A DNA stretch of 64,000 bases from Lysobacterales bacterium (GTDB taxonomy: Bacteria > Pseudomonadota > Gammaproteobacteria > Xanthomonadales > SZUA-5), in NCBI GenBank assembly GCA_022844165.1, contig JALHMH010000006.1:20167-84166 (forward strand), in the 5' to 3' direction. Every line of letters begins with the position of its first letter. Position 1 is the stretch's first letter. Of the stretch, positions 1-64,000 are shown piece by piece. The notes beneath the pieces were generated by a model. It worked only from the letters and a program-made list of their open reading frames with translations, made no database searches and was not told where the DNA came from. The position numbers were made by a program, and so were the translations under genes.

Positions 1-654
1 GGCACGGCGCTGGTGGCGCCCGAGGGCATCAACCTGTTTCTCGCCGGCGCGCCGGGCCTGCTGCGGGCAGCCATCGAAACGCTGCAATGCGACGCTCGTT
101 TCGCCGCGATGGACTGCAAGTGGAGCCAGAGCGCTTCGTTGCCGTTTCGCAAGCTGCTGGTCAAGAGCAAGCGCGAAATCATCCGCTTCGATCGACCGGA
201 AATCGACGCAACCGCACAGCGTGCGCCGGCCGTCGATCCGACCACACTCGCCCGGTGGATCGCGCAAGGCGCCGATGACGAAGGACGCGATATCGTGTTG
301 CTCGATACACGCAACCAGCAGGAGATCGAACACGGCACCTTCGCAGGTGCGATGACGCTGCCGATTTCCCGTTTCACCGAATTGCCGGCAGCGATCGAAG
401 ACCAACGCGCGGCGCTGCAGAATCGCACCATCGTCAGTTTTTGCACCGGCGGCATCCGCTGCGAAAAAGCCGCTTTGTGGATGCGCAACGCGGGTTTCGA
501 CCGGGTGCTGCAGTTGGACGGTGGAATTCTCGGCTACTTTGAGAAGGTCGGCGGGTTCGGTTACGACCGGCGCTGTTTCGTATTCGATGAGCGCGTCTCG
601 CTGGACGCGCAACTGCGGGCGATGGACGATGGTGCGCATGAGCCACCCGGTTGA
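1..654 (+). CDS. trhO: rhodanese-domain protein, TrhO/YceA (UPF0176) family; 5-prime end cut by window edge
   Basis: The frame is open from base 1. PEGIN motif near the start and the rhodanese active-site loop CTGGIRCEKA are present. Stop at 652-654. Confidence 0.75.
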   Translation, partial: GTALVAPEGINLFLAGAPGLLRAAIETLQCDARFAAMDCKWSQSASLPFRKLLVKSKREIIRFDRPEIDATAQRAPAVDPTTLARWIAQGADDEGRDIVLLDTRNQQEIEHGTFAGAMTLPISRFTELPAAIEDQRAALQNRTIVSFCTGGIRCEKAALWMRNAGFDRVLQLDGGILGYFEKVGGFGYDRRCFVFDERVSLDAQLRAMDDGAHEPPG

Positions 655-807
655 GCGCAATCCGCTGCGCGTTTGCCTTTGGCGTCGCCGCAGGTGAGTG
701 GTTAGCGTGTTGCACAGAAAAAATGCAAATTCTGTGTTGCGGCTGTCATCCAATCGTGATGGACTGCGTTTAGCCTTAAGGTTGGCCTGCAGCATAGGGT
801 TCTTGTC

Positions 808-1572
808 ATGCGCCTCGTTCTATTCGCTCTGATGTTCCTGTGTGTCGATGTCTGGGCCGCCAACTTCACCGTGGCGGTGGGCGGTAATGCAGGCCTGGTT
901 TTTACGCCACGCGATCTCGATATCCGCACTGGCGATACCGTCACCTTCACGAACGCCGGTGGTTTCCATAACGTGGTGTCGCAAGCCGCCGGTTTTCGCT
1001 GCGCGAACGGCTGCGATGGCCAGGGTGGCAACGGCGCACCATCGACGGCGCCGTGGAGCGTCACGATCACATTCAACAACCCCGGGACCTTCGATATCTT
1101 CTGCGAGCCTCACGGCTCTCCCGGCGTTGGCATGGCCGGCACCATTCGCGTGACGCAGGCAGCCACGACAACGATCGATGCCAGCTATACCGGCGCCTGG
1201 TTCGACCCGGCGCAATCCGGCCATGGCCTGCTGCTGGAAGTGCTCCCCAACAATCAGCTGTTGGCGTGGTGGTTCACCTTCTCGCCAACCGGCCAACAAG
1301 CGTGGTTCGGCGGCGTGGGACCAATCACCGGCAACACGGCAACCATCGCTGTGGCGCAAACCCAGGGCGGTCGTTTCATTCCGAACTTCAACCCGTCGCA
1401 GGTGACCAATCCACCCTGGGGCACGCTCAACTTCACCTTCACCAGCTGCAGCAGCGGACGCGTGGACTTTACGTCGACCGCCGGGTTCGGCAGCGGCACC
1501 ATGCAGTTGACTCGCCTGACGGTACCGGCCGGTATCACTTGCCCGCCACCTGCGACGACCGTGCTGCCGTGA
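808..1572 (+). CDS. secreted type-1 copper (cupredoxin/plastocyanin-like) protein with a C-terminal ~125-aa domain of unknown function
   Basis: Signal peptide MRLVLFALMFLCVDVWA. Cu-ligand pattern FHNV ... FCEPHGSPGVGM (His, Cys, His, Met). The C-terminal half, from YTGAWFDPAQSGHGLLLE, is paralogous to two domains of the FG-GAP protein at 45591-47564. Confidence 0.8.
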   Translation: MRLVLFALMFLCVDVWAANFTVAVGGNAGLVFTPRDLDIRTGDTVTFTNAGGFHNVVSQAAGFRCANGCDGQGGNGAPSTAPWSVTITFNNPGTFDIFCEPHGSPGVGMAGTIRVTQAATTTIDASYTGAWFDPAQSGHGLLLEVLPNNQLLAWWFTFSPTGQQAWFGGVGPITGNTATIAVAQTQGGRFIPNFNPSQVTNPPWGTLNFTFTSCSSGRVDFTSTAGFGSGTMQLTRLTVPAGITCPPPATTVLP

Positions 1573-2072
1573 GCGGCTGGCGCTGCGGACTGGCGTTGGC
1601 GCTGCTGGTCAGCGCCGCGCCATTGCGGGCGCTGGAGGTCGGCAGCGCGGCGCCAGCGGTCGTGGTTGCCGCGCTGAGTGGCGATAGCGAACATCGGCTG
1701 GAAGCGCTTCGCGGCAAGGTTGTGCTCGTGGACTTTTGGGCGTCGTGGTGCGCGCCCTGTTTGCATGCCTTGCCGGCATATGCCGAACTGGAAACGCAAC
1801 TGGCGTCACGCGGTTTTGTGGTGTTGGCGATCAGCGTCGATGAACAACGCGTCGACGCTGAACGTTTTTTGCAGCGGCGCCCGGTCGCCATCCGTCTGGC
1901 CCACGATCCGACGGGTACCTGGGCAAAAGCCTTCGACGTCAAAGCCATGCCATCTTCGTACTTGATCGATCGCGAAGGCGTTGTTCGCGAAGTGCATCGC
2001 GGCTACCGAGCAGCGGAACTCAGCGCATTGCGCAGCAGTATCGAAGGTCTATTGGGGAGCGCGAATGACTAG
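1569..2072 (+). CDS. TlpA-like thiol:disulfide oxidoreductase (thioredoxin fold)
   Basis: VDFWASWCAPC thioredoxin motif. The GTG at 1569 overlaps the upstream stop (GTGA). The track ORF from 1053 is an implausible N-terminal extension across the cupredoxin gene. Confidence 0.8.
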   Translation: MSGWRCGLALALLVSAAPLRALEVGSAAPAVVVAALSGDSEHRLEALRGKVVLVDFWASWCAPCLHALPAYAELETQLASRGFVVLAISVDEQRVDAERFLQRRPVAIRLAHDPTGTWAKAFDVKAMPSSYLIDREGVVREVHRGYRAAELSALRSSIEGLLGSAND

Positions 2073-2228
2073 CACATTGTTGAGAAACGCACTTCCTGCG
2101 CGTCTCTCAAGTCGCGAGTCCGGCGCATGTCCGGACTCGCTCTCCATGGATCAACCGCTTGCGTGCTCGATCCATGAGCGAACCATCCCTGGTTCGCCCC
2201 AGCAGGCCGTTTCTCAACAGCCTGCTGG
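2073..2228 (+). repeat. MITE/REP-like element, family A, copy 1 (~155 bp)
   Basis: About 90 percent identical by eye to 30924-31079. Terminal inverted repeats ttgagaaacg / cgtttctcaa. Internal hairpins gagtccgg-N7-ccggactc (2116-2138) and gaacca-N4-tggttc. Confidence 0.85.
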
Positions 2229-2439
2229 TCGCCTCGGACTTCTGCTGATCGCCGCTTTGTGCCTGAGTGCTTGCGCATCGACTCCCGTGCAATCCTGGGA
2301 ACGCGGCCGTCTGGCGAGCGTCGAAATGCAATGGGAGCCGGATCCCCTCAAATCCGCGATGCGCGAGCACACGCGCTTCAGCAAAGAAGGCAGTAGTGGC
2401 CGGCTTGGCAATGCCGGCGGTGGTTGCGGGTGTAATTAA
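2146..2439 (+). CDS. DUF4266-like small lipoprotein
   Basis: Lipobox LSAC and a C-terminal GGGCGCN tail as I recall for DUF4266. The only in-frame ATG (2146) lies inside the family A repeat, so the start is uncertain. Confidence 0.6.
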   Translation: MDQPLACSIHERTIPGSPQQAVSQQPAGRLGLLLIAALCLSACASTPVQSWERGRLASVEMQWEPDPLKSAMREHTRFSKEGSSGRLGNAGGGCGCN

Positions 2440-3611
2440 TGGCGGAGAGCGAACAACTCGGCAGCAGCGCGCGACTGTTGCGACTGATGGCCGCCGCCGC
2501 AGCGCTGCATGCGGCTGCACCCGCGGTCGCCGAAACCCGCGTCAGTGTTCGTGGCAGTGAGTATGACGAGCGGCCACTGCGCGAGGCGCCGGTCGATGGC
2601 AGCGATGAGCGCTATACCGTGCGCAAGCAGCAATTCGAGTTGAGCCACGAGCGCGACGAACGCGACGCCGTTTCGCTGCGGTTGACGCGCGAATGGATGA
2701 GCGGTTCTTCGCCATGGTTCAACGTGCCAGGCGAAAACGGCGCCGTGCAACAGGTCATGAGCGGGGCGACGATCGATGATCGGCGCGCGGAGCTGGTCGC
2801 CAGCTGGACGCGGCGCACCGACGGCCGCTCCCGCACGTTGCAGGTCAGCACATCCGACGAGAACGACTACCGCTCGCTGGCGCTGGGCTTGAGCTATGAG
2901 CGGCCCATCGACGATCGATTTACCGTCGGCTACGGCGCCGGCGTTTCCAGCGACACGATCGAACCCACCGACGCAGCATTGTTCGGCCGCGTCGAGCGCG
3001 AACGCAAACGCAGCTATTCGGCGCATGCCAGCCTGGCGCAAATTCTCGACAGCAACCGCGTCGTGCAGTGGGGGCTGAGCCTTAATCACGGCAACGGCTA
3101 TTTGTCCGATCCTTACAAGCTGTTTTTTGCCGGTGGGCGGACTCTGCCGGACACCCGTCCCGAACAGCGCACCCAGCTTTCCGCTCACACGCGTTACCGG
3201 CACAGCGTGGTGTCGCACTCGGCTGTGCTGCATGCCGACGCGCGTCTCTCGAACGACAGCTGGGGCTTGCAGTCCCTCGCGATCGAAGGCGCGTGGTATC
3301 AAAGCCTGGGCGACGATTGGCGCATCGTTCCGCAACTGCGCTACTACGAACAATCGGCCGCGAGTTTCTACGCACCGTTCAGCGCCAATATCGCCAGCGC
3401 CGGGCGCGTCCATTCGAGCGACTTCCGGCTCGGCGCCTTCGGCGCAATTTCGGGCGCCATCGACTTGCGTTGGCAGTCGCGCGATTTTGCGGTGGTATTT
3501 GGCTACGAGTACTACCGCGGCGACGAGCCGCTGTTTTTCAGCTCCGATAACGACGACCCGGCGTGGCTGACCTTCGGCCAGTGGCATGCCGGGATCGACT
3601 ATCGCTTCTGA
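2439..3611 (+). CDS. DUF3570-like putative outer-membrane beta-barrel protein
   Basis: Ala-rich signal-like N-terminus and a C-terminal aromatic end (DYRF). TAATG overlap with the upstream gene and ATGA overlap with the downstream ApbE gene. Family assigned from the remembered TlpA/DUF4266/DUF3570/ApbE synteny, not from an HMM. Confidence 0.6.
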   Translation: MAESEQLGSSARLLRLMAAAAALHAAAPAVAETRVSVRGSEYDERPLREAPVDGSDERYTVRKQQFELSHERDERDAVSLRLTREWMSGSSPWFNVPGENGAVQQVMSGATIDDRRAELVASWTRRTDGRSRTLQVSTSDENDYRSLALGLSYERPIDDRFTVGYGAGVSSDTIEPTDAALFGRVERERKRSYSAHASLAQILDSNRVVQWGLSLNHGNGYLSDPYKLFFAGGRTLPDTRPEQRTQLSAHTRYRHSVVSHSAVLHADARLSNDSWGLQSLAIEGAWYQSLGDDWRIVPQLRYYEQSAASFYAPFSANIASAGRVHSSDFRLGAFGAISGAIDLRWQSRDFAVVFGYEYYRGDEPLFFSSDNDDPAWLTFGQWHAGIDYRF

Positions 3612-4543
3612 TGCCGCTGTTGGCCTCGGCCGACTACCAGCGGGAGTTCGCGGCGATGGGTTGTCCGTGCGTTGTCGCCATCGAAGGCCTCGATGCGCGT
3701 CGCGCATCGATCGTGGCAAACATCGCGCAGCGCGAAGTCGACCGCCTCGATCGAAAGTACTCGCACTATCGTGACGACAGCGAGCTCGCACGTTGGCACG
3801 CTGCGTGGCCAAACGCTGTGTTGATCGACGACGAGTCGCAGGCGTTGCTGCAGCTGGCGGCCGTGTTGCACGCCGACAGCGGCGGCCGCTTCGATATCAC
3901 CGCCGCGCCGCTGACGCGACTCTGGGATGGCAAATGCGGCCGCATGCCGACGCCGGAGGAAATCGAAGCAGCGCGACGGCACGTTGGTTTTACGCGGCTG
4001 ATCATCGACGGCGCACGCCTGAGCCTGCCCAGCGCCGAGGCGCGCATCGAGTTCGGCGGACTGGTCAAAGAATACGCTGCCGATCGCGCCGCCGAACTCT
4101 GTCGCCAAGCCGGCGCACATCACGGCATTGTCGATCTGGGCGGCGATATTGCCGTCATCGGTCCGCACGCCGATGGCGCTCCCTGGCGAATCGGCATTCG
4201 CAATCCCAACGCGCCTGCGGCGGCCATCGCCGATATCGAACTCGCCAGCGGTGGCCTCGCCACCAGCGGCGATTACGAGCGCTGCTTAGTCGTTGACGGC
4301 AAACGCTATTCGCACATCGTCGACCCCACCAGCGGCTGGCCCGTCGCCGGTTTCAGCTCCGTCAGCGTCAGCGCCCCCAGCACCCTCATCGCCGGCGCCG
4401 CCTGCACCACCGCCATGCTGCTCGGCCTGAAAGCCGGCAGCGCATACCTCAACGAACTCGCGCTACCGTGGGTCGCGGTGGGTGTGGATGGTGAGGTGTC
4501 GCGGACGGCCTGGGGCGATCGGATATCGTCGCGAACGAAGTAG
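3611..4543 (+). CDS. apbE: FAD:protein FMN transferase (ApbE family)
   Basis: ApbE-like segments FDITAAPL, DLGGDIAVIG, ATSGDYER and YSHIVDPTSGWP. The ATG at 3611 overlaps the upstream stop. Confidence 0.85.
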   Translation: MPLLASADYQREFAAMGCPCVVAIEGLDARRASIVANIAQREVDRLDRKYSHYRDDSELARWHAAWPNAVLIDDESQALLQLAAVLHADSGGRFDITAAPLTRLWDGKCGRMPTPEEIEAARRHVGFTRLIIDGARLSLPSAEARIEFGGLVKEYAADRAAELCRQAGAHHGIVDLGGDIAVIGPHADGAPWRIGIRNPNAPAAAIADIELASGGLATSGDYERCLVVDGKRYSHIVDPTSGWPVAGFSSVSVSAPSTLIAGAACTTAMLLGLKAGSAYLNELALPWVAVGVDGEVSRTAWGDRISSRTK

Positions 4544-5010
4544 TCTGCACACCTGATAGGCAAGGACGTCGGCAAGGACTTTGTCTTCTACGACGAGTGG
4601 CACCCCTCAATCAAGGGCGTTGGATCCGTGGAGCGGTTACGGAGCGTCTACCTCAACTCACCGCTGGTTGTCGTTTGCCTTTCACGCGACTACGCCGTCA
4701 AGCTTTTCCTGCAACGAAAAAGGCAAGTGATCTTGGATCGACGCACGAGATTTCAGAGCGCGAACGGCGGCACCCTTGTCGACTATCACCACGAGTATCA
4801 ACTGCGATTCGACGACTGTGATGTAGATGGATATTCGCTCGACGATATCTACGTCAGCCCAAATGAGCACAGTGCTTCTGCTATTGCCGACGAGATTCTT
4901 GAGAAGCTCAAGAGAGCCGAGCAGTCCAGGTGCGACACCGTCTGCATTTCAACCACACTAAGCGCAGCTGCAGGTCGCGAAATGACGCATCGACCAAGTT
5001 GCTTTCTTTC
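4544..5010 (+). pseudogene. orphan ORF fragment in a locally lower-GC patch, with no canonical start and no stop before it runs into the vapBC genes
   Basis: The frame is open from the stop at 4541-4543 (..IGKDVGKDFVFYDEWHPSIKG..) with only a GTG at 4628. It continues antisense through vapC/antitoxin to 5548. Composition is visibly more AT-rich than the flanks. Confidence 0.25.
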
Positions 5011-5013
5011 GCC

Positions 5014-5403
5014 CTACCAGCAGATCGACATCCCGTACTCTCTGAAGATCGGGTCGCAAGTGACGATCTGCGCTTTTTCCAGCTCGGCTTGTGCCATCAA
5101 CATCCGATCGAAGGGGTCGCGATGCGGGCCGGGTAATCGGCCTGCGGCCAATGCGTGTTCGAGTTTCATTGGCAGCGGCTCGAAGCGCTCGGCGCGTAAG
5201 AGACGTGGCAGTTCGCGAACCAGATACTCGGCTTCGGGCAGTTTTCCAAGGCGGTGTTTAGTGGCGATCTCCCATGCCGATGCGGCGCTGACGAGGATGC
5301 GATGCGTGCCCTCGCCAATGGCCTCGCGCGCCGTTTTGCTGAGTTCGGCGCCATCGAGCAACCACCAGAGGAGAGCATGCGTGTCGAGGAGCAGCGTTTT
5401 CAT
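5014..5403 (-). CDS. vapC: type II toxin, PIN-domain ribonuclease (VapC family)
   Basis: 129 aa. LLDTHALLWW N-terminal PIN signature with later acidic residues (DPFDR). 4-nt overlap with the upstream antitoxin gene. Confidence 0.85.
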   Translation of the reverse strand: MKTLLLDTHALLWWLLDGAELSKTAREAIGEGTHRILVSAASAWEIATKHRLGKLPEAEYLVRELPRLLRAERFEPLPMKLEHALAAGRLPGPHRDPFDRMLMAQAELEKAQIVTCDPIFREYGMSICW

Positions 5404-5624
5404 TGCCCGAACGCATCCAACTCGGTATCAGGCAATGGCTCAAAGAACGCCGGGCCGATTTTGGCCTTGCCTTTCGCTGCGCCTGGCACACGCGCAGGAA
5501 GTGCCACGGGTACCAGTCGCACAACGGGCTTTCCGGCTTTGGCAATAAGAACCTCTTCTCCCAAAAGCGCGGCGTCCAGCAGTCGGGACAGTTGCGCCTT
5601 TGCATCTTGAACGTTGACTTGCAT
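5400..5624 (-). CDS. type II antitoxin (Phd/YefM, prevent-host-death-like)
   Basis: 74 aa. MQVNVQDAKAQLSRLLD..GEEVLIAKAGKPVVRLVP is the typical antitoxin N-terminal fold pattern. Translationally coupled to vapC. Confidence 0.8.
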   Translation of the reverse strand: MQVNVQDAKAQLSRLLDAALLGEEVLIAKAGKPVVRLVPVALPARVPGAAKGKAKIGPAFFEPLPDTELDAFGQ

Positions 5625-5695
5625 GACCTTGAACCATTCTGATTGGACCAGACCATTCTAGCAGACCAAGCATCGAAACTCGCGCGGCAGCTGCG

Positions 5696-6379
5696 TCAAT
5701 CTGCGGATCTTCGCCCCTGCTCTCGCGCAAACACATACGGCATCGTCGGCGGTACGCGGAACGCGTAGGCGCCAGATTCCAGGCGGCCGGATTCCTGATA
5801 GTTGAGCGCTGCGCCGACGCGTTCGACGCGGGCGTCGATGCCCATTTTGCGCCCGGACGCGGCGATGAGGGTGCAGTCGCTGGCGCTGATCTCGCCACGC
5901 CAACCGGAGTCGGTGGGCACAAAGCGCAGGGCGCACGCGGGGCCGTAGCCGCGCAGGTGGGTAGGGTCCAAACTGGCGAAAGCGGCGGGATCGTGGCTCT
6001 TGCCGGCGTAGGGCGCGCCGTCGATGAAGGCGTAGAAATCCATGCGCAGCTCGCCTTCGCGCTCGTGGAAGCTCCAGATGCGCTGGCGGCTGATGTCGCC
6101 GCTGGCGTCGGCTTTGCGCCACTCCAGGTACAGCACCGTATCGCCAAGCGCGGGTGCCCTGACGCGGGTAAAACGCGCGTGCTGGTGATCGAGCCATTCG
6201 CCATCAATCGCGGGTGGCACTTTGAGCGTCGGGTCAGCCGCGGCGTATTGCGCGCGGTTGCTCCACACATCGGCGAGATCGTTGGCGACGAGTTCCGCGC
6301 TCAGCGTCGAGGACTCCGGCGGCGCGTTGGCGCAGGCGGAGAGGGTGGCGATCAACGAAGCGAGCAGGACCAGGCGCAT
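5696..6379 (-). CDS. lipoprotein with CpcT/CpeT-like (DUF1001) domain
   Basis: Lipobox LSAC. WSNRAQY motif resembling the FSNxxQ motif of CpcT/CpeT-family proteins. Family call is from memory. Confidence 0.55.
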   Translation of the reverse strand: MRLVLLASLIATLSACANAPPESSTLSAELVANDLADVWSNRAQYAAADPTLKVPPAIDGEWLDHQHARFTRVRAPALGDTVLYLEWRKADASGDISRQRIWSFHEREGELRMDFYAFIDGAPYAGKSHDPAAFASLDPTHLRGYGPACALRFVPTDSGWRGEISASDCTLIAASGRKMGIDARVERVGAALNYQESGRLESGAYAFRVPPTMPYVFAREQGRRSAD

Positions 6380-6462
6380 GGGTGACCGTCTATGAGCGAC
6401 TGAACAGTATCGCTTTCCACTTCCCGAGTAAACTCGACCGCGGCGTTGTTGCCCCAGATTCG

Positions 6463-6573
6463 CGCGTGCGCGCCGGTTTCGAGGCGCCCGGTTTCTTGGT
6501 AGTAGAGCGCTGCGCCGATGCGCTCGACGCGGGCGTCGATGCCCATTTTGCGGCCGGACGCGGCGCTAAGGGT
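6463..6573 (-). pseudogene. duplicated C-terminal fragment of the neighbouring CpcT-like gene
   Basis: TLSAASGRKMGIDARVERIGAALYYQETGRLETGAHA compares with TLIAASGRKMGIDARVERVGAALNYQESGRLESGAYA in the gene at 5696-6379. Nucleotide similarity is evident (6520-6590 vs 5810-5880). No start and no N-terminal part. Confidence 0.75.
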
Positions 6574-6620
6574 GCGCCTGAGCGCGCCGAGAGCGAACAG
6601 GCTTCGGCGGCGAGGCGTGG

Positions 6621-7391
6621 CTACATCTGCCGGAACAGGTGCAGGTAGCTGCGGCTGACCGGCAACACATCGTTGCGGTCCTTCAGGTGGATGTCTGCGG
6701 TCTCGTGATCGCCACGAACAACATGCCGGATGGAACGCAAATTCACGACGACCGAACGATGCACCTGCACGAAGACGTTGGCATCGAGTTGTTGCAGCAG
6801 TTCTTTGAGCGGCGTCCGAATGAGCGCCGCGCCGGGTTGACCGGCGTCGCCGCGCCACGCGATGCGTGTGTACTTTTCGTCTGAGCGCAGGTAGTCGATG
6901 TCCTCCACCGCAATCAAGCGCACCGTTTGTCCAAGCGAGGCGCGTATCCAGCGCAGCGCCGACTTTTGCCCAAGGCGTGCGGCGATTTGCTCGATCAGCG
7001 CCTCGGTATCGGCCGCCGGCTGCTGGGCGCGCAATCGCTCCTGCAGCCGGGTGATGGTATCGGTCAGCCGTTCGAGTTCGACGGGCTTGACCAGATAGTC
7101 GATTGCTCCCTGTTCGAATGCCTGCAGCGCATATTGGTTGTAGGCCGTGACAAACACCAGATGCGCGCGCCGACCGATGTAGCGTGCCGCCTCAACGCCG
7201 GACACGCCAGGCATATGCACATCGAGAAAGCAGATAGCAGGATGTTTCGCCTCGAACTGCTCCACCGCTTCGCGGCCGTTGCGTGCCTGCGCGACGATCT
7301 CGAGTTCCGGCCACACCTGCGTCAGCTGCCGCACCAGCGATTTGCGCAACAGCGGTTCATCATCGGCGATGAGCGCGGTCGGTCGTTTCAT
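6621..7391 (-). CDS. LytR/AlgR-family response regulator (receiver + LytTR DNA-binding domain)
   Basis: Receiver motifs (ALIADDEPLL, FLDVHMPG) and a C-terminal LytTR-like segment (FVQVHRSVVVNL). 4-nt overlap with the kinase gene. Confidence 0.9.
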   Translation of the reverse strand: MKRPTALIADDEPLLRKSLVRQLTQVWPELEIVAQARNGREAVEQFEAKHPAICFLDVHMPGVSGVEAARYIGRRAHLVFVTAYNQYALQAFEQGAIDYLVKPVELERLTDTITRLQERLRAQQPAADTEALIEQIAARLGQKSALRWIRASLGQTVRLIAVEDIDYLRSDEKYTRIAWRGDAGQPGAALIRTPLKELLQQLDANVFVQVHRSVVVNLRSIRHVVRGDHETADIHLKDRNDVLPVSRSYLHLFRQM

Positions 7392-8464
7392 GACACCACC
7401 CGCTGAGCCGGGAATTCGGCCTGTGCGCAGACACCGTGCGGGCGCACCGGGAGCAGGTGCAGGCGTGCGTTTCCGGCGAAGGCCAGCGACAATCGCTCGC
7501 GCAGATTCGTCAGACCTGTTCCGAGGGTATCGCCATCCGGCGCGATCCCAACGCCCGTATCGAGGACTCGCACGCGGCAGTCAGCATCGTTCAGGTCGAC
7601 GTGGACGTCAATGCGTCCGCCCTCTTCGCTTGGGTCGATGCCGTGGCGGACGGCGTTTTCGACCAACGTCAGCAAGGTCGTTGAAGGGCACCGCAGGTCC
7701 AGCGTTGCGGGCTGCACGTGGAGCTCGTACTGCAATCGATCTGGCATACGCATGTGCATGACCTCAAGATAAGCGCGCACCAAATCGACCTCCTGACGCA
7801 CCGTGGTGCCGGGATCGTTCAACCGTGGAACCGCTGCACGCAGATAGGCGATCAAACTGCCGAGCACGGCGGAGGCCTGCGGCGAACCAGAGTCCACAAG
7901 CTCGCGCACGTTGGCTAAGGTGTTGAACAGAAAGTGTGGTTCGACTTGCGCCTGCAACAGTCGTATGCGGGCATCGAGCGCCTTGCGCTGGTACTCGCTG
8001 CGCTCAAGTTCGAAGGCCAGTGCCTGCTTCTCCGCCTCGCCTCTGATCTGGCGGATCAGTGCGCTGACCGTGATCCAGGGCGCAACCAACAGCGTGAAAA
8101 ACGTGAATACCCCAAAGCCTTCCAATCGGTCGGAATCGCGATACCACGGGGGGTCCAGGCCGATGGTCGTCAGCGCATAGGCACTCATGGTGGCGATCGG
8201 GATCGTCGCGACCACCGCAACCACTTGCAGCGCCCAGCGGGCGAACCATCGCGGCAGGCGCCGCGGCCAACGTTCGAACAGGGTAAACACGCTGAGCAAC
8301 AGCATGCCGATATAGATCCAGCGGGTCACCAAGACCCAGTACGGCGATTCCCAGCCGGCTGCCAACAACGCTGTCGGTACGGCCGCGGCAACCAAGACCA
8401 CGCGCAATCGTTGCCAGCGCAACAAGCGGGCGAAGAATCCGTCACTGATTTTGGCTGCGTCCAT
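7388..8464 (-). CDS. LytS/YehU-type sensor histidine kinase
   Basis: Multi-pass membrane N-terminus, the PHFLFNTLANV histidine-kinase motif, and a C-terminal HATPase segment (LVENAVRHG, DTGVG). Confidence 0.85.
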   Translation of the reverse strand: MDAAKISDGFFARLLRWQRLRVVLVAAAVPTALLAAGWESPYWVLVTRWIYIGMLLLSVFTLFERWPRRLPRWFARWALQVVAVVATIPIATMSAYALTTIGLDPPWYRDSDRLEGFGVFTFFTLLVAPWITVSALIRQIRGEAEKQALAFELERSEYQRKALDARIRLLQAQVEPHFLFNTLANVRELVDSGSPQASAVLGSLIAYLRAAVPRLNDPGTTVRQEVDLVRAYLEVMHMRMPDRLQYELHVQPATLDLRCPSTTLLTLVENAVRHGIDPSEEGGRIDVHVDLNDADCRVRVLDTGVGIAPDGDTLGTGLTNLRERLSLAFAGNARLHLLPVRPHGVCAQAEFPAQRVVS

Positions 8465-8778
8465 AGTCCTGAGCTTTCACCAACGTCGATGACTATCCAG
8501 CAACCCGGTCGTACCGTAAACCGCCGTGCGACGAGACACCGCTGGCGGCGACCGGGCGGCGATCGGCGTCGTGTCAAGGTGCAAAGAACAACGCGGTGAG
8601 AAGGAGCGCAACCGATACCTCGCTCACGCACGACCTCTGAGGTAGTGTTCGGCACGCGGCCTGCGGCGTGCCGTTCCCCATCCCCCGACTCACAAGGGCT
8701 TCAAAAGCCCACTGTGCCTGGAACAGAAATTTGACTCGAATCGCCAAATCGCGCTCTGTCAAGAACGCCAAGAACTCT

Positions 8779-9990
8779 GTGTCGTGGCTTGCCTATCCGT
8801 TGCAATCGGAGGCATTGCTGACGATCGGTGTCCTGGCGGTTCTGCGCCTGGTGCTCTACATCCCGCTGGGATTCCTGCTGAACGTGCTGGTGACCGTGGC
8901 CATGCTGCGTTACGCCGCGGCCGTGTTGGTCAGTAGTGCCGATGGCGAGACCGAAGCCCCGAACGGAATCGTCACAACACCGTCATTGGGCTGGGTTGTG
9001 CTGCGTGTGCAGATCGCGCTGACCATCCTGGGTGGCGGCGGCACATTTGTGCTGCACTATTTTTTCGACGCGGGCTGGTTGGCGTTGTTGCCGCTGTTGC
9101 TGATCTCAATGGCGACGCCAGCGGCTTTGATGATCGCCGCCATCGACGAATCGACGATGGGCGCACTGAATCCGACCCGGTGGATTGAGCTGATTGCGCG
9201 TATCGGACCGCGCTATTTCCAAGCGAGTTTTTTGTGCCTGGCGATTCTCGTGGTTGAAGTCGGAGCGCAGTGGTTTTTGGCGCCGTGGTTGCCGCCTGTG
9301 ATTGGCCTGGTGATGGTGTACTTCATCGCGCACTATTGCACTGTGCTGATGTTTCACCTGCTGGGACGACTGGTATACGACCGGCGCGATGCGCTCGGAT
9401 ATCAGCCGGATCCCGTGGTGCGCAAAGTGGAGCGACCCAAAGACAAGGATCAGGCAATTCTCGATGCCAGCGAAGCGCCCGCCAAACGGGGCGATTTCGT
9501 GGCAGCGGCCGGACTGTTGGCGGCGCACATTGAACAGCGTGGCGGCACCGATGCCGTTCACTCGCGCTATCGCCAATATCTGCAGCGCCTGAACGATACG
9601 TCGGCGCTCAATGACCATTCGCGATCCTGGCTCAACGTCATGATTGCTAACGAACGCTGGGCACAGGCGCTGACGTTCTGGAACGATGTGCGAACAGCGA
9701 ATCCGGGAGTTTGGCCGATCAGCGGCGAACTGCTGGTGCAACTGCTCGAAAAGGCGCACGAACTGGGTCGGCCTGAGCTCTGTCCGCTGTTTGCATCGGG
9801 TTTTGCGCAAGCGCATCCTGGCGATGCGTATATTGGCCGAGTGCATAGCCTGACGGCGATGGCGATGCTCGCCTTGGGCCAAACGCACGAGGCGCTGGCG
9901 CTCGTTGAATCGACTCTGGCCGCCTATCCGAAATCCAAGGCGAGATCTGAGTTGGAGGCGCTCCGGCACAAAGCGCAATCGCGGACTTGA
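8779..9990 (+). CDS. hypothetical multi-pass membrane protein with helical (TPR-like) C-terminal region
   Basis: Several hydrophobic helices followed by a soluble alpha-helical tail. GTG 8779 is chosen over the track start 8668, which adds a basic non-membrane leader. The start is uncertain. Confidence 0.5.
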   Translation: MSWLAYPLQSEALLTIGVLAVLRLVLYIPLGFLLNVLVTVAMLRYAAAVLVSSADGETEAPNGIVTTPSLGWVVLRVQIALTILGGGGTFVLHYFFDAGWLALLPLLLISMATPAALMIAAIDESTMGALNPTRWIELIARIGPRYFQASFLCLAILVVEVGAQWFLAPWLPPVIGLVMVYFIAHYCTVLMFHLLGRLVYDRRDALGYQPDPVVRKVERPKDKDQAILDASEAPAKRGDFVAAAGLLAAHIEQRGGTDAVHSRYRQYLQRLNDTSALNDHSRSWLNVMIANERWAQALTFWNDVRTANPGVWPISGELLVQLLEKAHELGRPELCPLFASGFAQAHPGDAYIGRVHSLTAMAMLALGQTHEALALVESTLAAYPKSKARSELEALRHKAQSRT

Positions 9991-10054
9991 CTCCCGACCT
10001 CGCTGAAGGCCTGCCGGGACAACCTAAGGGAAGACAGATGATCGCGAAGCGCCA

Positions 10055-10741
10055 ATGAGCACTTTGACCATGATTCGCCACGGCCAGGCCGGCGCGACAG
10101 CGAACAACTACGACGAGTTGTCGCGTCTGGGTTTCGAACAGGCGCAACGCGCCGGGCGCTGGCTGCGTGCACACGACCGTCGTTTCGCGGCGACATACAG
10201 CGGCACGATGCGCCGCCAACGCGATACGTTGGCAACGATCGTGCAGGTCCTGGTCAGTGCGCCGCCCAGCCAGGAGCACCTGGGGCTGAACGAATATGTC
10301 TTCGCCGATCTGGTACGCGCTTATGCCAAGGGCGCGCCGAACGATCCGGATCTGCAGCACGCCATGGCCGATCGCTTCGACAAACGGCGCTGGTTCGCAT
10401 TGCTCAAGACCACACTGACCGCCTGGTCGGAAGACCGTATCGCTGCGCCGCCGGAATCGTATGCTGCATTTCGGGCGCGTATTGCCGTTGCCGAATCGGT
10501 GTTGCGTGAAGCACTGGTGCATGGCGACGTTTTGGCGGTCAGCTCTGGTGGCGTGATGAGCCATTTGATCGCCGCGACGCTTGGCGCGTCGTCGGCGGCT
10601 GCGATCGATTTGAATCTGACGATCGCCAACACCGGCATCTGCGAGTTCAAACTCGCCCGATCCGGCCTCAAGTTGGTGTCGGTCAACAGTCTGCCGCACC
10701 TGTCGGCGCCTGAAGACGCCGGCCTGGTGACCTTGGCGTAG
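10055..10741 (+). CDS. histidine phosphatase (phosphoglycerate mutase) family protein
   Basis: N-terminal RHGQ catalytic motif (LTMIRHGQAG). Confidence 0.8.
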   Translation: MSTLTMIRHGQAGATANNYDELSRLGFEQAQRAGRWLRAHDRRFAATYSGTMRRQRDTLATIVQVLVSAPPSQEHLGLNEYVFADLVRAYAKGAPNDPDLQHAMADRFDKRRWFALLKTTLTAWSEDRIAAPPESYAAFRARIAVAESVLREALVHGDVLAVSSGGVMSHLIAATLGASSAAAIDLNLTIANTGICEFKLARSGLKLVSVNSLPHLSAPEDAGLVTLA

Positions 10742-10832
10742 ATCGCCGCCTGCGATCGCGCATGTTCATGATGCAGCAGTCTGCTCGACTGGCTTGCCGC
10801 GGTGCCATCGGCCGTTGCGCACCGGCGAGGCG

Positions 10833-11750
10833 TCAGGCCAGCACGTAATCGAGGCCCGCACGAACCGCGGCCACTTGCGCGGCCACACATTCGGCAGGCG
10901 TGGTCCTGGCGCTATCTGGATACACTTCAGTGGTGGTCGTAAAGCGTGCGTCGCTGGCGCCGGCACACAGGCCCAGCGCTTTGAACGGATAGCGGATGAC
11001 ACCTGGCGCCACCAACGGCGTGCCGATGAGGTTGCCGGCCGCATCGGCCGGCGCTATGTGCGTCACTTTCGATACGGCATCAATGATCGCCTGCTGGAAT
11101 TGCGGTTGCGGATTGTCCTGATCGTCCACCAGGTAAAAACCGTCGGGAATTTCGCCCGGCTCATACGGCTTGCCGTCCCGTGCGGCCAACGCCGGCCGAA
11201 ACTCGGACTCGTCGCTATCGGTGGTTTCGTGCAGGTCGATATGGACCATGAAACGCCCGAACCACGGCGCAATCAACCGCATCAGTGCCAAGGCCTCTTG
11301 TGCTTCGCCGCCCGCGCGGAACGAACGATTCGGATCGATCGCGTGAGCATTCCAGCGGTGGATGCGCTCATACGCCCATGGGCTGACGCACGGCGCAATC
11401 AGTACATTGAGGCGTCCGGCATAGTCGGTCAGATGCGCCCGCGCAAATGCCAAAGCGCCGTGTACGCCGCTGGTCTCATAACCGTGAACGCCGCCGGTGA
11501 TCAGTGCGCACGGCAAGTGGTCGCGCCAATCGGTACTGCGGATCGCACGTAGCGCAAACTGCTCATCGCCGTACGCAACTTGCCCATAGTCGACGATCGG
11601 CGCATGCCTGCCGATGTCGGCCAACGCTGTGAGCACATCATCGGCATAACTGCGATGTTTGATCTGTCGATCAAGCCAGGCGCGGCGCTCGACATCGCCC
11701 CACGGCGTGCCAGGGGTGCCGATCGGGTAAACGCTGGTCTGCGAAGTCAT
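10833..11750 (-). CDS. M14-family zinc carboxypeptidase-like protein
   Basis: HxxE zinc motif in GGVHGYETSG and a second His in VHIDLHETT. Confidence 0.7.
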   Translation of the reverse strand: MTSQTSVYPIGTPGTPWGDVERRAWLDRQIKHRSYADDVLTALADIGRHAPIVDYGQVAYGDEQFALRAIRSTDWRDHLPCALITGGVHGYETSGVHGALAFARAHLTDYAGRLNVLIAPCVSPWAYERIHRWNAHAIDPNRSFRAGGEAQEALALMRLIAPWFGRFMVHIDLHETTDSDESEFRPALAARDGKPYEPGEIPDGFYLVDDQDNPQPQFQQAIIDAVSKVTHIAPADAAGNLIGTPLVAPGVIRYPFKALGLCAGASDARFTTTTEVYPDSARTTPAECVAAQVAAVRAGLDYVLA

Positions 11751-11876
11751 GGCGTGAGGGGCGCTATTTCGGTCCGGCGACTATGCCATGTCCATGCGCA
11801 ATCGTGACGGCTGCACCTTGATTCGGAGTGTGGCGCAGCCTATGTTGGATGTTCGATATTTTCACCGGCACAGGCC

Positions 11877-12197
11877 ATGGCACAAGGCTTCGAAAAGCGG
11901 CGCCATCCGCGCACCGAGATTTCGGCGGTTGCGGTGTTGATCGCCACGGCAAAGGGTGCGTATTTGAGCCATCTGGCCGATGTGTCCCGCGGCGGTTGCC
12001 GAGTGGTTAGACCGTTGCCGTGGAGCAACGAGTCGCGCCCTCCGTTTCGCCTTTATTTCATCGTCGACCAGGACACGGTGATCGACATCGAAGCTCTGAT
12101 GGTGCGCGCGGGCGATGAGCACATCGCCTTCCAATTCGCGGCAGGACAGAACGACGAAGTCGAACAGCTGTTATACGAGGCACGCTTCATTGCCTGA
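11877..12197 (+). CDS. PilZ domain protein (putative c-di-GMP receptor)
   Basis: RRHPR (RxxxR) followed by DVSRGG (DxSxxG). Confidence 0.75.
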   Translation: MAQGFEKRRHPRTEISAVAVLIATAKGAYLSHLADVSRGGCRVVRPLPWSNESRPPFRLYFIVDQDTVIDIEALMVRAGDEHIAFQFAAGQNDEVEQLLYEARFIA

Positions 12198-12213
12198 TGT
12201 GCTGGCCTACCCT

Positions 12214-12690
12214 ATGCCATCCGGCCCGCAACTCGCTTTGATCGCAGCAGTCGACCGTAACCTCGCGATTGGCGCGAGCGGCCAGTTGCCCTGGCACTAT
12301 CCGGCAGACTTGAAACGCTTCAAGGCGCTGACCCTTGGGCACGCCATTCTGATGGGCCGCAAGACCTTCGATTCGATCGGCAAACCCTTGCCCGGACGGC
12401 GCAACCTCGTGCTGACGCGCGCGGCGATTGCGCACAGTGGCATCGAAAGTTTCGATTCACTGGACGCTGCCTTGGGTGCCGTCGATGGACCCATCTGGGT
12501 GATCGGCGGCGGCGAAATCTACGCGCTGTGCCTGCCACTCGCGCAGCGCCTGGAATTGACACGAATTCCACTCGCCATCGAAAACGCCGACGCGTGGTTT
12601 CCAGCCTTTTCCAGCGACAGTTTTGAGTGCGTTTCGCGCCAGGCCGATCAGGATTTGGTCTTTGAGCGCTGGGAGCGATGCGTCGAGTGA
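12214..12690 (+). CDS. folA: dihydrofolate reductase
   Basis: LIAAVDRNLAIGASGQLPW, LMGRKTFDSIGKPLPGRRNLVLTR and VIGGGEIY. An alternative GTG start lies at 12199. Confidence 0.9.
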   Translation: MPSGPQLALIAAVDRNLAIGASGQLPWHYPADLKRFKALTLGHAILMGRKTFDSIGKPLPGRRNLVLTRAAIAHSGIESFDSLDAALGAVDGPIWVIGGGEIYALCLPLAQRLELTRIPLAIENADAWFPAFSSDSFECVSRQADQDLVFERWERCVE

Positions 12691-12769
12691 CGGGCCGAAT
12701 CGCTCACTGCGGAGCATGTGCGCGGCGGCCGCAACGCCATGGAGCGCACGGGCCATAGCCGTTCCGCTG

Positions 12770-13663
12770 TTACTGCACCACAATCTCAACCCGTCGATTC
12801 CGCGCTCGCCCGGGTTCCTGTGCGTTTGCTGCGGCCGGTGCCAGCGGGCCGACGCCGTGTGCAGACATTCGGCCAGCGGCGATGCCAAAGCGCTGCGTGA
12901 GCGCAGCAACAACGCTCGCTGCGCGATTGGCGGACAGGCTTTGATTGTGCGCCAGGCTGCCCTGGTTATCGGTGTGACCAACGACGTACAACTTCAGCGC
13001 TGGCCGTTCTTTCAGTAGCAACGCGACCTGTTCAAGGGCCGTGTCCGACGTTGGCTGAAGTTTGGCGCTGTCGGTGTCGAAGAAAATGCCGTCGACGGCC
13101 ACCCGGCCGTCGCGGTCCAGGGCTGAGCCCAGCGCGGCGGCGTCAGCCACGACGAGCCCCTGCTGCATTTGTGTCACTTCGATGATGTGGACATGGTGCA
13201 CACTGGGATTGACCGCCACCGACACGTATGCGCGTTGCGACTGATACGCCAATTGCCCCGTGAAGTAGCGCACATCCTTGACGGCACCCATGTTCATACC
13301 GTTGATGGCGTTCCAGCTCGGGATTTCGCGCCAGCCGATGCCGCTGCTGGCGCAGCTGTCGCGGCCCACGCATTCATAGTCGATGCGCATGCCCGCCGCG
13401 ACCAGCGCCTGGCGATAGTTCGCCGCGATTTCCAGTGGCGAACGGCCGGCGGGGTTGCGGTAGGTCAACCGGGTCAGCTTGCCCGACAAGGCCTCGGTTT
13501 GACTCGCATCCTCGCGCATGCCGACGATGCGCTGATATTCGCTAAAGGCCAGCGCTTCTTTCTTGGTCAACACCGATCCTGGGTAAGCCGTCAACAGCGG
13601 GTGTTCGGCAAAGGCAGTGGCGGCGAGCGACAGCGCGCCAATCAAGCAGAACAAGCGTGGCAT
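12770..13663 (-). CDS. OmpA-family protein (N-terminal unknown domain + OmpA/MotB peptidoglycan-binding domain)
   Basis: Signal peptide MPRLFCLIGALSLAATAFA. C-terminal VVGHTDNQGSLAHNQSLSANRA..NRRVEIV. The track ORF up to 14377 is an unsupported extension. Confidence 0.85.
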   Translation of the reverse strand: MPRLFCLIGALSLAATAFAEHPLLTAYPGSVLTKKEALAFSEYQRIVGMREDASQTEALSGKLTRLTYRNPAGRSPLEIAANYRQALVAAGMRIDYECVGRDSCASSGIGWREIPSWNAINGMNMGAVKDVRYFTGQLAYQSQRAYVSVAVNPSVHHVHIIEVTQMQQGLVVADAAALGSALDRDGRVAVDGIFFDTDSAKLQPTSDTALEQVALLLKERPALKLYVVGHTDNQGSLAHNQSLSANRAASVVAALTQRFGIAAGRMSAHGVGPLAPAAANAQEPGRARNRRVEIVVQ

Positions 13664-13841
13664 GGTCGATTCCAGGACAGATGCTGGCGCCAACCATAGC
13701 GCGCGTCCAGGGAAGACGCGAGCCGGTACGGCCAAGCGTTTCGTGCGCCAGCCAGCCATTTCACCTGGCAAGCTGCACGGATCGAGATTGCGACTTCGTT
13801 TGTACGGCTGCGGCCCCTTTGGCCGGACCTGGAGATGCGCA

Positions 13842-15914
13842 ATGCGTTGTGTTGTTGGGTTGTGGTTATTGTGGTGTTCGGTCGCCGATGCGGGCATTGT
13901 GCCGGTGCGCTGGCCTGATGCCTCGGGCCTGTGCGCAGGAATGACGTTGCAGCAGTGCATCGAAGCCACGCCCGGAGGCGCGGAGCTGCGGGTGGTGCGC
14001 GGCGCCGGCGCCAACCCGCTGTACCACGCCATTCCAGGTACCTTGACCATCACTCGACCGTTGGTCCTGAGCGTCGAACCCGGTGTCGATGCGGTACTTG
14101 CCGATGGCGCCGATATCGAATGCGACCTGTCGGCAGGCGTGGGCAACTGCCACATTGAGGGCTTCGTTTTACGCCGCGGGAAAATTCGTCTCCTGGCGCC
14201 TGGAGCGTCGCCCGGCGATGTCCGCATTCTCCGCAATCGTATCGGCATCCCGTCGCGATCGAGCGCAACCGCAGCGATCGAGATCGACCTCCGGGGTGCG
14301 GTCTCAATGTCCAATTGGGAAGTACAGATCGCCAACAACGTCTTGCATTCGACCGGGCCGTCCGGCGCCAACGGCATCTACGTCGTCAACGGTGTCCGGG
14401 CGCGTGCGCAAATTGCCGACAACCTGATCGAATCGAATCACGCGCAAGGGATGCGCAACGGCATTTTTGTGATCTATCAGAATGATGGCGAATTGCGCAT
14501 CGAGCGCAACATCGTACGCGGCAGCACCGATGTCACGGCGACTTCGAGTCCGATCACGATCACCCTGAATGGCCCGATGTCGGCGCCCATTCGCGTGGCC
14601 GACAATTGGATTCGTTCAGTGCCCGACGCCACCGGCGCTGGCATTGGCATGGTCCTGGGATTCCCAGGGGTCTCGACGGCACGCATCGTCAACAACTCGG
14701 TGATCGAAGGGCGATTCGGCATATCGCTGGCGAGCACCGCGCGCGCCGACACTTACGAGCTGCATAACAACCTCGTGGTTGGCCAATCGAACACCGCCGT
14801 CATCTTCTCTGGGGCGCCAATGGCGGCGCTCAACAACACGTTCAACGCCTTGTTCGGAAATGCTGCGAGTGCCGTGGGTTTCGTACCGTCCAGCACCAAC
14901 ATCTTCGCCGACCCGCGGATCGAGAACCGCGACTTCCCGCGCCCGATCGCCGGCTCGCCACTGATCCAGGCTGGGAGCTTCTCACAGTGGTCCGCCCGGG
15001 CGGGAGAGCCGCCGTTTGTGGACGTAGGTGGCGATCCCCGTCGAGGCAATGCGCTTGCAATCGACATTGGTGCGTTCCAGTGGCACCGCGACACCATCTT
15101 CGTTCATGAGGCGAACACCGAAAACTCCGACGGCAACTACACAGTCTTGCCCGCATCGATCGATGCGTCCAACCATCCGGTTGCCGTGCCTTTGGTGCAA
15201 GGGAGTATGCCAATGCAGCACGACCAGGCGGTCGGCGTCTGGCGCCCAACGCCGGCTCGCCTCGCGCTCTATCACGAAGATGCGGCAACGCCGATCAGTG
15301 GCCGTCGCTTCATTGTGGCCAGCTACGAGGCAGCGGCGTTCCCACACGATGCGGACTTGGGAAACACCGCAGGCGGCTGCACCCGCGTACCGGGGATCGG
15401 TTTCAACCAGCGCGATCCCAACTCTGTTGCCATCGCCATGCACCGATTTGAGGGTCCATTCGGCAATCTCTATTTTCCGGAGCCGTTCAGCATGGTTTTC
15501 GACGCCGACTGGTTTATTTGCACCGATACGCCTTCGGTGATTCCGCCTGGCCTGCGTTTTCATGTGCTGGATGCACCGCTGCGGTCGCCGAACGGATTCA
15601 CGACCAGGGCGCTGCCGCAGTCTGCCGCCGAGGTGCCCTTGGCGCATCGATTGTTGGACGGCGCTGCCTGCGCTCTGCCCGTTGTCGGGCGCGGCCACGA
15701 TACGACCGCGCTTTCGCAAGTGAATCCGCGCTCTCTGGCGGTACAGCACGAACCGCCGCGTGGCCCTGGTGCGCCGTCGCGATGGGTCGTGCATCGCGTC
15801 GGCACGTCATCCGAGCCCTTTCCGATGAATGCCGCATTCAACACCGTTTTAAGCGGTGCACAAGCGTTGCGTTGCCGGGTCGACGCGGATTTATTGCGCA
15901 ACGGTTTCGAATAG
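13842..15914 (+). CDS. secreted right-handed parallel beta-helix repeat protein
   Basis: Signal peptide MRCVVGLWLLWCSVADA. Serial PbH1-like repeats (IANNVLHS, IADNLIESN, IERNIVRGS, VADNWIRS, IVNNSVIEG, LHNNLVVGQ). Confidence 0.7.
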   Translation: MRCVVGLWLLWCSVADAGIVPVRWPDASGLCAGMTLQQCIEATPGGAELRVVRGAGANPLYHAIPGTLTITRPLVLSVEPGVDAVLADGADIECDLSAGVGNCHIEGFVLRRGKIRLLAPGASPGDVRILRNRIGIPSRSSATAAIEIDLRGAVSMSNWEVQIANNVLHSTGPSGANGIYVVNGVRARAQIADNLIESNHAQGMRNGIFVIYQNDGELRIERNIVRGSTDVTATSSPITITLNGPMSAPIRVADNWIRSVPDATGAGIGMVLGFPGVSTARIVNNSVIEGRFGISLASTARADTYELHNNLVVGQSNTAVIFSGAPMAALNNTFNALFGNAASAVGFVPSSTNIFADPRIENRDFPRPIAGSPLIQAGSFSQWSARAGEPPFVDVGGDPRRGNALAIDIGAFQWHRDTIFVHEANTENSDGNYTVLPASIDASNHPVAVPLVQGSMPMQHDQAVGVWRPTPARLALYHEDAATPISGRRFIVASYEAAAFPHDADLGNTAGGCTRVPGIGFNQRDPNSVAIAMHRFEGPFGNLYFPEPFSMVFDADWFICTDTPSVIPPGLRFHVLDAPLRSPNGFTTRALPQSAAEVPLAHRLLDGAACALPVVGRGHDTTALSQVNPRSLAVQHEPPRGPGAPSRWVVHRVGTSSEPFPMNAAFNTVLSGAQALRCRVDADLLRNGFE

Positions 15915-15972
15915 GAGCTGGGTGGGCCAGCGGTCTTGTCCGCCGGGCAGGAGATTCGCCTAGACTTGAGCG

Positions 15973-17697
15973 ATGTCCGCCCAACAACGCCGCGCCGATG
16001 TGCTTGCCCGAGTAGCGCACTTGCCGCTGTTCGCGGGATTGGAGCGGCGTTCGTTGGTGCGGGTCGCAGATGAGCTGCAGTGGATCGCTTTGCCAGGCGG
16101 CGCCGAGCTCTTTGCCGAAAACGATGTGCCTGACGCGGTGTATGTGCTGGTTGCCGGTTCACTCGGTGCGTTTCGCCTGGTCGACGGCCGCCTGAAGTTG
16201 CTCGGCCGTGTGCAGCCGGGCGAAACGGTCGGCGAAATGGCGCTGTTGAGCGGACATGTGCGCACCGCGACAGTACGTGCATTGCGCGATTCGGAGGTCG
16301 TACGCTTTTCTCTTGAGGGCTTCGAGCGGCTGGCAAAACAGCATCCGGATGCGATGTTGGCGATCGCGCGCGTCGCGGTCGAGCGCCTGGAACGCACGCT
16401 GGAGGCCAAACGCCAGGATCCGCCGCCGCGCACGCTGGCGTTGCTGCCGGCGCATCCGGGCCTGGATCTCGAACCGCTGGTCGAGCGACTGGCGTACGCC
16501 ATGGCGCGGTTTGGCACGGTCGCGGTTGTCGGTGCGGACGAAGGACGGGATGCGACGATTTCCGAATTGCACGATATCGAAGCCGATCATGCAAAGGTGA
16601 TTTACGTCGGCAGCAGCGACCCGGCCTGGAACGAACGCTGTCGCCGCCAGGCCGACACTTTGGTTCTGGTGGCCGACGCACGTGAACCCGCCGTCGCGAT
16701 CGACGCCGCGTCAGCAACCGATGCCTATCAGGCCATTTTGCTCGTTTTGATGCACCCAGGACGTATCGTCCCCGGCGCAGCGCGCGCCTGGCGCACGCGC
16801 CTTGGTATTGAGCAACATCTGCATGTGCGCGATCACAACGATATCGATCGGCTGGCGCGCCACCTGGCGCATCGTGCCGTGGGTGTTGTGTTTTCGGGTG
16901 GCGGTGCGCGCGGGTTTGCGCACATCGGTGCGATTCGCGCCATGCGCGAGGCAGGCCTGGCGATCGATTCGGTCGGCGGTACGTCGATCGGTTCGTTGAT
17001 GGCGGCCGCGATCGCGCTCGAATGGGAAGACGATCTCATCCAGAGCTGCTTTCAGCGCTCGTTTGTGGCGACCAATCCACTGTCGGATTACACCATTCCG
17101 CTGGTGGCGCTGGTCGCGGGGCGTAAGGCTTCGCGTCTGCTGCGGCGGGAGTTTACGGAGATCGATATCGAAGACCTGCCGTTGCCGTTTTACGCGGTCT
17201 CGGCCGATCTTGCGGACGGTCGCAGTGTGGTGCATCGCAGCGGCCCCTTGTGGCGCGCATTGCGCGCGTCTATCGCGATTCCCGGCGTGTTGCCGCCGGT
17301 CTGCCAGGGCGGCAAAGTGCTCGTCGACGGCGGTGTGATCGACAATCTGCCGATCGCGGCGATGCGCAAACGCCACCACGGGCCGGTCATCGGCATCGAT
17401 ATTGCCGGCAACCACGCGCTGGCAACGGATCTGGATGAAACCGATCTGCCCTCTGCATGGGCGCTGCTGATGGCGCGCTGGCGCGGCCACCCCAAACGTC
17501 CCGGTATCTTGCGCATTTTGTTGCGTGCCGGCATGGTCAACTCCGCCAGTACCGCCGAAGCGAACGCTGCGATGAGCGATCTCATCGTCAAGCCACCCGT
17601 CGACAACATCGATCTGTTGGCCTGGCAACGCTTCGAAGATGCGATCGCAAGCGGCTATGCGCACACTCGCGCGGCGTTGGCGAAGGCGACGCTGTGA
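15973..17697 (+). CDS. cyclic-nucleotide-binding domain + patatin-like phospholipase
   Basis: cNMP-binding segment (GETVGEMALLSGHVRTATVRA). Patatin motifs GGGARG and GTSIGS (GxSxG), plus DGG near the catalytic Asp. Confidence 0.85.
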   Translation: MSAQQRRADVLARVAHLPLFAGLERRSLVRVADELQWIALPGGAELFAENDVPDAVYVLVAGSLGAFRLVDGRLKLLGRVQPGETVGEMALLSGHVRTATVRALRDSEVVRFSLEGFERLAKQHPDAMLAIARVAVERLERTLEAKRQDPPPRTLALLPAHPGLDLEPLVERLAYAMARFGTVAVVGADEGRDATISELHDIEADHAKVIYVGSSDPAWNERCRRQADTLVLVADAREPAVAIDAASATDAYQAILLVLMHPGRIVPGAARAWRTRLGIEQHLHVRDHNDIDRLARHLAHRAVGVVFSGGGARGFAHIGAIRAMREAGLAIDSVGGTSIGSLMAAAIALEWEDDLIQSCFQRSFVATNPLSDYTIPLVALVAGRKASRLLRREFTEIDIEDLPLPFYAVSADLADGRSVVHRSGPLWRALRASIAIPGVLPPVCQGGKVLVDGGVIDNLPIAAMRKRHHGPVIGIDIAGNHALATDLDETDLPSAWALLMARWRGHPKRPGILRILLRAGMVNSASTAEANAAMSDLIVKPPVDNIDLLAWQRFEDAIASGYAHTRAALAKATL

Positions 17698-17831
17698 CCC
17701 GACTTGCGCACAACCGGTCGCGAGGCCGTTGTGCAGCAACGCCGATATACGAAGCGAATTGGGCATGGCATCGCGCCAAGAGCGGCCTTTTTGCGTAGCA
17801 TCCGCAATGGTCGCACTCGACGGGGATCGAA

Positions 17832-18284
17832 ATGGCTGAGACCGGAGCGTTGGGCTGGATAAGTGGCGCCTTGGGTGGTTTGTTCAAACAGGAACAACTG
17901 GATCCAAAAGAGGAAATTTTCATCGCCGTGCTGTTCGCATTGCTCGGCTCGCTGGCCCGCGCTGACGGTGTGGTGTCCGCCGAAGAGGCGGCGCATGGCG
18001 AAGAACTCATCGATCGCATGCAGTTATCCAAAGCTGGCCGCAAGCTGGCGTTTACGCACTTCGAACGTGGTCGCGCTGGCGGGCTCAATGTTGAAGCGGA
18101 GTTGAACCGTTTTCTGGCCGTGTTTCGGCAGAGTTCAACCCACTCTGAGCAATTGATGGAAGCGTTGTTGACCTTGGCGCGTGCCGATGGTCGCATGCGC
18201 ATTCCTGAAAAATCGTGGTTGACGCGCGTCGGCACACGACTCGGGATCGATTCGGAGACACTGAAGGAGCGCATCGGCTCCTGA
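17832..18284 (+). CDS. TerB-family (DjlA N-domain-like) protein
   Basis: Two repeats of LARADG..(V/M) with helical spacing typical of TerB domains. No J domain. Confidence 0.55.
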
Positions 18285-18358
18285 GGTTAGCGACGCGGGG
18301 TCAACTTCTTCGCAGCGAACGGCGCTATCGTTCGCTGCTACGATTGCCGCAGGAACAT

Positions 18359-19444
18359 ATGCGCATTTTCCCGCAACATCGCACGTGGGTGCACAGCGCC
18401 ATTGCTGAGATCGACGCCGACTTTCAGCGTTCGGCGGATACACATCTGTTTCGCCTCCCGTGGCCGGCGGCGCCAGCGATTCGCATCTACTTTAAAGACG
18501 AATCCACGCACCCGACAGGCAGTTTGAAGCATCGGCTTGCGCGCTCGCTGTTTTTGTTCGGGCTGTGCAACGGCTGGATCGGACCGAAGACGCCGATCAT
18601 CGAGGCCTCCAGCGGTAGCACCGCGATCAGTGAAGCCTACTTTGCGCGACTGCTGGGCCTGCCGTTCATCGCGGTGATGCCGCGCCACGTGTCGCCGGAG
18701 AAAATCGCGCAGATCGAGTTTTATGGCGGGCGCTGCCACCTGGTCGATGGTCCAAGTGTCTACGCCGAATCCGAGCGGCTCGCGCGAGAGCTGGGTGGCC
18801 ACTACATGGACCAGTTCACGTTCGCCGAGCGGGCCACCGATTGGCGCGGCAATAACAACATCGCCGAAGCGATTTACGCACAGATGCAGCGCGAGCCCGA
18901 TCCGATTCCGCGCTGGATTGTCGTCTCTGCCGGTACCGGTGGCACGTCCGCGACCATCGGGCGTTACATGCGTTACTGCGCGAAACGCGACTGCAGCAGC
19001 CAGCTGTGTGTCGTAGATCCCGAACGCAGTGTGTTCTACGACTATTTCCAGAGCCTGGATGCGACGCTGACACTCGATTGCAGTTCGCGCATCGAAGGCA
19101 TCGGTCGGCCGCGCGTCGAACCCTCGTTCGTACCAAGCGCGATCGATCGCATGCTGCAAATACCGGACGCCGCGTCGTTGGCGGCGATGCGTTTTCTCGA
19201 ATCCCTGCTCGGTCGGCGCTGCGGTGGTTCCACCGGCACCAACTTCTACGGCGTTTGCACACTGCTCGCGGAAATGCGTGAGCGCAGCGAAACCGGTTCA
19301 GTGGTGACGCTGATTTGCGACGGCGGCGAACGATATCGCTGCACCTATTACAACGACGAATGGGTGCGCGCCCAGGGTCTGGACCTCGCACCATATCGCG
19401 CGCAATTGGAACGCTTCTGGCAAGGCGGTGCCTGGTCGTTGTGA
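18359..19444 (+). CDS. PLP-dependent cysteine synthase/cystathionine beta-synthase-family protein
   Basis: [14 protein letters not shown] (PLP-lysine region) and [13 protein letters not shown] 18359 is chosen over the track start 18215. Confidence 0.75.
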
Positions 19445-20085
19445 GACCATCCATCGGCAAACGTGGGCGTTTGATTTTTGCCGGTATCGATGCGCTGCTG
19501 CCGTTGCTGGGAATACTCTGCTTCGGCTGGTCGGCCGTGGCTTATGTGATCTGGTTCCTGGCCGACTGTGTGCTCGTGCCAGCGGGTGCAGTCGCCCGCC
19601 GCGTGCAGTTCCAACTCCATGGCTTCGATCCTGGCCCAGAGGCGAATTGGGTGGATCACGCTTCGTTGTGGCTGGCGCCAGTGCTGACGCTGGGTTTGTT
19701 CGCACTGGTCATGGGCGCAGGGCTGGCGGCATTCCTGGTGCCGTTGATTTTGTTTTCCAACTGGTGGCCAGCCATCGTTGCCGCTTGGCACAGCGAGCTG
19801 TTTTTCGCGATCGTTTCCAGCCTGGTGCTCCAAACTTTCGCCACGTTGCGACCCAGCCAGCCGCTGAAATCGATTGAGGCGGCGTTTGCCCAGGAACACC
19901 AAAGCGCATTGCCGTTGGCCTTGGCCTTGATCGTGATGCCAGGCGCCATTGCCGCTGGCGCGGCGCTCGGACAGAGTGGCTTGATGATCGTCGCTACGGT
20001 CGCTTCGGCGCTGCGCCTGGTGTTGGCCTGGTATCAGGAATCGCGCGCGCCCAGCGATGAGTCAGCGCCGCCACGGCGGCGGTGA
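19441..20085 (+). CDS. hypothetical multi-pass membrane protein
   Basis: Five to six hydrophobic helices. The GTG at 19441 overlaps the upstream stop (GTGA). The 3-prime end overlaps the aceE 3-prime end convergently by 24 nt. Confidence 0.5.
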
Positions 20086-22959
20086 AGAAGCGCGGGCGTG
20101 GGTCACAATGGCGTGGCCCTCCAAGCGCAATGCATGCCGCGCAGCATTCGCGATCGAATCGGCATCGACTTCGAAAAAGCGCCGCAGCGCCGCGCGCGTG
20201 TCGCTGCGGCCGAAGCCGTCGGTGCCGAGCGTGACGTAGCGGCGTGGCACGAAGGCGCGGATCAGCTCGGGCAGTGCGCGGATGTAATCGCTCGCCGCGA
20301 TCACGGGTCCTGGCAGGTGCTGCAGTTGCTGCGTGACCCACGGTGTGCGCGGCTCGTCGTCGGGCGCGAGGCGCGCGAGGCGTTCGCATTCGATGCCATC
20401 GCGGTGCAGCTCGGTCCAACTGGTCACGCTGAAGACGTAGACGTCGATGCCTTCGGCGCGCAGCGTATCGGCCGCGCGCAGGGCTTGCCCAAGAATCGGG
20501 CCGGAGGCGAGCAGGCTCACGGTGGGTGGCGGTGGCGGATCGTTCGCCGGTTTGGGGCCACGGCGTTTGAGTTTGGCGAGTGCACGCGTTTCGATTTCGC
20601 GGATGCGTTCGCGCGTGACGTCAAACTGCGCAGCGACCTCTTCCAACGTCGTGTCCCCCACGTTGCCGATGTCTATTCCAAGTTTCTCCTTGAGGACGCG
20701 TCGTTCGCGCTCGGATAAGTTGAAGCTCGGCGACAGCCGGTACATACCGCGCAGAACACCATCTCGGACGGACGCGTCTGTTGTTGGCGAGAGCGCGGCA
20801 AGCCAAGCCGCGGGCAGCGACGGCTGCGCCGCATTCTCGTTGCACACCGTCAAGTAATAGAACACATCGTTTTGCTCAACCAACATCTCCTCAATTCCGC
20901 GCTCCACGATCAGCGCCACCTCATACGCAAAAGCCGGATCGTAGGCGCGGCAATTGGGCACGCCAGCAAATCCCAGATGGCTCGATCCATCCTGATGCTG
21001 CAGTCCCTCGCCGCCCAACGTGGTACGTCCGCTGGTCGCGCCGAGCAAGAATCCCCGCGCGCGCTGATCGGCGGCGGCCCAGATCAAATCGCCGACGCGT
21101 TGCCAGCCGAACATCGAGTAGTAGATGTAGAACGGCAGCATCGGCAAATCGTGCGTCGAATAACTGGTCGCCGCTGCGATCCAGGAACTGATCGCGCCGG
21201 CCTCGGAGATGCCTTCTTCCAGGATCTGGCCGCTCTGCGTTTCGCGGTAATAGAGCATCGAGCCCATATCCTCGGGCTCGTACTTCTGGCCGTGCGGCGC
21301 GTAGATGCCGACCTGACGAAACAGACTGGCCATGCCGAAAGTGCGCGCCTCGTCGGCGACAATCGGCACCACGCGCGGGCCGATATGCTCGTCTTTCAGA
21401 AGGTTGCCGAGCATGCGTACGACCGCCATCGTCGTCGACATTTCCTTGCCGTTGGCTTCCAACGCAAATGTCGCAAAGCTCGCCGCGCTGGGCGCCGGCA
21501 ATCTCTCGCTGCTGCGCTGGCGCCGCCGCGGCAGATAGCCGCCGAGCGCCTCGCGGCGCGCGTGCAGATAGCGCAGCTCCGGGCTGTCCGGCGGCGGCGC
21601 GTAAAACTTGACCGCATCGACATCGCTATCGGAGAGCGGCAGCGCGAAACGGTCGCGAAATCCGCGCAGCTCCTCGCTATCGAGCTTTTTCTGCTGATGC
21701 GTGGTCATGCGACCTTGCCCGGCTTTGCCCATGCCGAAACCCTTCATCGTTTTTGCCAGCACCACGGTCGGCTGGCCGCGATGCGCAATTGCTGCCGCAT
21801 AGGCCGCATGCAGCTTGCGCGCATCGTGCCCGCCGCGGCGCAGGCGATCGATATCGGCGTCCGACAAACCATCGATCAGTCGCGTCAACTCCGAGCTTTG
21901 GCCAAAGAAGCGCTCGCGGTTGTAGGCGCCATCGTTCGCCGAAAACGTCTGGAACTGGCCATCGACCGTTTGTGCGAACGCGCGCAGCAATTCGCCGCTG
22001 CTATCGCGCGCGAACAGCGCGTCCCAATCCGATCCCCACAACACTTTGATCACATGCCAGCCGGCGCCGGTGAACAGCGCCTCCAACTCGTCGATCACGC
22101 GCGAATTGCCGCGCACCGGACCATCGAGCCGCTGCAGATTGCAGTTGATCACGAAAGTCAGATTGTCGAGGCCTTCGCGCGCAGCGAGCGACAGAGCGCC
22201 GATCGACTCGGGTTCGTCCATCTCGCCATCGCCAAAAAAACCCCAGACGCGACGCCCTCCGCCGGCGTGCAATCCACGGTGCTCCAGATAACGCAGAAAT
22301 CGCGCCTGATAAATCGCGTTGATCGGGCCCAGGCCCATGGAGCCGGTCGGGAACTGCCAGAAGTCCGGCATCAGCCATGGGTGCGGATAGGAGCACAGTC
22401 CGGGTTGATCAATCTCGCGTCGATAGTGATGCAAGCGCGATTCCGGCAAGTAGCCTTCCAAATAAGCCCGCGCATACACACCGGGCGCCGAATGCGGCTG
22501 CAGGAACACCAGATCGCTGCCGTCGGGATGTTCGGGGCCTTTGAAGAAGTGATGAAAGCCGACCTCGAACAAATCCGCCGCCGACGCGTAGGAGGCGATA
22601 TGACCACCCAACTCGCCAGCTTCGGTATTGGCGCGCACCACCATGGCCAGCGCGTTCCAACGCATCGCCGCATTGAGCCGTGCTTCCAGATCCAGATCTC
22701 CCGGATACGGCGGTTCCGCGCTGCGAGGAATGGTGTTGCAATAAGGCGTGATACGCGCCCGCGCCGAGTTCACACCGCGCGTCAAAGCGTGATCGGCGAG
22801 CCGGTCGAACAAGTACTGCGCGCGTGCCTTGCCGCCGCGCGCGACGACGCTATCGAGCGCCTCTAACCACTCCTGCGTCTCCGCCGGATCGTCGTCCATC
22901 GCGCTCGATGCGATCGCCAGTGCGCGTATCGCTGCGGGTGGGAAATCGGCTGGTTGCAT
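20062..22959 (-). CDS. aceE: pyruvate dehydrogenase E1 component (homodimeric type) carrying an in-frame ~60-aa insertion
   Basis: [15 protein letters not shown] N-terminus, ThDP motif [12 protein letters not shown], C-terminal [14 protein letters not shown]. Start is either ATG 22959 or ATG 22899; the track start 23094 is unlikely. Confidence 0.9.
   Translation of the reverse strand: [965 protein letters not shown]
20521..20730 (-). other. sigma-70 region 4 (4.2 HTH)-like segment plus Pro-rich linker embedded in aceE
   Basis: [54 protein letters not shown] matches the RpoD C-terminal pattern (L..RE..VL...G.......TLEEV...F.[12 protein letters not shown].KL). It is followed by [12 protein letters not shown]. 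It sits where E. coli AceE has only a ~10-aa loop (YKL-ETIEGSKGK-VQLLGSG). Confidence 0.8.
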
Positions 22960-23051
22960 GGCGATGCTCTGCGGTGAACTGGCGCGAAGCATAGTGTGGC
23001 GGAGACTCGATGCGACTGGCCGCTTGTGCGATGGGCGTGCGCACGTCAAAC

Positions 23052-23555
23052 TCAGCTTAACCAGCGACGAGCGTCCTTTAACAACAACAGCCACTGCTGT
23101 GGCCGCAGTGGCGAAACGACGAACCCAAAGCGCGAGTAGAACTTTTCCGCACCTTCATCGATAGGGTGCGTCAGAATCGCGCGGATACCTGCCTGTTCGG
23201 CAACTTTCATTGTGCGGCGGATTGCATCTTGCAGCAATCCGATTCCGATTCCACGCCCGTGCCGGTGCTGCGACACCGCCAATCGCGCCAGAATCACGAC
23301 AGGAATCGGATATTGCCCCAGCCCTTTGCGGATGCGTTCGGGTACCTCCAGCACATCGACCTGGCCGACAGTCAAGCTGTAGTAGCCGACCACACGAGCA
23401 TCGTCAGAAACGACGAAGGTCTTGGCCGACCCGCTGGCTTGCGCTTGTCTGGCGTGGCGCGTCAACCAATCGTTGAGCGAGTGTTTGCCGCAGTCAAATC
23501 CTTCGAGAGTGTGGCCCGCATTCAGCGGCTCGGGTTCGCGCAAAATCACGCCCAA
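23052..23555 (-). CDS. GNAT-family acetyltransferase toxin (TacT/KacT-like)
   Basis: 167 aa. LEGFDCGKHSLNDWL followed by the GNAT core (RHGRGIGIGLL). Overlaps the upstream DUF1778-type gene by 10 nt. Confidence 0.85.
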   Translation of the reverse strand: MGVILREPEPLNAGHTLEGFDCGKHSLNDWLTRHARQAQASGSAKTFVVSDDARVVGYYSLTVGQVDVLEVPERIRKGLGQYPIPVVILARLAVSQHRHGRGIGIGLLQDAIRRTMKVAEQAGIRAILTHPIDEGAEKFYSRFGFVVSPLRPQQWLLLLKDARRWLS

Positions 23556-23833
23556 GGCGCCTTGCGCGAAAACAAATCGCGCAAGCCCTCATTAACCTGT
23601 TCGGGTTGCTCCAGCAGCGTCAACAGCGCTTGGTACTCGCTGCCAGTGACCATAAATATCCGCTGGTCCAGCAAAGTTTGCTCGGCCGCCAAACAAGCAC
23701 TGTCGAGAATGAAGTCCGTTAGCGACTTGTGCGCCAACTCAGCTGCACGGCGCAGTACAAGCTCTTGTTGTTGAGTAGCGCGTAGCCCCAAACGAGCAGT
23801 TCGAGCCGAAGGTGAAGGAGCGACTACGTTCAT
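23546..23833 (-). CDS. DUF1778-family antitoxin (TacA/KacA-like)
   Basis: About 95 aa ribbon-helix-helix-type partner (RLGLRATQQQELVLRRAAELAHKSLTDFILDSA). ATG 23833 is preferred over track start 23887. Confidence 0.8.
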   Translation of the reverse strand: MNVVAPSPSARTARLGLRATQQQELVLRRAAELAHKSLTDFILDSACLAAEQTLLDQRIFMVTGSEYQALLTLLEQPEQVNEGLRDLFSRKAPWA

Positions 23834-23960
23834 GACTATTCTGATCGTTAATGCAGTCGCTATGTTAGTACAAATGACAAACATCATCCAGCGTGTACTT
23901 CAACGACGAACAACTGGGTATCGTCGCAATCACTAGAGCATCGCTCAAGGAGCAGATCGT

Positions 23961-25349
23961 ATGGCCACCATCCAATTCTTCGGCGCCGCTGGCGAAGTCA
24001 CCGGCTCCAGCCATTTGCTGCGCGCAGCGGGCAAGAAGATCCTGCTCGACTGCGGGATGATTCAGGGCGGGCGCGAGGAGGACGAGCGCAACCGCGAGCG
24101 CTTCGGCTTCGCGCCGGACGATCTCGATGCGATGATTCTCAGCCACGCGCATATCGATCACTGCGGGCGTTTGCCGCTGCTGGTCAAACGCGGTTTCACC
24201 GGACGCATCTTTACGCACCGCGCGACTGCAGACTTGTGCCAGATCATGCTCGAAGATGCGGCACGTCTGGCGGCGGCAGACGTCGAGTACGAAAACGAGC
24301 ATCGAGCGCGGCGAGGCCTCGCTCCTATCGAACCGCTCTATGATTTGAGCGATGTGTCGGCGGTGCTTGCACAGTTGACGCCCGTCGATTACCGGCAGCG
24401 CTTCGAGGTGTTCCCCGGTATTGAGGCGCGCCTGTCGGATGCCGGGCACATCCTCGGCGCGGCGATTGTCGAGGTCTTTATTCGAGAGGGCGACTCCGAG
24501 CGGACGCTGGTATTCAGCGGCGACATCGGCCCAGATCACACGCCGATCATTGCCGATCCGACGCCCATCGAACATGCCGACATGGTGCTCATGGAATCCA
24601 CCTACGGCGACCGATTGCATCGCAATCGCGGCGACACGGTGCGTGAGATCGGTGAGGTACTCGACGCCGCCGAACGCACCGGCGGTAACGTCATCATTCC
24701 GGCATTTGCTGTGGGCCGCAGCCAGGAGCTACTTTACTGGTTCACGAAAATGTATGAGGAGTGGAACCTCAAGCGCTGGCGCATTTATCTCGACAGCCCG
24801 ATGGCGACAAAGGTCACCGGCGTTTACAAACGCCACCGCTATCTGTTCGACGAGCAAGCACGCGAAATGCTCGGCAATCGCGACCCGTTCAATCTGCCGA
24901 ACTTGCACTTCGTTGAATCTCTGGATGCTTCGCGCGCGATCAACAAACAAACGCACGGTGCAATCATCATCGCCGGCAGCGGCATGGCCAACGGCGGGCG
25001 CGTGCGCCATCACTTGAAACACAATTTATGGCGCAAAGGTGCGCACGTGATGATCGTCGGTTATCAGGCACACAACACGCTCGGCAGGCAACTTGTCGAC
25101 GGTCGTAAGACCGTGCGGATATTCAACGAAGTGATCAAGGTCAATGCCGAGATCCACACCGTCGGCGGCCTCTCGGCCCACGCCGATCAAGCCGGGCTGA
25201 TGAAGTGGTACGGGCATTTCAAATCGCGCCCACCGGTGTATCTGGTGCACGGCGAAGATCCGGCGCGACAAGTACTGGCTGAAAAACTGCGCAGCACTTA
25301 CGGCTGCGATGCCTGGGGTGCGGCACCGGGTTTACAGCGCGAGATTTAG
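23961..25349 (+). CDS. MBL-fold beta-CASP RNA-metabolising hydrolase (RNase J/CPSF-like)
   Basis: FGAAGEVTGSSHLL, HAHIDHCGRLP (HxHxDH), and C-terminal beta-CASP motifs (SAHAD). Confidence 0.85.
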   Translation: MATIQFFGAAGEVTGSSHLLRAAGKKILLDCGMIQGGREEDERNRERFGFAPDDLDAMILSHAHIDHCGRLPLLVKRGFTGRIFTHRATADLCQIMLEDAARLAAADVEYENEHRARRGLAPIEPLYDLSDVSAVLAQLTPVDYRQRFEVFPGIEARLSDAGHILGAAIVEVFIREGDSERTLVFSGDIGPDHTPIIADPTPIEHADMVLMESTYGDRLHRNRGDTVREIGEVLDAAERTGGNVIIPAFAVGRSQELLYWFTKMYEEWNLKRWRIYLDSPMATKVTGVYKRHRYLFDEQAREMLGNRDPFNLPNLHFVESLDASRAINKQTHGAIIIAGSGMANGGRVRHHLKHNLWRKGAHVMIVGYQAHNTLGRQLVDGRKTVRIFNEVIKVNAEIHTVGGLSAHADQAGLMKWYGHFKSRPPVYLVHGEDPARQVLAEKLRSTYGCDAWGAAPGLQREI

Positions 25350-25404
25350 CAGGTTTTGAGAAACAGCCTGCTGGTGCGAACCATGGAGGGTTCGCACATG
25401 GATC
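25349..25404 (-). repeat. family A repeat, partial copy (3-prime third), inverted orientation
   Basis: The reverse complement matches gatccatg.gcgaacc.tcc.tggttcgc.cc.gcaggc.gtttctcaa of copies at 2169-2225 and 31020-31076. Confidence 0.75.
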
Positions 25405-25650
25405 TTGAGTCCTTGACGGAGCCGGATCTGTACATTTGAGTCAAATTTTCTGCGCAACGGCTTTGGCAGTTGAAGCCCCCTTGAGTACAAGGGGGGTGAG
25501 GATCGGCGCTTACACGCCGCAAGGCGTGTGCCGAGACGAACGACCGGCGGCTGTGCCGCCGGGCCGGAAATGCGGAGCGCGGGGCTGTGGCGAGCACGCT
25601 GTCGGACGAAGCCAGCAATGCTCGGCGGTCCGAGGCGAAGCCTCGCTAGC
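25405..25650 (+). repeat. MITE/REP-like element, family B, long copy
   Basis: The 5-prime module (agtccttga..gccggatct.t.catttgagtcaaattttc..ggctttggc.gttgaagcccccttgagtacaaggggg) and the 3-prime module (gaagcca.caatgctcggcggtc.gaggcgaagcctcgctag) are shared with 39137-39317. Contains the perfect hairpin cccccttg-agta-caaggggg. Confidence 0.85.
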
Positions 25651-25775
25651 AAGTCAGTGCGTTGCTCAACATAGGGCTGGGGCCGACTGTGGTGATCCGG
25701 CCCCAATGTTCGCGCGTTGCGAAGTGCCGGTGCGGACTTTGTGCATTCGCCACCGCGTTCGAGGCAGGGTCGAGA

Positions 25776-26681
25776 TCACCGGTCGACCTCGGCCTGCGTA
25801 AATCGTTCAGCCAAGAAGTCCAGTAGCGCTCGTACGGCAGGCAGCAAGTTTCGGGTGCTTGGCAGCACGGCGTGCACGAGGTGCGTTGGCAGTTTCCATT
25901 CGGGCAAAACGACAATCAGTTGGCCGTTTGCGAGCGCATCGCGAACCAGGACGCGCGGCAATTGCGCGACACCGACACCGGCGATCGCTGCGTCGAACAG
26001 CGTGCGCATATCATCGGTAATCAGTCGCGGCTGGTGGCGTATCGCGGCGTTTGCGCCGTTGGTATCGGCGAGCTCGAAACGATAGTCGTGTCGCAAGGGG
26101 CCGTTGTCGAGCGTCGGTGCGTGTCCCAGATCGGCCGGCACCGAAATGGCGTAACGCTCAAGCAAGGCCCCACTGGCGACCAGACACTGCTCGCGCCGGG
26201 CCAATACTCTGAGCACCAGATCGCTGTCTTTGAGCGGTGGCGTGCGCACGCGCAGGGCCACATCGAAGCCTTCGCCGATCACATCCACGGCACGATTGGT
26301 CGCCTGCAAGTGCACCGTCACGCGTGGGCACTGCGCGAGGAACTCGGACAGCATCGGCCCAACATCAGCATGCAGCAGCGCAATCGGGCAGCTCATGCGC
26401 ACCAGGCCGCGCGGCTCGGCGCGCATCGCATCAATGGATTCCTGAGCGGCTTCGGCTTCTACCAGCATCGCTTTGCAATGCGCATAGAAGCGCTGTCCAG
26501 CGTCTGTTGTGGAGAATCTACGCGTCGAACGTTGAACCAGCCGCAGCCCAAGTCGCTCCTCCAAAAATGCCAGGCGGCGGCTGAGCTTGGATTTCGGGAT
26601 GCCCAACGCGCGGGACGCGGGGGCAAAGCCACCGTGGTCCACGGCCATTGCAAAGTAGTACAGATCGTTGAGATCGAGCAT
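25776..26681 (-). CDS. LysR-family transcriptional regulator
   Basis: N-terminal HTH (MLDLNDLYYFAMAVDHGGFAPASRALGIPKSKLSRRL) plus a LysR substrate-binding domain. Divergent from the pirin gene. Confidence 0.9.
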   Translation of the reverse strand: MLDLNDLYYFAMAVDHGGFAPASRALGIPKSKLSRRLAFLEERLGLRLVQRSTRRFSTTDAGQRFYAHCKAMLVEAEAAQESIDAMRAEPRGLVRMSCPIALLHADVGPMLSEFLAQCPRVTVHLQATNRAVDVIGEGFDVALRVRTPPLKDSDLVLRVLARREQCLVASGALLERYAISVPADLGHAPTLDNGPLRHDYRFELADTNGANAAIRHQPRLITDDMRTLFDAAIAGVGVAQLPRVLVRDALANGQLIVVLPEWKLPTHLVHAVLPSTRNLLPAVRALLDFLAERFTQAEVDR

Positions 26682-26806
26682 GTAGTCGTCCCATAGATGG
26701 AACAATGAGTGTACTTTTTGACGACTACTCGCACCATTGGCCTGGCGATAGATTTCTCACGACGCGAAACGGCACCAATGGGTGCCCGCGCAACAGGAGT
26801 TCGATC

Positions 26807-27664
26807 ATGAAGAAAGTCGTCGCTGTCTACAGCGCGCCTCGTCCGCATTGGGTGGGCGATGGTTTCCAGGTGCGCTCGTTGATTTCGTACAACGCGCACG
26901 GTCAGCACGTCAGCCCGTTTCTGCTGCTCGATCACGCCGCGCCCACGCAGTTCGCCCCGGCTGCTCGAAAGCGCGGCGTTGGCGTGCATCCGCACCGGGG
27001 TTTCGAGACGGTCACGATCGTCTATCAGGGTGAAGTCGACCATCGCGACTCCACCGGCGCTGGCGGACACATTGGGCCGGGCGATGTGCAGTGGATGACC
27101 GCGGGATCGGGCATCCTGCACGAGGAGTTTCACTCCGAGACGTTTACCCGACAAGGCGGCACCCTGGAGATGGTGCAGTTGTGGGTGAACCTTCCAGCAA
27201 AAGACAAAATGACGCAACCTGGCTATCAGACGCTGCGTGACGCGGCGATTCCCGACGTCGCGCTGGACGATGTCGGGCGAGTGCGCGTCATCGCCGGCCA
27301 ATTCCAGAGTCACCAGGGACCGGCGCGTACATTCACGCCGATCGACCTTTGGGATGTGCGGCTCAACGCGGGCAAGCGCAGCGAGTTTTGCCTGCCGAAA
27401 GGCCGCACGCTGGCGCTCGTTGCATTGTCTGGCACGGTGCAAATGAACGATAGCGAGTTGCTGCGCGAAGGCCAGTTCGCGCAGTTCACCAAGAATGGCG
27501 AAACTTTCAGCGTTGAGGCAAACAACGACGCCAGGCTTTTGGTACTGAGTGGCGCGCCTATCGAAGAACCCATCGTCGGCTACGGGCCGTTCGTGATGAA
27601 CACGCATGCAGAAATCGCACAGGCCATCGACGATTTCAACGCAGGCAAATTCGGGCAGATGTAG
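26807..27664 (+). CDS. pirin-family protein
   Basis: HPHRGFETVT cupin metal motif. ATG 26807 is preceded by caggag. Confidence 0.9.
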   Translation: MKKVVAVYSAPRPHWVGDGFQVRSLISYNAHGQHVSPFLLLDHAAPTQFAPAARKRGVGVHPHRGFETVTIVYQGEVDHRDSTGAGGHIGPGDVQWMTAGSGILHEEFHSETFTRQGGTLEMVQLWVNLPAKDKMTQPGYQTLRDAAIPDVALDDVGRVRVIAGQFQSHQGPARTFTPIDLWDVRLNAGKRSEFCLPKGRTLALVALSGTVQMNDSELLREGQFAQFTKNGETFSVEANNDARLLVLSGAPIEEPIVGYGPFVMNTHAEIAQAIDDFNAGKFGQM

Positions 27665-28046
27665 GCAGCCTACGGCGCCGCACTGGCGGCGCCCGCGGCG
27701 GTTGATACTCGCTGGAGCGGATACTCTCGCGAACATGCCTCCGTTGCGCGCTCGCCGTGCCCATCGTTCGTGTCCGCGACCTTGCGGACGCGAGGATTGC
27801 GCGACATCGCCGCGCTCGGCTGCGCTGTACCAACAACGCTCTCTTTGAGGGGCAGTCGATGCTTTCAGTACCTTGCGCACACGTATGCAAACCGCTGTGC
27901 CGTCATGAATACGATTACAGCTAGACCAACTACTCTAGCGTCGCAGCTACCATCCCGGCCTCGTTAGCACTTCGTTAACGCGGTTTCATTTTTGGCCTGA
28001 ATGCTCGGTCGTGAGCGCATCGGCCAGCATCGAGAAGGGAGGAGTG

Positions 28047-30836
28047 ATGATGCAACTTAGACGCAATCTATTGACCGTGGCGATCGCATCGGCAGTACTC
28101 ATGGCGACCGGCAACGCGCACGCGCAGGACAATGCAGCCGGCGCCGACGCGGTCAACGAAACGCCTGCCCAGCGCCGCCAGCGCGAGGCAGAAGAACGCC
28201 GCGCAGCGCAGGAACTTGACGTCGTGCAAGTCACTGGTATTCGCGGTGCGATCGAGAATTCCACGGCCATCAAGAGAGATCAAACATCGATTGTTGAGTC
28301 GATCTCCGCCGAAGATATCGGAAAACTGCCGGACCAATCGATCGCCGAATCTATTGCTCGTTTGCCTGGGCTCTCCGCACAACGCGTGGCCGGTCGCGCG
28401 CAGGTGATCAGCGTTCGCGGGTTATCGCCGGATTTTGCGACCACCTTGTTAAATGGTCGGGAGCTGGTCAGCACCGGCGACAATCGCAGTGTCGAATTCG
28501 ACCAATACCCGTCTGAGCTCTTTAGTGGCGTGACCATCTATAAGACGCCGGATGCCGGCATAGTGGGCCAGGGATTGTCGGGCACCATTGACATGCGTAC
28601 CGTCAGGCCCCTGGATTACAAGGATCCGGTGTTTGTGGTTGGTGTCCGTGGCCAGCGCAATTCCTTGGGCAGCGCGGCCGATGCCAGTGGCACGGGAAGT
28701 CGCGTCAACCTGAGCTACATCGGCCAATCGGAAAATGGCAACTTCGGTTATGCATTAGGCATTTCGTATGCCGATACGCCAATTCAGGAAAACCAGGTGG
28801 GGTTGTATGAGCCGTGGCAGGCGATTGGTGCCGGTTGGCGCCCGGGCGTTCCAGCTGGCACGTTCTACTCGGACGGCATCAAAGCGTTGCGTCGTACTGG
28901 TTACACCGAACGTACGGGCCTGCTGGGAACGTTCCAATTGAATGCCACTGATACATGGACGAGCACGCTGGATGTTTTTTATTCGACAGCTGAACAAGAA
29001 GATACTGCCAATCAATTTGAAGTCAATCTCGGCGATTACAATGGCGGTTTTGATCGCCTGAGCGTGACTAACCCGGTCATCAATCCCAACGGCACTTTTG
29101 TCGGTGGTACTGCGAACAACGTCTATCCGCTGGTTCGCGGCATGTACAACAAGCGCGACGACACCATCAAAGCGTTCGGCTGGACCAACGAGTTTACGCT
29201 CGACGATATTTTGCTGACGGCCGATATCAATTGGTCGAAAGCCGATCGAGATGAATTAAGTCTGGAGAGTAATACCCAAAGACGCGTTCCAACCCCGAGT
29301 CTCGACTCAATCGACCTGGTGTTTCGCAGCAACGGCTTTTCACAATTGACTCCGCGCCGAACGTACTCGAACCCGGCGGATTTATTTTTGGACAACACGA
29401 TTTATGGTTCCGGTTACGGCAAGGTGCCGAGCGTGGAGGATGAGCTGACAGGCATTAAGCTGGCCGCCAATATGCCGGCCCCAGAATATTTCTCCATGCT
29501 GGCATCGCTTGATATCGGCGTTAATCGGGCTGAGCGCGACAAATCCAAGCGCCAGCCGGAGGGCCCTATCAACCTGGGCGCGCAAGGCCCGACGGCGATC
29601 GGCAGCGAGTTCCAGTTTCGGCCGGTTGATCTCGGTTTCGCGGGCTTGGGTACGATCCCGGCCTGGAACGTACCCGGTGCCGTCGCGCGCTATATGCGCT
29701 TCGAGCCGCGCGACGATCTGGACTTCCTGATTCCCAAAGCCTGGGACGTCAACGAGGTCATCACCTCGACTTGGCTGCGAGCAAATATCGACACGGTCTG
29801 GGGCGACATTCCGGTCCGCGGCAATGTGGGCGTTCAGGCGCAGCACGTCGACCAATCCTCTGAGGCCAATTACTTCGACCGAACGCGGCCGGTTGGACAG
29901 CAGATTCGACCCATTGGCGGCGGCAAGTCGTACACCGACTTTTTGCCGAGTTTGAATTTGTCCTTCGAGATCGCCGAGAACCAGCAACTTCGCGTTGGGC
30001 TTGCACGCCAGGTCGCGCGTCCTCGGGTTGATCAGTTGCGCGCCTCACTGGAGTTTGGCGTCAATACGGCAACCGGCGAACCGGGCGGGGCTGGCGGCAA
30101 TCCGCTGCTCGATCCGTGGTTGGCGAATGCGATCGACGTTTCGTGGGAGCGCTATTTCGAAGGCAATAAGGGCTATGTCGCGGCTGCCATCTTCCACAAG
30201 GACTTGCGCTCGTACATCTACACGCAAACTCTGGACGGATATGACTTCCAGGATTTGCTGGTCGGATTTGTTCCGCAGCCCGGCACGCCGCCGGTGCGGC
30301 GCTTTGGCAATTTCACAGCGCCGGCCAATGGCGAAGGTGGCGGGCTAACCGGCCTTGAGCTGACAGCATCGATACCGCTGGAGATGATGAGCGCATCGCT
30401 GGAAGGCTTTGGCGTACTGGCGAACGCGAGCTTTTATAACAGCAGTATCACGGTCCGCGACCCCGAAAGTGCCTCCAGCGTTGGCGGTGGCGACATTGAC
30501 CTGCCAGGGCTGTCGGATCGCGTGTTCAACCTGACGGCCTATTATGAACGCGATGGCTTCGAGGCGCGCATCAGCCAACGTTACCGATCTGACTTCATTG
30601 GCGAGATCGGCAACTTCAATGGCAATCGAACCTTGCGCTACGTTGTCGGCGAGAGCATCACTGATGCGCAGGTGAGCTACGCGTTCAAGGGCGGGCTGGA
30701 AGGCCTGAGCGTATTGCTGCAAGCCAGCAATCTGACGGACGAAGCGTATCGGACCTACGCCGGTTCGAAGGATCGGCCGCTCGAGTACATTGAGTGGGGC
30801 CGCACGTACTTGCTCGGCTTTAGCTATAAGCTCTAA
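28047..30836 (+). CDS. TonB-dependent outer-membrane receptor
   Basis: Signal peptide MMQLRRNLLTVAIASAVLMATGNAHA, plug domain (LDVVQVTGIRGA, VISVRGLSP), and a C-terminal barrel ending in FSYKL. SD gggagg upstream. Confidence 0.9.
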   Translation: MMQLRRNLLTVAIASAVLMATGNAHAQDNAAGADAVNETPAQRRQREAEERRAAQELDVVQVTGIRGAIENSTAIKRDQTSIVESISAEDIGKLPDQSIAESIARLPGLSAQRVAGRAQVISVRGLSPDFATTLLNGRELVSTGDNRSVEFDQYPSELFSGVTIYKTPDAGIVGQGLSGTIDMRTVRPLDYKDPVFVVGVRGQRNSLGSAADASGTGSRVNLSYIGQSENGNFGYALGISYADTPIQENQVGLYEPWQAIGAGWRPGVPAGTFYSDGIKALRRTGYTERTGLLGTFQLNATDTWTSTLDVFYSTAEQEDTANQFEVNLGDYNGGFDRLSVTNPVINPNGTFVGGTANNVYPLVRGMYNKRDDTIKAFGWTNEFTLDDILLTADINWSKADRDELSLESNTQRRVPTPSLDSIDLVFRSNGFSQLTPRRTYSNPADLFLDNTIYGSGYGKVPSVEDELTGIKLAANMPAPEYFSMLASLDIGVNRAERDKSKRQPEGPINLGAQGPTAIGSEFQFRPVDLGFAGLGTIPAWNVPGAVARYMRFEPRDDLDFLIPKAWDVNEVITSTWLRANIDTVWGDIPVRGNVGVQAQHVDQSSEANYFDRTRPVGQQIRPIGGGKSYTDFLPSLNLSFEIAENQQLRVGLARQVARPRVDQLRASLEFGVNTATGEPGGAGGNPLLDPWLANAIDVSWERYFEGNKGYVAAAIFHKDLRSYIYTQTLDGYDFQDLLVGFVPQPGTPPVRRFGNFTAPANGEGGGLTGLELTASIPLEMMSASLEGFGVLANASFYNSSITVRDPESASSVGGGDIDLPGLSDRVFNLTAYYERDGFEARISQRYRSDFIGEIGNFNGNRTLRYVVGESITDAQVSYAFKGGLEGLSVLLQASNLTDEAYRTYAGSKDRPLEYIEWGRTYLLGFSYKL

Positions 30837-30908
30837 CGAGGCATCGCCTTAGACCGACGAGCATTGCTGGCTTCGTCCGACAGCGTGCTCGCCACAGCCC
30901 CGCGCTTG
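30835..30908 (-). repeat. family B repeat, 3-prime module only, inverted
   Basis: The reverse complement matches gcggggctgtggcgagcacgctgtcggacgaagccagcaatgctcg..gaggc..gcctcg of 25575-25650. Confidence 0.8.
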
Positions 30909-30923
30909 GAGTCTCGGTCAAGG

Positions 30924-31079
30924 CACGTTGTTGAGAAACGCACTTCCTGTGCGTTTCTCAAGTCGCGAGTCCGGCACATGTCCGGACTCGCTCTCCATGG
31001 ATCAAACACTTACGTGCTCGATCCATGTGCGAACCATCCATGGTTCGCGCCCGCAGGCTGTTTCTCAACAACCTGCCAG
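30924..31079 (+). repeat. MITE/REP-like element, family A, copy 2
   Basis: See copy 1 at 2073-2228: same termini and internal hairpins. Confidence 0.85.
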
Positions 31080-31190
31080 CAAGGCTTCGCCGCAACCCTG
31101 TCGAGTGTCGTGCGCTCGGATGCCGTCCCAGCGGCCCAGCCGCAGGTGGTTAGGCAGCTGGCAGCGCGTCAGCGCCTGCGCTCGCCTCGA

Positions 31191-31272
31191 TTGACTCAAG
31201 GGGGCCGCAAAAGCCAAAGTCGCTCCGAAGACACAGGCTCAAAGGCCAAGATCCGGCTGCATCAAGGCCTCT
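31191..31272 (-). repeat. family B repeat, 5-prime module only, inverted and diverged
   Basis: The reverse complement (aggccttgatgcagccggatctt..tttgag...ctttggc.tttgcggcccccttgagtcaa) parallels the 5-prime module of 25405-25500. Confidence 0.6.
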
Positions 31273-31508
31273 GGCCATCTGAAGCTGCCGATCGATAGGA
31301 TTCACTTCTCGGGTTTGAGATCTCGTGCGCGCTATGCTCTTCTTGATCGTGCAGACTTGCGACGGGTCAGGCTTCCCCGACTATTGTTAAACGTCCACAA
31401 CGCGTGCCGCCATACCAGCACGTATGGCGATGTTCGCCGAACTTCGCGCCTTTACTTGAGCGACGGCAATGCGCAGACTACGGCGCCTTCACGGTGCGAT
31501 GGGTCGTC

Positions 31509-31943
31509 ATGGCCAGGCTGCTGCTACTGAACGGCCCGAATCTGAATCTGCTCGGTACGCGCGAACCGGAGATCTATGGTCGCGCTTCTTTGGCGGAGAT
31601 CGAAGCGGAATTGCGCGCGATGGCTCAAGTTGCAGGCCATCAGCTCGATTGCCTGCAATCGAATGCCGAACATGTGTTGATCGATCGTCTGCATTTGGCT
31701 CGCGGCGACGGAACGCGTTTCGTATTGATCAATCCCGGTGCATTGACCCACACCAGTATTGCGCTGCGTGACGCGTTCGCCGCAGTCGCCTTGCCGTTCA
31801 TCGAGTTGCACTTGAGTAATGTGCACGCGCGCGAAGCGTTTCGCCACCGCTCCTTTCTCTCGGATCTCGCCGTCGGCGTGATCACTGGATTGGGCATCGA
31901 TAGTTATCGTCTTGCGCTGCGTGCAGCGCTTGCGCGTCTTTGA
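31509..31943 (+). CDS. aroQ: type II 3-dehydroquinate dehydratase
   Basis: [24 protein letters not shown] and the [13 protein letters not shown] motif. Confidence 0.92.
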
Positions 31944-31956
31944 CAAGGAAACACCC

Positions 31957-32433
31957 ATGGCTATGGACATCCGCAAGATCAAGAAACTGATCGAGCTGTT
32001 AGAAGAATCGAATCTCGCTGAACTCGAGATTCGTGAGGGCGAAGAAACCGTACGCTTATCGCGCTGGCCGAAAAACATCCCCATGCCGAGCGCGGCGCCA
32101 ACGCTGATTCCCGTGGGTACGCCGACGGTGGCGCCGGCGGCAATGACCGCGCCCGCCTCGCCGCATGCGCCAGTTGCCCCAGCTGACCTGGCGCACGATG
32201 GCACCGTGGTTCGTTCGCCCATGGTGGGTACGTACTACGCCGCGTCAGCACCGAACGCGCCACCATTCATCAAAGTGGGTCAGCAAATCAAGGTGGGCGA
32301 TACCCTCGGCATCATCGAGGCGATGAAGATGTTCAATCCGATCGAAAGCGACGTCGCAGGCACCATCGTCAAGATCCTGGTTCAGAACGGACAACCCGTC
32401 GAATTCGACGAACCTCTGCTCGTGGTGCAATGA
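31957..32433 (+). CDS. accB: acetyl-CoA carboxylase biotin carboxyl carrier protein
   Basis: [16 protein letters not shown], an Ala/Pro linker, and the biotinylation motif EAMKM. Start is 31957 (SD aagga) or 31963. Confidence 0.92.
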
Positions 32434-33785
32434 TGATCGAAAAAATCGTCATCGCGAACCGCGGCGAAATTGCGCTGCGTGTGTTGCGGGCCTGTCAGGC
32501 GCTTGGTATTCGCACGGTCGCTGTGCATTCCACTGTCGATCGCAATCTTAAGCACGTGGCGATGGCGGACGAGTCGGTTTGCATTGGACCGGCGGCGCCA
32601 AAGGACAGTTATCTCAATGTGCCGGCGCTGATCGCGGCGGCGGAGGTCACCGATGCGCAGGCGATCCATCCAGGGTATGGGTTTTTGAGCGAAAACGCAG
32701 ACTTCGCCGAGCGCGTGGAAGAGTCCGGGTTCATCTTCATCGGCCCGAAACCGGAGACGATTCGCCTCATGGGCGACAAAGTGTCGGCGATCACTGCGAT
32801 GCGTGAAGCCGGCGTGCCATGCGTGCCCGGATCGGGCGCTCCGCTGGGCGACGATGCGATCGAGAACGCCCGTATCGCCAAAGACATCGGCTATCCGGTC
32901 ATTATCAAAGCGGCGGGCGGCGGCGGTGGTCGCGGCATGCGCGTGGTGCACACCGAAATGGCGCTGATGAATGCAGTGGCGATGACGCGCGCCGAAGCGG
33001 CCAGTGCTTTTGGCAACGATCAGGTGTATTTGGAAAAGTACCTGGAAAATCCGCGCCATATCGAAATTCAGGTGCTCGCCGATACGCACGGCAACGCCAT
33101 CCACCTGGGCGAGCGCGATTGTTCGATGCAACGCCGCCATCAGAAGGTCATCGAAGAATCGCCGGCGCCTGGGCTGACCCCCAAACAGCGCGCCGAGATC
33201 GGCGAAGTTTGTGTCGCCGCTTGTCAACGGATCGGTTATCGAGGCGCAGGCACATTCGAGTTCTTGTATGAACGCGGGCGTTTCTACTTCATCGAAATGA
33301 ACACCCGCATCCAGGTCGAACATCCGGTGACCGAACTGGTGACGGGTGTGGATCTGGTGACGGAACAAATCCGCATCGCTTCGGGGGAGAAGTTGCGCTA
33401 CGAACAATCCGATATCGTGATGCGCGGCCATTCCATCGAATGCCGCATCAACGCCGAAGACCCGAATACCTTTACGCCTTCGCCCGGTACCGTGACGCGC
33501 TACCACCCGCCGGGCGGCCCGGGCATTCGAATGGACACGCACCTTTACGATGGCTACAAAGTGCCGCCGAACTACGATGCGATGATCGCCAAACTCATCA
33601 GCCACGGTCCGGACCGTGCCACTGCGATTGCGCGCATGCGCGTGGCGCTGAGCGAGCTGGTCATCGACGGGGTCAAGACCAACATCCCGTTGCAACAGCA
33701 GAACATGCTCGACCAGATGTTCCAGGTCGGCGGCTTCAACATTCACTACCTGGAACGTCGACTCGCAGAAGCGCGCAAGGGGTGA
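32430..33785 (+). CDS. accC: acetyl-CoA carboxylase biotin carboxylase subunit
   Basis: [20 protein letters not shown] and an ATP-grasp core ([10 protein letters not shown]). Overlaps the accB stop. Confidence 0.95.
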
Positions 33786-33868
33786 GAGCCGGCGGCTTGC
33801 GCGGCATGCGGCGCGCCGGCTCGAACGCCCGCAACTTGTTGCGGGCCGGGGCGGCGTCTGCGCGGCTG

Positions 33869-35491
33869 TCAATTCGGCGCGTGCACCGTGCCTCCGCCAT
33901 CTGGGTGGACGCGCTGCGCGACCCGTGGATCGATCGACTGACCACCAATCAGCTGGCTGTAGTCGATGTTCTTGGCGCTGAAGCGCTGCGGCAGCGCGCC
34001 TGGAAAGGGTGTGGCCGAAGCGCCGACGCCGTAGGGGTTGGTGTACCACACCGGCGGTCCACCCGCATTGCGCAACACGCCGGGCTGGAAGTACATGCCG
34101 CGGTTGAGCCCGCGAAAACCCGAGCGCGGATCGTTCCAATCGATGCCGGCGATCTGCCCAAAGTTCGTGGACCAGTCGCAAGGTCCCCCACGGCTCCGAC
34201 GGTTCTGCGCCGATAACGAGAGGTCGTAACACAGATCCATCGAATAGCCCAAGTTGGTTCCGGCCAGTTCTGGGCGCACCGTGTCATAACCGCGCAGCGC
34301 TTTGAGCGCCTCGGGATAGAAATAACGCGCTGCATCTTGCACATCAAACAGGAGATTGATGCCCTCGACCAGCGCCTGCGGCGCGTTGCCGCGAACGCTC
34401 AAGCTTGCCGGCCACGCTTCGTAGAAATTGCCCGACCATTGCCCAGGCGGAACCAGAAAGCCGATCTCCACGCATTGCCGCGTGATGATCTCGCGATCAC
34501 CGGCCCCATCCGGGTAGTGCGGCGAAAACGCACTGTGCCCGACTTGGACAAAATCCTGTGGATCGCCGCGACGCGGCACGTTGCACATTGGCATGAAACT
34601 GGTGAACCCGGCAGCGCGGCCAAACGGTTGTAGCTGAGTCGTTGCGATCTTGCTGTTCTGCGGGTGGCTGTCGGGGCAGGTCGACAGGTCGTTGGGATTC
34701 GTGCATGCCGCCAGATCGCTGACGTGGCGGCAGTCGCTCAGATACATCACTTCATGCAAGTTGTGGCGGAACGCATCGGGCGTGCTGGTGCCCTGATGCG
34801 CTTTAGCCAGGAAAAAACAGCGCATGCCGGTATCGGCCGCAACTACGCCATTGCCGAGCCGACCGATCCACACGCCGCCGTTGGGCGCCGTGCTCATGTT
34901 GTGCGTGGCGATATCGGGCTCGCCGTTCGCCCACTCGACCTTGTGGCCGACGTGATCCTCGTGGCGCATCGTCGGAATCTGGTTGGCCGCAAACCAAACG
35001 TCTGCCTGTTCGTTGGCGTATGCAAAGGGCAGCCCAGCGAGCGCTTCTTCGGCGGGATCCATCTGGTCATTGCCATTCGCATCCCAGAAATAGGCCCGTT
35101 GAATCTGTTTGGTTTTCCACAACTGCGACAGCTTCGGATCGCGACCGTGTTCGTGGCCAAAGGTACAGCTCTGCCCCGTGGCCGGATCGATCACCACCGG
35201 TGGATGCCAGGTGGGGTAGCGTTTGCCATCCGGAGCGACCACGAAAAAACTGTCGTGCAATTCGCGTGAGCAGGTGTCGTGAACCGGATGGGGGTTCCAC
35301 AGCCCCATCGCATGGCTGTCCGGGGCGCCTTCGACCAACTCGAAGCCGGCGCCGAATAGCCGGTCGCTGTTAGCGATTGCCTTGCGTTGCGACGGCGTAC
35401 AACTGGCCGCTTCGATCGCCGCGATCTGTGGCGATCGACCTGACCACGCGCCGATCGCAGCAGCACAAACGACAAGGGCGACACGCAACAT
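33869..35491 (-). CDS. hypothetical secreted protein (540 aa)
   Basis: Signal peptide MLRVALVVCAAAIGAWS and coding-like composition. No family recognised. The track ORF to 35800 is an extension. Confidence 0.5.
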   Translation of the reverse strand: MLRVALVVCAAAIGAWSGRSPQIAAIEAASCTPSQRKAIANSDRLFGAGFELVEGAPDSHAMGLWNPHPVHDTCSRELHDSFFVVAPDGKRYPTWHPPVVIDPATGQSCTFGHEHGRDPKLSQLWKTKQIQRAYFWDANGNDQMDPAEEALAGLPFAYANEQADVWFAANQIPTMRHEDHVGHKVEWANGEPDIATHNMSTAPNGGVWIGRLGNGVVAADTGMRCFFLAKAHQGTSTPDAFRHNLHEVMYLSDCRHVSDLAACTNPNDLSTCPDSHPQNSKIATTQLQPFGRAAGFTSFMPMCNVPRRGDPQDFVQVGHSAFSPHYPDGAGDREIITRQCVEIGFLVPPGQWSGNFYEAWPASLSVRGNAPQALVEGINLLFDVQDAARYFYPEALKALRGYDTVRPELAGTNLGYSMDLCYDLSLSAQNRRSRGGPCDWSTNFGQIAGIDWNDPRSGFRGLNRGMYFQPGVLRNAGGPPVWYTNPYGVGASATPFPGALPQRFSAKNIDYSQLIGGQSIDPRVAQRVHPDGGGTVHAPN

Positions 35492-35538
35492 GGCAAACTC
35501 CAGAGTCTTCGCCGCATCCAGTTTAGACGACGAGAGCC

Positions 35539-36177
35539 TTAACTTTCGTGGCGGTCGTCGCGCATTCCGGCCAAGACCAGATAGCGGCGGTGCGCAAGCG
35601 CTACGGCGGTTTGCAGGGCGTCCAACCCGGCGCGGTTGACGATCACGTCGTCGGCAGCCGTCAGCCGCTGCGCGCGGGTGACCTGCGCTGCGATCATCGC
35701 GCGCGCCAGCGTCGCATCGATCCCGTCGCGTGCGGTCAGCCGCTGCATTTGGCGATCGACATCGACATCGACATCGACGACGAGCACGCGCTCTACCCAA
35801 TCGAACTGGCCGGATTCGACGAGAAGTGGCACGACCAAGACCGCATACGGGCCAGCCGCTTTTGCTAGTCGCGCCACGGCCAGTCCACGAATTCGCGGGT
35901 GCAGAATGGCATTCAGGCGTTCGCGTTCGGCGGGTGCATCGAACACCCGCTGCCGCAGCGCTCGGCGATCGAGTGCGCCAGCGTCATCCAACACCCCTGG
36001 CCCGAACGCAGCTACCACGGCCGCCAGCCCATCGCTACCCGGCAACACCACTTCGCGCGCCAGCACGTCGGTGTCGACAATCGCCGCGCCAAGCTTGCCG
36101 AGCGCGTCGGACACGGCGGACTTGCCAGATGCGATTCCGCCGGTGAGCGCTACGGTAAAGGGAAGCGTCTGGCGCAT
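35539..36177 (-). CDS. coaE: dephospho-CoA kinase
   Basis: P-loop TGGIASGKS five residues after the start. ATG 36177 is preferred over 36312. Confidence 0.88.
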   Translation of the reverse strand: MRQTLPFTVALTGGIASGKSAVSDALGKLGAAIVDTDVLAREVVLPGSDGLAAVVAAFGPGVLDDAGALDRRALRQRVFDAPAERERLNAILHPRIRGLAVARLAKAAGPYAVLVVPLLVESGQFDWVERVLVVDVDVDVDRQMQRLTARDGIDATLARAMIAAQVTRAQRLTAADDVIVNRAGLDALQTAVALAHRRYLVLAGMRDDRHES

Positions 36178-36323
36178 GACGGCTCCGCAATCGAGTGTGA
36201 GGCCCACATGATCGAGCGCCGGTGCAAGAGACGCAACGCCGGCACTCCAATCTCCAGAGCCATCGTCAGGTGACCCAGCTACAATTGGCCCCACCCGCAG
36301 CTGCGAGAACACTTGCCGTGTCC

Positions 36324-36851
36324 ATGCGAAACCCGCTCCAGGAACAGTTGCTCAAGGCCGGGCTCGCGAAGAAGCAACAGGTCGATGCAGCCGCACGTGC
36401 GCAAGAGCGCCAACGCGACGGCAAGGCACCGGCCGCCGACAAAATCGATGCCGATAAGCTGCTTGCCGAACGCGCCGAGCGCGATCGGGCACTGGCCGCG
36501 GAGCGCAACGCCAAAGCACGCGAGCAGGAATTGCGCGCACAGATATTACAGATCATCGAAACGCACAAAGTCGCAATCAAAGGCGACTTGCCGTACCGCT
36601 TCCCCCATGGCGGCAAGATTCGCGAAATTCTGGTCGACGAACGCCTGCGCAAACAACTGGCCAGCGGTGCGCTGGTCGTCGTGGAACACGACTCGGGTTA
36701 TGCACTGCTGCCACGCAACGCCGCCGATATGATCTACGAGCGCGGCGGCATCGCGGTACTCGACCACGGCAGGTCGCCTTCGAACACCCAGAATGCCGAG
36801 GACGACGAGTACTACAAGCGGTTCGTCGTGCCTGACGACTTGATCTGGTAG
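36324..36851 (+). CDS. DUF2058 (YaiL-like) protein
   Basis: MRNPLQEQLLKAGLAKKQQV and a charged coiled region resemble the E. coli YaiL N-terminus. Confidence 0.7.
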   Translation: MRNPLQEQLLKAGLAKKQQVDAAARAQERQRDGKAPAADKIDADKLLAERAERDRALAAERNAKAREQELRAQILQIIETHKVAIKGDLPYRFPHGGKIREILVDERLRKQLASGALVVVEHDSGYALLPRNAADMIYERGGIAVLDHGRSPSNTQNAEDDEYYKRFVVPDDLIW

Positions 36852-36905
36852 CGTGCGGTTGCCGTGCGAGCCAGGGGACGACGCGCAGCAAATTGGCGGA
36901 CGGGC

Positions 36906-37925
36906 TCACATCACTTTGGCACGGTATTTTTTGTAGATCGGCAGTTCGTCGCCGAAGTACCCCCAGGGGACCCCCGCAACATACCCCTCGGTCAACGAAA
37001 AAGCCTGTTCTGCCCGTTTGACGTTCTTCGCCAGCACGAATTGAAAGGCGAAGACGTTTGCGCCCTGGCGTAACGCTGTACGATCAGTACCTTCGCAAAA
37101 TTTCGCGAAAGCCTCTTCGACTTCTACTCGGACCTGCGGTCGATTCGCATAGTTGACCCGATCGTGCGCTTTATCCATGAAAATCGTCGCCTCGATATGA
37201 GCGAGCGGAATGAGAACCTGCAGCGCTGGCGAGCGTGGCGCGGATTGGCGAGCAAACGCGAACATCGCCTCGTCGCTTCCACCCCACTTCGCACAAAGAG
37301 AGTTCAACATCAATCGGTGTGCGCTGATGAGAGTAGGGGCCAAAGCGATGGCGTGCTCGAAAGTCGCACGTTTGTGGTCTTCTTTGGCTTGTTGACCCAT
37401 CAAGACCCGTATCGACAAGGCCGAAGGCAAGGCGCTACCCGGATCCAGACGCTGAGCCTCGTCGAGGTCGGTTTCAGCAAGCGCCAGACGCCGAAAAAAC
37501 TCCCGGAATTTTGCGGCGCCCACCTGATCAGCGCAGCCGCTGCCCCTCGCTTGCCAGGCCCAATGCGTGGAGTGAGCGCCCCGCACCAAACGCGCCAGCG
37601 CGGAACGGGGCCTTTGCAAAACCCAATGGTCGAGCCATTCGGGACGACCCTCCCAGTCGCTGCAGGCCTGGATCCAGTGGTCGAGTGTCTGCATATCGGG
37701 CGCCTGGGCCAACTGACGCTCGGCCGTTTCGAAGTCGCTCGCCGAGAGCGCAGCGCGAATCGAGGCCGCTTTGGAATCTCCCCATGTGATGTCGATCCTC
37801 GCCAATGGAAGTCGCTTCTTCAGCAGGATGGAAAAAAGCCACTCAACGAGTCCCAGCATCGTGCGCTCCGATTCGATCTGCTGCCTGATCCGCAGAATAC
37901 CGGTGCCGCGTTGGGTGCGGCCCAT
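36906..37925 (-). CDS. hypothetical protein
   Basis: Long ORF with coding-like composition and a helical-repeat-like sequence. An alternative start is at 37859 (MLGLVEWLF). No family recognised. Confidence 0.45.
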   Translation of the reverse strand: MGRTQRGTGILRIRQQIESERTMLGLVEWLFSILLKKRLPLARIDITWGDSKAASIRAALSASDFETAERQLAQAPDMQTLDHWIQACSDWEGRPEWLDHWVLQRPRSALARLVRGAHSTHWAWQARGSGCADQVGAAKFREFFRRLALAETDLDEAQRLDPGSALPSALSIRVLMGQQAKEDHKRATFEHAIALAPTLISAHRLMLNSLCAKWGGSDEAMFAFARQSAPRSPALQVLIPLAHIEATIFMDKAHDRVNYANRPQVRVEVEEAFAKFCEGTDRTALRQGANVFAFQFVLAKNVKRAEQAFSLTEGYVAGVPWGYFGDELPIYKKYRAKVM

Positions 37926-37955
37926 TGCGAAAGCTGGATTGAGTTCTGCGCAGGG

Positions 37956-39134
37956 TCATTGCCGGCCCGATGTATCGCTGGCATTGAGGCGGTGCCTGAG
38001 CAATTCGAGTTCTTCATCGAGCATCGCGCGACTGGCGGCGTCGAAGGTGTGTCTGCGCAAATGATCGGCAACATTCCACTCGGTGCGCGCCGTTGCGGCA
38101 TCACCGCGGTCCAAAGCAATCGCGGCGCGTAAGGTTGCGCATTGCGCAGTCATGTCGACCAAACCGCCCTGGCACTGCTGCAACCAGGCGGTAGCCAGGT
38201 CGAGCTCGCCCAACGCTTCGTGTGCCCAGCATGCGATCAATTGCGCACTGAACTGGCGCACGCCATCGGGGTTGGTCCAAAAGGCGGTTGCCAGGCGTGC
38301 CGCCGCATCGTGGGCTGCGGTATTGGCGTAGTCCTTGCGATCGAGCGCCTGGGCCAGTTGGCAGCGCGCAAATGCATCGCCGAGATGGGCGGGGAGTGTG
38401 GTTAGATCCAGATCCAATTCACGGGCCATGGGCCAATCCCGCGGGCGGACGCCGAGCATCGCCAGGCCCGCCATTCGGTTGAGTTGCATGATGGCTTTGG
38501 TTTCATCGCTGTTGTGCCATAACTTGAGCAGCTGGCGGCCGTCGGTACTCCATCCGCCGGAGACGAACGGTACAAGGTTGACCAGACCTAGGAACACGCC
38601 CGAGCCAAACACGGCGATGCCGATTGCAGCGGTACTCCCGCTTGCATTGAACGCAAATGGCGCGGCAATTGCCGCAATCGCCAGATTCATCAGCGGACCA
38701 CCGAACAGATAAATCGCGCTCTGTCGCACGGATTGTTCGCCATTGGGCGGCAACAAAATGGCGAACCCCCCGATACCCTGTATCGCCCGCGTCCAACGGA
38801 AGTGCCAGCGATCCGCACCGCGCTGCAATCGGATCGGGCCCACACCAAGCGCAATTGGACGTAGACCCACGGCGATGCCAGCCAGCGCATGCCCCGCCTC
38901 GTGCAGAACAACCTGCAACCAGAACACCACGAGAAATCCAACAACAATCGATACCGCGACCAGCAGTCCATGGCCTTGCAGCGAGTGCACGGCAAAGTAG
39001 CCGACAGCCCCGCCGACCAGGCAACTGATCAAGGTCAGCACCACGCCAGGCAGGCGTTGATGGGGAGATTCGGCAGGCTTGGCCGGAATTGCCAGAGTGG
39101 CGGCGCCGATTCTGCGCTGATCTTCGTCGGACAT
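37956..39134 (-). CDS. M50-like membrane zinc metallopeptidase
   Basis: HEAGHAL (HExxH) inside a transmembrane segment, further TM helices, and a helical C-terminal domain. Codons upstream of ATG 39134 belong to a family B repeat, so 39134 is preferred to 39173. Confidence 0.6.
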   Translation of the reverse strand: MSDEDQRRIGAATLAIPAKPAESPHQRLPGVVLTLISCLVGGAVGYFAVHSLQGHGLLVAVSIVVGFLVVFWLQVVLHEAGHALAGIAVGLRPIALGVGPIRLQRGADRWHFRWTRAIQGIGGFAILLPPNGEQSVRQSAIYLFGGPLMNLAIAAIAAPFAFNASGSTAAIGIAVFGSGVFLGLVNLVPFVSGGWSTDGRQLLKLWHNSDETKAIMQLNRMAGLAMLGVRPRDWPMARELDLDLTTLPAHLGDAFARCQLAQALDRKDYANTAAHDAAARLATAFWTNPDGVRQFSAQLIACWAHEALGELDLATAWLQQCQGGLVDMTAQCATLRAAIALDRGDAATARTEWNVADHLRRHTFDAASRAMLDEELELLRHRLNASDTSGRQ

Positions 39135-39136
39135 AG

Positions 39137-39317
39137 AGTCCTTGATGAAGCTGGATCTTGTCATTTGAGTCAAATTTTCGTCGGTGCGGCTTTGGCTGTT
39201 GAAGCCCCCTTGAGTACAAGGGGGCGATTGAGCGCGCAGCGCTCAATGGGGGTTTTGGCAAGTACGGTGTCTGGCGAAGCCAACAATGCTCGGCGGTCTG
39301 AGGCGAAGCCTCGCTAG
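39137..39317 (+). repeat. MITE/REP-like element, family B, short copy
   Basis: Shares both terminal modules with 25405-25650 but has a shorter, different middle. Confidence 0.85.
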
Positions 39318-39532
39318 GGTGTTTACGGCCAGTCAGTCCATCCGATGAGCCAGATCGAGTGTCGTATCAAAGGTCTCGCCGCTGTGCATCGCCAATCGCA
39401 GCAACATCATCAGCGCCTCGCTATCGAGCAAGGCGCGAACACAAAACCCACGCGACGGGCACCGTCGATGCGCACAAAAACGCGTTTTCTCATCCTGGAA
39501 GCCTCATTAGGCGGCCGGCAGTCGACGAGGGC

Positions 39533-40480
39533 TCAACCACGACGAGCCGCTCGCTTTCTGGTGCCGTTCGGCCTCGCTGCCGCCGTGGTCTTGGTCGGTG
39601 CAGCCCTGGCCTTTGCGCTTGCCTTTTTTGCGGGCTTGGTTTTGGCCTTGCCCTCGACTTTGGCCTTCGTTTTGGTTTTTGCCGCTTTGGGTGGCGGCGG
39701 ATCGTCGGCCTTGGGCGCCAGCTTGCCGAAGTCGGGCAGACTCGGGAGCAAACCAGAGACGCGCCCAACCCACGACTTTGCCGATTCTTGAACTTGATCG
39801 ATCGCGGTGCGCGCGGCGCTCGTTGCCCATTCGACCAGCGTGCTCTCGTCGATATTGGTGACCTGTTTCATCAGCTTTGGCCACTCTTCCAATTCGGCAT
39901 CGCGGAACTTGGCGACCGCTTGCGCGCGCATGCCGACGGCGTGCGTCAGCGCTATGTTCTTGGTCGCAGCGGTGGCGATGTTGGTGATCGGCAACGCGCG
40001 CTTGAGGACGAAGCCGCCGATGACGGCGCCCGCGTAACGCTTCAGCAATTTGGTGACGATGCTGGACGCGTGCGTCGCGCCGACGTTTGTCGCTGCGATC
40101 GCGAGGATCGAAAAGCGCTCTCCCGCTTCACCCAGATCGACCTCATAAACGGCAAAGGTCTCGAGAACCAATTCCGCTTGCAATGCAACAACGGTTGCGG
40201 TGTCGATCACCGGGCCCAAAAACATGCCGGCAATTTTTCCAGCACCCGGCAACAGTTCCATCGTCGCAGACAGCGCGCCGATCGCACCTGCCTGCAAACA
40301 CTTGCTTTGCACCAACAATCGGTGCAGCTCCTCGGGTTCCGCGTCGGGCATACGTTTGCGCAGCGCGGCGACACGTGCCTTGATCGCGGCACGATCCGCC
40401 TTGCGTAGGCTCTTCCACAGCGCTTGGGCGGCGTCGGGCAACATGCGCGTGTCCTGATCGAGGATGACGGTTGCCATCAT
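39533..40480 (-). CDS. hypothetical protein with Lys/Ala/Pro-rich histone-H1-like C-terminal tail
   Basis: Starts MMATVILDQ. The globular part has glycine-rich hydrophobic stretches. The tail is PPPPKAAKTKTKAKVEGKAKTKPAKKASAKARAAPTK. The competing plus-strand ORF 39359-40408 looks non-coding (Arg-rich shadow). Confidence 0.55.
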   Translation of the reverse strand: MMATVILDQDTRMLPDAAQALWKSLRKADRAAIKARVAALRKRMPDAEPEELHRLLVQSKCLQAGAIGALSATMELLPGAGKIAGMFLGPVIDTATVVALQAELVLETFAVYEVDLGEAGERFSILAIAATNVGATHASSIVTKLLKRYAGAVIGGFVLKRALPITNIATAATKNIALTHAVGMRAQAVAKFRDAELEEWPKLMKQVTNIDESTLVEWATSAARTAIDQVQESAKSWVGRVSGLLPSLPDFGKLAPKADDPPPPKAAKTKTKAKVEGKAKTKPAKKASAKARAAPTKTTAAARPNGTRKRAARRG

Positions 40481-40551
40481 CGGTCGAACGGGCGACCGGG
40501 GCAATGGGCAATCGTTGCTCCTTTGCGCCGACGCGCGACTGCCAGTTGCGC

Positions 40552-41808
40552 TCAGACTCGATCGAGAATCGCATAGAAAAACCCGTCCTCGTCGTGTTCG
40601 CCCGGCAGATTCTGTTGCCCGGCACCGGCGTCGAAGCCCCATGCAGCAAACGGTACCGGTGCCAACCGCGCCTCGGGTGTACGCGCCAGAAATGCGGCGA
40701 TCTGATCGCCGTTTTCGGCGCGCAGTATCGAGCAGGTCGCATACACCAGACGACCGCCGGGTTTCAGCTTTCGCCACAGCGCATCGAGCAACCGCCGTTG
40801 CTCCTCGACCAGCGCGCCGACGTCGCTGGCACGGCGCAGCAGCTTGATATCCGGATGGCGGCGAATCACCCCGGTGCCGGTGCAAGGTGCATCGATCACG
40901 ATGCGATCGAAGTCCGTATCGAAGAGGGTGGTCGCGGCATCGCCAACCAACACTTGGGCGTCGACGCGGCAGCGCTCGAAGGTATCGCGCAGGCGTCCGA
41001 TGCGTGCAGCATCGCGATCGATGGCGGTCAACAACAAGCCGGGAACGGCTTCAACCAGTGCGGCGGCTTTGCCACCGGGCGCCGCGCACGCATCGAGCAC
41101 GCGCTGGCCGGCGCGCGCAGCGACGGCGGCGACGATGCGCTGCGCGGCGGCGTCTTGCACTGATACCGCGCCGAGCGCAAAGTCTGGGAGACGCTCGATC
41201 GCAACGGGCGTCACTAATTTCAACGCGTGCGGCGGATCGTCTGGCATCTCAGCGGCGATGCCGCTCTGCGCCAGGCGCTCGCGATAAAGCTCGCGCCCTG
41301 GTCCGCGTGCGTCGATGCGCAACCACATCGGCGGCGCCTGGTTGGCGGCGGCACAAATCGCCTCCAGGTGCCCTGGCCAATCGCGCGCGATGGCTTCCAG
41401 CAACCACGTCGGGTGCTCGTAGCGAGCCTCTGCGGCTTCCATGGCATGCGCCTCAAGCGCGCTGCGCTCACGCTGAAAACGGCGCAGTACCGCGTTAACG
41501 AAACCGGCTGCGCTGGCCTGGATCGATCGCGCGCCTGCGACGCTCTCGTTCACCGCCGCGTGTGCGGGTGTCGCCAGGAATCGCAACTCGGTCAACGCAA
41601 CATGCAACAGCGCCAGGATCAGCGGCTTGGGCCGGCGCTCGCAGAGTTCTTCAATGATCGCCGCGGTGGAAAAATGCTGGCGGCAGGCAGCGTACAGCAG
41701 CGCCTGCGCGAATGGCCGGTCGTCAGCTGCGAATGTCGCCAGGGCTTGATCGAGGTTGGCGCCATCGAAAATCCGTTTCAGGGCGCGTGCGAGGTTGGCG
41801 CGAAGCAT
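40552..41808 (-). CDS. rsmB: 16S rRNA (cytosine967-C5)-methyltransferase
   Basis: PAHAAVNESV, PPMWLRI, DAPCTGTGVIRRHPDIK, YATCS and a DGFFYA end, collinear with E. coli RsmB. Confidence 0.9.
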   Translation of the reverse strand: MLRANLARALKRIFDGANLDQALATFAADDRPFAQALLYAACRQHFSTAAIIEELCERRPKPLILALLHVALTELRFLATPAHAAVNESVAGARSIQASAAGFVNAVLRRFQRERSALEAHAMEAAEARYEHPTWLLEAIARDWPGHLEAICAAANQAPPMWLRIDARGPGRELYRERLAQSGIAAEMPDDPPHALKLVTPVAIERLPDFALGAVSVQDAAAQRIVAAVAARAGQRVLDACAAPGGKAAALVEAVPGLLLTAIDRDAARIGRLRDTFERCRVDAQVLVGDAATTLFDTDFDRIVIDAPCTGTGVIRRHPDIKLLRRASDVGALVEEQRRLLDALWRKLKPGGRLVYATCSILRAENGDQIAAFLARTPEARLAPVPFAAWGFDAGAGQQNLPGEHDEDGFFYAILDRV

Positions 41809-41821
41809 GATGGAGTGCGGG

Positions 41822-42727
41822 CTAACGCGAGCCGCGCGCGTTGACGAAGTCCGCAGCGTCGATCACGCGCCCACCGGCACGCTGCAATTTCAGAATCGCC
41901 AGAGCGCCTTGACCGCACGCGATCACCAATCGGCTGCGCGAATGGCGCACGATTTCGCCCGGTGTGCCGCTGGCTTCGACGGGTTCCGCCGCGTGGATAC
42001 GCACGCGCTCGCCGTCGATGACGGCTTCGGCGATCGGCCAGGGGTTGAATGCGCGAATCTTGCGATCGATCGCCACTGCGCTCGCTGTCCAGTCGATCGA
42101 TGCTTCGGCTTTGTCGATTTTGTGCGCGTATTCGATGCCCTCGCTCGATTGCGTGCGCGGTATCAGTTCAATGCCGGATTGCACATCGAGCAGTGCTTGA
42201 CGCAGCACTCCGGCGCCGAGTTGCGCCAGACGATCGTGCAGGCTCGCCGAAGTGTCGTCCGCGGCGATAGGCGTGCGCACTTCGCGCAGCACTGGCCCGG
42301 TGTCGAGGCCCGCTTCCATCTGCATCAAATCCACGCCCGTTTCCGCGTCGCCCGCCAAAATCGCGCGCTGAATGGGCGCCGCACCGCGCCAGCGCGGCAA
42401 CAGGCTCGCATGCAAATTCCAGGCGCCGCGGGTTGGCATCGCCAGCACCGCTTTGGGCAAGATCAAACCGTAGGCCACCACGACCATCAGATCTGCACGG
42501 TACGCCGCGAGCGATTCCTGGACTTCAGCAGGTTTCAGTGATTCAGGCTGTTCGACGACAATGCCCGCGTCGATGGCGCGTTGTTTGACGGCGCTTGGCG
42601 TCAGCTGCCGACCGCGGCCCGCCGGGCGATCCGGCTGGGTGTACGCCGCAACACATTCGCAGGTGTCGAGTACCGCTTCGAACGCAGGCACTGAAAACGC
42701 CGGCGTGCCGGCGAAAATCACCCTCAT
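41822..42727 (-). CDS. fmt: methionyl-tRNA formyltransferase
   Basis: [34 protein letters not shown]. Confidence 0.93.
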
Positions 42728-43227
42728 GCGGCTTGCCGACGGCGCTTGTCGAGCTTGCGCTGCACCATTTGCCGTTTCAGTGGCGACAAATAGTCGACGA
42801 ACACCTTACCGGCCAGATGGTCCATTTCGTGTTGGATACAAACCGCGAGCAAACCCGATGCTGCGATGCGCTGCGGCTGGCCGTGGCGATCCAGGCATTC
42901 GACGACGATGTGATCGGCGCGATCGACGTCGGCAAAAATGCCGGGCACCGACAGGCAGCCCTCCTGATAGGTTTGCACGCCCTCGCGTTCGACGATTTTC
43001 GGGTTGATGACCACCAGCGGCTGGTCTTTGTTCTCGCTGACGTCCATGACGATCAGCTGGCGATGATCATCGACTTGTGTGGCTGCCAGGCCAATGCCTG
43101 GCGCGGCGTACATGGTTTCGAACATGTCGTCGATGCGCGTTTGCAGGGCGGCATCGAATTCCGCGATGGGTTTGGCGACCGTACGCAAACGTTCGTCGGG
43201 AAACTCGAGAATCGTTAGAAGGGCCAT
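42724..43227 (-). CDS. def: peptide deformylase
   Basis: [27 protein letters not shown] 43227 gives [15 protein letters not shown]. Confidence 0.93.
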
Positions 43228-43334
43228 AGCGTTGGACTCCAGTTGCTGCCGCACAGCTTGGGGCGATTGGGTAGAAGTTTCAAGGCCCGGCCGAGTTCGT
43301 GGTCGGATTTGCGTCGGGTACAGAGAGATCTGCC

Positions 43335-44717
43335 TTAGCCTCGGAATCCGGGCATTCCACCAAAACCACCGCCGCCACCCAGGCCCTTGAGGGCGCGCAG
43401 CATGCCGCGCATGCCGCCGCCGGAGAGCTTTTTCATCATCTTTTCCATCGTCATGTACTGCTTCATCAGCTTGTTCACATCCGATGGGTGCGTGCCCGAA
43501 CCCTTGGCGATGCGCGCGCGCCGCGAGCCATTCAAGAGATCAGGAAAGCGCCGTTCCTTCTTGGTCATCGAGTTGATGATCGCGATCATCTTGCGCACTT
43601 CTTTGTCGCCCATGGCACCAACCGCGGATGGATCGTCGATTTTCGGCAACATCGGCATCTTGTCCATCAACTGCGCCATGCCGCCCATGCCCTGCATCTG
43701 CTGCAGCTGATCGCGCATATCCGATAGATCGAACTTCTTGCCGCTGACCACTTTTTTGGCCAGCTTCTCCATCGTGTCCTGATCGGCCTTGCGCGTCACA
43801 TCCTCGATCAGCGACATCACGTCGCCCATGCCCAGGATGCGCGAGGCCACGCGGTCCGGATGGAACGGCTCGAGGGCATCGAGCTTCTCGCCCGCGCCCA
43901 TGAACTTGATCGGTCGGCCGGTCAGATAGCGCACCGACAACGCCGCACCGCCGCGAGCGTCGCCGTCGGTTTTGGTCAGAATCACGCCGGTCAATGGCAA
44001 GGCTTCGGCAAAGGCCTTGGCGGTGTTCGCCGCGTCCTGGCCGGTCATGCTATCGACCACGAACAGTGTCTCGATCGGTTGCAGCGCCCGGTGCAACTCA
44101 GCAACCTCGGTCATCATCGCTTGATCGATGGCCAGCCGCCCGGCCGTGTCGACAATCAGCACGTCTGCCAGCGAGCGTTTGGCGGCTTCGAGCGCGGCAC
44201 GCGCAATGTCCAACGGGCGTTGCTCAGGCGTGCTCTCGAAAAACGTCGCTTCCACTTGCCCGGCCACGGTTTTCAACTGCTCGATGGCCGCGGGCCGATA
44301 GACATCGCAGCTCACGACCATGACGCGTTTCTTCTTGCGCTCACGCAACAGTCGCGCCAATTTGCCGGTGGTTGTGGTTTTCCCGGAGCCCTGCAGGCCG
44401 GCCATCAAAATCACCGCCGGCGCCGGACAATTCAGATTCAGATCCTCGTTGCGCGCGCCCATCACCGCAACCAGTTCGTCGTTGACGATCTTGATCAGCG
44501 TCTGGCCCGGCGACAGGCTTTGCAAAACCTCCTGGCCGATCGCGCGCGCTTTGACGCGTTCGATCAACGCCTGTACCACAGGCAGTGCCACGTCCGCTTC
44601 CAACAGCGCAATGCGAACTTCGCGCAGTGCCTCGCGAATGTTCTCTTCGCTCAAGCGCCCGCGCCCGCGCAGCTTATTGATCGTATCGGAGAGGCGTTTG
44701 CTTAAGTTTTCGAACAT
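43335..44717 (-). CDS. ffh: signal recognition particle protein
   Basis: [11 protein letters not shown]-loop [15 protein letters not shown], and a Met-rich M domain with a GGGFGGMPG tail. The track ORF to 45212 is an extension. Confidence 0.93.
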
Positions 44718-45063
44718 GAGTCCAGGCCGGAGCGCTTCGAGGGGCGCGATTCTAATGGGAACGCGCTGCTTCCTGCTCGGCGATCGAGCATCCGCCTGGC
44801 TCGCCCACTTCATGGCATCGCGAGGATATGGCCTGAGTTCATAGTAGCGGTGCGTCGTTTCTCGACTGACCGGACTTCGCGACGAACGCGATGAACGCGC
44901 GGGCAAGGCGTTCCGAGGGAAGCGCATTGAGGAGGGCGCTGCTCCTGCGGCGCTCGCATGTTCCATATGCTGCCAGCGGCGGCGCAGGAGCGGCGCCCTC
45001 CCGCGGATGGTCTCCAATACGTCGATGTTTCTCCGGGCTGGCCGTCGCTCGAGACCGCGAGGG

Positions 45064-45555
45064 CTAATCCGGCAGATACAGGCCCAAAAAGCTGATGGAC
45101 CACTGCTGGCCATCGTCCGAAACCTCCCATTTCTGCTGCACCTTCCCCTCCGCCTGCGGCGTCCAGGTGATCCGTTGTCGCTGCACACCGCCGTTTGCTG
45201 CGGCCAACTCACCTTCCATCAACATCACGCCATCGATCAGTTTGCCTTCCAGGCTCAACACCACGCCGTCGCCGCCCACCCAGAACTGTCGCCAAACCCG
45301 GTGATTAGCGTCCCAGGCGTTGAGACTCATACCGTTCATTCCGCCTGCGCCGGACCAATACTCGACGACTCGGCAACCGTCTTTGCTGCGTTCGATTCGA
45401 TTCTTGCCCTGGAACTGATCGCCGTTGCGCCCGCCCATCACGCGCCAGTTGCCCAGCCAGAAGTCGAACTGTCGATGCTCTGCGCCAGAGCAGGGTGTCG
45501 CAGCGGCTGCTTCAGATGCAGCCAGGATCAAGAGAACAAATAACAATAAGTGCAT
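45064..45555 (-). CDS. hypothetical secreted protein (163 aa)
   Basis: Signal peptide MHLLLFVLLILAASEAAAA. No family recognised. Confidence 0.5.
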   Translation of the reverse strand: MHLLLFVLLILAASEAAAATPCSGAEHRQFDFWLGNWRVMGGRNGDQFQGKNRIERSKDGCRVVEYWSGAGGMNGMSLNAWDANHRVWRQFWVGGDGVVLSLEGKLIDGVMLMEGELAAANGGVQRQRITWTPQAEGKVQQKWEVSDDGQQWSISFLGLYLPD

Positions 45556-45590
45556 TGCGAATACTCCATTGTGCAACTGCAGTAAGGAAA

Positions 45591-47564
45591 TCAACGGCAG
45601 CCCAGTCCTCTGGGCTGGGTTAGGCGGGTCAGTGTCATCGACCCGGTTCCAAACGCTGTGCCGAGCGTGTAGTCCACACGGCCCCGGCTGCAGGATGTCA
45701 TCGACAAACGCAACTCGCCGATGGTGCTGCGCTGCACCGTCGTGGGATTGAATCCGTCGACAAAACGTCCTCCTTGTGTGCGCTCGGCGCGTAACACAGC
45801 GACGCCATTTTCGATGCGGCCCGTGCCTAGAATCCACGCCGGCTGACCGTTCTGGTCGAAGGTGTACCAGGTGGCGAGCACGTTGCCATCCGCCAGATTT
45901 TCGACCAGCAGGCCATGGCCGCTTTGTGCCGGATCGAACCAGGCACCCGTCATGCCGTGTATTGCGCCGCTGGCGATCGCAGCGCTGCCGCAAGCAACAC
46001 CATTGGGCGTACTCAAGCGTTGCATCGGGAAGCTGCCGGTACCGTAGGGTGCATTGAGCTCGTAATCGATGCGCGCGCCGGAACAAGACGCGAATTGGAT
46101 GCGCAGTTGCCCGAGTGGGCGCTGTGTGGTTGCACCACTTTGCCAGTTCGGGATGAAACGCGCCCCGATGCCGGTGATGTCAAATACGTTGATTTGGGCG
46201 ATTCCATTGGCGATCGCTCCAGTTCCGAAGAACCAGCGTTGCGCGCCGCTACCGGCCGGGTCGTAGGTGAACCACGAGGCCAAAACGGTGTTGTCCGGCA
46301 ACTGCTCCAGTAACAATCCATGGCCATCCTGCGCAGGGTTGAACCACGCGCCGGTCACGTCCAACGAATTGACCACAATGCTGCCGGCATAAACGTCGGC
46401 GAAATTTCCCGGCGGGCTACTGATCAGAAAGTCCAGCGCACCATCGCCCGTGACGTCGCCAATCCCGACCGCGTCGAAGCCGAATTGTGCGCCTGGACGG
46501 GCGCCGTTGATCGTGACCAGCACGCTCTGATCGGCGCCACTGAACACGCGAACGCGACCGCCTTGACCCAGACCAGCGCCGCTGAAGGTGTACGAACCAA
46601 TGATCAAGTCAGCATGGCCATCGCCATTCACGTCACCTGCTGAGCGCCCGGGGCCCATGCCTTCGCTTTGCGTGCCGGCAAGCCGGAACAGGCGATTACC
46701 GGTCCGCCCGGAGAACACGTAGGCCGCGCCACCAGCACCTTCCGTGTAGGCGCCGACGTACACATCGCTGCGTCCGTCGGCATTCACATCGCCGGCATTG
46801 GCCACGAAAAACTCGCCGAAGCGACCCAGCGCATCGGCCGTCAAGGTGTACAGCAACTGCCCAGATGCGCCGGAGTACACAAATGCGCGCCCGGGTGCAT
46901 CACTCGGAGCGCCGATCACGTACTCGCCGACGCCATCGCCGTTGAGATCGCCCAAACGCGCAGCCCCAGCGCCAAATTCGGTGCCGGGCGCGCTGTCATG
47001 CGTGCGCAGAATCGCGCCGTTCGCGCCCGAAAACACCAAGGCGACGGCGCTCGACGAAGCGCCTGCCAGCAGTTCCGGCACGCCGTCGCCATCCAGATCA
47101 TCGAGTCCGCTGACGGCCGAACCGAAGCCGAACGTCCCAGGCGATGGCACCAGGCTGGCCAGTTGTGCGCCGTCGCGTCCCGATAACAACATCACCGCGC
47201 CGCCCGATGGTGCGTTGCGCCCCCCGGCGATCACATCCGAAACGCCGTCGCGATTGATATCACCGGCAGCCGCCACCGACCAGCCCAGGCTCGCAAGGCC
47301 CGGCGACGCGCTCCACAACGCCGCGTCGCGGGTTGTGGACCAGGCGGCGACGGTACCGGTCCGCTGAGCGCCGGTAATGAAGTCGCGCCGACCATCGCCA
47401 TCGAGGTCCGGCATGTCGGCCACCGCAAAGCCGATGCCCGGCGCCGAATAACTGCGCAGCAACTGCGGTGGCTGCTGAGCCGACGCGATGAAAGGCAGTC
47501 CCGCGAGCAAAGCTGCGCCGAACCAGAGCCTGTGAATTGAAAAAACTTGTAGTGTATTGCGCAT
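45591..47564 (-). CDS. secreted FG-GAP (integrin-alpha/VCBS-type) repeat protein with two C-terminal copies of the GAWF(D/N)PAQxGHG domain
   Basis: Signal peptide. About seven repeats of the DxNGDGxxD / FG..xGD type (DLDGDGRRD, DINRDGVSD, DLDGDGVPE, DLNGDGVGE, DVNADGRSD, DVNGDGHAD, DVTGDGALD). Two tandem ~120-aa domains follow at about 45990-46359 and 45594-45953. Confidence 0.85.
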   Translation of the reverse strand: MRNTLQVFSIHRLWFGAALLAGLPFIASAQQPPQLLRSYSAPGIGFAVADMPDLDGDGRRDFITGAQRTGTVAAWSTTRDAALWSASPGLASLGWSVAAAGDINRDGVSDVIAGGRNAPSGGAVMLLSGRDGAQLASLVPSPGTFGFGSAVSGLDDLDGDGVPELLAGASSSAVALVFSGANGAILRTHDSAPGTEFGAGAARLGDLNGDGVGEYVIGAPSDAPGRAFVYSGASGQLLYTLTADALGRFGEFFVANAGDVNADGRSDVYVGAYTEGAGGAAYVFSGRTGNRLFRLAGTQSEGMGPGRSAGDVNGDGHADLIIGSYTFSGAGLGQGGRVRVFSGADQSVLVTINGARPGAQFGFDAVGIGDVTGDGALDFLISSPPGNFADVYAGSIVVNSLDVTGAWFNPAQDGHGLLLEQLPDNTVLASWFTYDPAGSGAQRWFFGTGAIANGIAQINVFDITGIGARFIPNWQSGATTQRPLGQLRIQFASCSGARIDYELNAPYGTGSFPMQRLSTPNGVACGSAAIASGAIHGMTGAWFDPAQSGHGLLVENLADGNVLATWYTFDQNGQPAWILGTGRIENGVAVLRAERTQGGRFVDGFNPTTVQRSTIGELRLSMTSCSRGRVDYTLGTAFGTGSMTLTRLTQPRGLGCR

Positions 47565-47696
47565 TGTTGCACTCCTGGTGTTAGGAGTTCTTAGTCAAAG
47601 CGCACGCAATGCTGTCCGTCAGGATGTTGTTCCGAAGTTTCGACGAAGCTTTGACGAAAACGCGATGAATCAAGCCGCAGCAGCGTACAAGAGAGG

Positions 47697-49868
47697 TTGA
47701 AAGTGCAATTGGTGGAGCAGCGCTTTGCGATTGGCGAGCAGATCTTCGATGGAGGAACACTGACGCTTAGCTCAGCCGACGCCCACACCCGCCTGCCACT
47801 GAAGGCCGCCCAGGTTTTGATCGTGTTGGCCGAACACGTCGGGCATACGGTGACGCGCGACACGCTACTCGATCGCGTCTGGCCCGATCAATTTCGCACG
47901 CCGGATGTGCTCACACAGGTGATCGTCGAACTGCGACGCGCTTTGCACGGCGGCGCGTCGGTGCTGGTCACGGTGCCGAAAGTCGGCTATCGGCTGCAGG
48001 CGGAGGTCACTCGACTCGGGACGGAAATGACTTCCGCCGACGCCGCGCCCGTCGCAGACACGCTCGACCTCAAACCGCAGTTAGCACCGGTTGAGGCGGC
48101 GGAGCTCATCGCGCCCGCACCTGGCCAGGAACACCCGCCGCCAGCGACCGGGCCGAAATCGTCGTGGGCAAGTGTTTTTTGGGTCGCTGTTGTCTCGCTC
48201 GCGATGATTGGTCTCTGGCATTGGTCGCGACTCCCGTCCACAAAGACGAATACGGAGAGCTCGTCGATCTTGCCCGCGCCAGCCATCGAAATTCTCAGCG
48301 CCGATCCGGCATCGGAGCGCTGGCCAGCATTGTCGCCGGATGGCAGTCGCGTCGCCTATTCGGTTCTGCGCAGCAACGGCCATCGCGAAGTGGTGGTGCA
48401 AATTCCTGGCAGCAGCGCCCAAACGCCGCTGCTCAGCGATGCGACGGCCGACCAGGCACATCCGGTTTGGGCGCCGGACGGACGAGAAGTTGCGTTCTTG
48501 AGTTTTTCCGGTCAGGACTGTGTTGTGCGCGCGGTGGCGGCCATGGGCGGCGCCTCTCGTGTGTTGCGCAACTGCATTCCGAGCGTCATCAGCTGGTTCC
48601 AATGGCCAACGCCGGATACGCTCTATACCACCTACATGACGCCGGACTCGCCAGGGCTGCGAATTCACCGTCAATGGCTGAACTCAGACCGGGATGAAGT
48701 CCTCCAATATCCGCGGCGCGAAAACGATCACGATTCCGAGCCGAAGCTCTCGCCCACTGGTCGCTACTTGGCGTTCCGCCGTGGCCGCAGGTTTAGCAAC
48801 CTGATGTTGCTCGATCAGCAAAGCGGCCAGTTGCAGGAGGTTACGGCAGCAGCATCCTGGTTGACCGGTCACACCTGGCTTGGCGACGAAGGTCTGTTGA
48901 TTTATGCCACCGATGCCTACGGACCTTCCGAGCTGGTCGCCTTCGATCCCGCAACGTCCCGGCGCCAGCGTCTGAGCGTCGCACCGGCCCGACATCCGAG
49001 CGCCGCAACTGGTACGCGAATGTTGGCCTACGAATGGCCGCGGCAGCAGACACAACTCTGGTCTTTTCAGCTGCACGGCGAGGATGACGGGCTTCCGGTG
49101 TTGCCGCCGTCCACCGGTAGCGATCGTGCGGCCCAGTTTTCGCCTGACGGTGCAAGCCTGGCTTTTGTTTCGAATCGCAGCGGTGCAGATCAGCTCTGGA
49201 TCGTACGCGGCCAGACGGCGGCGCAGCAGCTGAGTCAATTGCAAGGCCAGCGCGTCCGCGAGGTCGCCTGGCACCCGGACGGCAAGTCGCTGTTGATCGT
49301 GACGTCTTCGGCAGAACGCTGGGATGCACTCGCGCTGGATGTCGCCACGCGTCGCGAGCAGCCGGTCCAGGGCATCCCGGGTTCGATTCGCTCCCTGCAC
49401 GGCTCGCGAACGGCAGGGCGATTGTTAGCCATCACCGAGATCGATGGCGCGCTGCATCTGCTGGTGTTGGACCGAGACCAGGACCGATGGACCACGACGA
49501 GGCAACTCCTGGGCGGCAATCGCGTTGCAGAGGCCGCCGATGGACGGCTGCTGCTGACCTTGGAAGGTCTGCCTGGGCTTTATCAACTGCGGCCAGAGGA
49601 TGCCGAACCGGTGTTGTTGAGCGACCGAATCAATCTCGTGAATCAGACGTCCTGGACCATCGCCGACGACCGCGTCTGGTTTATCCAATGGACCAGCCCG
49701 CCGACGCTCCGGACGCTCGATGAGAACGGCGAAACCAGCATCGTCCGCGAACTCCGCCGCGGCGCGCAGGCCGCGCCACTGGTGCCGGAAATCGCCATCG
49801 CTAACGGGCGCCTCGTTATGACCGCCATGAACCAGGATCAAACTGACATCGCACTGCTGCGCTGGTGA
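47697..49868 (+). CDS. CadC/OmpR-type winged-helix DNA-binding domain + TM + TolB-like beta-propeller protein
   Basis: N-terminal trans_reg_C pattern (LPLKAAQVLIVLAEHVGHTVTRDTLLDRVWPD...VPKVGYRL), one TM helix (VFWVAVVSLAMIGLW), and C-terminal repeats of the SPDG..(V/L)AF type. Start is TTG 47697 or GTG 47703 (SD gagagg). Confidence 0.75.
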   Translation: MKVQLVEQRFAIGEQIFDGGTLTLSSADAHTRLPLKAAQVLIVLAEHVGHTVTRDTLLDRVWPDQFRTPDVLTQVIVELRRALHGGASVLVTVPKVGYRLQAEVTRLGTEMTSADAAPVADTLDLKPQLAPVEAAELIAPAPGQEHPPPATGPKSSWASVFWVAVVSLAMIGLWHWSRLPSTKTNTESSSILPAPAIEILSADPASERWPALSPDGSRVAYSVLRSNGHREVVVQIPGSSAQTPLLSDATADQAHPVWAPDGREVAFLSFSGQDCVVRAVAAMGGASRVLRNCIPSVISWFQWPTPDTLYTTYMTPDSPGLRIHRQWLNSDRDEVLQYPRRENDHDSEPKLSPTGRYLAFRRGRRFSNLMLLDQQSGQLQEVTAAASWLTGHTWLGDEGLLIYATDAYGPSELVAFDPATSRRQRLSVAPARHPSAATGTRMLAYEWPRQQTQLWSFQLHGEDDGLPVLPPSTGSDRAAQFSPDGASLAFVSNRSGADQLWIVRGQTAAQQLSQLQGQRVREVAWHPDGKSLLIVTSSAERWDALALDVATRREQPVQGIPGSIRSLHGSRTAGRLLAITEIDGALHLLVLDRDQDRWTTTRQLLGGNRVAEAADGRLLLTLEGLPGLYQLRPEDAEPVLLSDRINLVNQTSWTIADDRVWFIQWTSPPTLRTLDENGETSIVRELRRGAQAAPLVPEIAIANGRLVMTAMNQDQTDIALLRW

Positions 49869-49886
49869 ATTTGTCTCGTGCTTCGG

Positions 49887-51410
49887 CTAACCAACCCGCA
49901 AGCGCAGCCGCAAGCCGAGTTCGTCGAAGGTGTTTTTTTCCTGCCGAAGGTCGGTCCAGGTCAACGGATGCTTGGTCAGCCAGCCGCGCGGGAATTTGAG
50001 GTCGAAGTCGCGGCCGAGGATGTTGACGGTCAGCGGTGGCAGGGCTTCTTCGCTGCGTGCACGGTGCAGGACCACGGCGAGTCGGAAAATCGCCAAGGTC
50101 TTTTGAAAACGGTCGAGATCACGTTCGGCGATGTCTTCGAAGGTGTGATCGGGAATTCCGCGGCGATGGCCGAGCACCAGCGCCGCGACGGTTGCTTGTT
50201 CTTGCCGGGAGAAGCCCGGCAAATCCGAATGTTCGATAATGTACGCGCCATGTTTGTGGTGTTGCGTATGCGAGATCGACAGGCCGATCTCATGCACCAG
50301 CGTGGCGTACAACAAGGTGTCGCGCTCTTCCTGCATCAGACCCCAGCCGGCGGCCGCCTGGTCGAACAGATTGAGCGCCGTGGCCTGCACGCGCAGCGCC
50401 TGCGCCTGATCCACGGCATAGCGTTTTGCCAGCGTGCGGATGCTGCGTTCGCGCGGATCCTGCTGTTGCTGGCGGCCGAGCGAATCGTACAACAAACCCT
50501 CGCGCATTGCGTAGTCGCTGACGCGTAACAGATCCAGATCGAGCGCCTCATAACACGCCCAAAGCGCCGCCAGACCGCCGAGGAAAATCGGTCGGCGGTC
50601 TTCGCTCAGCGACGGCAAACGTGCGCGCTGCACAACGCCCACTTCGATGACGCGATCAATCAAATCCAGCAATCCGGCGCGCGTCACTTCGCGCTCGCGG
50701 CCACCCATCGCATGCAGAATGCTGCTCAGCGACTTGACGGTTCCAGAGCTGCCGATGACACGTTTCCAGCCGCGCGCTTTGTACGCGGCCAGTATCGGCT
50801 GAAATTCGATGGACAGCCGCAACTGCGCATCTTGCCAACGTTTGCGCGTGACTTTGCCGTCGGCAAAAAAGCGCTGCGAGGTGGCTACGCAGCCGAGCTG
50901 CAGACTCTCGGTTTCCAGTGTGTCGAAGCCGCGGCCGATGATCAGTTCGGTACTGCCGCCGCCGACATCGATCACCAACTGCTGTTGGCGCGGATCGTTC
51001 AGTCCGTGCGCGACGCCCAGGTAAATCAGCCGCGCCTCTTCGCGACCGGAGACCACCTCGATGGGTGCGCCCAGCGCGGTTTCCGCGGTCATCAGGAAGG
51101 CGCGCGGCGATTTCAGCTGGCGCACCGAGTTGGTCGCCACAGCGCGAATGCGCTCCCGCGGCACATTGCTCAGGCGTTGCCCAAAGCGCGATAAACAGGC
51201 GATCGCCCGCTCGCGGACGTCCGGGTTCAGTTGCCCATCTGCGGTGAGCCCAGCGGCCATGCGGACCGAATCGCGCAGGCGGTCGACGACCTGCAGCTCA
51301 CCTTCGGAAAAACGGGCGACGATCATATGGAAACTGTTCGACCCAAGATCGACCGCGGCCAGCGGCGTACTATCGACGATGTCTTTAGGGTCGAACGGCA
51401 TTTCTATCAT
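49887..51410 (-). CDS. ppx: exopolyphosphatase (Ppx/GppA family)
   Basis: AAVDLGSNSFHM, DVGGGSTE. The ATG overlaps the ppk stop (ATGA). Confidence 0.9.
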   Translation of the reverse strand: MIEMPFDPKDIVDSTPLAAVDLGSNSFHMIVARFSEGELQVVDRLRDSVRMAAGLTADGQLNPDVRERAIACLSRFGQRLSNVPRERIRAVATNSVRQLKSPRAFLMTAETALGAPIEVVSGREEARLIYLGVAHGLNDPRQQQLVIDVGGGSTELIIGRGFDTLETESLQLGCVATSQRFFADGKVTRKRWQDAQLRLSIEFQPILAAYKARGWKRVIGSSGTVKSLSSILHAMGGREREVTRAGLLDLIDRVIEVGVVQRARLPSLSEDRRPIFLGGLAALWACYEALDLDLLRVSDYAMREGLLYDSLGRQQQQDPRERSIRTLAKRYAVDQAQALRVQATALNLFDQAAAGWGLMQEERDTLLYATLVHEIGLSISHTQHHKHGAYIIEHSDLPGFSRQEQATVAALVLGHRRGIPDHTFEDIAERDLDRFQKTLAIFRLAVVLHRARSEEALPPLTVNILGRDFDLKFPRGWLTKHPLTWTDLRQEKNTFDELGLRLRLRVG

Positions 51411-53458
51411 CCTGCAATGCGCGCCAGCAGCGCGCTCTGCGCCGCGTGCGGCATGTCGTCGCCCGCTTCGACGCGCACGTAACTGCCGTCGCTCTGCAGG
51501 CGCCACGCCTGCGTGTTGTCGGCCAGGTAGTTCTCCAGAGTCTCGTTGAAGACACGCTGTCGCAGGCTCGAATCGAGAATCGGAAAGCAGGTCTCGACGC
51601 GGTTCAACAGATTGCGTTCCATCCAATCGGCGCTGGACGCATACAGCTCTTCGCGACCGTTGTTGTAGAAATAACAGACGCGGGAATGTTCGAGAAAACG
51701 GCCGACGATGGAATACACGCGGATGTTGTCGCTGACACCCGGCACGCCCGGCCGCAGCACACAAATCCCGCGTACGAACAACACCACTTCGACGCCAGCT
51801 TCGCTGGCACGATAGAGCGCGTCGATGACCTGCGGTTCGCTCAACGCGTTCATGCGCGCCAGGATTTTTCCGCCCTTACCGGCGCGCGCGTTCTTGGCCT
51901 CGCGGTCGATCTTGTGGATCAGCTGTTTGTGCAGCGTAAACGGCGAATGCAGCACTTGTTTGAGCTTGATCGCCTGACTCAAGCCTGACAACTGCTGGAA
52001 CAGCTTGTGCACATCTTCGCCGATGTCGGTATCGGCCGTGATCAGACCGATATCGGTGTAAACGCTGCTGGTGCCCTGGTGATAGTTGCCGGTTCCCAAA
52101 TGCACGTAGCGCCTGAGCTTGCCGTTTTCGCGGCGCACGATGAGCAGCATCTTGGCGTGCGTCTTGTAACCGACCACGCCATAGACCACCTGCACGCCGG
52201 CCTCCTGCAGCCGATTGGCCAGATCGATGTTCGCCTCTTCATCGAAGCGAGCGCGCAGCTCAACGATGACGGTGACATCCTTGCCGGCGCGGGCGGCTTC
52301 TATCAAGTAGTCGACCAGCACCGATTTGCGACCGGTGCGATACAGTGTTTGTTTGATCGCCAACACATCGGGATCGTGCGCGGCGGTTTTCAGCAAATCG
52401 ACGACGGTCGAAAAACTGTCGAAAGGATGGTGCAACAACACATCCTGCTCGCGCACCATATCGAACACATTGCCGACCTTCGGCGCCTGAATCCGCGGCT
52501 TGAACGCCTGGTACTTCAAATCCGGTCGGTCGACCAGGTCGTACACCGCGCCGACGCGGTTCAAATTGACAGGCCCATTGACGCGGAACATATCGTCTTC
52601 GCTGAGTTCGAAGTGTTCCAACAGATACTGGCCCAGCGCGCGCGGGCAACTGTCGGTAATTTCCAGGCGCACCGCGCGTGCGAAGCCGCGATCGAGTAGC
52701 TCGTCGCGCAGCGCGTGCGCCAGATTTTCCACATCGAATTCGTCGACCCACAACTCACTGTTGCGCGTGACCCGAAACGGGTAGACCCCTTTGACCTTCA
52801 TGCCAGGGAACAGATCGTCGACGAAGTCCTGCAAGATGGTGCTCAGCAGCACGACATCGTGCGTGCCGTTGGAAATTTCTTTCGGCAGCCGCACCAGGCG
52901 CGGCAACGAGCGCGGCGCACGCACCAGCGCCAGATCCGCTTCGCGACCGAAGGCGTCTTTGCCCTTCAGCGCCACCGCCACATTCAAACTCTTGTTCAAG
53001 ATCCGTGGGAACGGGTGCGCAGGGTCCAGACCCAGCGGGCTCAACACTGGCATCAGCTCGTCGTTGAAATAACCCTGCAACCAGCGCCGCTGCTTCGCAT
53101 TCCACTCGTCGCGCATCAAAAAATTGATGCCCTGCGCGGAGAGTTTGGGTTTGAGTTCCTGATTCCAGGTTTGGTACTGCTCGCGCACCAGGCTCAACGC
53201 TTCGGTGCGAATCGCCGCCAACACATCAGCAGCAGTGCGTCCGTCCGGCCACGGTTTGCTCGCCAGAAAGTTCACCTGGTGGCGAATCGATGCCACCCGG
53301 ACCTCGTAGAACTCATCGAGATTGGTGCACGAAATGCACATGAAGCGCAGGCGCTCAAGCAGCGGCACACGATCATCCTGTGCCTGGGCAAGCACGCGCC
53401 GATGGAATGCGAGCAAACTGGTTTCGCGGTTGAGAAATAGGCTGGGATCGCGACTCAC
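51407..53458 (-). CDS. ppk: polyphosphate kinase 1
   Basis: 683 aa. LNRETSLLAFHRRVL N-terminus and two PLD-like HKD-type segments (KTHAKMLLIVR). Confidence 0.93.
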   Translation of the reverse strand: MSRDPSLFLNRETSLLAFHRRVLAQAQDDRVPLLERLRFMCISCTNLDEFYEVRVASIRHQVNFLASKPWPDGRTAADVLAAIRTEALSLVREQYQTWNQELKPKLSAQGINFLMRDEWNAKQRRWLQGYFNDELMPVLSPLGLDPAHPFPRILNKSLNVAVALKGKDAFGREADLALVRAPRSLPRLVRLPKEISNGTHDVVLLSTILQDFVDDLFPGMKVKGVYPFRVTRNSELWVDEFDVENLAHALRDELLDRGFARAVRLEITDSCPRALGQYLLEHFELSEDDMFRVNGPVNLNRVGAVYDLVDRPDLKYQAFKPRIQAPKVGNVFDMVREQDVLLHHPFDSFSTVVDLLKTAAHDPDVLAIKQTLYRTGRKSVLVDYLIEAARAGKDVTVIVELRARFDEEANIDLANRLQEAGVQVVYGVVGYKTHAKMLLIVRRENGKLRRYVHLGTGNYHQGTSSVYTDIGLITADTDIGEDVHKLFQQLSGLSQAIKLKQVLHSPFTLHKQLIHKIDREAKNARAGKGGKILARMNALSEPQVIDALYRASEAGVEVVLFVRGICVLRPGVPGVSDNIRVYSIVGRFLEHSRVCYFYNNGREELYASSADWMERNLLNRVETCFPILDSSLRQRVFNETLENYLADNTQAWRLQSDGSYVRVEAGDDMPHAAQSALLARIAG

Positions 53459-53561
53459 GGCTCAATCAGGCAAGCGAAAACGCTAAAGGTAGCAGAAGCG
53501 TGTGACCAGCGGGCGTCAATCGGAGATTCCAAAGGACTGTTGCGGCGCCTGGCATTGGCCG

Positions 53562-54959
53562 CTACTGATTGCCTCCCACCGCCCGCGCCAACGCTGCATA
53601 CCATTCTTGTGCGCGTTCCGGCTCCACCATCGACGCGTAGGCGACCCAGCCGCGCAGGTAAGACTGAAAATTGGGGTGTCCAGCGCGATTTTGTGCATCG
53701 AGGCCGGTTCGGGCGGCGTTATGCAGCATGGCGCGCAGGCGGCGTTTGTCGTCGCGCTTCAGGCCAACGGCGGTGTTGACCACGAGCCCGGTGACCTCCT
53801 GGCGTTGCGCCTGACCCATCACGTGGGTTTTGTCGGGATGTTCGGTGAATCCTTCGGCGTGCAATATCCGTCGCACCGCGCCCAGTAGCGGCCCCAGCAG
53901 GCTGCGATCGGGGCCGGAGAAACTGAGATCGTCGGCATACCGTGTGTAAACGAATCCAGCGCGACGGGCGAGGCCCGCGAGCCGCGCATCGAGGCGTTTG
54001 CAGATCAGATTGGTCAGCAACGGACTGGTGCACGCGCCTTGTGGCAACTGGCGCTCGCCGATGGCGATATGGAACCGGCGCTTGAGTGGATCGCCGGCGA
54101 TGGCGCCCGCAATCCGCGGCGGTTCCGTGGTCAGCAGCGCCAACAATGTGGCCACCGCTCCGGAATAACCGAACGCGCGAAACAAGCCGCGCACCCGGGT
54201 GAAGCGCACGCTGGGGAAAAAATCCTTCAGATCGAGATTCACGAGCAGCGCGCGCCCCACGTGGTTCTGCGCGTTGCTCAGGGTCGATCGGCCAGCGACA
54301 AAACCATGCGCCTGGGCGCTGGTCCCCAGCGGTGCGAGCATCGCCAGAATCCAGCGTTGGCAGGCATCGAGTGCCGGCTTCGGCGCTGAGATGGCGCGAA
54401 CACCGCCGGTCTTCTTCGGAACCTCATAGCGGTGGTAATGCACCAGCGTGGCGCCGCGTCGGTGGTAGGTCAACCAGCGCAGTTTGCCGATGCTGATGCC
54501 GAGCGCAGCAGCGAGATCGCTGGCGCTGTGCAATACCGGCAGACCGGCACGCGTGAGTTTCTGCGCATCGCTCTGCGCATCGTTCAGCTGATCGCTGACG
54601 CCGCTTCCGGCGTGCACAATGGTAGCGAGCTTGTGGGCTTGCCAGGCATCGCGCCTGGCGCGGCGATCGGCGTCGGCTTGCGCCTTGCGTAACGCGCGGC
54701 GCTTCTTGCTCTCTTCCCAGCGTCGCGCGCGTTCGGCTTTGAGCGCGGCCTGCACATCGTCGACAGTGAGCGCACTCCTGCCGATGCGCGCCAGCTCGGC
54801 TTCGATTTGTTTGCGTTCCGCGGCTTCGTCTGGCGGATCGGGCGGCAGGCCATCGGCGATCGGCCAATAACCGAGCGCCTTCATCCGCTGCAGCACGATT
54901 TGATCGTCGAGCCGCGCGAGGCGTTTGTACAAATACTGCAGGTGCTCCTGTTCGCTCAT
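53562..54959 (-). CDS. retron-type reverse transcriptase with ~140-aa charged N-terminal extension
   Basis: RT motifs PKKTGGVRAISAP, NLDLKDFFPS, LPQGACTSP, YADDLSFS. Retron-associated signatures NAQNH (NAxxH) and RQEVTGLVVN (VTG). A structured ncRNA lies immediately upstream. Confidence 0.85.
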   Translation of the reverse strand: MSEQEHLQYLYKRLARLDDQIVLQRMKALGYWPIADGLPPDPPDEAAERKQIEAELARIGRSALTVDDVQAALKAERARRWEESKKRRALRKAQADADRRARRDAWQAHKLATIVHAGSGVSDQLNDAQSDAQKLTRAGLPVLHSASDLAAALGISIGKLRWLTYHRRGATLVHYHRYEVPKKTGGVRAISAPKPALDACQRWILAMLAPLGTSAQAHGFVAGRSTLSNAQNHVGRALLVNLDLKDFFPSVRFTRVRGLFRAFGYSGAVATLLALLTTEPPRIAGAIAGDPLKRRFHIAIGERQLPQGACTSPLLTNLICKRLDARLAGLARRAGFVYTRYADDLSFSGPDRSLLGPLLGAVRRILHAEGFTEHPDKTHVMGQAQRQEVTGLVVNTAVGLKRDDKRRLRAMLHNAARTGLDAQNRAGHPNFQSYLRGWVAYASMVEPERAQEWYAALARAVGGNQ

Positions 54960-54979
54960 GGCGCACGCCCCAACCAGAG

Positions 54980-55214
54980 CGAGCGTGGCGCGGCAGCATC
55001 TTCCGACGAAGCTTGCGACGGGACCGGTCCACTAATGCGGATCGCACCCAGCCGACCAGCCCGCGGCGACCGCAGGTCGCATACCAGCAGCGGGCGCGGC
55101 TGGGTGCGATCCGAGAGTGCCGAACGGGCCCGTGAAGAAAAAGCCACAGACCAGCATGCGCGGCGTAACGCCGCACGGGTTGCGAAGACGAACAGCTCGT
55201 CCGCGCCACGCTCG
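54980..55214 (-). ncRNA. candidate retron msr-msd non-coding RNA
   Basis: A perfect 14-nt inverted repeat brackets the region (cgagcgtggcgcgg at 54980-54993, ccgcgccacgctcg at 55201-55214). An internal 74-nt hairpin (55039-55112) has a perfect 16-bp basal stem (ggatcgcacccagccg / cggctgggtgcgatcc) plus inner 6-bp and 5-bp stems. Two small hairpins lie in the 5-prime part on the minus strand (GACGA-GCTGT-TCGTC and GCGGCG-TTA-CGCCGC). The region ends 20 nt upstream of the RT ATG. Exact msr/msd ends are unknown. Confidence 0.7.
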
Positions 55215-55250
55215 ATTCTTTCTACGTCAGCCAATCTCAAGATGCAAGCC

Positions 55251-56954
55251 TCAGCCATGTTGCGCGTCCTCCTGGCCGAGCCGTTGCATATGCACCAAAC
55301 GCAAACCAAGCACATGCGGGCATGGCCCTTTGGTCAAGCCGTCGCGCAACATCTGTGCACAGGTACACGAGGCGCTCAAGATCTCGCCGCTATGGCTGAT
55401 ATGCAACTGCGGCCTGACGCGGCTGCTGCCATCGGCCGCATTGCCGGAGAGTTTGTAGCCGTCATCGACCGGACGCCGCGCGATGATCACCACGTCGCCG
55501 GCGGCGGCGATGGCTTGGGCCGCTTTGGCTTTGGGTTGGCTGGCTTCGTGTTTTTTCGCCGCCGTCAGCGCTTGTGCCGCATCGAAGGCCTGCAAGGTCA
55601 GGTCGCGGTGGCGCACGCACTCACTGCCAAGATCGATCATCGCGCGCCCGGCTTGCGCCAACAGGCTCAGCGCACTGCGGGTTTTTTCGATGCCGAATCC
55701 CAGACTCGACGCCAGTTCCGGCGTGCGCGCCCAGCGTTGCCCACGCAGCGTGGTGTACACCCGATCGAGTTCCGGCGCGGTGACTGCCAATCGCTGCGTC
55801 AACAGGTCGAATCGCCCTTCGCCCTCGACCCAGTCGTTGTCGGTCCACCCGGACAACGCCAGCGTGAACTCGATACCACATGGCAGCGCGCACACCCAGA
55901 CGCTCGGCAGACCGCTGGCCGACAGGTACACATCCACGTGTCGCGCAACGGGCAACACGCGCAACAGGCTGCGCAATCGCTCGCGCCCCCAGACGCGAAT
56001 CGTCGCGATTTTGTCGCCGCCGTACACACTGGATGGCGAGCACCAGATCGAGCGATTCCAAGGCTCCAGCACCAGCCGCACCGGTTCGCCGGGGCGCAGC
56101 TCGAAACGCAGCGCGCGTGGACTCTCGCGGGTTTTGTGTGTCAGCAAAAAGTTCAGCGCGTTGAGCACGTCGACCGGTTGCAAGCGCAGCCGGATCAAAC
56201 CCATCGACATCAATCCGTGTACCCGCAAAAAACCTTCGAGCCAACCTTCGGGCAGGTCGATACGTTTTTCCAGCGCGGTGGCATCACCGGCTTTGGGTTC
56301 GAGGCGTTCGGAAGCGAAACCGCCGGCGCCGATATCGAAGCGCGTCGCGCGATAACTGCGCAGGCGATCGAAGTGATCGGCGAGCCGCGCGCTGAAATCG
56401 ATGTTGGTAGTTCCATATTCGATCGCTTCGATGCGCTCGAACGCAGCCAGCGGCAGCGCGAGTCGACCATAACTCGACTGGTCGCGCGAAAACGCCTCGA
56501 ACGAGAGTTGATCCGGGTGCACAGTGATCACCGGGTCCAGCACCCGATTCAGTTCAACATCGCTGCTGACGGCGTATTGCATCCAGCGCTGGCGCGCAGC
56601 GTCGAAGGGTAGTCGGCGCGCCGCGCGGGCGGCGTCGAGTTCGATCAGACGCGCGTTCAATTCCGCCATCCGCGACTTCGCCGCGAGCGACTTGCTGCCC
56701 AGACTGGCGACGAATGCCTGGTCCTGGCGCTCCAGCCACGCGCGGTAAGCAAGACGCGCCTTGGGACGATATTTGTAGTCGCCAACCACCACCGAATACA
56801 GCGCAGCGAAGCTCTCGCGCGCCAGCAGCGGCTGCGCCAGCGTGCCGCGGAAAAAGGTCGCCTCGCGCAACTGGTTGGTCGCCAATGCCAGCCGCGCGTC
56901 AGCGCCGTGCATCTCGACGCCGCTGCGGCCCGAGTAGCGGTATTCGATGCTCAT
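55251..56954 (-). CDS. winged-helix + SWIM zinc-finger protein
   Basis: C-terminal SWIM signature CTCAQMLRDGLTKGPCPHVLGL (CxC..CxH) preceded by a WH-like segment (TPELASSLGFGIEKTRSALSLLAQAGRAMIDL). 4-nt overlap with the upstream ARM/HEAT gene. Confidence 0.8.
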   Translation of the reverse strand: MSIEYRYSGRSGVEMHGADARLALATNQLREATFFRGTLAQPLLARESFAALYSVVVGDYKYRPKARLAYRAWLERQDQAFVASLGSKSLAAKSRMAELNARLIELDAARAARRLPFDAARQRWMQYAVSSDVELNRVLDPVITVHPDQLSFEAFSRDQSSYGRLALPLAAFERIEAIEYGTTNIDFSARLADHFDRLRSYRATRFDIGAGGFASERLEPKAGDATALEKRIDLPEGWLEGFLRVHGLMSMGLIRLRLQPVDVLNALNFLLTHKTRESPRALRFELRPGEPVRLVLEPWNRSIWCSPSSVYGGDKIATIRVWGRERLRSLLRVLPVARHVDVYLSASGLPSVWVCALPCGIEFTLALSGWTDNDWVEGEGRFDLLTQRLAVTAPELDRVYTTLRGQRWARTPELASSLGFGIEKTRSALSLLAQAGRAMIDLGSECVRHRDLTLQAFDAAQALTAAKKHEASQPKAKAAQAIAAAGDVVIIARRPVDDGYKLSGNAADGSSRVRPQLHISHSGEILSASCTCAQMLRDGLTKGPCPHVLGLRLVHMQRLGQEDAQHG

Positions 56955-59431
56955 GCCACCGCCTCGAACGCACTGCTGAGCGTCGGAAACAGCAGTCTCA
57001 AGCGCGTCAAAGTGACGGCGATTGCCTCAAAGTCGCGTTGATTCGCGGTGCGCAATGCGGCATCCAGGATATCGATGGCGATGCGCGCCTGGCTTTCATC
57101 GCTGGCGCCGCGATCGGCGACGATGGCGAACAAACGGTCTTTGGCCGATCGCGCCAGGCGCGGCGTCAACAGGCTGGATCGCAAAAACGGCGCCAGGCGA
57201 CTGAACGCATCTGTGCCCTGCGGCCAGTGCGCGTCGAGGAGTCCGAGCGCCAGTTGGCGCATCGCCACGTGCGGGTGTTCGATGAGCCGCTGCAATAGCT
57301 GCGGTGCATCAAGATCGGACAGTCGTGCAATCACGATGCGCGTGGCGAAGGCTTGCACATCGCTGCGATTGGAATCGCACAAAGCGACCAGCGCATCGAG
57401 CGATAGCGCGGTCGCGTCGAGCCGTTGCAACAACGCAAAAGCGTGCGCGCCGTTGTCGCTGAATCGCGACTCGGCGAGTTGGATCAGCGGCCAGGGATCG
57501 ATCTGCAGCTGCGGTAAAGCGCGTTCGAGCAAAATCGCTGCCGCGCCGCGCACGCTTTGCACTTCATCTTCTGCAAGCATCGCCAGGCGCGCACTGCCGA
57601 GCAGCGTCAACGATTGTGGGTGGGCGGCGAGCAGCGCGCCACCCAGCGTGCGCTGGGTCAGCGTACCATCCTGCACCAGCGCCAGAACCTGCAGCAGCGG
57701 CAGCGTTGCCGCGGCTACGTCGGCGTAGGCGGTCAGTACCGTCAGCAGCGCCTCGTCGCGTTCACTCGGCGCCTCGCGCATGGCGTGCAGCAGGCGCTCA
57801 AGCACTGTGATGCGCGGCGCATCGTCGAGCACGGCAAGCACCGCCTGGGTGAGCTGCGCGATCGCCTGCCGACCGGCATCGGTGCGCCGACGCATCAGCC
57901 GCGGCAGTTGCGCGTGCACGATCCACACCGACGCGCTGCGGCTCAAGAACGCCTGCGCCAAAGCACGCGCCAGATCGCCACCATCGAGTAGTGCCGCGAG
58001 CAGTTTCAGATCCGGCACCGTCGCGTCGAAGCGGCGCTCGGCCTCGGCGCGCGCACTGGCGGCAATCCGCGGCGTATCGATCAGCGCCGCAAGATCGGTG
58101 GGGCTGGCGGTTGCAATCGCCTCCGGGTGGCGCATCAGTCCGTCGATACCGAACGCGCGGACCTCATCGAGCCCACCGGTGGCCAGGCTCACGAACGCTG
58201 CCGGCTTGGCATCGAAGCGATCGACGAAGGGCACGTCGGCGAGCAGCCAGGGTGTTTTGACCGCTGCCGTGTCGCGATAACACACGCGGCTCATCGCATC
58301 GACGCGTTGGCGTTTGCCTTTGCCGTGCAACAAGCGATGCAGCATCAACGCGTACACAAAAGGCGACTGCAAGGCACGCGGCGCGCGCGCATCGTCGGCG
58401 CCATAACGCCGCAGCACGGCCGCGGCGGCAAGTGGGTACAAATCGCGCCGCCAGTACGCCAGAAGGCGCAGCCAGCGCGCGCTGGCGCGACACACGTAGG
58501 CCTGCGTTTTGGCGCCGAACACCAGCGTCGATCGCGATTGCCCATCCAAGCCGCTCTTCAGCGACTGGCGCGCGCCGGCGGTGCGTGCGCGACGCCGCTC
58601 GAAGGCCAACGCCAACTCGGCAAACGTCTCAAGATCGGCGCGCAGCATCGCGCGTTTCCAAATGCTCTTGGTGTACCGCCAACGATGCGGCGCATCCCAA
58701 TCCGCCGTCGTGCGGCGCACCGCTGCGACGCACAGCGGCGTGCCGAATTCGTAGAGTTGATCGAGCACCAGGCCGCGCCGCGGCGCATCGATGCCATCGA
58801 TCGCAGCGCACAGCGCATCGACAGCGGCCTGCGCAGTCGATTGTTCGTCCAGGCCAATCAATGTTGCGCGCAACGTATCCGGCAAACGCTGCAATCCTTC
58901 GGCGCGTGCTGTCGCCAAACCCTCCGCATCGCCCAGCGCGCGCAATGCCTCGACACCCGAGCGGCGGCGCGACAGCAGCTTCTTCGCCGCCTGCTCGCGT
59001 AGTAGCGCTATGGCGCGTGTGTCGCCGATGCGTCCCAGAGCATCGACGATCACCCCGATCTCCGGCGGGTTCTTCGCCGCCAATCCGAGCAGCGCCGGAA
59101 CCGCATCCACGGCTTGCCGCCATCCCAGCGCCGTCGCCGCCAGCGCCCGTGGCTTTTGATGCAGCGATGAAAGTCGCTCGATCAGCGGCTCATGCCCACC
59201 GACTTCGGCGTAACCCGCGATCCGCAGGCGCTCGAGCACATGCTGCATCCGCGCTTGCGTTTCGGTCTGCGCGAAGGGCCCATACACGGTGCCGCCGGTC
59301 AACTGCTGCCGCGAAGGACCGGTCGCCAGGCGCAAAAGAATCTGCCCCGGCGCACTCGCGGCCTCGATCGACAGCAGCGTGTATCGCGAATGCGCTGCGG
59401 CATGCGGACTCTTGAGCAGGATCGGCGACAT
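56951..59431 (-). CDS. large alpha-helical ARM/HEAT-repeat protein with possible N-terminal WGR-like domain
   Basis: 826 aa, Leu/Ala-rich helical repeats. HEAT-like units (AVPALLGLAAKNPPEIGVIVDALGRIGDTRAIALLRE). The N-terminal ~70 aa has a beta-rich pattern ending in LERLRIAGY, reminiscent of WGR/MolR-type N-domains (tentative). Confidence 0.65.
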   Translation of the reverse strand: MSPILLKSPHAAAHSRYTLLSIEAASAPGQILLRLATGPSRQQLTGGTVYGPFAQTETQARMQHVLERLRIAGYAEVGGHEPLIERLSSLHQKPRALAATALGWRQAVDAVPALLGLAAKNPPEIGVIVDALGRIGDTRAIALLREQAAKKLLSRRRSGVEALRALGDAEGLATARAEGLQRLPDTLRATLIGLDEQSTAQAAVDALCAAIDGIDAPRRGLVLDQLYEFGTPLCVAAVRRTTADWDAPHRWRYTKSIWKRAMLRADLETFAELALAFERRRARTAGARQSLKSGLDGQSRSTLVFGAKTQAYVCRASARWLRLLAYWRRDLYPLAAAAVLRRYGADDARAPRALQSPFVYALMLHRLLHGKGKRQRVDAMSRVCYRDTAAVKTPWLLADVPFVDRFDAKPAAFVSLATGGLDEVRAFGIDGLMRHPEAIATASPTDLAALIDTPRIAASARAEAERRFDATVPDLKLLAALLDGGDLARALAQAFLSRSASVWIVHAQLPRLMRRRTDAGRQAIAQLTQAVLAVLDDAPRITVLERLLHAMREAPSERDEALLTVLTAYADVAAATLPLLQVLALVQDGTLTQRTLGGALLAAHPQSLTLLGSARLAMLAEDEVQSVRGAAAILLERALPQLQIDPWPLIQLAESRFSDNGAHAFALLQRLDATALSLDALVALCDSNRSDVQAFATRIVIARLSDLDAPQLLQRLIEHPHVAMRQLALGLLDAHWPQGTDAFSRLAPFLRSSLLTPRLARSAKDRLFAIVADRGASDESQARIAIDILDAALRTANQRDFEAIAVTLTRLRLLFPTLSSAFEAVA

Positions 59432-59441
59432 GTGCTGAGGT

Positions 59442-60152
59442 TTACTCGAACTCGCTGTCGTCGAAGTCCTCGAGGGCGCCCGCCAGAGTGGGTTTCGACG
59501 GCGTCACGCCCATGCTTTCCAGCGCTGGCGCAGCTTGCTTGCGAAAACCGCTGGCCGGTGTCAACGGGCCGAGAATGCCCTCAAGCGCCATGCGCATCTG
59601 CTGGAAGTCGCGAAACGCGTGTTCGCGGAACAGATCGTACGCCGTCCACATCAGATCGGCGCAGATTTCGGCAGGCACGCGACCCGTTTGCGCGCCCAGG
59701 CCGGGCAACGCCACGGAGCGAATCGAACCGGGTTCTTCGGTGTTCTGGATATGCACCGCCTGGAACGCTGCCGCGCACGCCAGCGCCACGTTCATGCTGG
59801 CACTGATGTCTTGATTGGACGACACCATCGTTGGCGTCGAAATCAGAAACCTGGGCTGCACGCGTTCCGTGGGCACGCACACGGCATGACCGACCGGCAT
59901 CGCACCTTGATGCTTGCGCTTGATTTCGCCTTTCACCTGATGCTCGATCTTCGCGCCCAGAAAATTCTTGATGACCAGATCGAGCCCGCCATCCATGCTG
60001 CCGGCCGAATTCGTCGGCGATACCCAGGCGCTGACCGGTTGATCGAGCATCGAACCATGCACGATCTCGACTTCTGGGTTGCCCTCAAAACTGGCGCGCC
60101 ACGCGGCGATGATCTTCGGATTAATGTCGACGAGGAGAACTTTGACGAGCAT
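59442..60152 (-). CDS. macro-domain protein (putative ADP-ribose binding/hydrolase)
   Basis: VSPTNSAGSMDGGLD (N..G.GGG-type diphosphate loop variant) and SVALPGLGAQTG (second macro loop). Only 10 nt from the ARM/HEAT gene start. Confidence 0.75.
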   Translation of the reverse strand: MLVKVLLVDINPKIIAAWRASFEGNPEVEIVHGSMLDQPVSAWVSPTNSAGSMDGGLDLVIKNFLGAKIEHQVKGEIKRKHQGAMPVGHAVCVPTERVQPRFLISTPTMVSSNQDISASMNVALACAAAFQAVHIQNTEEPGSIRSVALPGLGAQTGRVPAEICADLMWTAYDLFREHAFRDFQQMRMALEGILGPLTPASGFRKQAAPALESMGVTPSKPTLAGALEDFDDSEFE

Positions 60153-60222
60153 GGGTTTTCCAGTGATTGAACGAGCAGTCGATGTCGAGCGTTGGAAGGT
60201 CTTCGGCCGGACGCGGAGCTAC

Positions 60223-61653
60223 CTAAATCGTAAACTCAACCAAATACTCCAGGCGCTGTTGATTCGGCGAGTACACCACATACTCGTCGTCGGCGAATTG
60301 CGATGGCGAGAGCAGTTTGTGACGCACGCCGTGGCATGAATCGTAGCCCGGCGGTGGGCTTTCGAGCCCATACGTGATCTTCGTGTACGGCGCCATCTTG
60401 CCCAGCGCGACGCGCGCCAGCGCCATGAAACGCGTGCCTTTTTTGCCGGGCGTGGTGTAAAAGGCGCTGGTGCAGGCGGCGTCGCCGAAGTAGATGCCAT
60501 GGCCAAGCCATCCGGCGTCGGTGCGATTGACGCCCATACCGACCACAATCTTCGGCATCAAAATGCCGCGCGACAACAAGCCCACCCAGTTGCGAATCCG
60601 CGAGCCGTGGAACAACAACCGCTGGTTGTCGATATGCGTGGTGAACCCATCCCACTCGCCTTTGCGCTTGAGCGTGTAGATGGCTTTGACTTTGATGTTC
60701 TTGCTCTTGATCTGCGACTTCAGCACGTAGCGTTCGATTTCGTCGTAGGCACTGCCTTGACCCAAAGTGGCGACTTCGCAGTGAAGCGCCTGATATTTGG
60801 CATCGATCTCGTCCTCGAACAAGACACTGCCGGCCTCGCCGTTGACTTGCAGCATGTCTTTCATCAGCTGCAAGGTTTCTTGCTTCTGCTCGAATTCGGC
60901 GGGGGTGTCGATGACCGCTTCGGCGATCGCCTCGCGGGTGCGACCGATACGATGCGGAATGCAGGTGTAGAACTCGCCCGACAGTGCCTCGATTTTGTCT
61001 TGCAGTTTGCCGTTGGCCTTTTTGCTCGACTCGAAGATCTTGAACAGCTCGGCCAGGATCGCCTCGCCTTTTTCGATCTGCCCGAGCGTCAAAACGCCGA
61101 GCGGCGTTTCGATGCCGTTGGCCGTGATCTTGGCCGCAACGGTGTTGACCAGTGCGGTCGTGGCCTCATCGTAGATGTAGCGAATCAGCGCCTGGATATC
61201 ACCCGTCAGCGACGACGGTGGGCGCGCCGCGCGCTTCTCTTTTTCGCCCTCGATACGCTCCAGCGTCTTGGCGTCGATCTGCCCACTGGAGGCGCCGCGC
61301 GCCTTATGCGAACCGATTTTGCTCGAGGCCAGCGAAACTTCTTTGTAGCCTTTGCTGGCCCCGGTTTTTTCCCGGTAGATCTGCTGGTAACAGACTTCTC
61401 CCTCGGCGCGCGTCGCGAAGTGTCGCGTCTCACGAGCACCCGCACCGGGATTGGTTTCCAGATCATCGGTACGACCGTAATGCGTGAAGACGCGAAACTT
61501 GCCGCCGCCTTCATGCAATTCGATCGCGTAGTACTTGTTGTGATTGCTCTTGATATCGGTGACCTGCAGCACCGCCTTTTGCAGCACTTCGAAATCTTCC
61601 GGAAAGCTCGGCTCGTCGCTGGCGCCGAATTTGTAGGCTTTGGGTTTGGCCAT
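60223..61653 (-). CDS. WGR + helical regulatory domain + PARP catalytic domain protein (eukaryote-like PARP)
   Basis: WGR segment NHNKYYAIELHEGGGKFRVFTHYGRTD. HD segment LSGEFYTCIPHRIG (compare PARP1 LSNRFYTLIPHDFG). Catalytic H-Y-E residues lie in LFHGSR, GIYFGD and DDEYVVY. Confidence 0.88.
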   Translation of the reverse strand: MAKPKAYKFGASDEPSFPEDFEVLQKAVLQVTDIKSNHNKYYAIELHEGGGKFRVFTHYGRTDDLETNPGAGARETRHFATRAEGEVCYQQIYREKTGASKGYKEVSLASSKIGSHKARGASSGQIDAKTLERIEGEKEKRAARPPSSLTGDIQALIRYIYDEATTALVNTVAAKITANGIETPLGVLTLGQIEKGEAILAELFKIFESSKKANGKLQDKIEALSGEFYTCIPHRIGRTREAIAEAVIDTPAEFEQKQETLQLMKDMLQVNGEAGSVLFEDEIDAKYQALHCEVATLGQGSAYDEIERYVLKSQIKSKNIKVKAIYTLKRKGEWDGFTTHIDNQRLLFHGSRIRNWVGLLSRGILMPKIVVGMGVNRTDAGWLGHGIYFGDAACTSAFYTTPGKKGTRFMALARVALGKMAPYTKITYGLESPPPGYDSCHGVRHKLLSPSQFADDEYVVYSPNQQRLEYLVEFTI

Positions 61654-61693
61654 GTGCGTGAAAAAGCGGGCGAAGGCGGCAGACTACCTGTCT

Positions 61694-62710
61694 TCACACA
61701 CGCATTGCCAGCGCACGCAAGTCATCCGATCGTTCAACGTCGCGCACCCAGTGCGCGGGCAGGGCATCGATGCCCAAACGTGCCCCCACCAGGGCACCGG
61801 CCAGCGTCGCCAGCGAATCGCTGTCGCCGGGCGAATTGGCGCCCGCCAGGATCGCACCCGGCGCATCGTCTTTGTACCGCGCGAACAGGTACACCGCAGC
61901 AGCAATCGCCTCGTGCGCCGCCCAACCGCGCAGGCGATCGAGCGTCACCACCGGTTCCACGCCGTCGCGCGCTTCGTCGAAAGCGCGCTGCATCATGACA
62001 GCGGTTGGCGGCGAATAACGCGCCGCCGCCGAGATCATGGATTCAATCGCACGTTCCGCCGGCCAATCGTGCAACACCCGCGCAACGCCGACAGCCATCG
62101 CCGCGCTCGCTGCCAGCGCAATCGGATCGCGATGCGTCAGCTTCGAATGCGCCACCGCCCAGTCCTCGGCGCGCTGCACATCGTCCCGATACAACAGTCC
62201 GAACGGATAGGCGCGCATCACCGAACCGCAGCCACCCGCTGCCTCTCCGCCGGCCAGCTGCCAGGGCGTGCCACTGGCCAACGCGCGGCAACCGGCCATA
62301 CACGCGTTTCCTGGCGCACGATGACCGCCCTGCGGCGCCTGCGCCCAGGCCACAAATGCGCGGCTCATGCGGCGCATCGCGGCATCCAGATCTTCGTCGG
62401 CATTGCGGCTATCGAGCAGGCTCGCCAACACCGCTTCGGCCATTTGGGTGTCGTCGGTGTACGGCGCGAAACGCTGTCCACCACGCTCCCAATAAAGCTC
62501 GAAGCCGCGCACACCGTCCGATCCGTAACGCAACTCGATCTGACTCATCGACATAAACTCGGTGGGATGACCCATCGCATCGCCAATCGCCGCCCCAAGC
62601 ACGCATCCGACGACCGCTCGCTGCATCGGCCGAATCGGCGCCGCCGGCGGCGATCCGCTCACCACGGGCCACTGCAACTGCAATTGCGCGATCAGCTCAT
62701 CTGACGCCAT
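61694..62710 (-). CDS. ADP-ribosylglycohydrolase (ARH/DraG family)
   Basis: GAAIGDAMGHPTEF, YTDDTQM and GDSDSLATLAGALVGA metal-binding motifs. Confidence 0.88.
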   Translation of the reverse strand: MASDELIAQLQLQWPVVSGSPPAAPIRPMQRAVVGCVLGAAIGDAMGHPTEFMSMSQIELRYGSDGVRGFELYWERGGQRFAPYTDDTQMAEAVLASLLDSRNADEDLDAAMRRMSRAFVAWAQAPQGGHRAPGNACMAGCRALASGTPWQLAGGEAAGGCGSVMRAYPFGLLYRDDVQRAEDWAVAHSKLTHRDPIALAASAAMAVGVARVLHDWPAERAIESMISAAARYSPPTAVMMQRAFDEARDGVEPVVTLDRLRGWAAHEAIAAAVYLFARYKDDAPGAILAGANSPGDSDSLATLAGALVGARLGIDALPAHWVRDVERSDDLRALAMRV

Positions 62711-62775
62711 TTAGAAGGGCTCCGGTTCACTTCAAGAAAGTCTAGCTGACGACCAGACCGCAGCACATTGAACTT

Positions 62776-64000
62776 TCAGGCTGCGCCATGCAGCGACTCG
62801 CACATGGAATTGTCGAGATCCGCAAGAAATTCCGAAGCCGGTCGAACACTGGTCACCAACAAGCGCTCTCGGGCACGTGTGCTGGCGACATACAACAAGT
62901 GTCGCTCAGTGGCATAGACATTCGCCAAATCGGCCTCATCGCTGATGGCCTCGATGCGGGATTGCAGCGGAACGATCTCATCATCGCAAGCCATCACGGC
63001 AACAGCGCGGAACTCCAGACCCTTCGCCAGGTGCATCGCACCGATCGAGATAGCACCCACTGACGTATCGGCATGCTCGTCAAGTAGCTTGAATTGCAAC
63101 CCTGCCGTTGTGGCAGCGGCTTTAGCACGCTCAAGTTGCTCGAAGGAACGAACGAAAAGCGCTATTTCATGGAGCGAAATTAGCTCTCCAGCGCGTGCAC
63201 ATAGCCACTGCGCAACATGCGCTATCTCCTGGGCTTCGCTATCGAAGCACCGAATGATTGGCGCGGGCCCGTTAAACACCGAGATAGTGCCGCGGCGGCT
63301 ATCGGTATTGCCGTCGACATCGGAAATTTCCTCGTCAAGCAGACGATCGGCCTGGATTCGAATTTGGTGGGACGTGCGGTAATTCACCTTCAGCGTACGC
63401 GAGCGACCGCGCACATCGACACCCAGTGTGGCCCAAGAAAAAGGCGTCTGGAAGATCCGCTGCCCCAAATCGCCGGCGAAGAACAGCCCATTCGCGTGAT
63501 CGCCCGATAAGGCCGCAAGGAAGCGCAACTGCGCGACGCTAATGTCCTGCGCCTCGTCGATTACCGCATGCTGATAAGGTCGATTCGCTTGCTGCTGTTC
63601 GGCAAGCCGGTGGAACATTGCCGCCCGCGTCATCAACTGAGCCGTTTCAAGCGCTTGCCAGACGCGCTCGAACACCTGCCACAACGCGGCACGCTGCGCC
63701 TCGTTGAGCCGCGTCTTGCGTCCCAAACGCTTGACGTCGCGATAGGCTTCCCAAGTGCGCAACTGCCAGGCGTCGACGATCTCCTGCCACTCCTGGCGCA
63801 CGAACGCGACATTGAATCGAAGATTCTCGCCGCGCGTCGCGCCTGCGAGCATTTGCGCAACGTCTGCGTCGCTCGCCAAAGAGCCGCGCTTGCCGAAGAG
63901 CCGCTCGCCGAGAGCGTCCATAGCGTACACATCGATGCGCTCGCCGAGCCTGGGCTGAGCTTTGATGAGCTTGCGCAAACGATTGTGCAGCGCGTTGGCG
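62776..64000 (-). CDS. UvrD/Rep-like superfamily 1 helicase, N-terminus beyond window
   Basis: VIDEAQDIS (motif II), FFAGDLGQRIF, NYRTSHQI, HLAKGLEF and YVASTRARERL (motif VI). The reading frame stays open to the window edge. Confidence 0.8.
   Translation of the reverse strand, partial: ANALHNRLRKLIKAQPRLGERIDVYAMDALGERLFGKRGSLASDADVAQMLAGATRGENLRFNVAFVRQEWQEIVDAWQLRTWEAYRDVKRLGRKTRLNEAQRAALWQVFERVWQALETAQLMTRAAMFHRLAEQQQANRPYQHAVIDEAQDISVAQLRFLAALSGDHANGLFFAGDLGQRIFQTPFSWATLGVDVRGRSRTLKVNYRTSHQIRIQADRLLDEEISDVDGNTDSRRGTISVFNGPAPIIRCFDSEAQEIAHVAQWLCARAGELISLHEIALFVRSFEQLERAKAAATTAGLQFKLLDEHADTSVGAISIGAMHLAKGLEFRAVAVMACDDEIVPLQSRIEAISDEADLANVYATERHLLYVASTRARERLLVTSVRPASEFLADLDNSMCESLHGAA

Follow-up and report, generated by a model that had tools for sequence, protein, structure and literature searches.

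By gene order and homology, three ADP-ribosylation genes of a Lysobacterales bacterium (GCA_022844165.1) open a conserved operon whose remaining genes make up a type XIII retron. They lie in a 64,000-nt stretch of DNA, referred to here as the window, and encode an ARH-family ADP-ribosylglycohydrolase (ARH), a PARP-type ADP-ribosyltransferase (PARP), and a macro-domain protein (Macro). We hold with moderate confidence that they constitute the ADP-ribosylation arm of a larger (ARH)-PARP-Macro-HEAT-SWIM-msr/msd-RT operon, whose mechanism we infer from its parts. In the literature that was searched, PARPs and macro domains were not connected with retrons in any paper.

Layout of the operon and its retron half

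An earlier note on this DNA had assigned the ARH (61694-62710, 338 aa), PARP (60223-61653, 476 aa), and Macro (59442-60152, 236 aa) genes to one strand, and all three were found there as intact ORFs on the minus strand, with Pfam E-values of 3.7e-60, 8.2e-30, and 4.4e-12, respectively. It had also read the trio as a writer bracketed by two erasers. The PARP-Macro pair and the recurrence of ARH genes near the cassette support that view in part, but the functional unit appears to be larger, with the three genes at the 5′ end of a retron operon that runs on the minus strand from 62710 down to 53562 in the order (ARH)-PARP-Macro-HEAT-SWIM-ncRNA-RT. ARH and PARP are separated by 40 nt, PARP and Macro by 70 nt, and the Macro stop and HEAT start by 10 nt; the HEAT stop codon overlaps the SWIM gene by 4 nt. 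The locus is flanked by the housekeeping genes ppk, ppx, ffh, fmt, and rsmB, with GC3 equal in both. Because a scan for consensus promoters and terminators returned no more sites than were present in shuffled sequences, it was uninformative about the operon boundaries. A UvrD-like gene was rejected as a member of the system: it has 0 homologs in 90 related loci and a lower GC3, and it runs off the end of the window.

The HEAT/ARM-repeat protein (56951-59431, minus strand, 826 aa) matches the PADLOC models WGR_XIII (2e-69, profile positions 118-638 only) and HEAT-ARM_XIII (1.5e-43) as well as Pfam HEAT_2, and the N-terminal WGR-like part of the WGR_XIII model is not recognizable in it. The idea of a WGR transfer from HEAT to the PARP found no support; Pfam detected no WGR in the HEAT N terminus, and hhalign found no similarity to the PARP WGR. 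The SWIM zinc-finger protein (55251-56954, minus strand, 567 aa) matches SWIM_XIII (5.3e-154), with its CxC...CxH residues C530, C532, C545, and H547 invariant. Its AF2 model (pLDDT 76) is clamp-like in fold: each of the best 50 Foldseek PDB matches listed is a PCNA sliding clamp, and the target-normalized TM-scores range over 0.63-0.79. The last gene encodes a retron reverse transcriptase (RT; 53562-54959, minus strand, 465 aa; PADLOC RT_XIII, 1.5e-150; Pfam RVT_1, 2.2e-19).

Between SWIM and RT lies a candidate retron ncRNA (msr-msd; 54980-55214, minus strand, 235 nt). Its ends form a 14-bp inverted repeat (a1, 55201-55214; a2, 54980-54993), and its predicted fold combines terminal a1/a2 pairing with a long internal hairpin. 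Inverted repeats 12 bp or longer, varying in sequence among loci, flank this region in 30 of 43 loci versus 0.35% of shuffles, and RNAalifold applied to 18 loci returned compensatory changes at 28 of 40 pairs. An Rfam search of 50000-64000 (E<=1) yielded no retron or other credible family, the sole matches, P10 sRNA and mir-1295, both falling well under their gathering scores.

The window holds the protein set that characterizes type XIII (clade-10 RT, SWIM, and HEAT/ARM) and an ncRNA of the expected kind, placed beside the RT with a1/a2 repeats and a structured msd. The locus, known here from its genes and a predicted ncRNA, is probably a type XIII retron bearing a PARP-Macro module. Like the described members of this type (Mx162, Mx65, Ne144, and Sa163; Mestre et al. 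2020, PMC7736814), it has RT, SWIM, and HEAT/ARM proteins that match the PADLOC models and a structured ncRNA with inverted repeats directly upstream of the RT; as with those retrons, its location is chromosomal and its composition matches that of its housekeeping neighbors. The published description comprises three proteins, without PARP, macro, or ARH, whereas in the window a co-oriented PARP-Macro pair lies directly upstream of HEAT, and the HEAT protein matches WGR_XIII from profile position 118 only.

The writer and its candidate erasers

By its domains and catalytic triad, the PARP should be a real ADP-ribose writer. Pfam places a WGR domain (2.5e-9; aa 26-106, ~nt 61336-61578) before a PARP_reg helical regulatory domain (HD; 8.9e-18; aa 147-268, ~nt 60850-61215) and a PARP catalytic/ART domain (aa 303-446, ~nt 60226-60747), which is the order of a PARP1-3-like architecture. 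H349, Y388, and E457 align with the H-Y-E triad positions of PARP4 and are invariant in 15 homologs. The closest solved structure is human PARP4 (1.8e-45), followed by PARP2 and PARP1 with their WGR included. Since PARP4 carries the triad, yet is named a mono-ADP-ribosyltransferase in the PDB, H-Y-E alone cannot separate poly- from mono-ADP-ribosylation. Homologs number 864 at E<=1e-10, the best 120 of the 864 all being at least 64% identical; PADLOC has no model matching the PARP or the ARH.

The earlier proposal of a writer-eraser pairing is supported insofar as PARP, the writer, and Macro are dedicated partners: their genes adjoin in 72 of 78 loci, and the proteins P0039 and P0073 are fusions of the two. 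In these fusions the PARP part is N-terminal and retains WGR, HD, and H-Y-E, and the macro part is C-terminal. The human macro-PARPs PARP9, PARP14, and PARP15 likewise hold macro and PARP catalytic domains in one protein, a likeness confined to the two rare fused forms, in which the domain order is reversed; most genomes hold two separate genes.

The Macro protein has a macro fold from aa 1 to ~196, followed by a disordered linker (AF2 model pLDDT 78). Pfam Macro PF01661 spans aa 44-168, with Macro_2 at 2.9e-5. Foldseek matches it best to yeast Ymx7 (1njr, 2.8e-10), which its PDB title names an ADP-ribose-1''-phosphatase, and next to the DarG macrodomains (E about 2e-6), at 20-23% identity to any solved macro domain among these matches. 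MacroD-type enzymes carry an N-x(6)-GG[VLI]-D motif with the catalytic Asn and Asp and a phosphate loop of the form G-[VIA]-[YF]-G. In the window protein, N48 and D54-G55-G56-L57-D58 are invariant across 30 homologs, at the spacing of the MacroD2 catalytic pair, N92/D102, and the second phosphate loop, GLGAxTG, is closer to that of DarG. The position of the DarG catalytic Lys, which follows the P-T motif, is held by Met109, within an invariant STPTM. We describe the protein as Ymx7/DarG-like; its candidate catalytic residues are conserved, and it is a likely eraser.

The acidic C-terminal tail of ~60 aa that the earlier note had ascribed to this protein proved shorter and of different make-up: ~40 aa (197-236), predicted to be disordered (pLDDT <50) and consisting of a variable, mostly non-acidic linker that ends in D-F-D-D (D229-D232; 59457-59468, minus strand). 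Each residue of this motif is kept in at least 90% of 30 homologs, and the motif is at times repeated 2-4 times. It occurs in 55 of 56 retron-linked loci, in 16 of 18 PARP-Macro-only loci, and in both PARP-Macro fusion proteins.

The ARH covers the full profile of PF03747 (ADP_ribosyl_GH), and its best solved relatives are MJ1187 (1t5j, 1.2e-21) and DraG, with which its metal-binding motifs align. Across 26 ARH genes of the cassette loci, D44, E51, T85-D86-D87-T88, H193, N292, D296, and D298 each reach at least 95% conservation, and the metal-binding acidic and Thr residues (D44, E51, T85, D86, D87, T88, D296, and D298) are among them; on alignment, both putative erasers keep their active-site residues. 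The protein scores under the NCBIfam cut-offs for both arginine-specific equivalogs, DraG (TIGR02662, 80 vs 337) and Tri1 (NF041672, 59 vs 490). It is a likely eraser, and by its distribution an optional accessory of the cassette, a facultative satellite as opposed to a fixed flank.

That erasers bracket the PARP is true of the window but is not the rule. ARH is missing in about half of the retron-linked loci, being found within 10 kb in 18 of 35 such loci versus 0 of 15 PARP-Macro-only loci (Fisher p=2.9e-4). Cassette-linked ARH genes belong to at least three ARH lineages and occupy four positions, including after the RT or divergent from the PARP; in one lineage the ARH is joined to an NAD-dependent DNA ligase in a single protein, and several loci have such a ligase, either as a neighbor or as part of a fusion. 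Orthologs of the window ARH (63-73% identity) take shifting positions around the cassette in other genomes. Close homologs are unlinked to the cassette in 13 of 22 informative metagenome loci, and no broadly conserved neighbors were found at those unlinked loci.

Conservation and probable loss of the PARP-retron linkage

Our census took in 80 species genomes from four phyla, of which 78 were usable for PARP/Macro and 74 for HEAT, with enough downstream DNA in 50. In all 72 loci with an adjacent pair, Macro directly follows PARP on the same strand, and HEAT follows Macro in 52 of 74. Among the 50 loci, 32 carry HEAT, SWIM, and RT, three more carry HEAT and SWIM, and 15 have PARP-Macro alone. 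The same gene order recurs between differing flanks in L001/L003, L004, L006 (Sandaracinus amylolyticus CP011125), L008, L010 (genome CP089983), and L091 (Tautonia plasticadhaerens CP036426). Macro and HEAT are separated by 8-13 nt in four of six contexts with called genes; in the remaining two the distance is 28-111 nt.

Retron-linked loci occur all over the PARP tree, and the PARP-Macro-only loci fall in nested clades, a pattern which suggests that the linkage is ancestral and was lost repeatedly. At L092/L093, a bona fide type XIII retron stands without the PARP-Macro pair; together with the PARP-Macro-only loci, it indicates that the two halves can work separately. PARP-Macro-only loci have no other conserved neighbor except an ORF of ~135 aa in five related loci.

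Alternative readings and a proposed mechanism

The separability of the two halves would also fit a self-contained, reversible ADP-ribosylation system, in which PARP writes, Macro and ARH erase, and the retron is a mere neighbor, much as in the PARP1-3 damage response or bacterial PARP-PARG. We consider this unlikely. PARP-Macro does persist with its DFDD tail where HEAT, SWIM, and RT are lacking, the retron exists without the pair, a NAD-dependent ligase accompanies several loci, and the surrounding genes are housekeeping; yet the PARP-Macro-HEAT-SWIM-RT order is fixed over four phyla between unrelated flanks, the Macro-HEAT gap is mostly short, the retron linkage extends over the whole PARP tree, and ARH genes occur near retron-linked copies only. 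Known bacterial PARP-PARG systems (Herpetosiphon aurantiacus, Clostridioides difficile CD160; PMC8120803, PMC5966428) share the WGR-(HD)-ART architecture, the H-Y-E triad, and an eraser in the genome. The window PARP, in contrast, stands in a retron operon, has a catalytic domain closest to human PARP4, and has as partners a DFDD-tailed, Ymx7/DarG-like macro protein and an optional ARH; no PARG-like (DUF2263) Pfam match was found among seven ORFs, those of the cassette and its upstream neighbor.

A toxin-antitoxin-like arrangement, with a toxic PARP held in check by two dedicated flanking erasers for different linkages, had been suggested by analogy with DarT-DarG, and we regard it as quite improbable. 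An ADP-ribosyltransferase beside a macro gene, a macro fold resembling the DarG macrodomains, active-site residues kept in both hydrolase families, and a non-orthologous ARH that lies upstream in L042 and L081, placed as in the window, all speak for it. The analogy is weak, however, as there is no DarT in the window, an invariant Met replaces the catalytic Lys, the antitoxin_DarG model of NCBIfam gives 16 bits against a cut-off of 250, and the ARH is often absent, variably placed, or unlinked. The writer is instead a multi-domain PARP with an autoinhibitory helical domain, and five loci (L038, L069, L083, L087, and L089) have a PARP with no adjacent macro gene, a mild argument against obligate toxicity; the PARP is thus not an obvious constitutive toxin. 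It is also conceivable, though doubtful, that Macro is an ADP-ribose reader or adaptor that recruits partners through its DFDD tail, with ARH, where present, as the sole eraser. The divergence of the macro domain from any solved one, a second loop unlike that of MacroD, and a conserved linker and terminal motif that resembles a docking device are consistent with such a role, whereas the invariance and MacroD2-like spacing of N48 and D58, the phosphatase named in the title of the nearest structure, and the many loci without an ARH gene inside 10 kb on each side favor an eraser.

If the genes are the ADP-ribosylation arm of a retron operon, as we favor, the RT would make msDNA from the ncRNA, and the HEAT and clamp-like SWIM proteins would hold it. 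The PARP WGR could then read a DNA end or structure, one that either belongs to the msDNA and reports its state or is part of foreign or broken DNA, and this reading would release the autoinhibition by the helical domain, as in PARP1-3. Those bacterial WGR-PARPs that have been assayed depend on DNA (PMC8120803). Once active, the PARP would spend NAD+ to ADP-ribosylate proteins and/or nucleic-acid termini; Macro, kept near by its DFDD tail, would remove or read the mark, and ARH, where present, would remove a second linkage type and reset the system. The whole may serve either defense or DNA repair. DNA ends are modified by PARP1-3, and macro and ARH enzymes reverse the modification in vitro (PMC8053099). 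The resemblance to eukaryotic PARP1/2/3 signaling with MacroD, TARG1, and ARH3 lies in the WGR, HD, and ART domains together with macro and ARH hydrolases, both eraser families undoing DNA-end ADP-ribosylation in vitro (PMC8053099); some relatives of the window add a NAD-dependent ligase, and all add a protein predicted to be PCNA-like. The window system differs in being prokaryotic, organized as an operon, and coupled to an RT and an ncRNA, and the PARP and operon lack zinc fingers, BRCT, and PARG.

Three features point to DNA-end chemistry: the PARP WGR, the fold of the clamp-like SWIM protein, and the fusion of ARH to a ligase. We tentatively propose that type XIII retrons might use the WGR-PARP as a sensing/effector enzyme, which would read msDNA or a DNA end held by HEAT and SWIM and ADP-ribosylate nucleic-acid termini, possibly those of the msDNA, or proteins; Macro and ARH would take off the mark, and in some lineages the ARH-fused NAD-dependent ligase would seal the end. 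Such a system would be a prokaryotic counterpart of eukaryotic PARP-PCNA-ligase break signaling, wired to a reverse transcriptase.

Mx162, a type XIII retron, was the first retron found, and we know of no function or effector assigned to the type. To our knowledge, only a handful of bacterial PARPs have been characterized biochemically, and none has an assigned biological role. A conserved PARP-retron link would give PARPs and type XIII retrons alike an experimental handle, and it predicts either PARP activity that requires retron products or ADP-ribosylation control over retron output. Cultured hosts of the PARP-to-RT cassette include Tautonia plasticadhaerens, without ARH, and Sandaracinus amylolyticus, with it. 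Eukaryotes use the PARP/macro/ARH toolkit in DNA-break signaling, and the link would also add to the partners known for it in prokaryotes.

A PARP gene set continuous with a type XIII retron

The earlier note described a PARP writer flanked by two erasers on the same strand. All three ORFs were recovered at the stated positions on the minus strand, with Pfam matches far beyond chance: ARH (61694-62710; 338 aa; ADP_ribosyl_GH, 3.7e-60, entire profile covered), PARP (60223-61653; 476 aa; WGR 2.5e-9, PARP_reg 8.9e-18, PARP catalytic 8.2e-30), and Macro (59442-60152; 236 aa; Macro 4.4e-12, with a weaker Macro_2 match). The same strand runs unbroken into genes for a HEAT-repeat protein (56951-59431, minus; 826 aa; PADLOC WGR_XIII 2e-69, HEAT-ARM_XIII 1.5e-43), a SWIM protein (55251-56954, minus; 567 aa; SWIM_XIII 5.3e-154), and a reverse transcriptase (RT; 53562-54959, minus; 465 aa; RT_XIII 1.5e-150), all three placed by PADLOC in retron type XIII. 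HEAT follows the Macro stop by 10 nt, HEAT and SWIM overlap by 4 nt, and 291 nt separate SWIM from RT. The proposed writer-plus-erasers logic holds in part: the unit was understated, as it continues into a retron, and the role of the flanking layout was overstated.

The SWIM–RT gap contains a sequence that is a strong candidate for the retron ncRNA. The candidate (54980-55214; 235 nt) contains a long internal hairpin and is bounded by a perfect 14-bp inverted repeat (55201-55214 and 54980-54993). Flanking inverted repeats of at least 12 bp were found in 30 of 43 nonredundant related loci, compared with 0.35% of dinucleotide shuffles; the repeat sequences themselves vary between loci. An RNAalifold consensus of 18 loci carried compensatory changes in 28 of 40 pairs, and Rfam held no family matching the candidate. 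The SWIM protein is predicted to adopt a PCNA-like clamp fold: the top 50 Foldseek PDB matches listed for its AF2 model (pLDDT 76) were all PCNA, with TM-scores, normalised to target, of 0.63-0.79.

Type XIII retrons have been described with RT, SWIM, and HEAT proteins only (Mestre et al. 2020, PMC7736814), whereas the window adds PARP-Macro and ARH. PARG is the partner reported for bacterial PARPs in two surveys and a review (PMC4245714, PMC5966428, PMC8120803), none of which mentions a retron, and our full-text literature search found no paper joining bacterial PARPs and retrons. Each part comes from a known family (PARP, macro, ARH, type XIII retron); what appears to be new is the PARP-Macro-retron combination.

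Conservation and setting of the cassette

The order PARP-Macro-HEAT-SWIM-RT recurs, with unrelated flanks, in gene-called contexts from two Xanthomonas-like metagenome contigs, Sandaracinus amylolyticus (CP011125), genome CP089983 (whose PARP is named Pendulispora rubella), and Tautonia plasticadhaerens (CP036426). A scan limited to one genome per species yielded 80 loci from Myxococcota, Planctomycetota, Pseudomonadota (Xanthomonas, Rhodanobacteraceae, Alcaligenaceae), and Acidobacteriota, which were then searched by tblastn with the window proteins. Macro lay immediately 3′ of PARP in 72 of 78 loci, and HEAT was present in 52 of 74. Where the downstream sequence extended for at least 8.2 kb (50 loci), 32 carried HEAT, SWIM, and RT, 3 carried HEAT and SWIM with no RT match, and 15 had none of the three. 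At L019, L022, and L056, where PARP-Macro-HEAT-SWIM is present, no RT was detected in the 4.5-5 kb after SWIM; it may have been lost, relocated, or become too divergent.

Retron-linked loci are scattered across the whole of a neighbour-joining PARP tree, whereas those with PARP-Macro only group into several nested clades, a pattern that fits an ancestral linkage repeatedly lost or separated. Conversely, L092/L093 is a clear type XIII retron that lacks PARP-Macro (HEAT-ARM_XIII 1.9e-119, RT_XIII 2.9e-160). Thus, PARP-Macro is a module, present on most retrons seen around the window's PARP family and not on every type XIII retron. Upstream of HEAT in L092 (5661-7207, plus strand), ORFs of 148 and 344 aa occupy the usual place of PARP-Macro; neither gave a credible Pfam match or any PADLOC match, and they could be an alternative module.

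Downstream of RT, the window carries ppk, ppx, ffh, fmt, and rsmB (41822-53458), whose products (polyphosphate kinase, Ppx/GppA, Ffh (SRP54), Fmt, and RsmB) are housekeeping proteins. Cassette GC3 (0.74-0.76) is that of these neighbours, and the cassette has apparently resided in the chromosome for a long time instead of arriving recently as an island; type XIII retrons likewise look vertically inherited (Mestre et al. 2020, PMC7736814). The cassette could serve either defence or repair. Upstream of ARH, a UvrD-like helicase gene is cut by the window end (62776-64000, minus). In PADLOC it matches GajB-like models best (about 2e-17), its GC3 of 0.68 compares with about 0.75 in its neighbours, and it adjoins the cassette in none of the other loci.

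The PARP writer and its candidate erasers

Inspection of the active sites, as the earlier note had proposed, indicated that the catalytic residues of PARP and ARH are kept and that the candidate residues of Macro are invariant. In PARP, H349, Y388, and E457 fall at the triad positions of solved PARPs and do not vary among 15 homologs. At E<=1e-10 there were 864 PARP homologs, and the best 120 of these were all at least 64% identical. For its helical and catalytic domains, human PARP4 (vault PARP) is a far better match, at 1.8e-45, than PARP2 (2.4e-27) or PARP1 (5e-22); an earlier survey found bacterial PARPs mostly PARP1-like (PMC4245714). Two homologs, P0039 (729 aa) and P0073 (753 aa), are natural one-chain PARP-Macro fusions that retain the DFDD tail of Macro, bacterial macro-PARPs with PARP N-terminal and macro C-terminal, the opposite of the domain order in human PARP9/14/15.

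The nearest solved relative of Macro is yeast Ymx7 (1njr; Foldseek 2.8e-10), titled ADP-ribose-1''-monophosphatase in the PDB, followed by DarG macrodomains (about 2e-6), both at 20-23% identity. Macro is nevertheless not a DarG, because the catalytic-lysine position of DarG is an invariant Met, within STPTM, in this macro family and Macro scores 16 with the DarG equivalog model, whose cut-off is 250. Neither N48 nor the DGGLD54-58 loop varies among 30 homologs. The ten-residue N48/D58 spacing, which is also that of the MacroD2 catalytic pair N92/D102, is compatible with a hydrolase without proving one.

The ~60-aa acidic tail ascribed to Macro proved shorter: the predicted disordered part is aa 197-236 (59445-59564, minus), a variable linker ending in a conserved D-F-D-D, and only the last ~10 residues are acidic. 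Some homologs carry two to four copies of the motif. Linker and tail occur at 55 of 56 retron-linked and 16 of 18 PARP-Macro-only loci, as well as in both fusions, so the tail goes with the PARP-Macro pair rather than with the retron half. Bacterial SSB has a disordered linker with an acidic tip, a layout that Macro resembles, and we read the tail as a putative docking motif.

In ARH, the residues D44, E51, TDDT85-88, H193, N292, D296, and D298 line up with motifs of DraG and MJ1187, its best solved relatives; across 26 ARH genes of related loci, each is conserved in at least 95%. The window ARH scores under the NCBIfam cut-offs for DraG and Tri1 and is best assigned to the ARH family without a finer class. 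An ARH gene lies within 10 kb in 18 of 35 retron-linked loci versus 0 of 15 PARP-Macro-only loci (p=2.9e-4); the link is real but loose. Orthologs (63-73% identity) sit divergently upstream of PARP, or after RT on either strand. A second lineage (38-40% identity) follows RT coupled to an NAD-dependent DNA ligase, at L050, L052, L070, L086, L010, and L014; in L010 the pair shares a 4-nt overlap, and in L050 a single 1058-aa ARH-ligase ORF lies directly 3′ of RT (18239-21415, plus), its ligase complete with adenylation, OB, HhH, and BRCT domains. LigA-like genes adjoin the cassette in 8 of the 80 species loci; the window has none. A third lineage (27% identity) is found in two Isosphaeraceae loci, directly upstream of PARP and co-oriented with it, reproducing the window's layout but with a non-orthologous ARH. 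Such repeated recruitment is an argument that the cassette benefits from ARH activity. Exclusivity is weakened by the reverse test: only 14 of 80 metagenome loci with close homologs of the window ARH were linked to RT or PARP, and of the 22 flanked on each side by at least 1.5 kb, 9 were linked and 13 were not.

Two further ARH arrangements were seen. At L108 (2664-3071) and L109 (8734-9141), a short same-strand ORF matching the PARP catalytic core alone (33% identity to aa 343-475) precedes a close homolog of the window ARH, by homology a further ART-plus-ARH pair outside the retron context. In Sandaracinus amylolyticus (L006:18184-19911, plus), the ARH after RT is called as 575 aa, with a DSP-phosphatase-like N-terminus (Pfam Tc-R-P, E=1.6e-6; 29 bits, barely over the 27-bit cut-off).

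A proposed mechanism

WGR-HD-ART enzymes are autoinhibited until WGR engages a DNA end. The bacterial WGR-PARP of Herpetosiphon aurantiacus requires DNA for activity (PMC8120803), and PARP1-3 can ADP-ribosylate DNA termini, a mark that macro and ARH enzymes reverse in vitro (PMC8053099). At the sequence level, the analysis establishes the gene set, its order and conservation, the conserved catalytic or candidate catalytic residues, and the covarying ncRNA; the ARH-ligase fusion and the predicted PCNA-like SWIM fold point to DNA-end chemistry. From knowledge of the families, we infer that PARP would read a DNA structure that the retron, damage, or invaders present or generate, and would write ADP-ribose, spending NAD+, and that the tethered Macro, plus ARH where present, would erase the mark.

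Follow-up and report, generated by a model that had tools for sequence, protein, structure and literature searches.

The window, by which is meant the whole 64,000-nucleotide stretch of DNA analysed here, carries on its minus strand an open reading frame with an ATG start for a PARP-family ADP-ribosyltransferase of 476 residues, with a gene for an ADP-ribosylglycohydrolase (ARH) upstream of it and one for a Macro-domain protein downstream (Table 1). The PARP-Macro pair is followed directly, on the same strand, by the genes of a type XIII retron detected by PADLOC, which bears out the defence-type context that an earlier note on this DNA had proposed. The genes are closely packed, with gaps of 40 nt between ARH and PARP, 70 nt between PARP and Macro and 10 nt between Macro and HEAT, a 4-nt overlap (-4) between HEAT and SWIM, and a 291-nt slot for the ncRNA. 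A promoter scan returned 0 promoters, and a terminator scan stayed at the level of shuffled controls.

Table 1. Genes, domains and RNA of the locus, in window coordinates
Feature	Position	Strand	Basis
Retron reverse transcriptase (RT), type XIII, 465 aa (YADD, NAQNH, VTG)	53562..54959	minus	PADLOC RT_XIII E 1.5e-150; Pfam RVT_1
Candidate retron ncRNA (msr-msd), conserved core ~54995-55190	54991..55250	minus	folding, covariation
SWIM zinc-finger protein, 567 aa (CxCx12CxH: CTCAQMLRDGLTKGPCPH)	55251..56954	minus	PADLOC SWIM_XIII E 5e-154; motif read in translation
HEAT/ARM-repeat protein, type XIII retron (Mestre cluster 216-like), 826 aa	56951..59431	minus	PADLOC WGR_XIII E 2e-69, HEAT-ARM_XIII E 1.5e-43
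Macro-domain protein, 236 aa, conserved N-x6-GGLD	59442..60152	minus	Pfam Macro E 4e-12
PARP-family ADP-ribosyltransferase, 476 aa, WGR-HD-ART	60223..61653	minus	ORF, Pfam, PDB sequence matches, AF2 + Foldseek, homologues
ART catalytic domain of PARP (aa 303-476), PARP4-like	60226..60747	minus	Pfam PARP E 8e-30; C-terminal bit scores
Helical regulatory domain (HD) of PARP (aa 147-268), PLGVL at PARP1 leucine-switch site	60850..61215	minus	Pfam PARP_reg E 9e-18; PARP1 HD alignment
WGR domain of PARP (aa 26-106), YGR replacing WGR	61336..61578	minus	Pfam E 2.5e-9; PARP3 WGR 2eoc alignment
ADP-ribosylglycohydrolase (ARH/DraG family), 338 aa	61694..62710	minus	Pfam ADP_ribosyl_GH E 4e-60

The retron belongs to type XIII by its RT_XIII reverse transcriptase, the linked SWIM (CxCx12CxH) and HEAT/ARM proteins and the structured ncRNA beside the RT. 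The SWIM family has been described as a type XIII component, and the SWIM/DEDE protein as the predicted nuclease effector of these retrons (PMC7736814). In the HEAT protein the N-terminal 90 residues are conserved; a search for a WGR domain there gave no Pfam WGR match, and an hhalign comparison with the WGR profile of the PARP returned a probability of 0.2%. The ncRNA candidate has inverted repeats at its termini and includes a long hairpin (MFE -149 kcal/mol, z -3.5). In a 27-locus alignment its core of ~200 nt shows compensatory changes in 23 of 32 pairs, and 90.8% of cells are paired as against 32-41% with slid partners, a value reached by 0 of 500 shuffles. An Rfam search with the ncRNA found no family match, only two sub-threshold chance matches. 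Mx162, a type XIII retron, was the first retron to be described. No anti-phage function has been demonstrated for the type, and according to Mestre et al. its inheritance is partly vertical and non-defence roles are possible (PMC7736814).

The identity of the PARP itself is well anchored. The motifs singled out in the earlier note all lie in the translation, at residues 40-46 (KYYAIEL), 58-63 (HYGRTD), 228-237 (FYTCIPHRIG), 347-352 (LFHGSR), 386-391 (GIYFGD) and 455-461 (DDEYVVY), and chance can by far not account for them. All three Pfam domains lie above their gathering scores: the catalytic domain (PF00644) at 104 bits (cut-off 26.7), PARP_reg at 65 bits and WGR at 37.5 bits. With the protein as query, a PDB sequence search retrieves PARP4 (E 2e-45), PARP2 over WGR-HD-ART (E 2e-27) and PARP1 (E 5e-22). 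The H-Y-E triads of PARP4 (DDEFVVY), PARP2 (YNEYIVY) and PARP3 (SEYLIY) align with H349, Y388 and E457, which are invariant across 118 homologues (64-88% identity), so that the triad claimed for the protein is indeed intact. A confident AlphaFold2 model built from the 118-sequence input (pLDDT 82.5, pTM 0.75; a 25-homologue model, with a pLDDT of 60.8 in its ART domain, was set aside) is matched by Foldseek, over its full length, to the WGR-HD-ART chains of PARP1 and PARP2 (E ~1e-27, TM <=0.67), and to the PARP4 catalytic domain with a target TM of 0.79-0.82. On sequence and modelled structure together, the protein is confirmed as a genuine bacterial WGR-HD-ART member of the PARP family with its triad intact; it looks catalytically active, and catalysis itself we infer. 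It is 'eukaryote-like', as had been said of it, in that it aligns with human PARPs, but its family has many members spread across the bacteria, with >860 matches.

The two non-catalytic domains carry features that fit a ligand-controlled enzyme. Among the 118 homologues the WGR domain has invariant N37, N39, K40, Y41, Y42, Y59, G60, R61, K101, G102 and Y103, and these residues map to three stretches that have been tied to DNA-dependent activity (PMC5966428). In the helical domain, L185 and L188 of PLGVL align with L698 and L701 of the PARP1 leucine switch (PLGKL) and are likewise invariant; PARP4, in which autoinhibition by the HD is incomplete, has V and I there. Gating of the PARP by a ligand, by way of the HD, is plausible and is predicted from these alignments.

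Erasers of both the Macro and ARH types are present in the window. Among 80 genome loci found via the PARP (L001-L080), a Macro gene lies directly downstream of the PARP in 75, at a median gap of 42 nt, and in two cases (P0039, P0073) PARP and Macro are fused, the P0073 fusion occupying the same cassette position. The Macro protein, with its conserved motif PTNs.g.MDGGLD, is predicted to be the cognate ADP-ribosyl hydrolase of the PARP, an assignment that we regard as probable. Its PDB matches, the DarG macrodomain 5m31 and yeast 1njr, are weak, and its PTM aligns with PTK of DarG, placing Met at the position of a lysine that we take to be catalytic. The ARH protein matches MJ1187, DraG and ARH3 in the PDB.

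The arrangement seen in the window recurs widely. In every locus where PARP, SWIM and RT are all present (55 of 55), the order is PARP, Macro, HEAT, SWIM, ncRNA, RT on one strand, and these complete cassettes span four phyla (Myxococcota, Planctomycetota, Acidobacteriota and Proteobacteria). ARH is present in 31 of them, in variable position, and a LigA-like NAD-dependent ligase paralogue is linked in 14. The loci closest to that of the window come from a Xanthomonas MAG and from Rhodanobacteraceae MAGs. Where at least 8.2 kb was available downstream of the PARP (n=50), HEAT and SWIM genes follow in 35 loci and an RT in 32, a forward frequency that is biased since the 80 loci were chosen via the PARP. 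The converse test, in which metagenome loci were seeded from the SWIM gene, is free of this bias. When the SWIM protein is at least 44% identical to that of the window, PARP accompanies it in 17 of 19 loci, Macro in 18 and ARH in 13; at 33-40% identity, none of the three occurs at that position in any of 9 loci. In the neighbour-joining tree of SWIM proteins, one of two clades is without the PARP throughout (9/9); in the other, 57 members have it and two nested losses are seen. Far from lying beside a defence locus by accident, the PARP is a constant component of one type XIII subclade, and this conserved gene linkage gives substance to the connection with msDNA at which the earlier note had hinted.

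The reading that we favour, and hold to be probable though well short of assured, is that the PARP stands first among the core genes of a PARP-bearing type XIII subtype and acts as a nucleic-acid-gated, reversible ADP-ribosyltransferase module. The WGR domain would bind a nucleic-acid end or junction, the likeliest ligand being the retron's own msDNA, matured or perturbed by phage, or else phage DNA ends. Binding would be relayed by the leucine switch of the HD such that the ART domain opens, and the enzyme would then use NAD+ to place mainly single ADP-ribose units on itself, on its cassette partners, or on phage or host targets, leading to arrest of the infected cell or of the phage. Macro and ARH would strip the mark, hold basal activity at a harmless level and reset the switch. 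In this scheme the mono or poly nature of the output, the ligand, the targets and the anti-phage role are all what we infer.

A rather unlikely alternative, albeit the strongest of those considered, is that PARP and Macro, with or without ARH, form a self-contained reversible module, resembling a toxin-antitoxin pair or serving stress or DNA-damage signalling, which merely tends to share islands with type XIII retrons and works independently of msDNA, HEAT, SWIM and RT. In its favour, some 30% of the clade's PARP-Macro pairs have no retron within 10 kb, such that the pair can exist alone; the PARP-Macro fusions mark the pair as the tightest unit; and ART-plus-macro pairs such as DarTG function by themselves. 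In those retron-less loci, a search for a shared substitute partner turned up, in a single subgroup only, common ORFs without a Pfam match. The PARP is, moreover, more conserved than the retron proteins (mean distance 0.35 vs 0.43-0.59), and its distances correlate less tightly with theirs (HEAT r 0.78, SWIM 0.75, RT 0.69) than theirs do among themselves (0.85-0.92). Against such independence, these correlations are significant (Mantel p 0.001), presence of the PARP in the SWIM tree is restricted to one clade with only two losses, a mere 10 nt separates Macro from HEAT in the window, and order and strand are identical in all 55 cassettes from four phyla, whereas the order and orientation of island neighbours usually shuffle. 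Transport of the cassette by phage was also considered: a scan of viral contigs yielded five PARP homologues (50-60% identity) and a sixth, fragmentary match (74% over 68 residues), but in no case a Macro or retron gene beside them, and there is therefore no evidence of a phage-borne cassette.

Less probable again, and in our estimation distinctly unlikely, is a role for the PARP as a regulator rather than a killing effector, in which it would modify the msDNA or msr ends of its own retron, or the RT, and so control maturation or stability of the msDNA, with Macro, ARH and sometimes the LigA-like ligase processing the ends. PARP1-3 are able to modify phosphates at DNA ends. The invariance of the nucleic-acid-binding WGR stretches fits such a role, as do the linkage of the ligase paralogue in a part of the cassettes, the prediction of SWIM/DEDE as a nuclease effector already in place, and the DNA-ADP-ribose hydrolase DarG as the nearest, if weak, solved relative of Macro. 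That likeness is, however, marginal (E about 1e-3), with Met at the catalytic-lysine position, and PARP-less type XIII retrons have RT, SWIM and HEAT genes no different in kind, from which it follows that msDNA synthesis needs no PARP.

With respect to the output expected of the favoured module, the catalytic domain is informative. Over its C-terminal 111 residues the ART domain scores 94 bits with PARP4, 38 with PARP3, 31 with PARP2 and 16 with PARP1, and by bit score vault PARP4, not the PARP1 with which the earlier note had compared the protein, stands closest to the HD-ART part among solved structures. The HD motif FYTCIPHRIG does align with FYTLIPHDFG of PARP1. In the PDB-search alignment, T395 falls on PARP4 T484 and the position of PARP1 K903, D455 falls on PARP4 D545 and the position of PARP1 Y986, and the loop is short, ungapped and of PARP4 length, with no equivalent of PARP1 H826. 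The acceptor-site features of a poly-polymerase, namely Lys at K903, His at H826 and a non-acidic 985/986 segment, are not found in the protein. PARP4 has the H-Y-E triad and yet is a mono-ART whose acceptor site is broken, and the substitution K903A turns PARP1 into a mono-ART (PMC10711553). Retention of the Glu, from which poly- or oligo-ADP-ribosylation had earlier been deduced, is therefore no proof of it, and because three of the features that break the acceptor site of PARP4 are present here, mono-ADP-ribosylation appears likelier than polymer synthesis. Two acceptor-site residues do differ from those of PARP4, W382 standing for N471 and I426 for K516, and some synthesis of oligomers is for that reason still conceivable.

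The bacterial enzymes HaPARP (Herpetosiphon aurantiacus) and CdPARP (Clostridioides difficile) make PAR in vitro (PMC4245714, PMC5966428). Even so, the reading in which the protein is a true poly(ADP-ribose) polymerase, towards which the earlier note leaned, of PARP1/PARP2 kind and active in DNA-break signalling and repair, is very improbable, for although those two enzymes, the intact triad, the PARP1-type leucine switch, W382 and I426 and the ligase linked in some cassettes speak for it, T395 and D455 in place of PARP1 K903 and Y986, the short loop, an ART domain much more like that of PARP4, a mono-ART, than those of PARP1 and PARP2 (94 vs 16-31 bits) and neighbours that are those of a retron, not repair genes, all speak against it.

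With the retron-coupled, reversible module, were it real, a PARP-type enzyme would join the NAD+-based themes of prokaryotic immunity. The strict, clade-wide linkage of WGR-PARP, erasers and retron leads to the hypothesis that msDNA, or DNA ends made during infection, switch on ADP-ribosylation, by which two old questions, the role of bacterial PARPs and that of type XIII retrons, could become testable together. A bolder version, which we put forward tentatively and consider doubtful, has the PARP as the msDNA-gated output enzyme of an unrecognised retron subtype, with vault PARP4 perhaps descending from, or sharing an ancestor with, retron-linked bacterial PARPs, since the catalytic module is specifically PARP4-like. 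On that version no PARP-family enzyme before this one would have had a defined part in an immune-type system of prokaryotes. Such an ancestry, if true, would have a parallel in the vault protein TEP1, in which a TIR-like NADase related to anti-phage proteins of bacteria was recently found (bioRxiv 10.64898/2026.05.01.722283). By its sequence, the clade of the window PARP would give PARP4, itself little understood, a sister group among bacteria.

Among the closest known systems are the type XIII retrons (the Mx162, Mx65, Sa163 and Ne144 group; Mestre 2020, PMC7736814), with which the locus shares RT_XIII, SWIM, HEAT/ARM and the ncRNA. Their published definition is without PARP, Macro or ARH, and the main text contains neither 'PARP' nor 'ADP-ribos' (PMC7736814); here, by contrast, these proteins form a fixed upstream part of one subclade. 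In the literature searched, no retron linked with a PARP, a WGR or a macro domain was found, while Aravind et al. 2015 (PMC6126934) or the Mestre 2020 supplements could mention one. Like DarTG, the locus has a writer adjoining a macro eraser, and the best PADLOC and PDB match of Macro is DarG; unlike DarTG, the pair belongs to a retron cassette of five genes, and the DarG match is marginal (E 6e-4 to 8e-4). Assignment as a DarTG-type ART/macro toxin-antitoxin was rejected, the writer being of PARP type and not DarT and the Macro motif being PTM against PTK of DarG.

As for the enzyme alone, PARP2 and PARP3 respond to 5'-phosphorylated breaks. With these two human proteins it shares a three-domain layout without zinc fingers and whole-length Foldseek and phmmer matches, and its WGR aligns with that of PARP3, itself a mono-ART with a short loop; identity is nevertheless only ~22-25%, and both keep the acceptor-site lysine (K469, K421) where the window PARP has T395 (PMC10711553). 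Human PARP4 (PDB 8sx1, 8swy; Frigon and Pascal 2023, PMC10711553) is the best solved relative, also with WGR-HD-ART, the last 111 residues aligning with a sole internal gap of one residue; PARP4 has its place in a ribonucleoprotein particle. Orthology with the vault PARP was rejected by architecture despite the closest sequence: the three-domain bacterial protein is without the BRCT, VIT, vWA and MINT regions, keeps leucines at the leucine switch as well as W382 and I426, and is partnered by retron proteins and not by MVP, TEP1 and vault RNA. Although bacterial PARPs came to light around 2011-2014 and have proved active in vitro, they continue to be recorded as 'function unknown' (PMC4245714, PMC5966428). 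HaPARP and CdPARP (Slade 2011; Perina 2014; Garcia-Saura 2018) are alike in their WGR-PARP_reg-PARP layout of about 450-500 residues, the H-Y-E triad, the Y/F that opens the 'WGR' motif and the erasers in the same genome; where those studies dealt with 28-72 scattered sequences and saw no retron context, the clade of the window PARP, with its >860 matches at 60-88% identity across phyla, combines a PARP4-like ART with a retron cassette and a Macro protein.

The PARP of the window forms a conserved part of a retron, and this result, which lies beyond the coordinates covered by the earlier note, is the most important of the analysis. The genes of the cassette are densely spaced on one strand (see table), and those for the HEAT, SWIM and reverse transcriptase (RT) proteins constitute a type XIII retron sensu Mestre et al. 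2020 (PMC7736814), such that the defence-type context ascribed to the PARP in the earlier note is borne out by PADLOC matches to same-strand neighbours. The retron looks intact. Its RT has the motifs YADD, NAQNH (NAxxH) and VTG, its SWIM protein has CxCx12CxH, and the spacer between the two genes folds strongly (z -3.5), with a core of ~200 nt conserved across 27 loci and compensatory changes in 23 of 32 consensus pairs. In all, 90.8% of cells are paired, as against 32-41% with slid partners, and none of 500 shuffles reached the observed covariation; this ncRNA has no match among the families of Rfam.

Features of the PARP-retron cassette in the window
Feature	Position	Strand	Remarks
ADP-ribosylglycohydrolase (ARH)	61694..62710	-	40 nt upstream of PARP
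PARP ORF	60223..61653	-	476 aa
WGR domain	PARP aa 26-106		Pfam, above gathering score
PARP_reg domain	PARP aa 147-268		Pfam, above gathering score
PARP catalytic domain	PARP aa 303-446		Pfam, above gathering score
Macro-domain protein	59442..60152	-	70 nt downstream of PARP
HEAT-repeat protein	56951..59431	-	PADLOC WGR/HEAT-ARM_XIII, E 2e-69; 10 nt past Macro
SWIM zinc-finger protein	55251..56954	-	PADLOC SWIM_XIII, E 5e-154; 4-nt overlap with HEAT gene
SWIM-RT spacer			291-nt gap
Reverse transcriptase	53562..54959	-	PADLOC RT_XIII, E 1.5e-150; after 291-nt gap
Housekeeping ppk1 and ppx			beyond RT

In its surroundings (window 49887-53458 and 28011-30836), ppk1 and a ppx/gppA-like gene directly adjoin the cassette, and a TonB-dependent receptor of the Xanthomonas/Caulobacter subfamily lies upstream, all of which indicates a chromosomal locus in a Xanthomonadales-like host with no obvious mobile element. 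A UvrD/GajB-like helicase ORF (62776-63978, minus strand, 400 aa, TTG start) lacks the segment that would match roughly the initial 137 positions of the N-terminal helicase profile, the one with Walker A; since its start is 22 nt from the window end, the gene is either incomplete in itself or interrupted by the window boundary, and since no homologue was found among 159 related loci it is probably outside the system. Elsewhere, in an aceE/2-oxoglutarate dehydrogenase E1-like ORF (20062-23094, minus strand, 1010 aa), residues 792-844 match sigma-70 (RpoD) region 4 and break the E1 match, which could reflect either an error of ORF calling or an unusual insertion.

The linkage between PARP and retron was followed in both directions. 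From an alignment of 25 homologues, 80 genomic loci with this PARP clade (59-79% identity) were collected from MAGs of Myxococcota, Planctomycetota, Acidobacteriota, Xanthomonadales and Alcaligenaceae, and their neighbours were scored by tblastn with the neighbour proteins of the window. Macro lies immediately downstream of PARP in 75 of the 80; where at least 8.2 kb of downstream sequence is available (n=50), HEAT and SWIM are present in 35 loci and RT in 32. The order PARP>Macro>HEAT>SWIM>RT, and its orientation, are identical in all 55 loci holding PARP, SWIM and RT, while these complete cassettes contain ARH, in variable position, in 31 cases and a LigA-like NAD-dependent ligase in 14. Conversely, in a metagenome scan seeded by the SWIM alignment and counting loci with sufficient upstream sequence, retrons with a SWIM at least 44% identical to that of the window carry PARP in 17/19 cases, Macro in 18/19 and ARH in 13/19, whereas none of nine with SWIM at 33-40% identity has any of the three at that position. 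A neighbour-joining SWIM tree separates a PARP-less clade (9/9) from a PARP clade, in which 57 members have the PARP and two nested ones do not. The latter two, L086, which keeps Macro, and L090, which has neither gene, are probable secondary losses. Pairwise PARP distances show correlations of r 0.78 with HEAT, 0.75 with SWIM and 0.69 with RT distances (Mantel p 0.001); among the core proteins of the retron, the coefficients are 0.85-0.92. We conclude that one sub-lineage of type XIII retrons gained the PARP-Macro pair in a single event and that the two have been passed on together ever since. In this clade, about 30% of the PARP-Macro pairs have no retron within 10 kb, from which it follows that the pair is viable alone too.

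Natural PARP-Macro fusions are P0073 (L160 10001-12262) and P0039, of 753 and 729 aa; the former lies at the usual cassette position, with genes for HEAT, SWIM-like and RT proteins after it in their customary places. The LigA-like paralogue, absent from the window, has ~660 aa with adenylation and OB domains and is usually arranged as ...RT>ARH>LigA (L004 11033-12940; downstream of ARH in L040, L042, L060, L076, L107, L119, L124 and L129; near the cassette in L062, L093 and L099); being only ~30% identical between loci, it is probably a paralogue specific to this system rather than the housekeeping ligase. A second lineage of WGR-HD-ART proteins, PARPb, shares 24% identity with the window PARP. 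In two contigs unrelated to each other (L142 14430-16064; L160 2821-4530) it lies, together with a conserved neighbour of 220-290 aa, close to a type XIII retron, one contig holding a distant PARP-less retron and the other the PARP-Macro fusion cassette; this may be an independent PARP-retron association. In one subgroup of PARP-Macro pairs lacking a retron (L030, L036, L043, L047, L054), a small upstream protein of ~140 aa with a weak double-zinc-ribbon match and two shared downstream ORFs (~300 and ~830 aa, no Pfam match) may form an alternative partner set. Five IMG/VR viral contigs (L161-L165), some of 250-460 kb, contain PARP homologues, four at 50-60% identity and that of L165 fragmentary (74% over 68 residues); none has Macro or retron genes.

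As regards the protein itself, the ORF encodes a PARP-family WGR-HD-ART protein with a complete catalytic triad, confirming the earlier observation. All the motifs quoted there are found, namely KYYAIEL (aa 40-46), HYGRTD (58-63) and FYTCIPHRIG (228-237), the last aligning onto PARP1 FYTLIPHDFG, and in the ART domain LFHGSR (347-352), GIYFGD (386-391) and DDEYVVY (455-461). A sequence search of the PDB matched PARPs only: the PARP4 catalytic domain (E 2e-45), PARP2 WGR-HD-ART (E 2e-27), PARP3 (E 5e-22) and PARP1 (E 5e-22), and in residue-level alignments H349, Y388 and E457 occupy the H-Y-E positions of PARP4, PARP2 and PARP3. AlphaFold gave a poor model with 25 homologues and, with 118, one of pLDDT 82.5 and pTM 0.75. 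In Foldseek the latter is best matched, over the whole length, by PARP1 and PARP2 WGR-HD-ART chains on DNA breaks, and by the PARP4 catalytic domain.

The ART domain is far nearer to PARP4 than to PARP1-3, its last 111 residues scoring 94 bits against PARP4, 38 against PARP3, 31 against PARP2 and 16 against PARP1. PARP4 retains H-Y-E and is nevertheless a mono-ART owing to a broken acceptor site (Frigon and Pascal, PMC10711553), in which T484 stands at the position of PARP1 K903, E544/D545 at L985/Y986, and a short loop lacks H826, together with N471 and K516 (PMC10711553). Mapped through the PDB-search alignment, T484 and D545 correspond to T395 and D455 of the window PARP, both invariant in 118 homologues, and the short loop aligns gap-free; N471 and K516 are not shared, being W382 and I426. 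H-Y-E alone is therefore no argument for polymer synthesis, which weakens the inference of poly- or oligo-ADP-ribosylation formerly drawn from the catalytic Glu, and mono-ADP-ribosylation is, on these sequence grounds, the better prediction. The specific likeness to vault PARP4, which PARPb, being PARP1/2-like, does not have, is a further lead.

In the HD, PLGVL aligns to PARP1 PLGKL, such that L185 and L188, invariant in 118 homologues, fall on L698 and L701 of the 'leucine switch'; in PARP4, unlike here, these positions are V286 and I289, and its HD is not fully autoinhibitory. Three WGR stretches (N37-Y42, Y59-R61, K101-Y103) are also invariant, and the matching stretches have been tied to DNA-dependent activity by Garcia-Saura et al. 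(PMC5966428). Together, switch and stretches make nucleic-acid gating plausible. The complete triad, PARP4-like acceptor residues, PARP1-like leucine switch and conserved WGR contact stretches are established features. The WGR-HD linker (aa 107-146, about nt 61216-61335) is predicted to be disordered (pLDDT 25-41), holds invariant I113, G114, S115, R119, G120, G124, D127 and T130 within a Ser/Lys-rich stretch, and may serve for automodification or for the binding of a partner.

Of the two erasers, the ARH is a DraG/ARH3/MJ1187-like enzyme. The solved relatives of the Macro protein are weak ones (DarG macrodomain 5m31, E 8e-4; yeast 1njr). N48-x6-G55-G56-L57-D58, the MacroD-type signature, is conserved in 52 sequences; where DarG has the lysine of PTK, the window protein has Met. 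From its sequence it is likely a hydrolase. Dedicated erasers and fixed PARP membership in a retron cassette with structured ncRNA are established. As to mechanism, we infer that WGR would sense a nucleic-acid end or junction, the obvious candidate being the msDNA of the adjacent retron and the alternative phage DNA ends, that HD would pass on this signal, and that ART would then mono-ADP-ribosylate itself, partners or other targets at the expense of NAD+, a mark which Macro and ARH would undo. The PARP could act as a killing effector, as a sensor licensing the SWIM/DEDE protein or as an msDNA regulator.

Bacterial WGR-HD-ART PARPs are already known in HaPARP and CdPARP, their function being given as unknown (PMC4245714, PMC5966428), and the window PARP rates as a previously undescribed member of a known family. 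A literature search for retrons with PARP, WGR domain, macro domain or ADP-ribosylglycohydrolase returned nothing relevant, two possibly relevant sources lying outside its scope, and a 2026 survey of retron diversity mentions no ADP-ribosylation for type XIII. The type XIII retron as published comprises RT, SWIM, HEAT and ncRNA, with no mention of PARP or ADP-ribosylation in the main text (Mestre 2020, PMC7736814), and the PARP-bearing cassette rates as a previously undescribed form of it.
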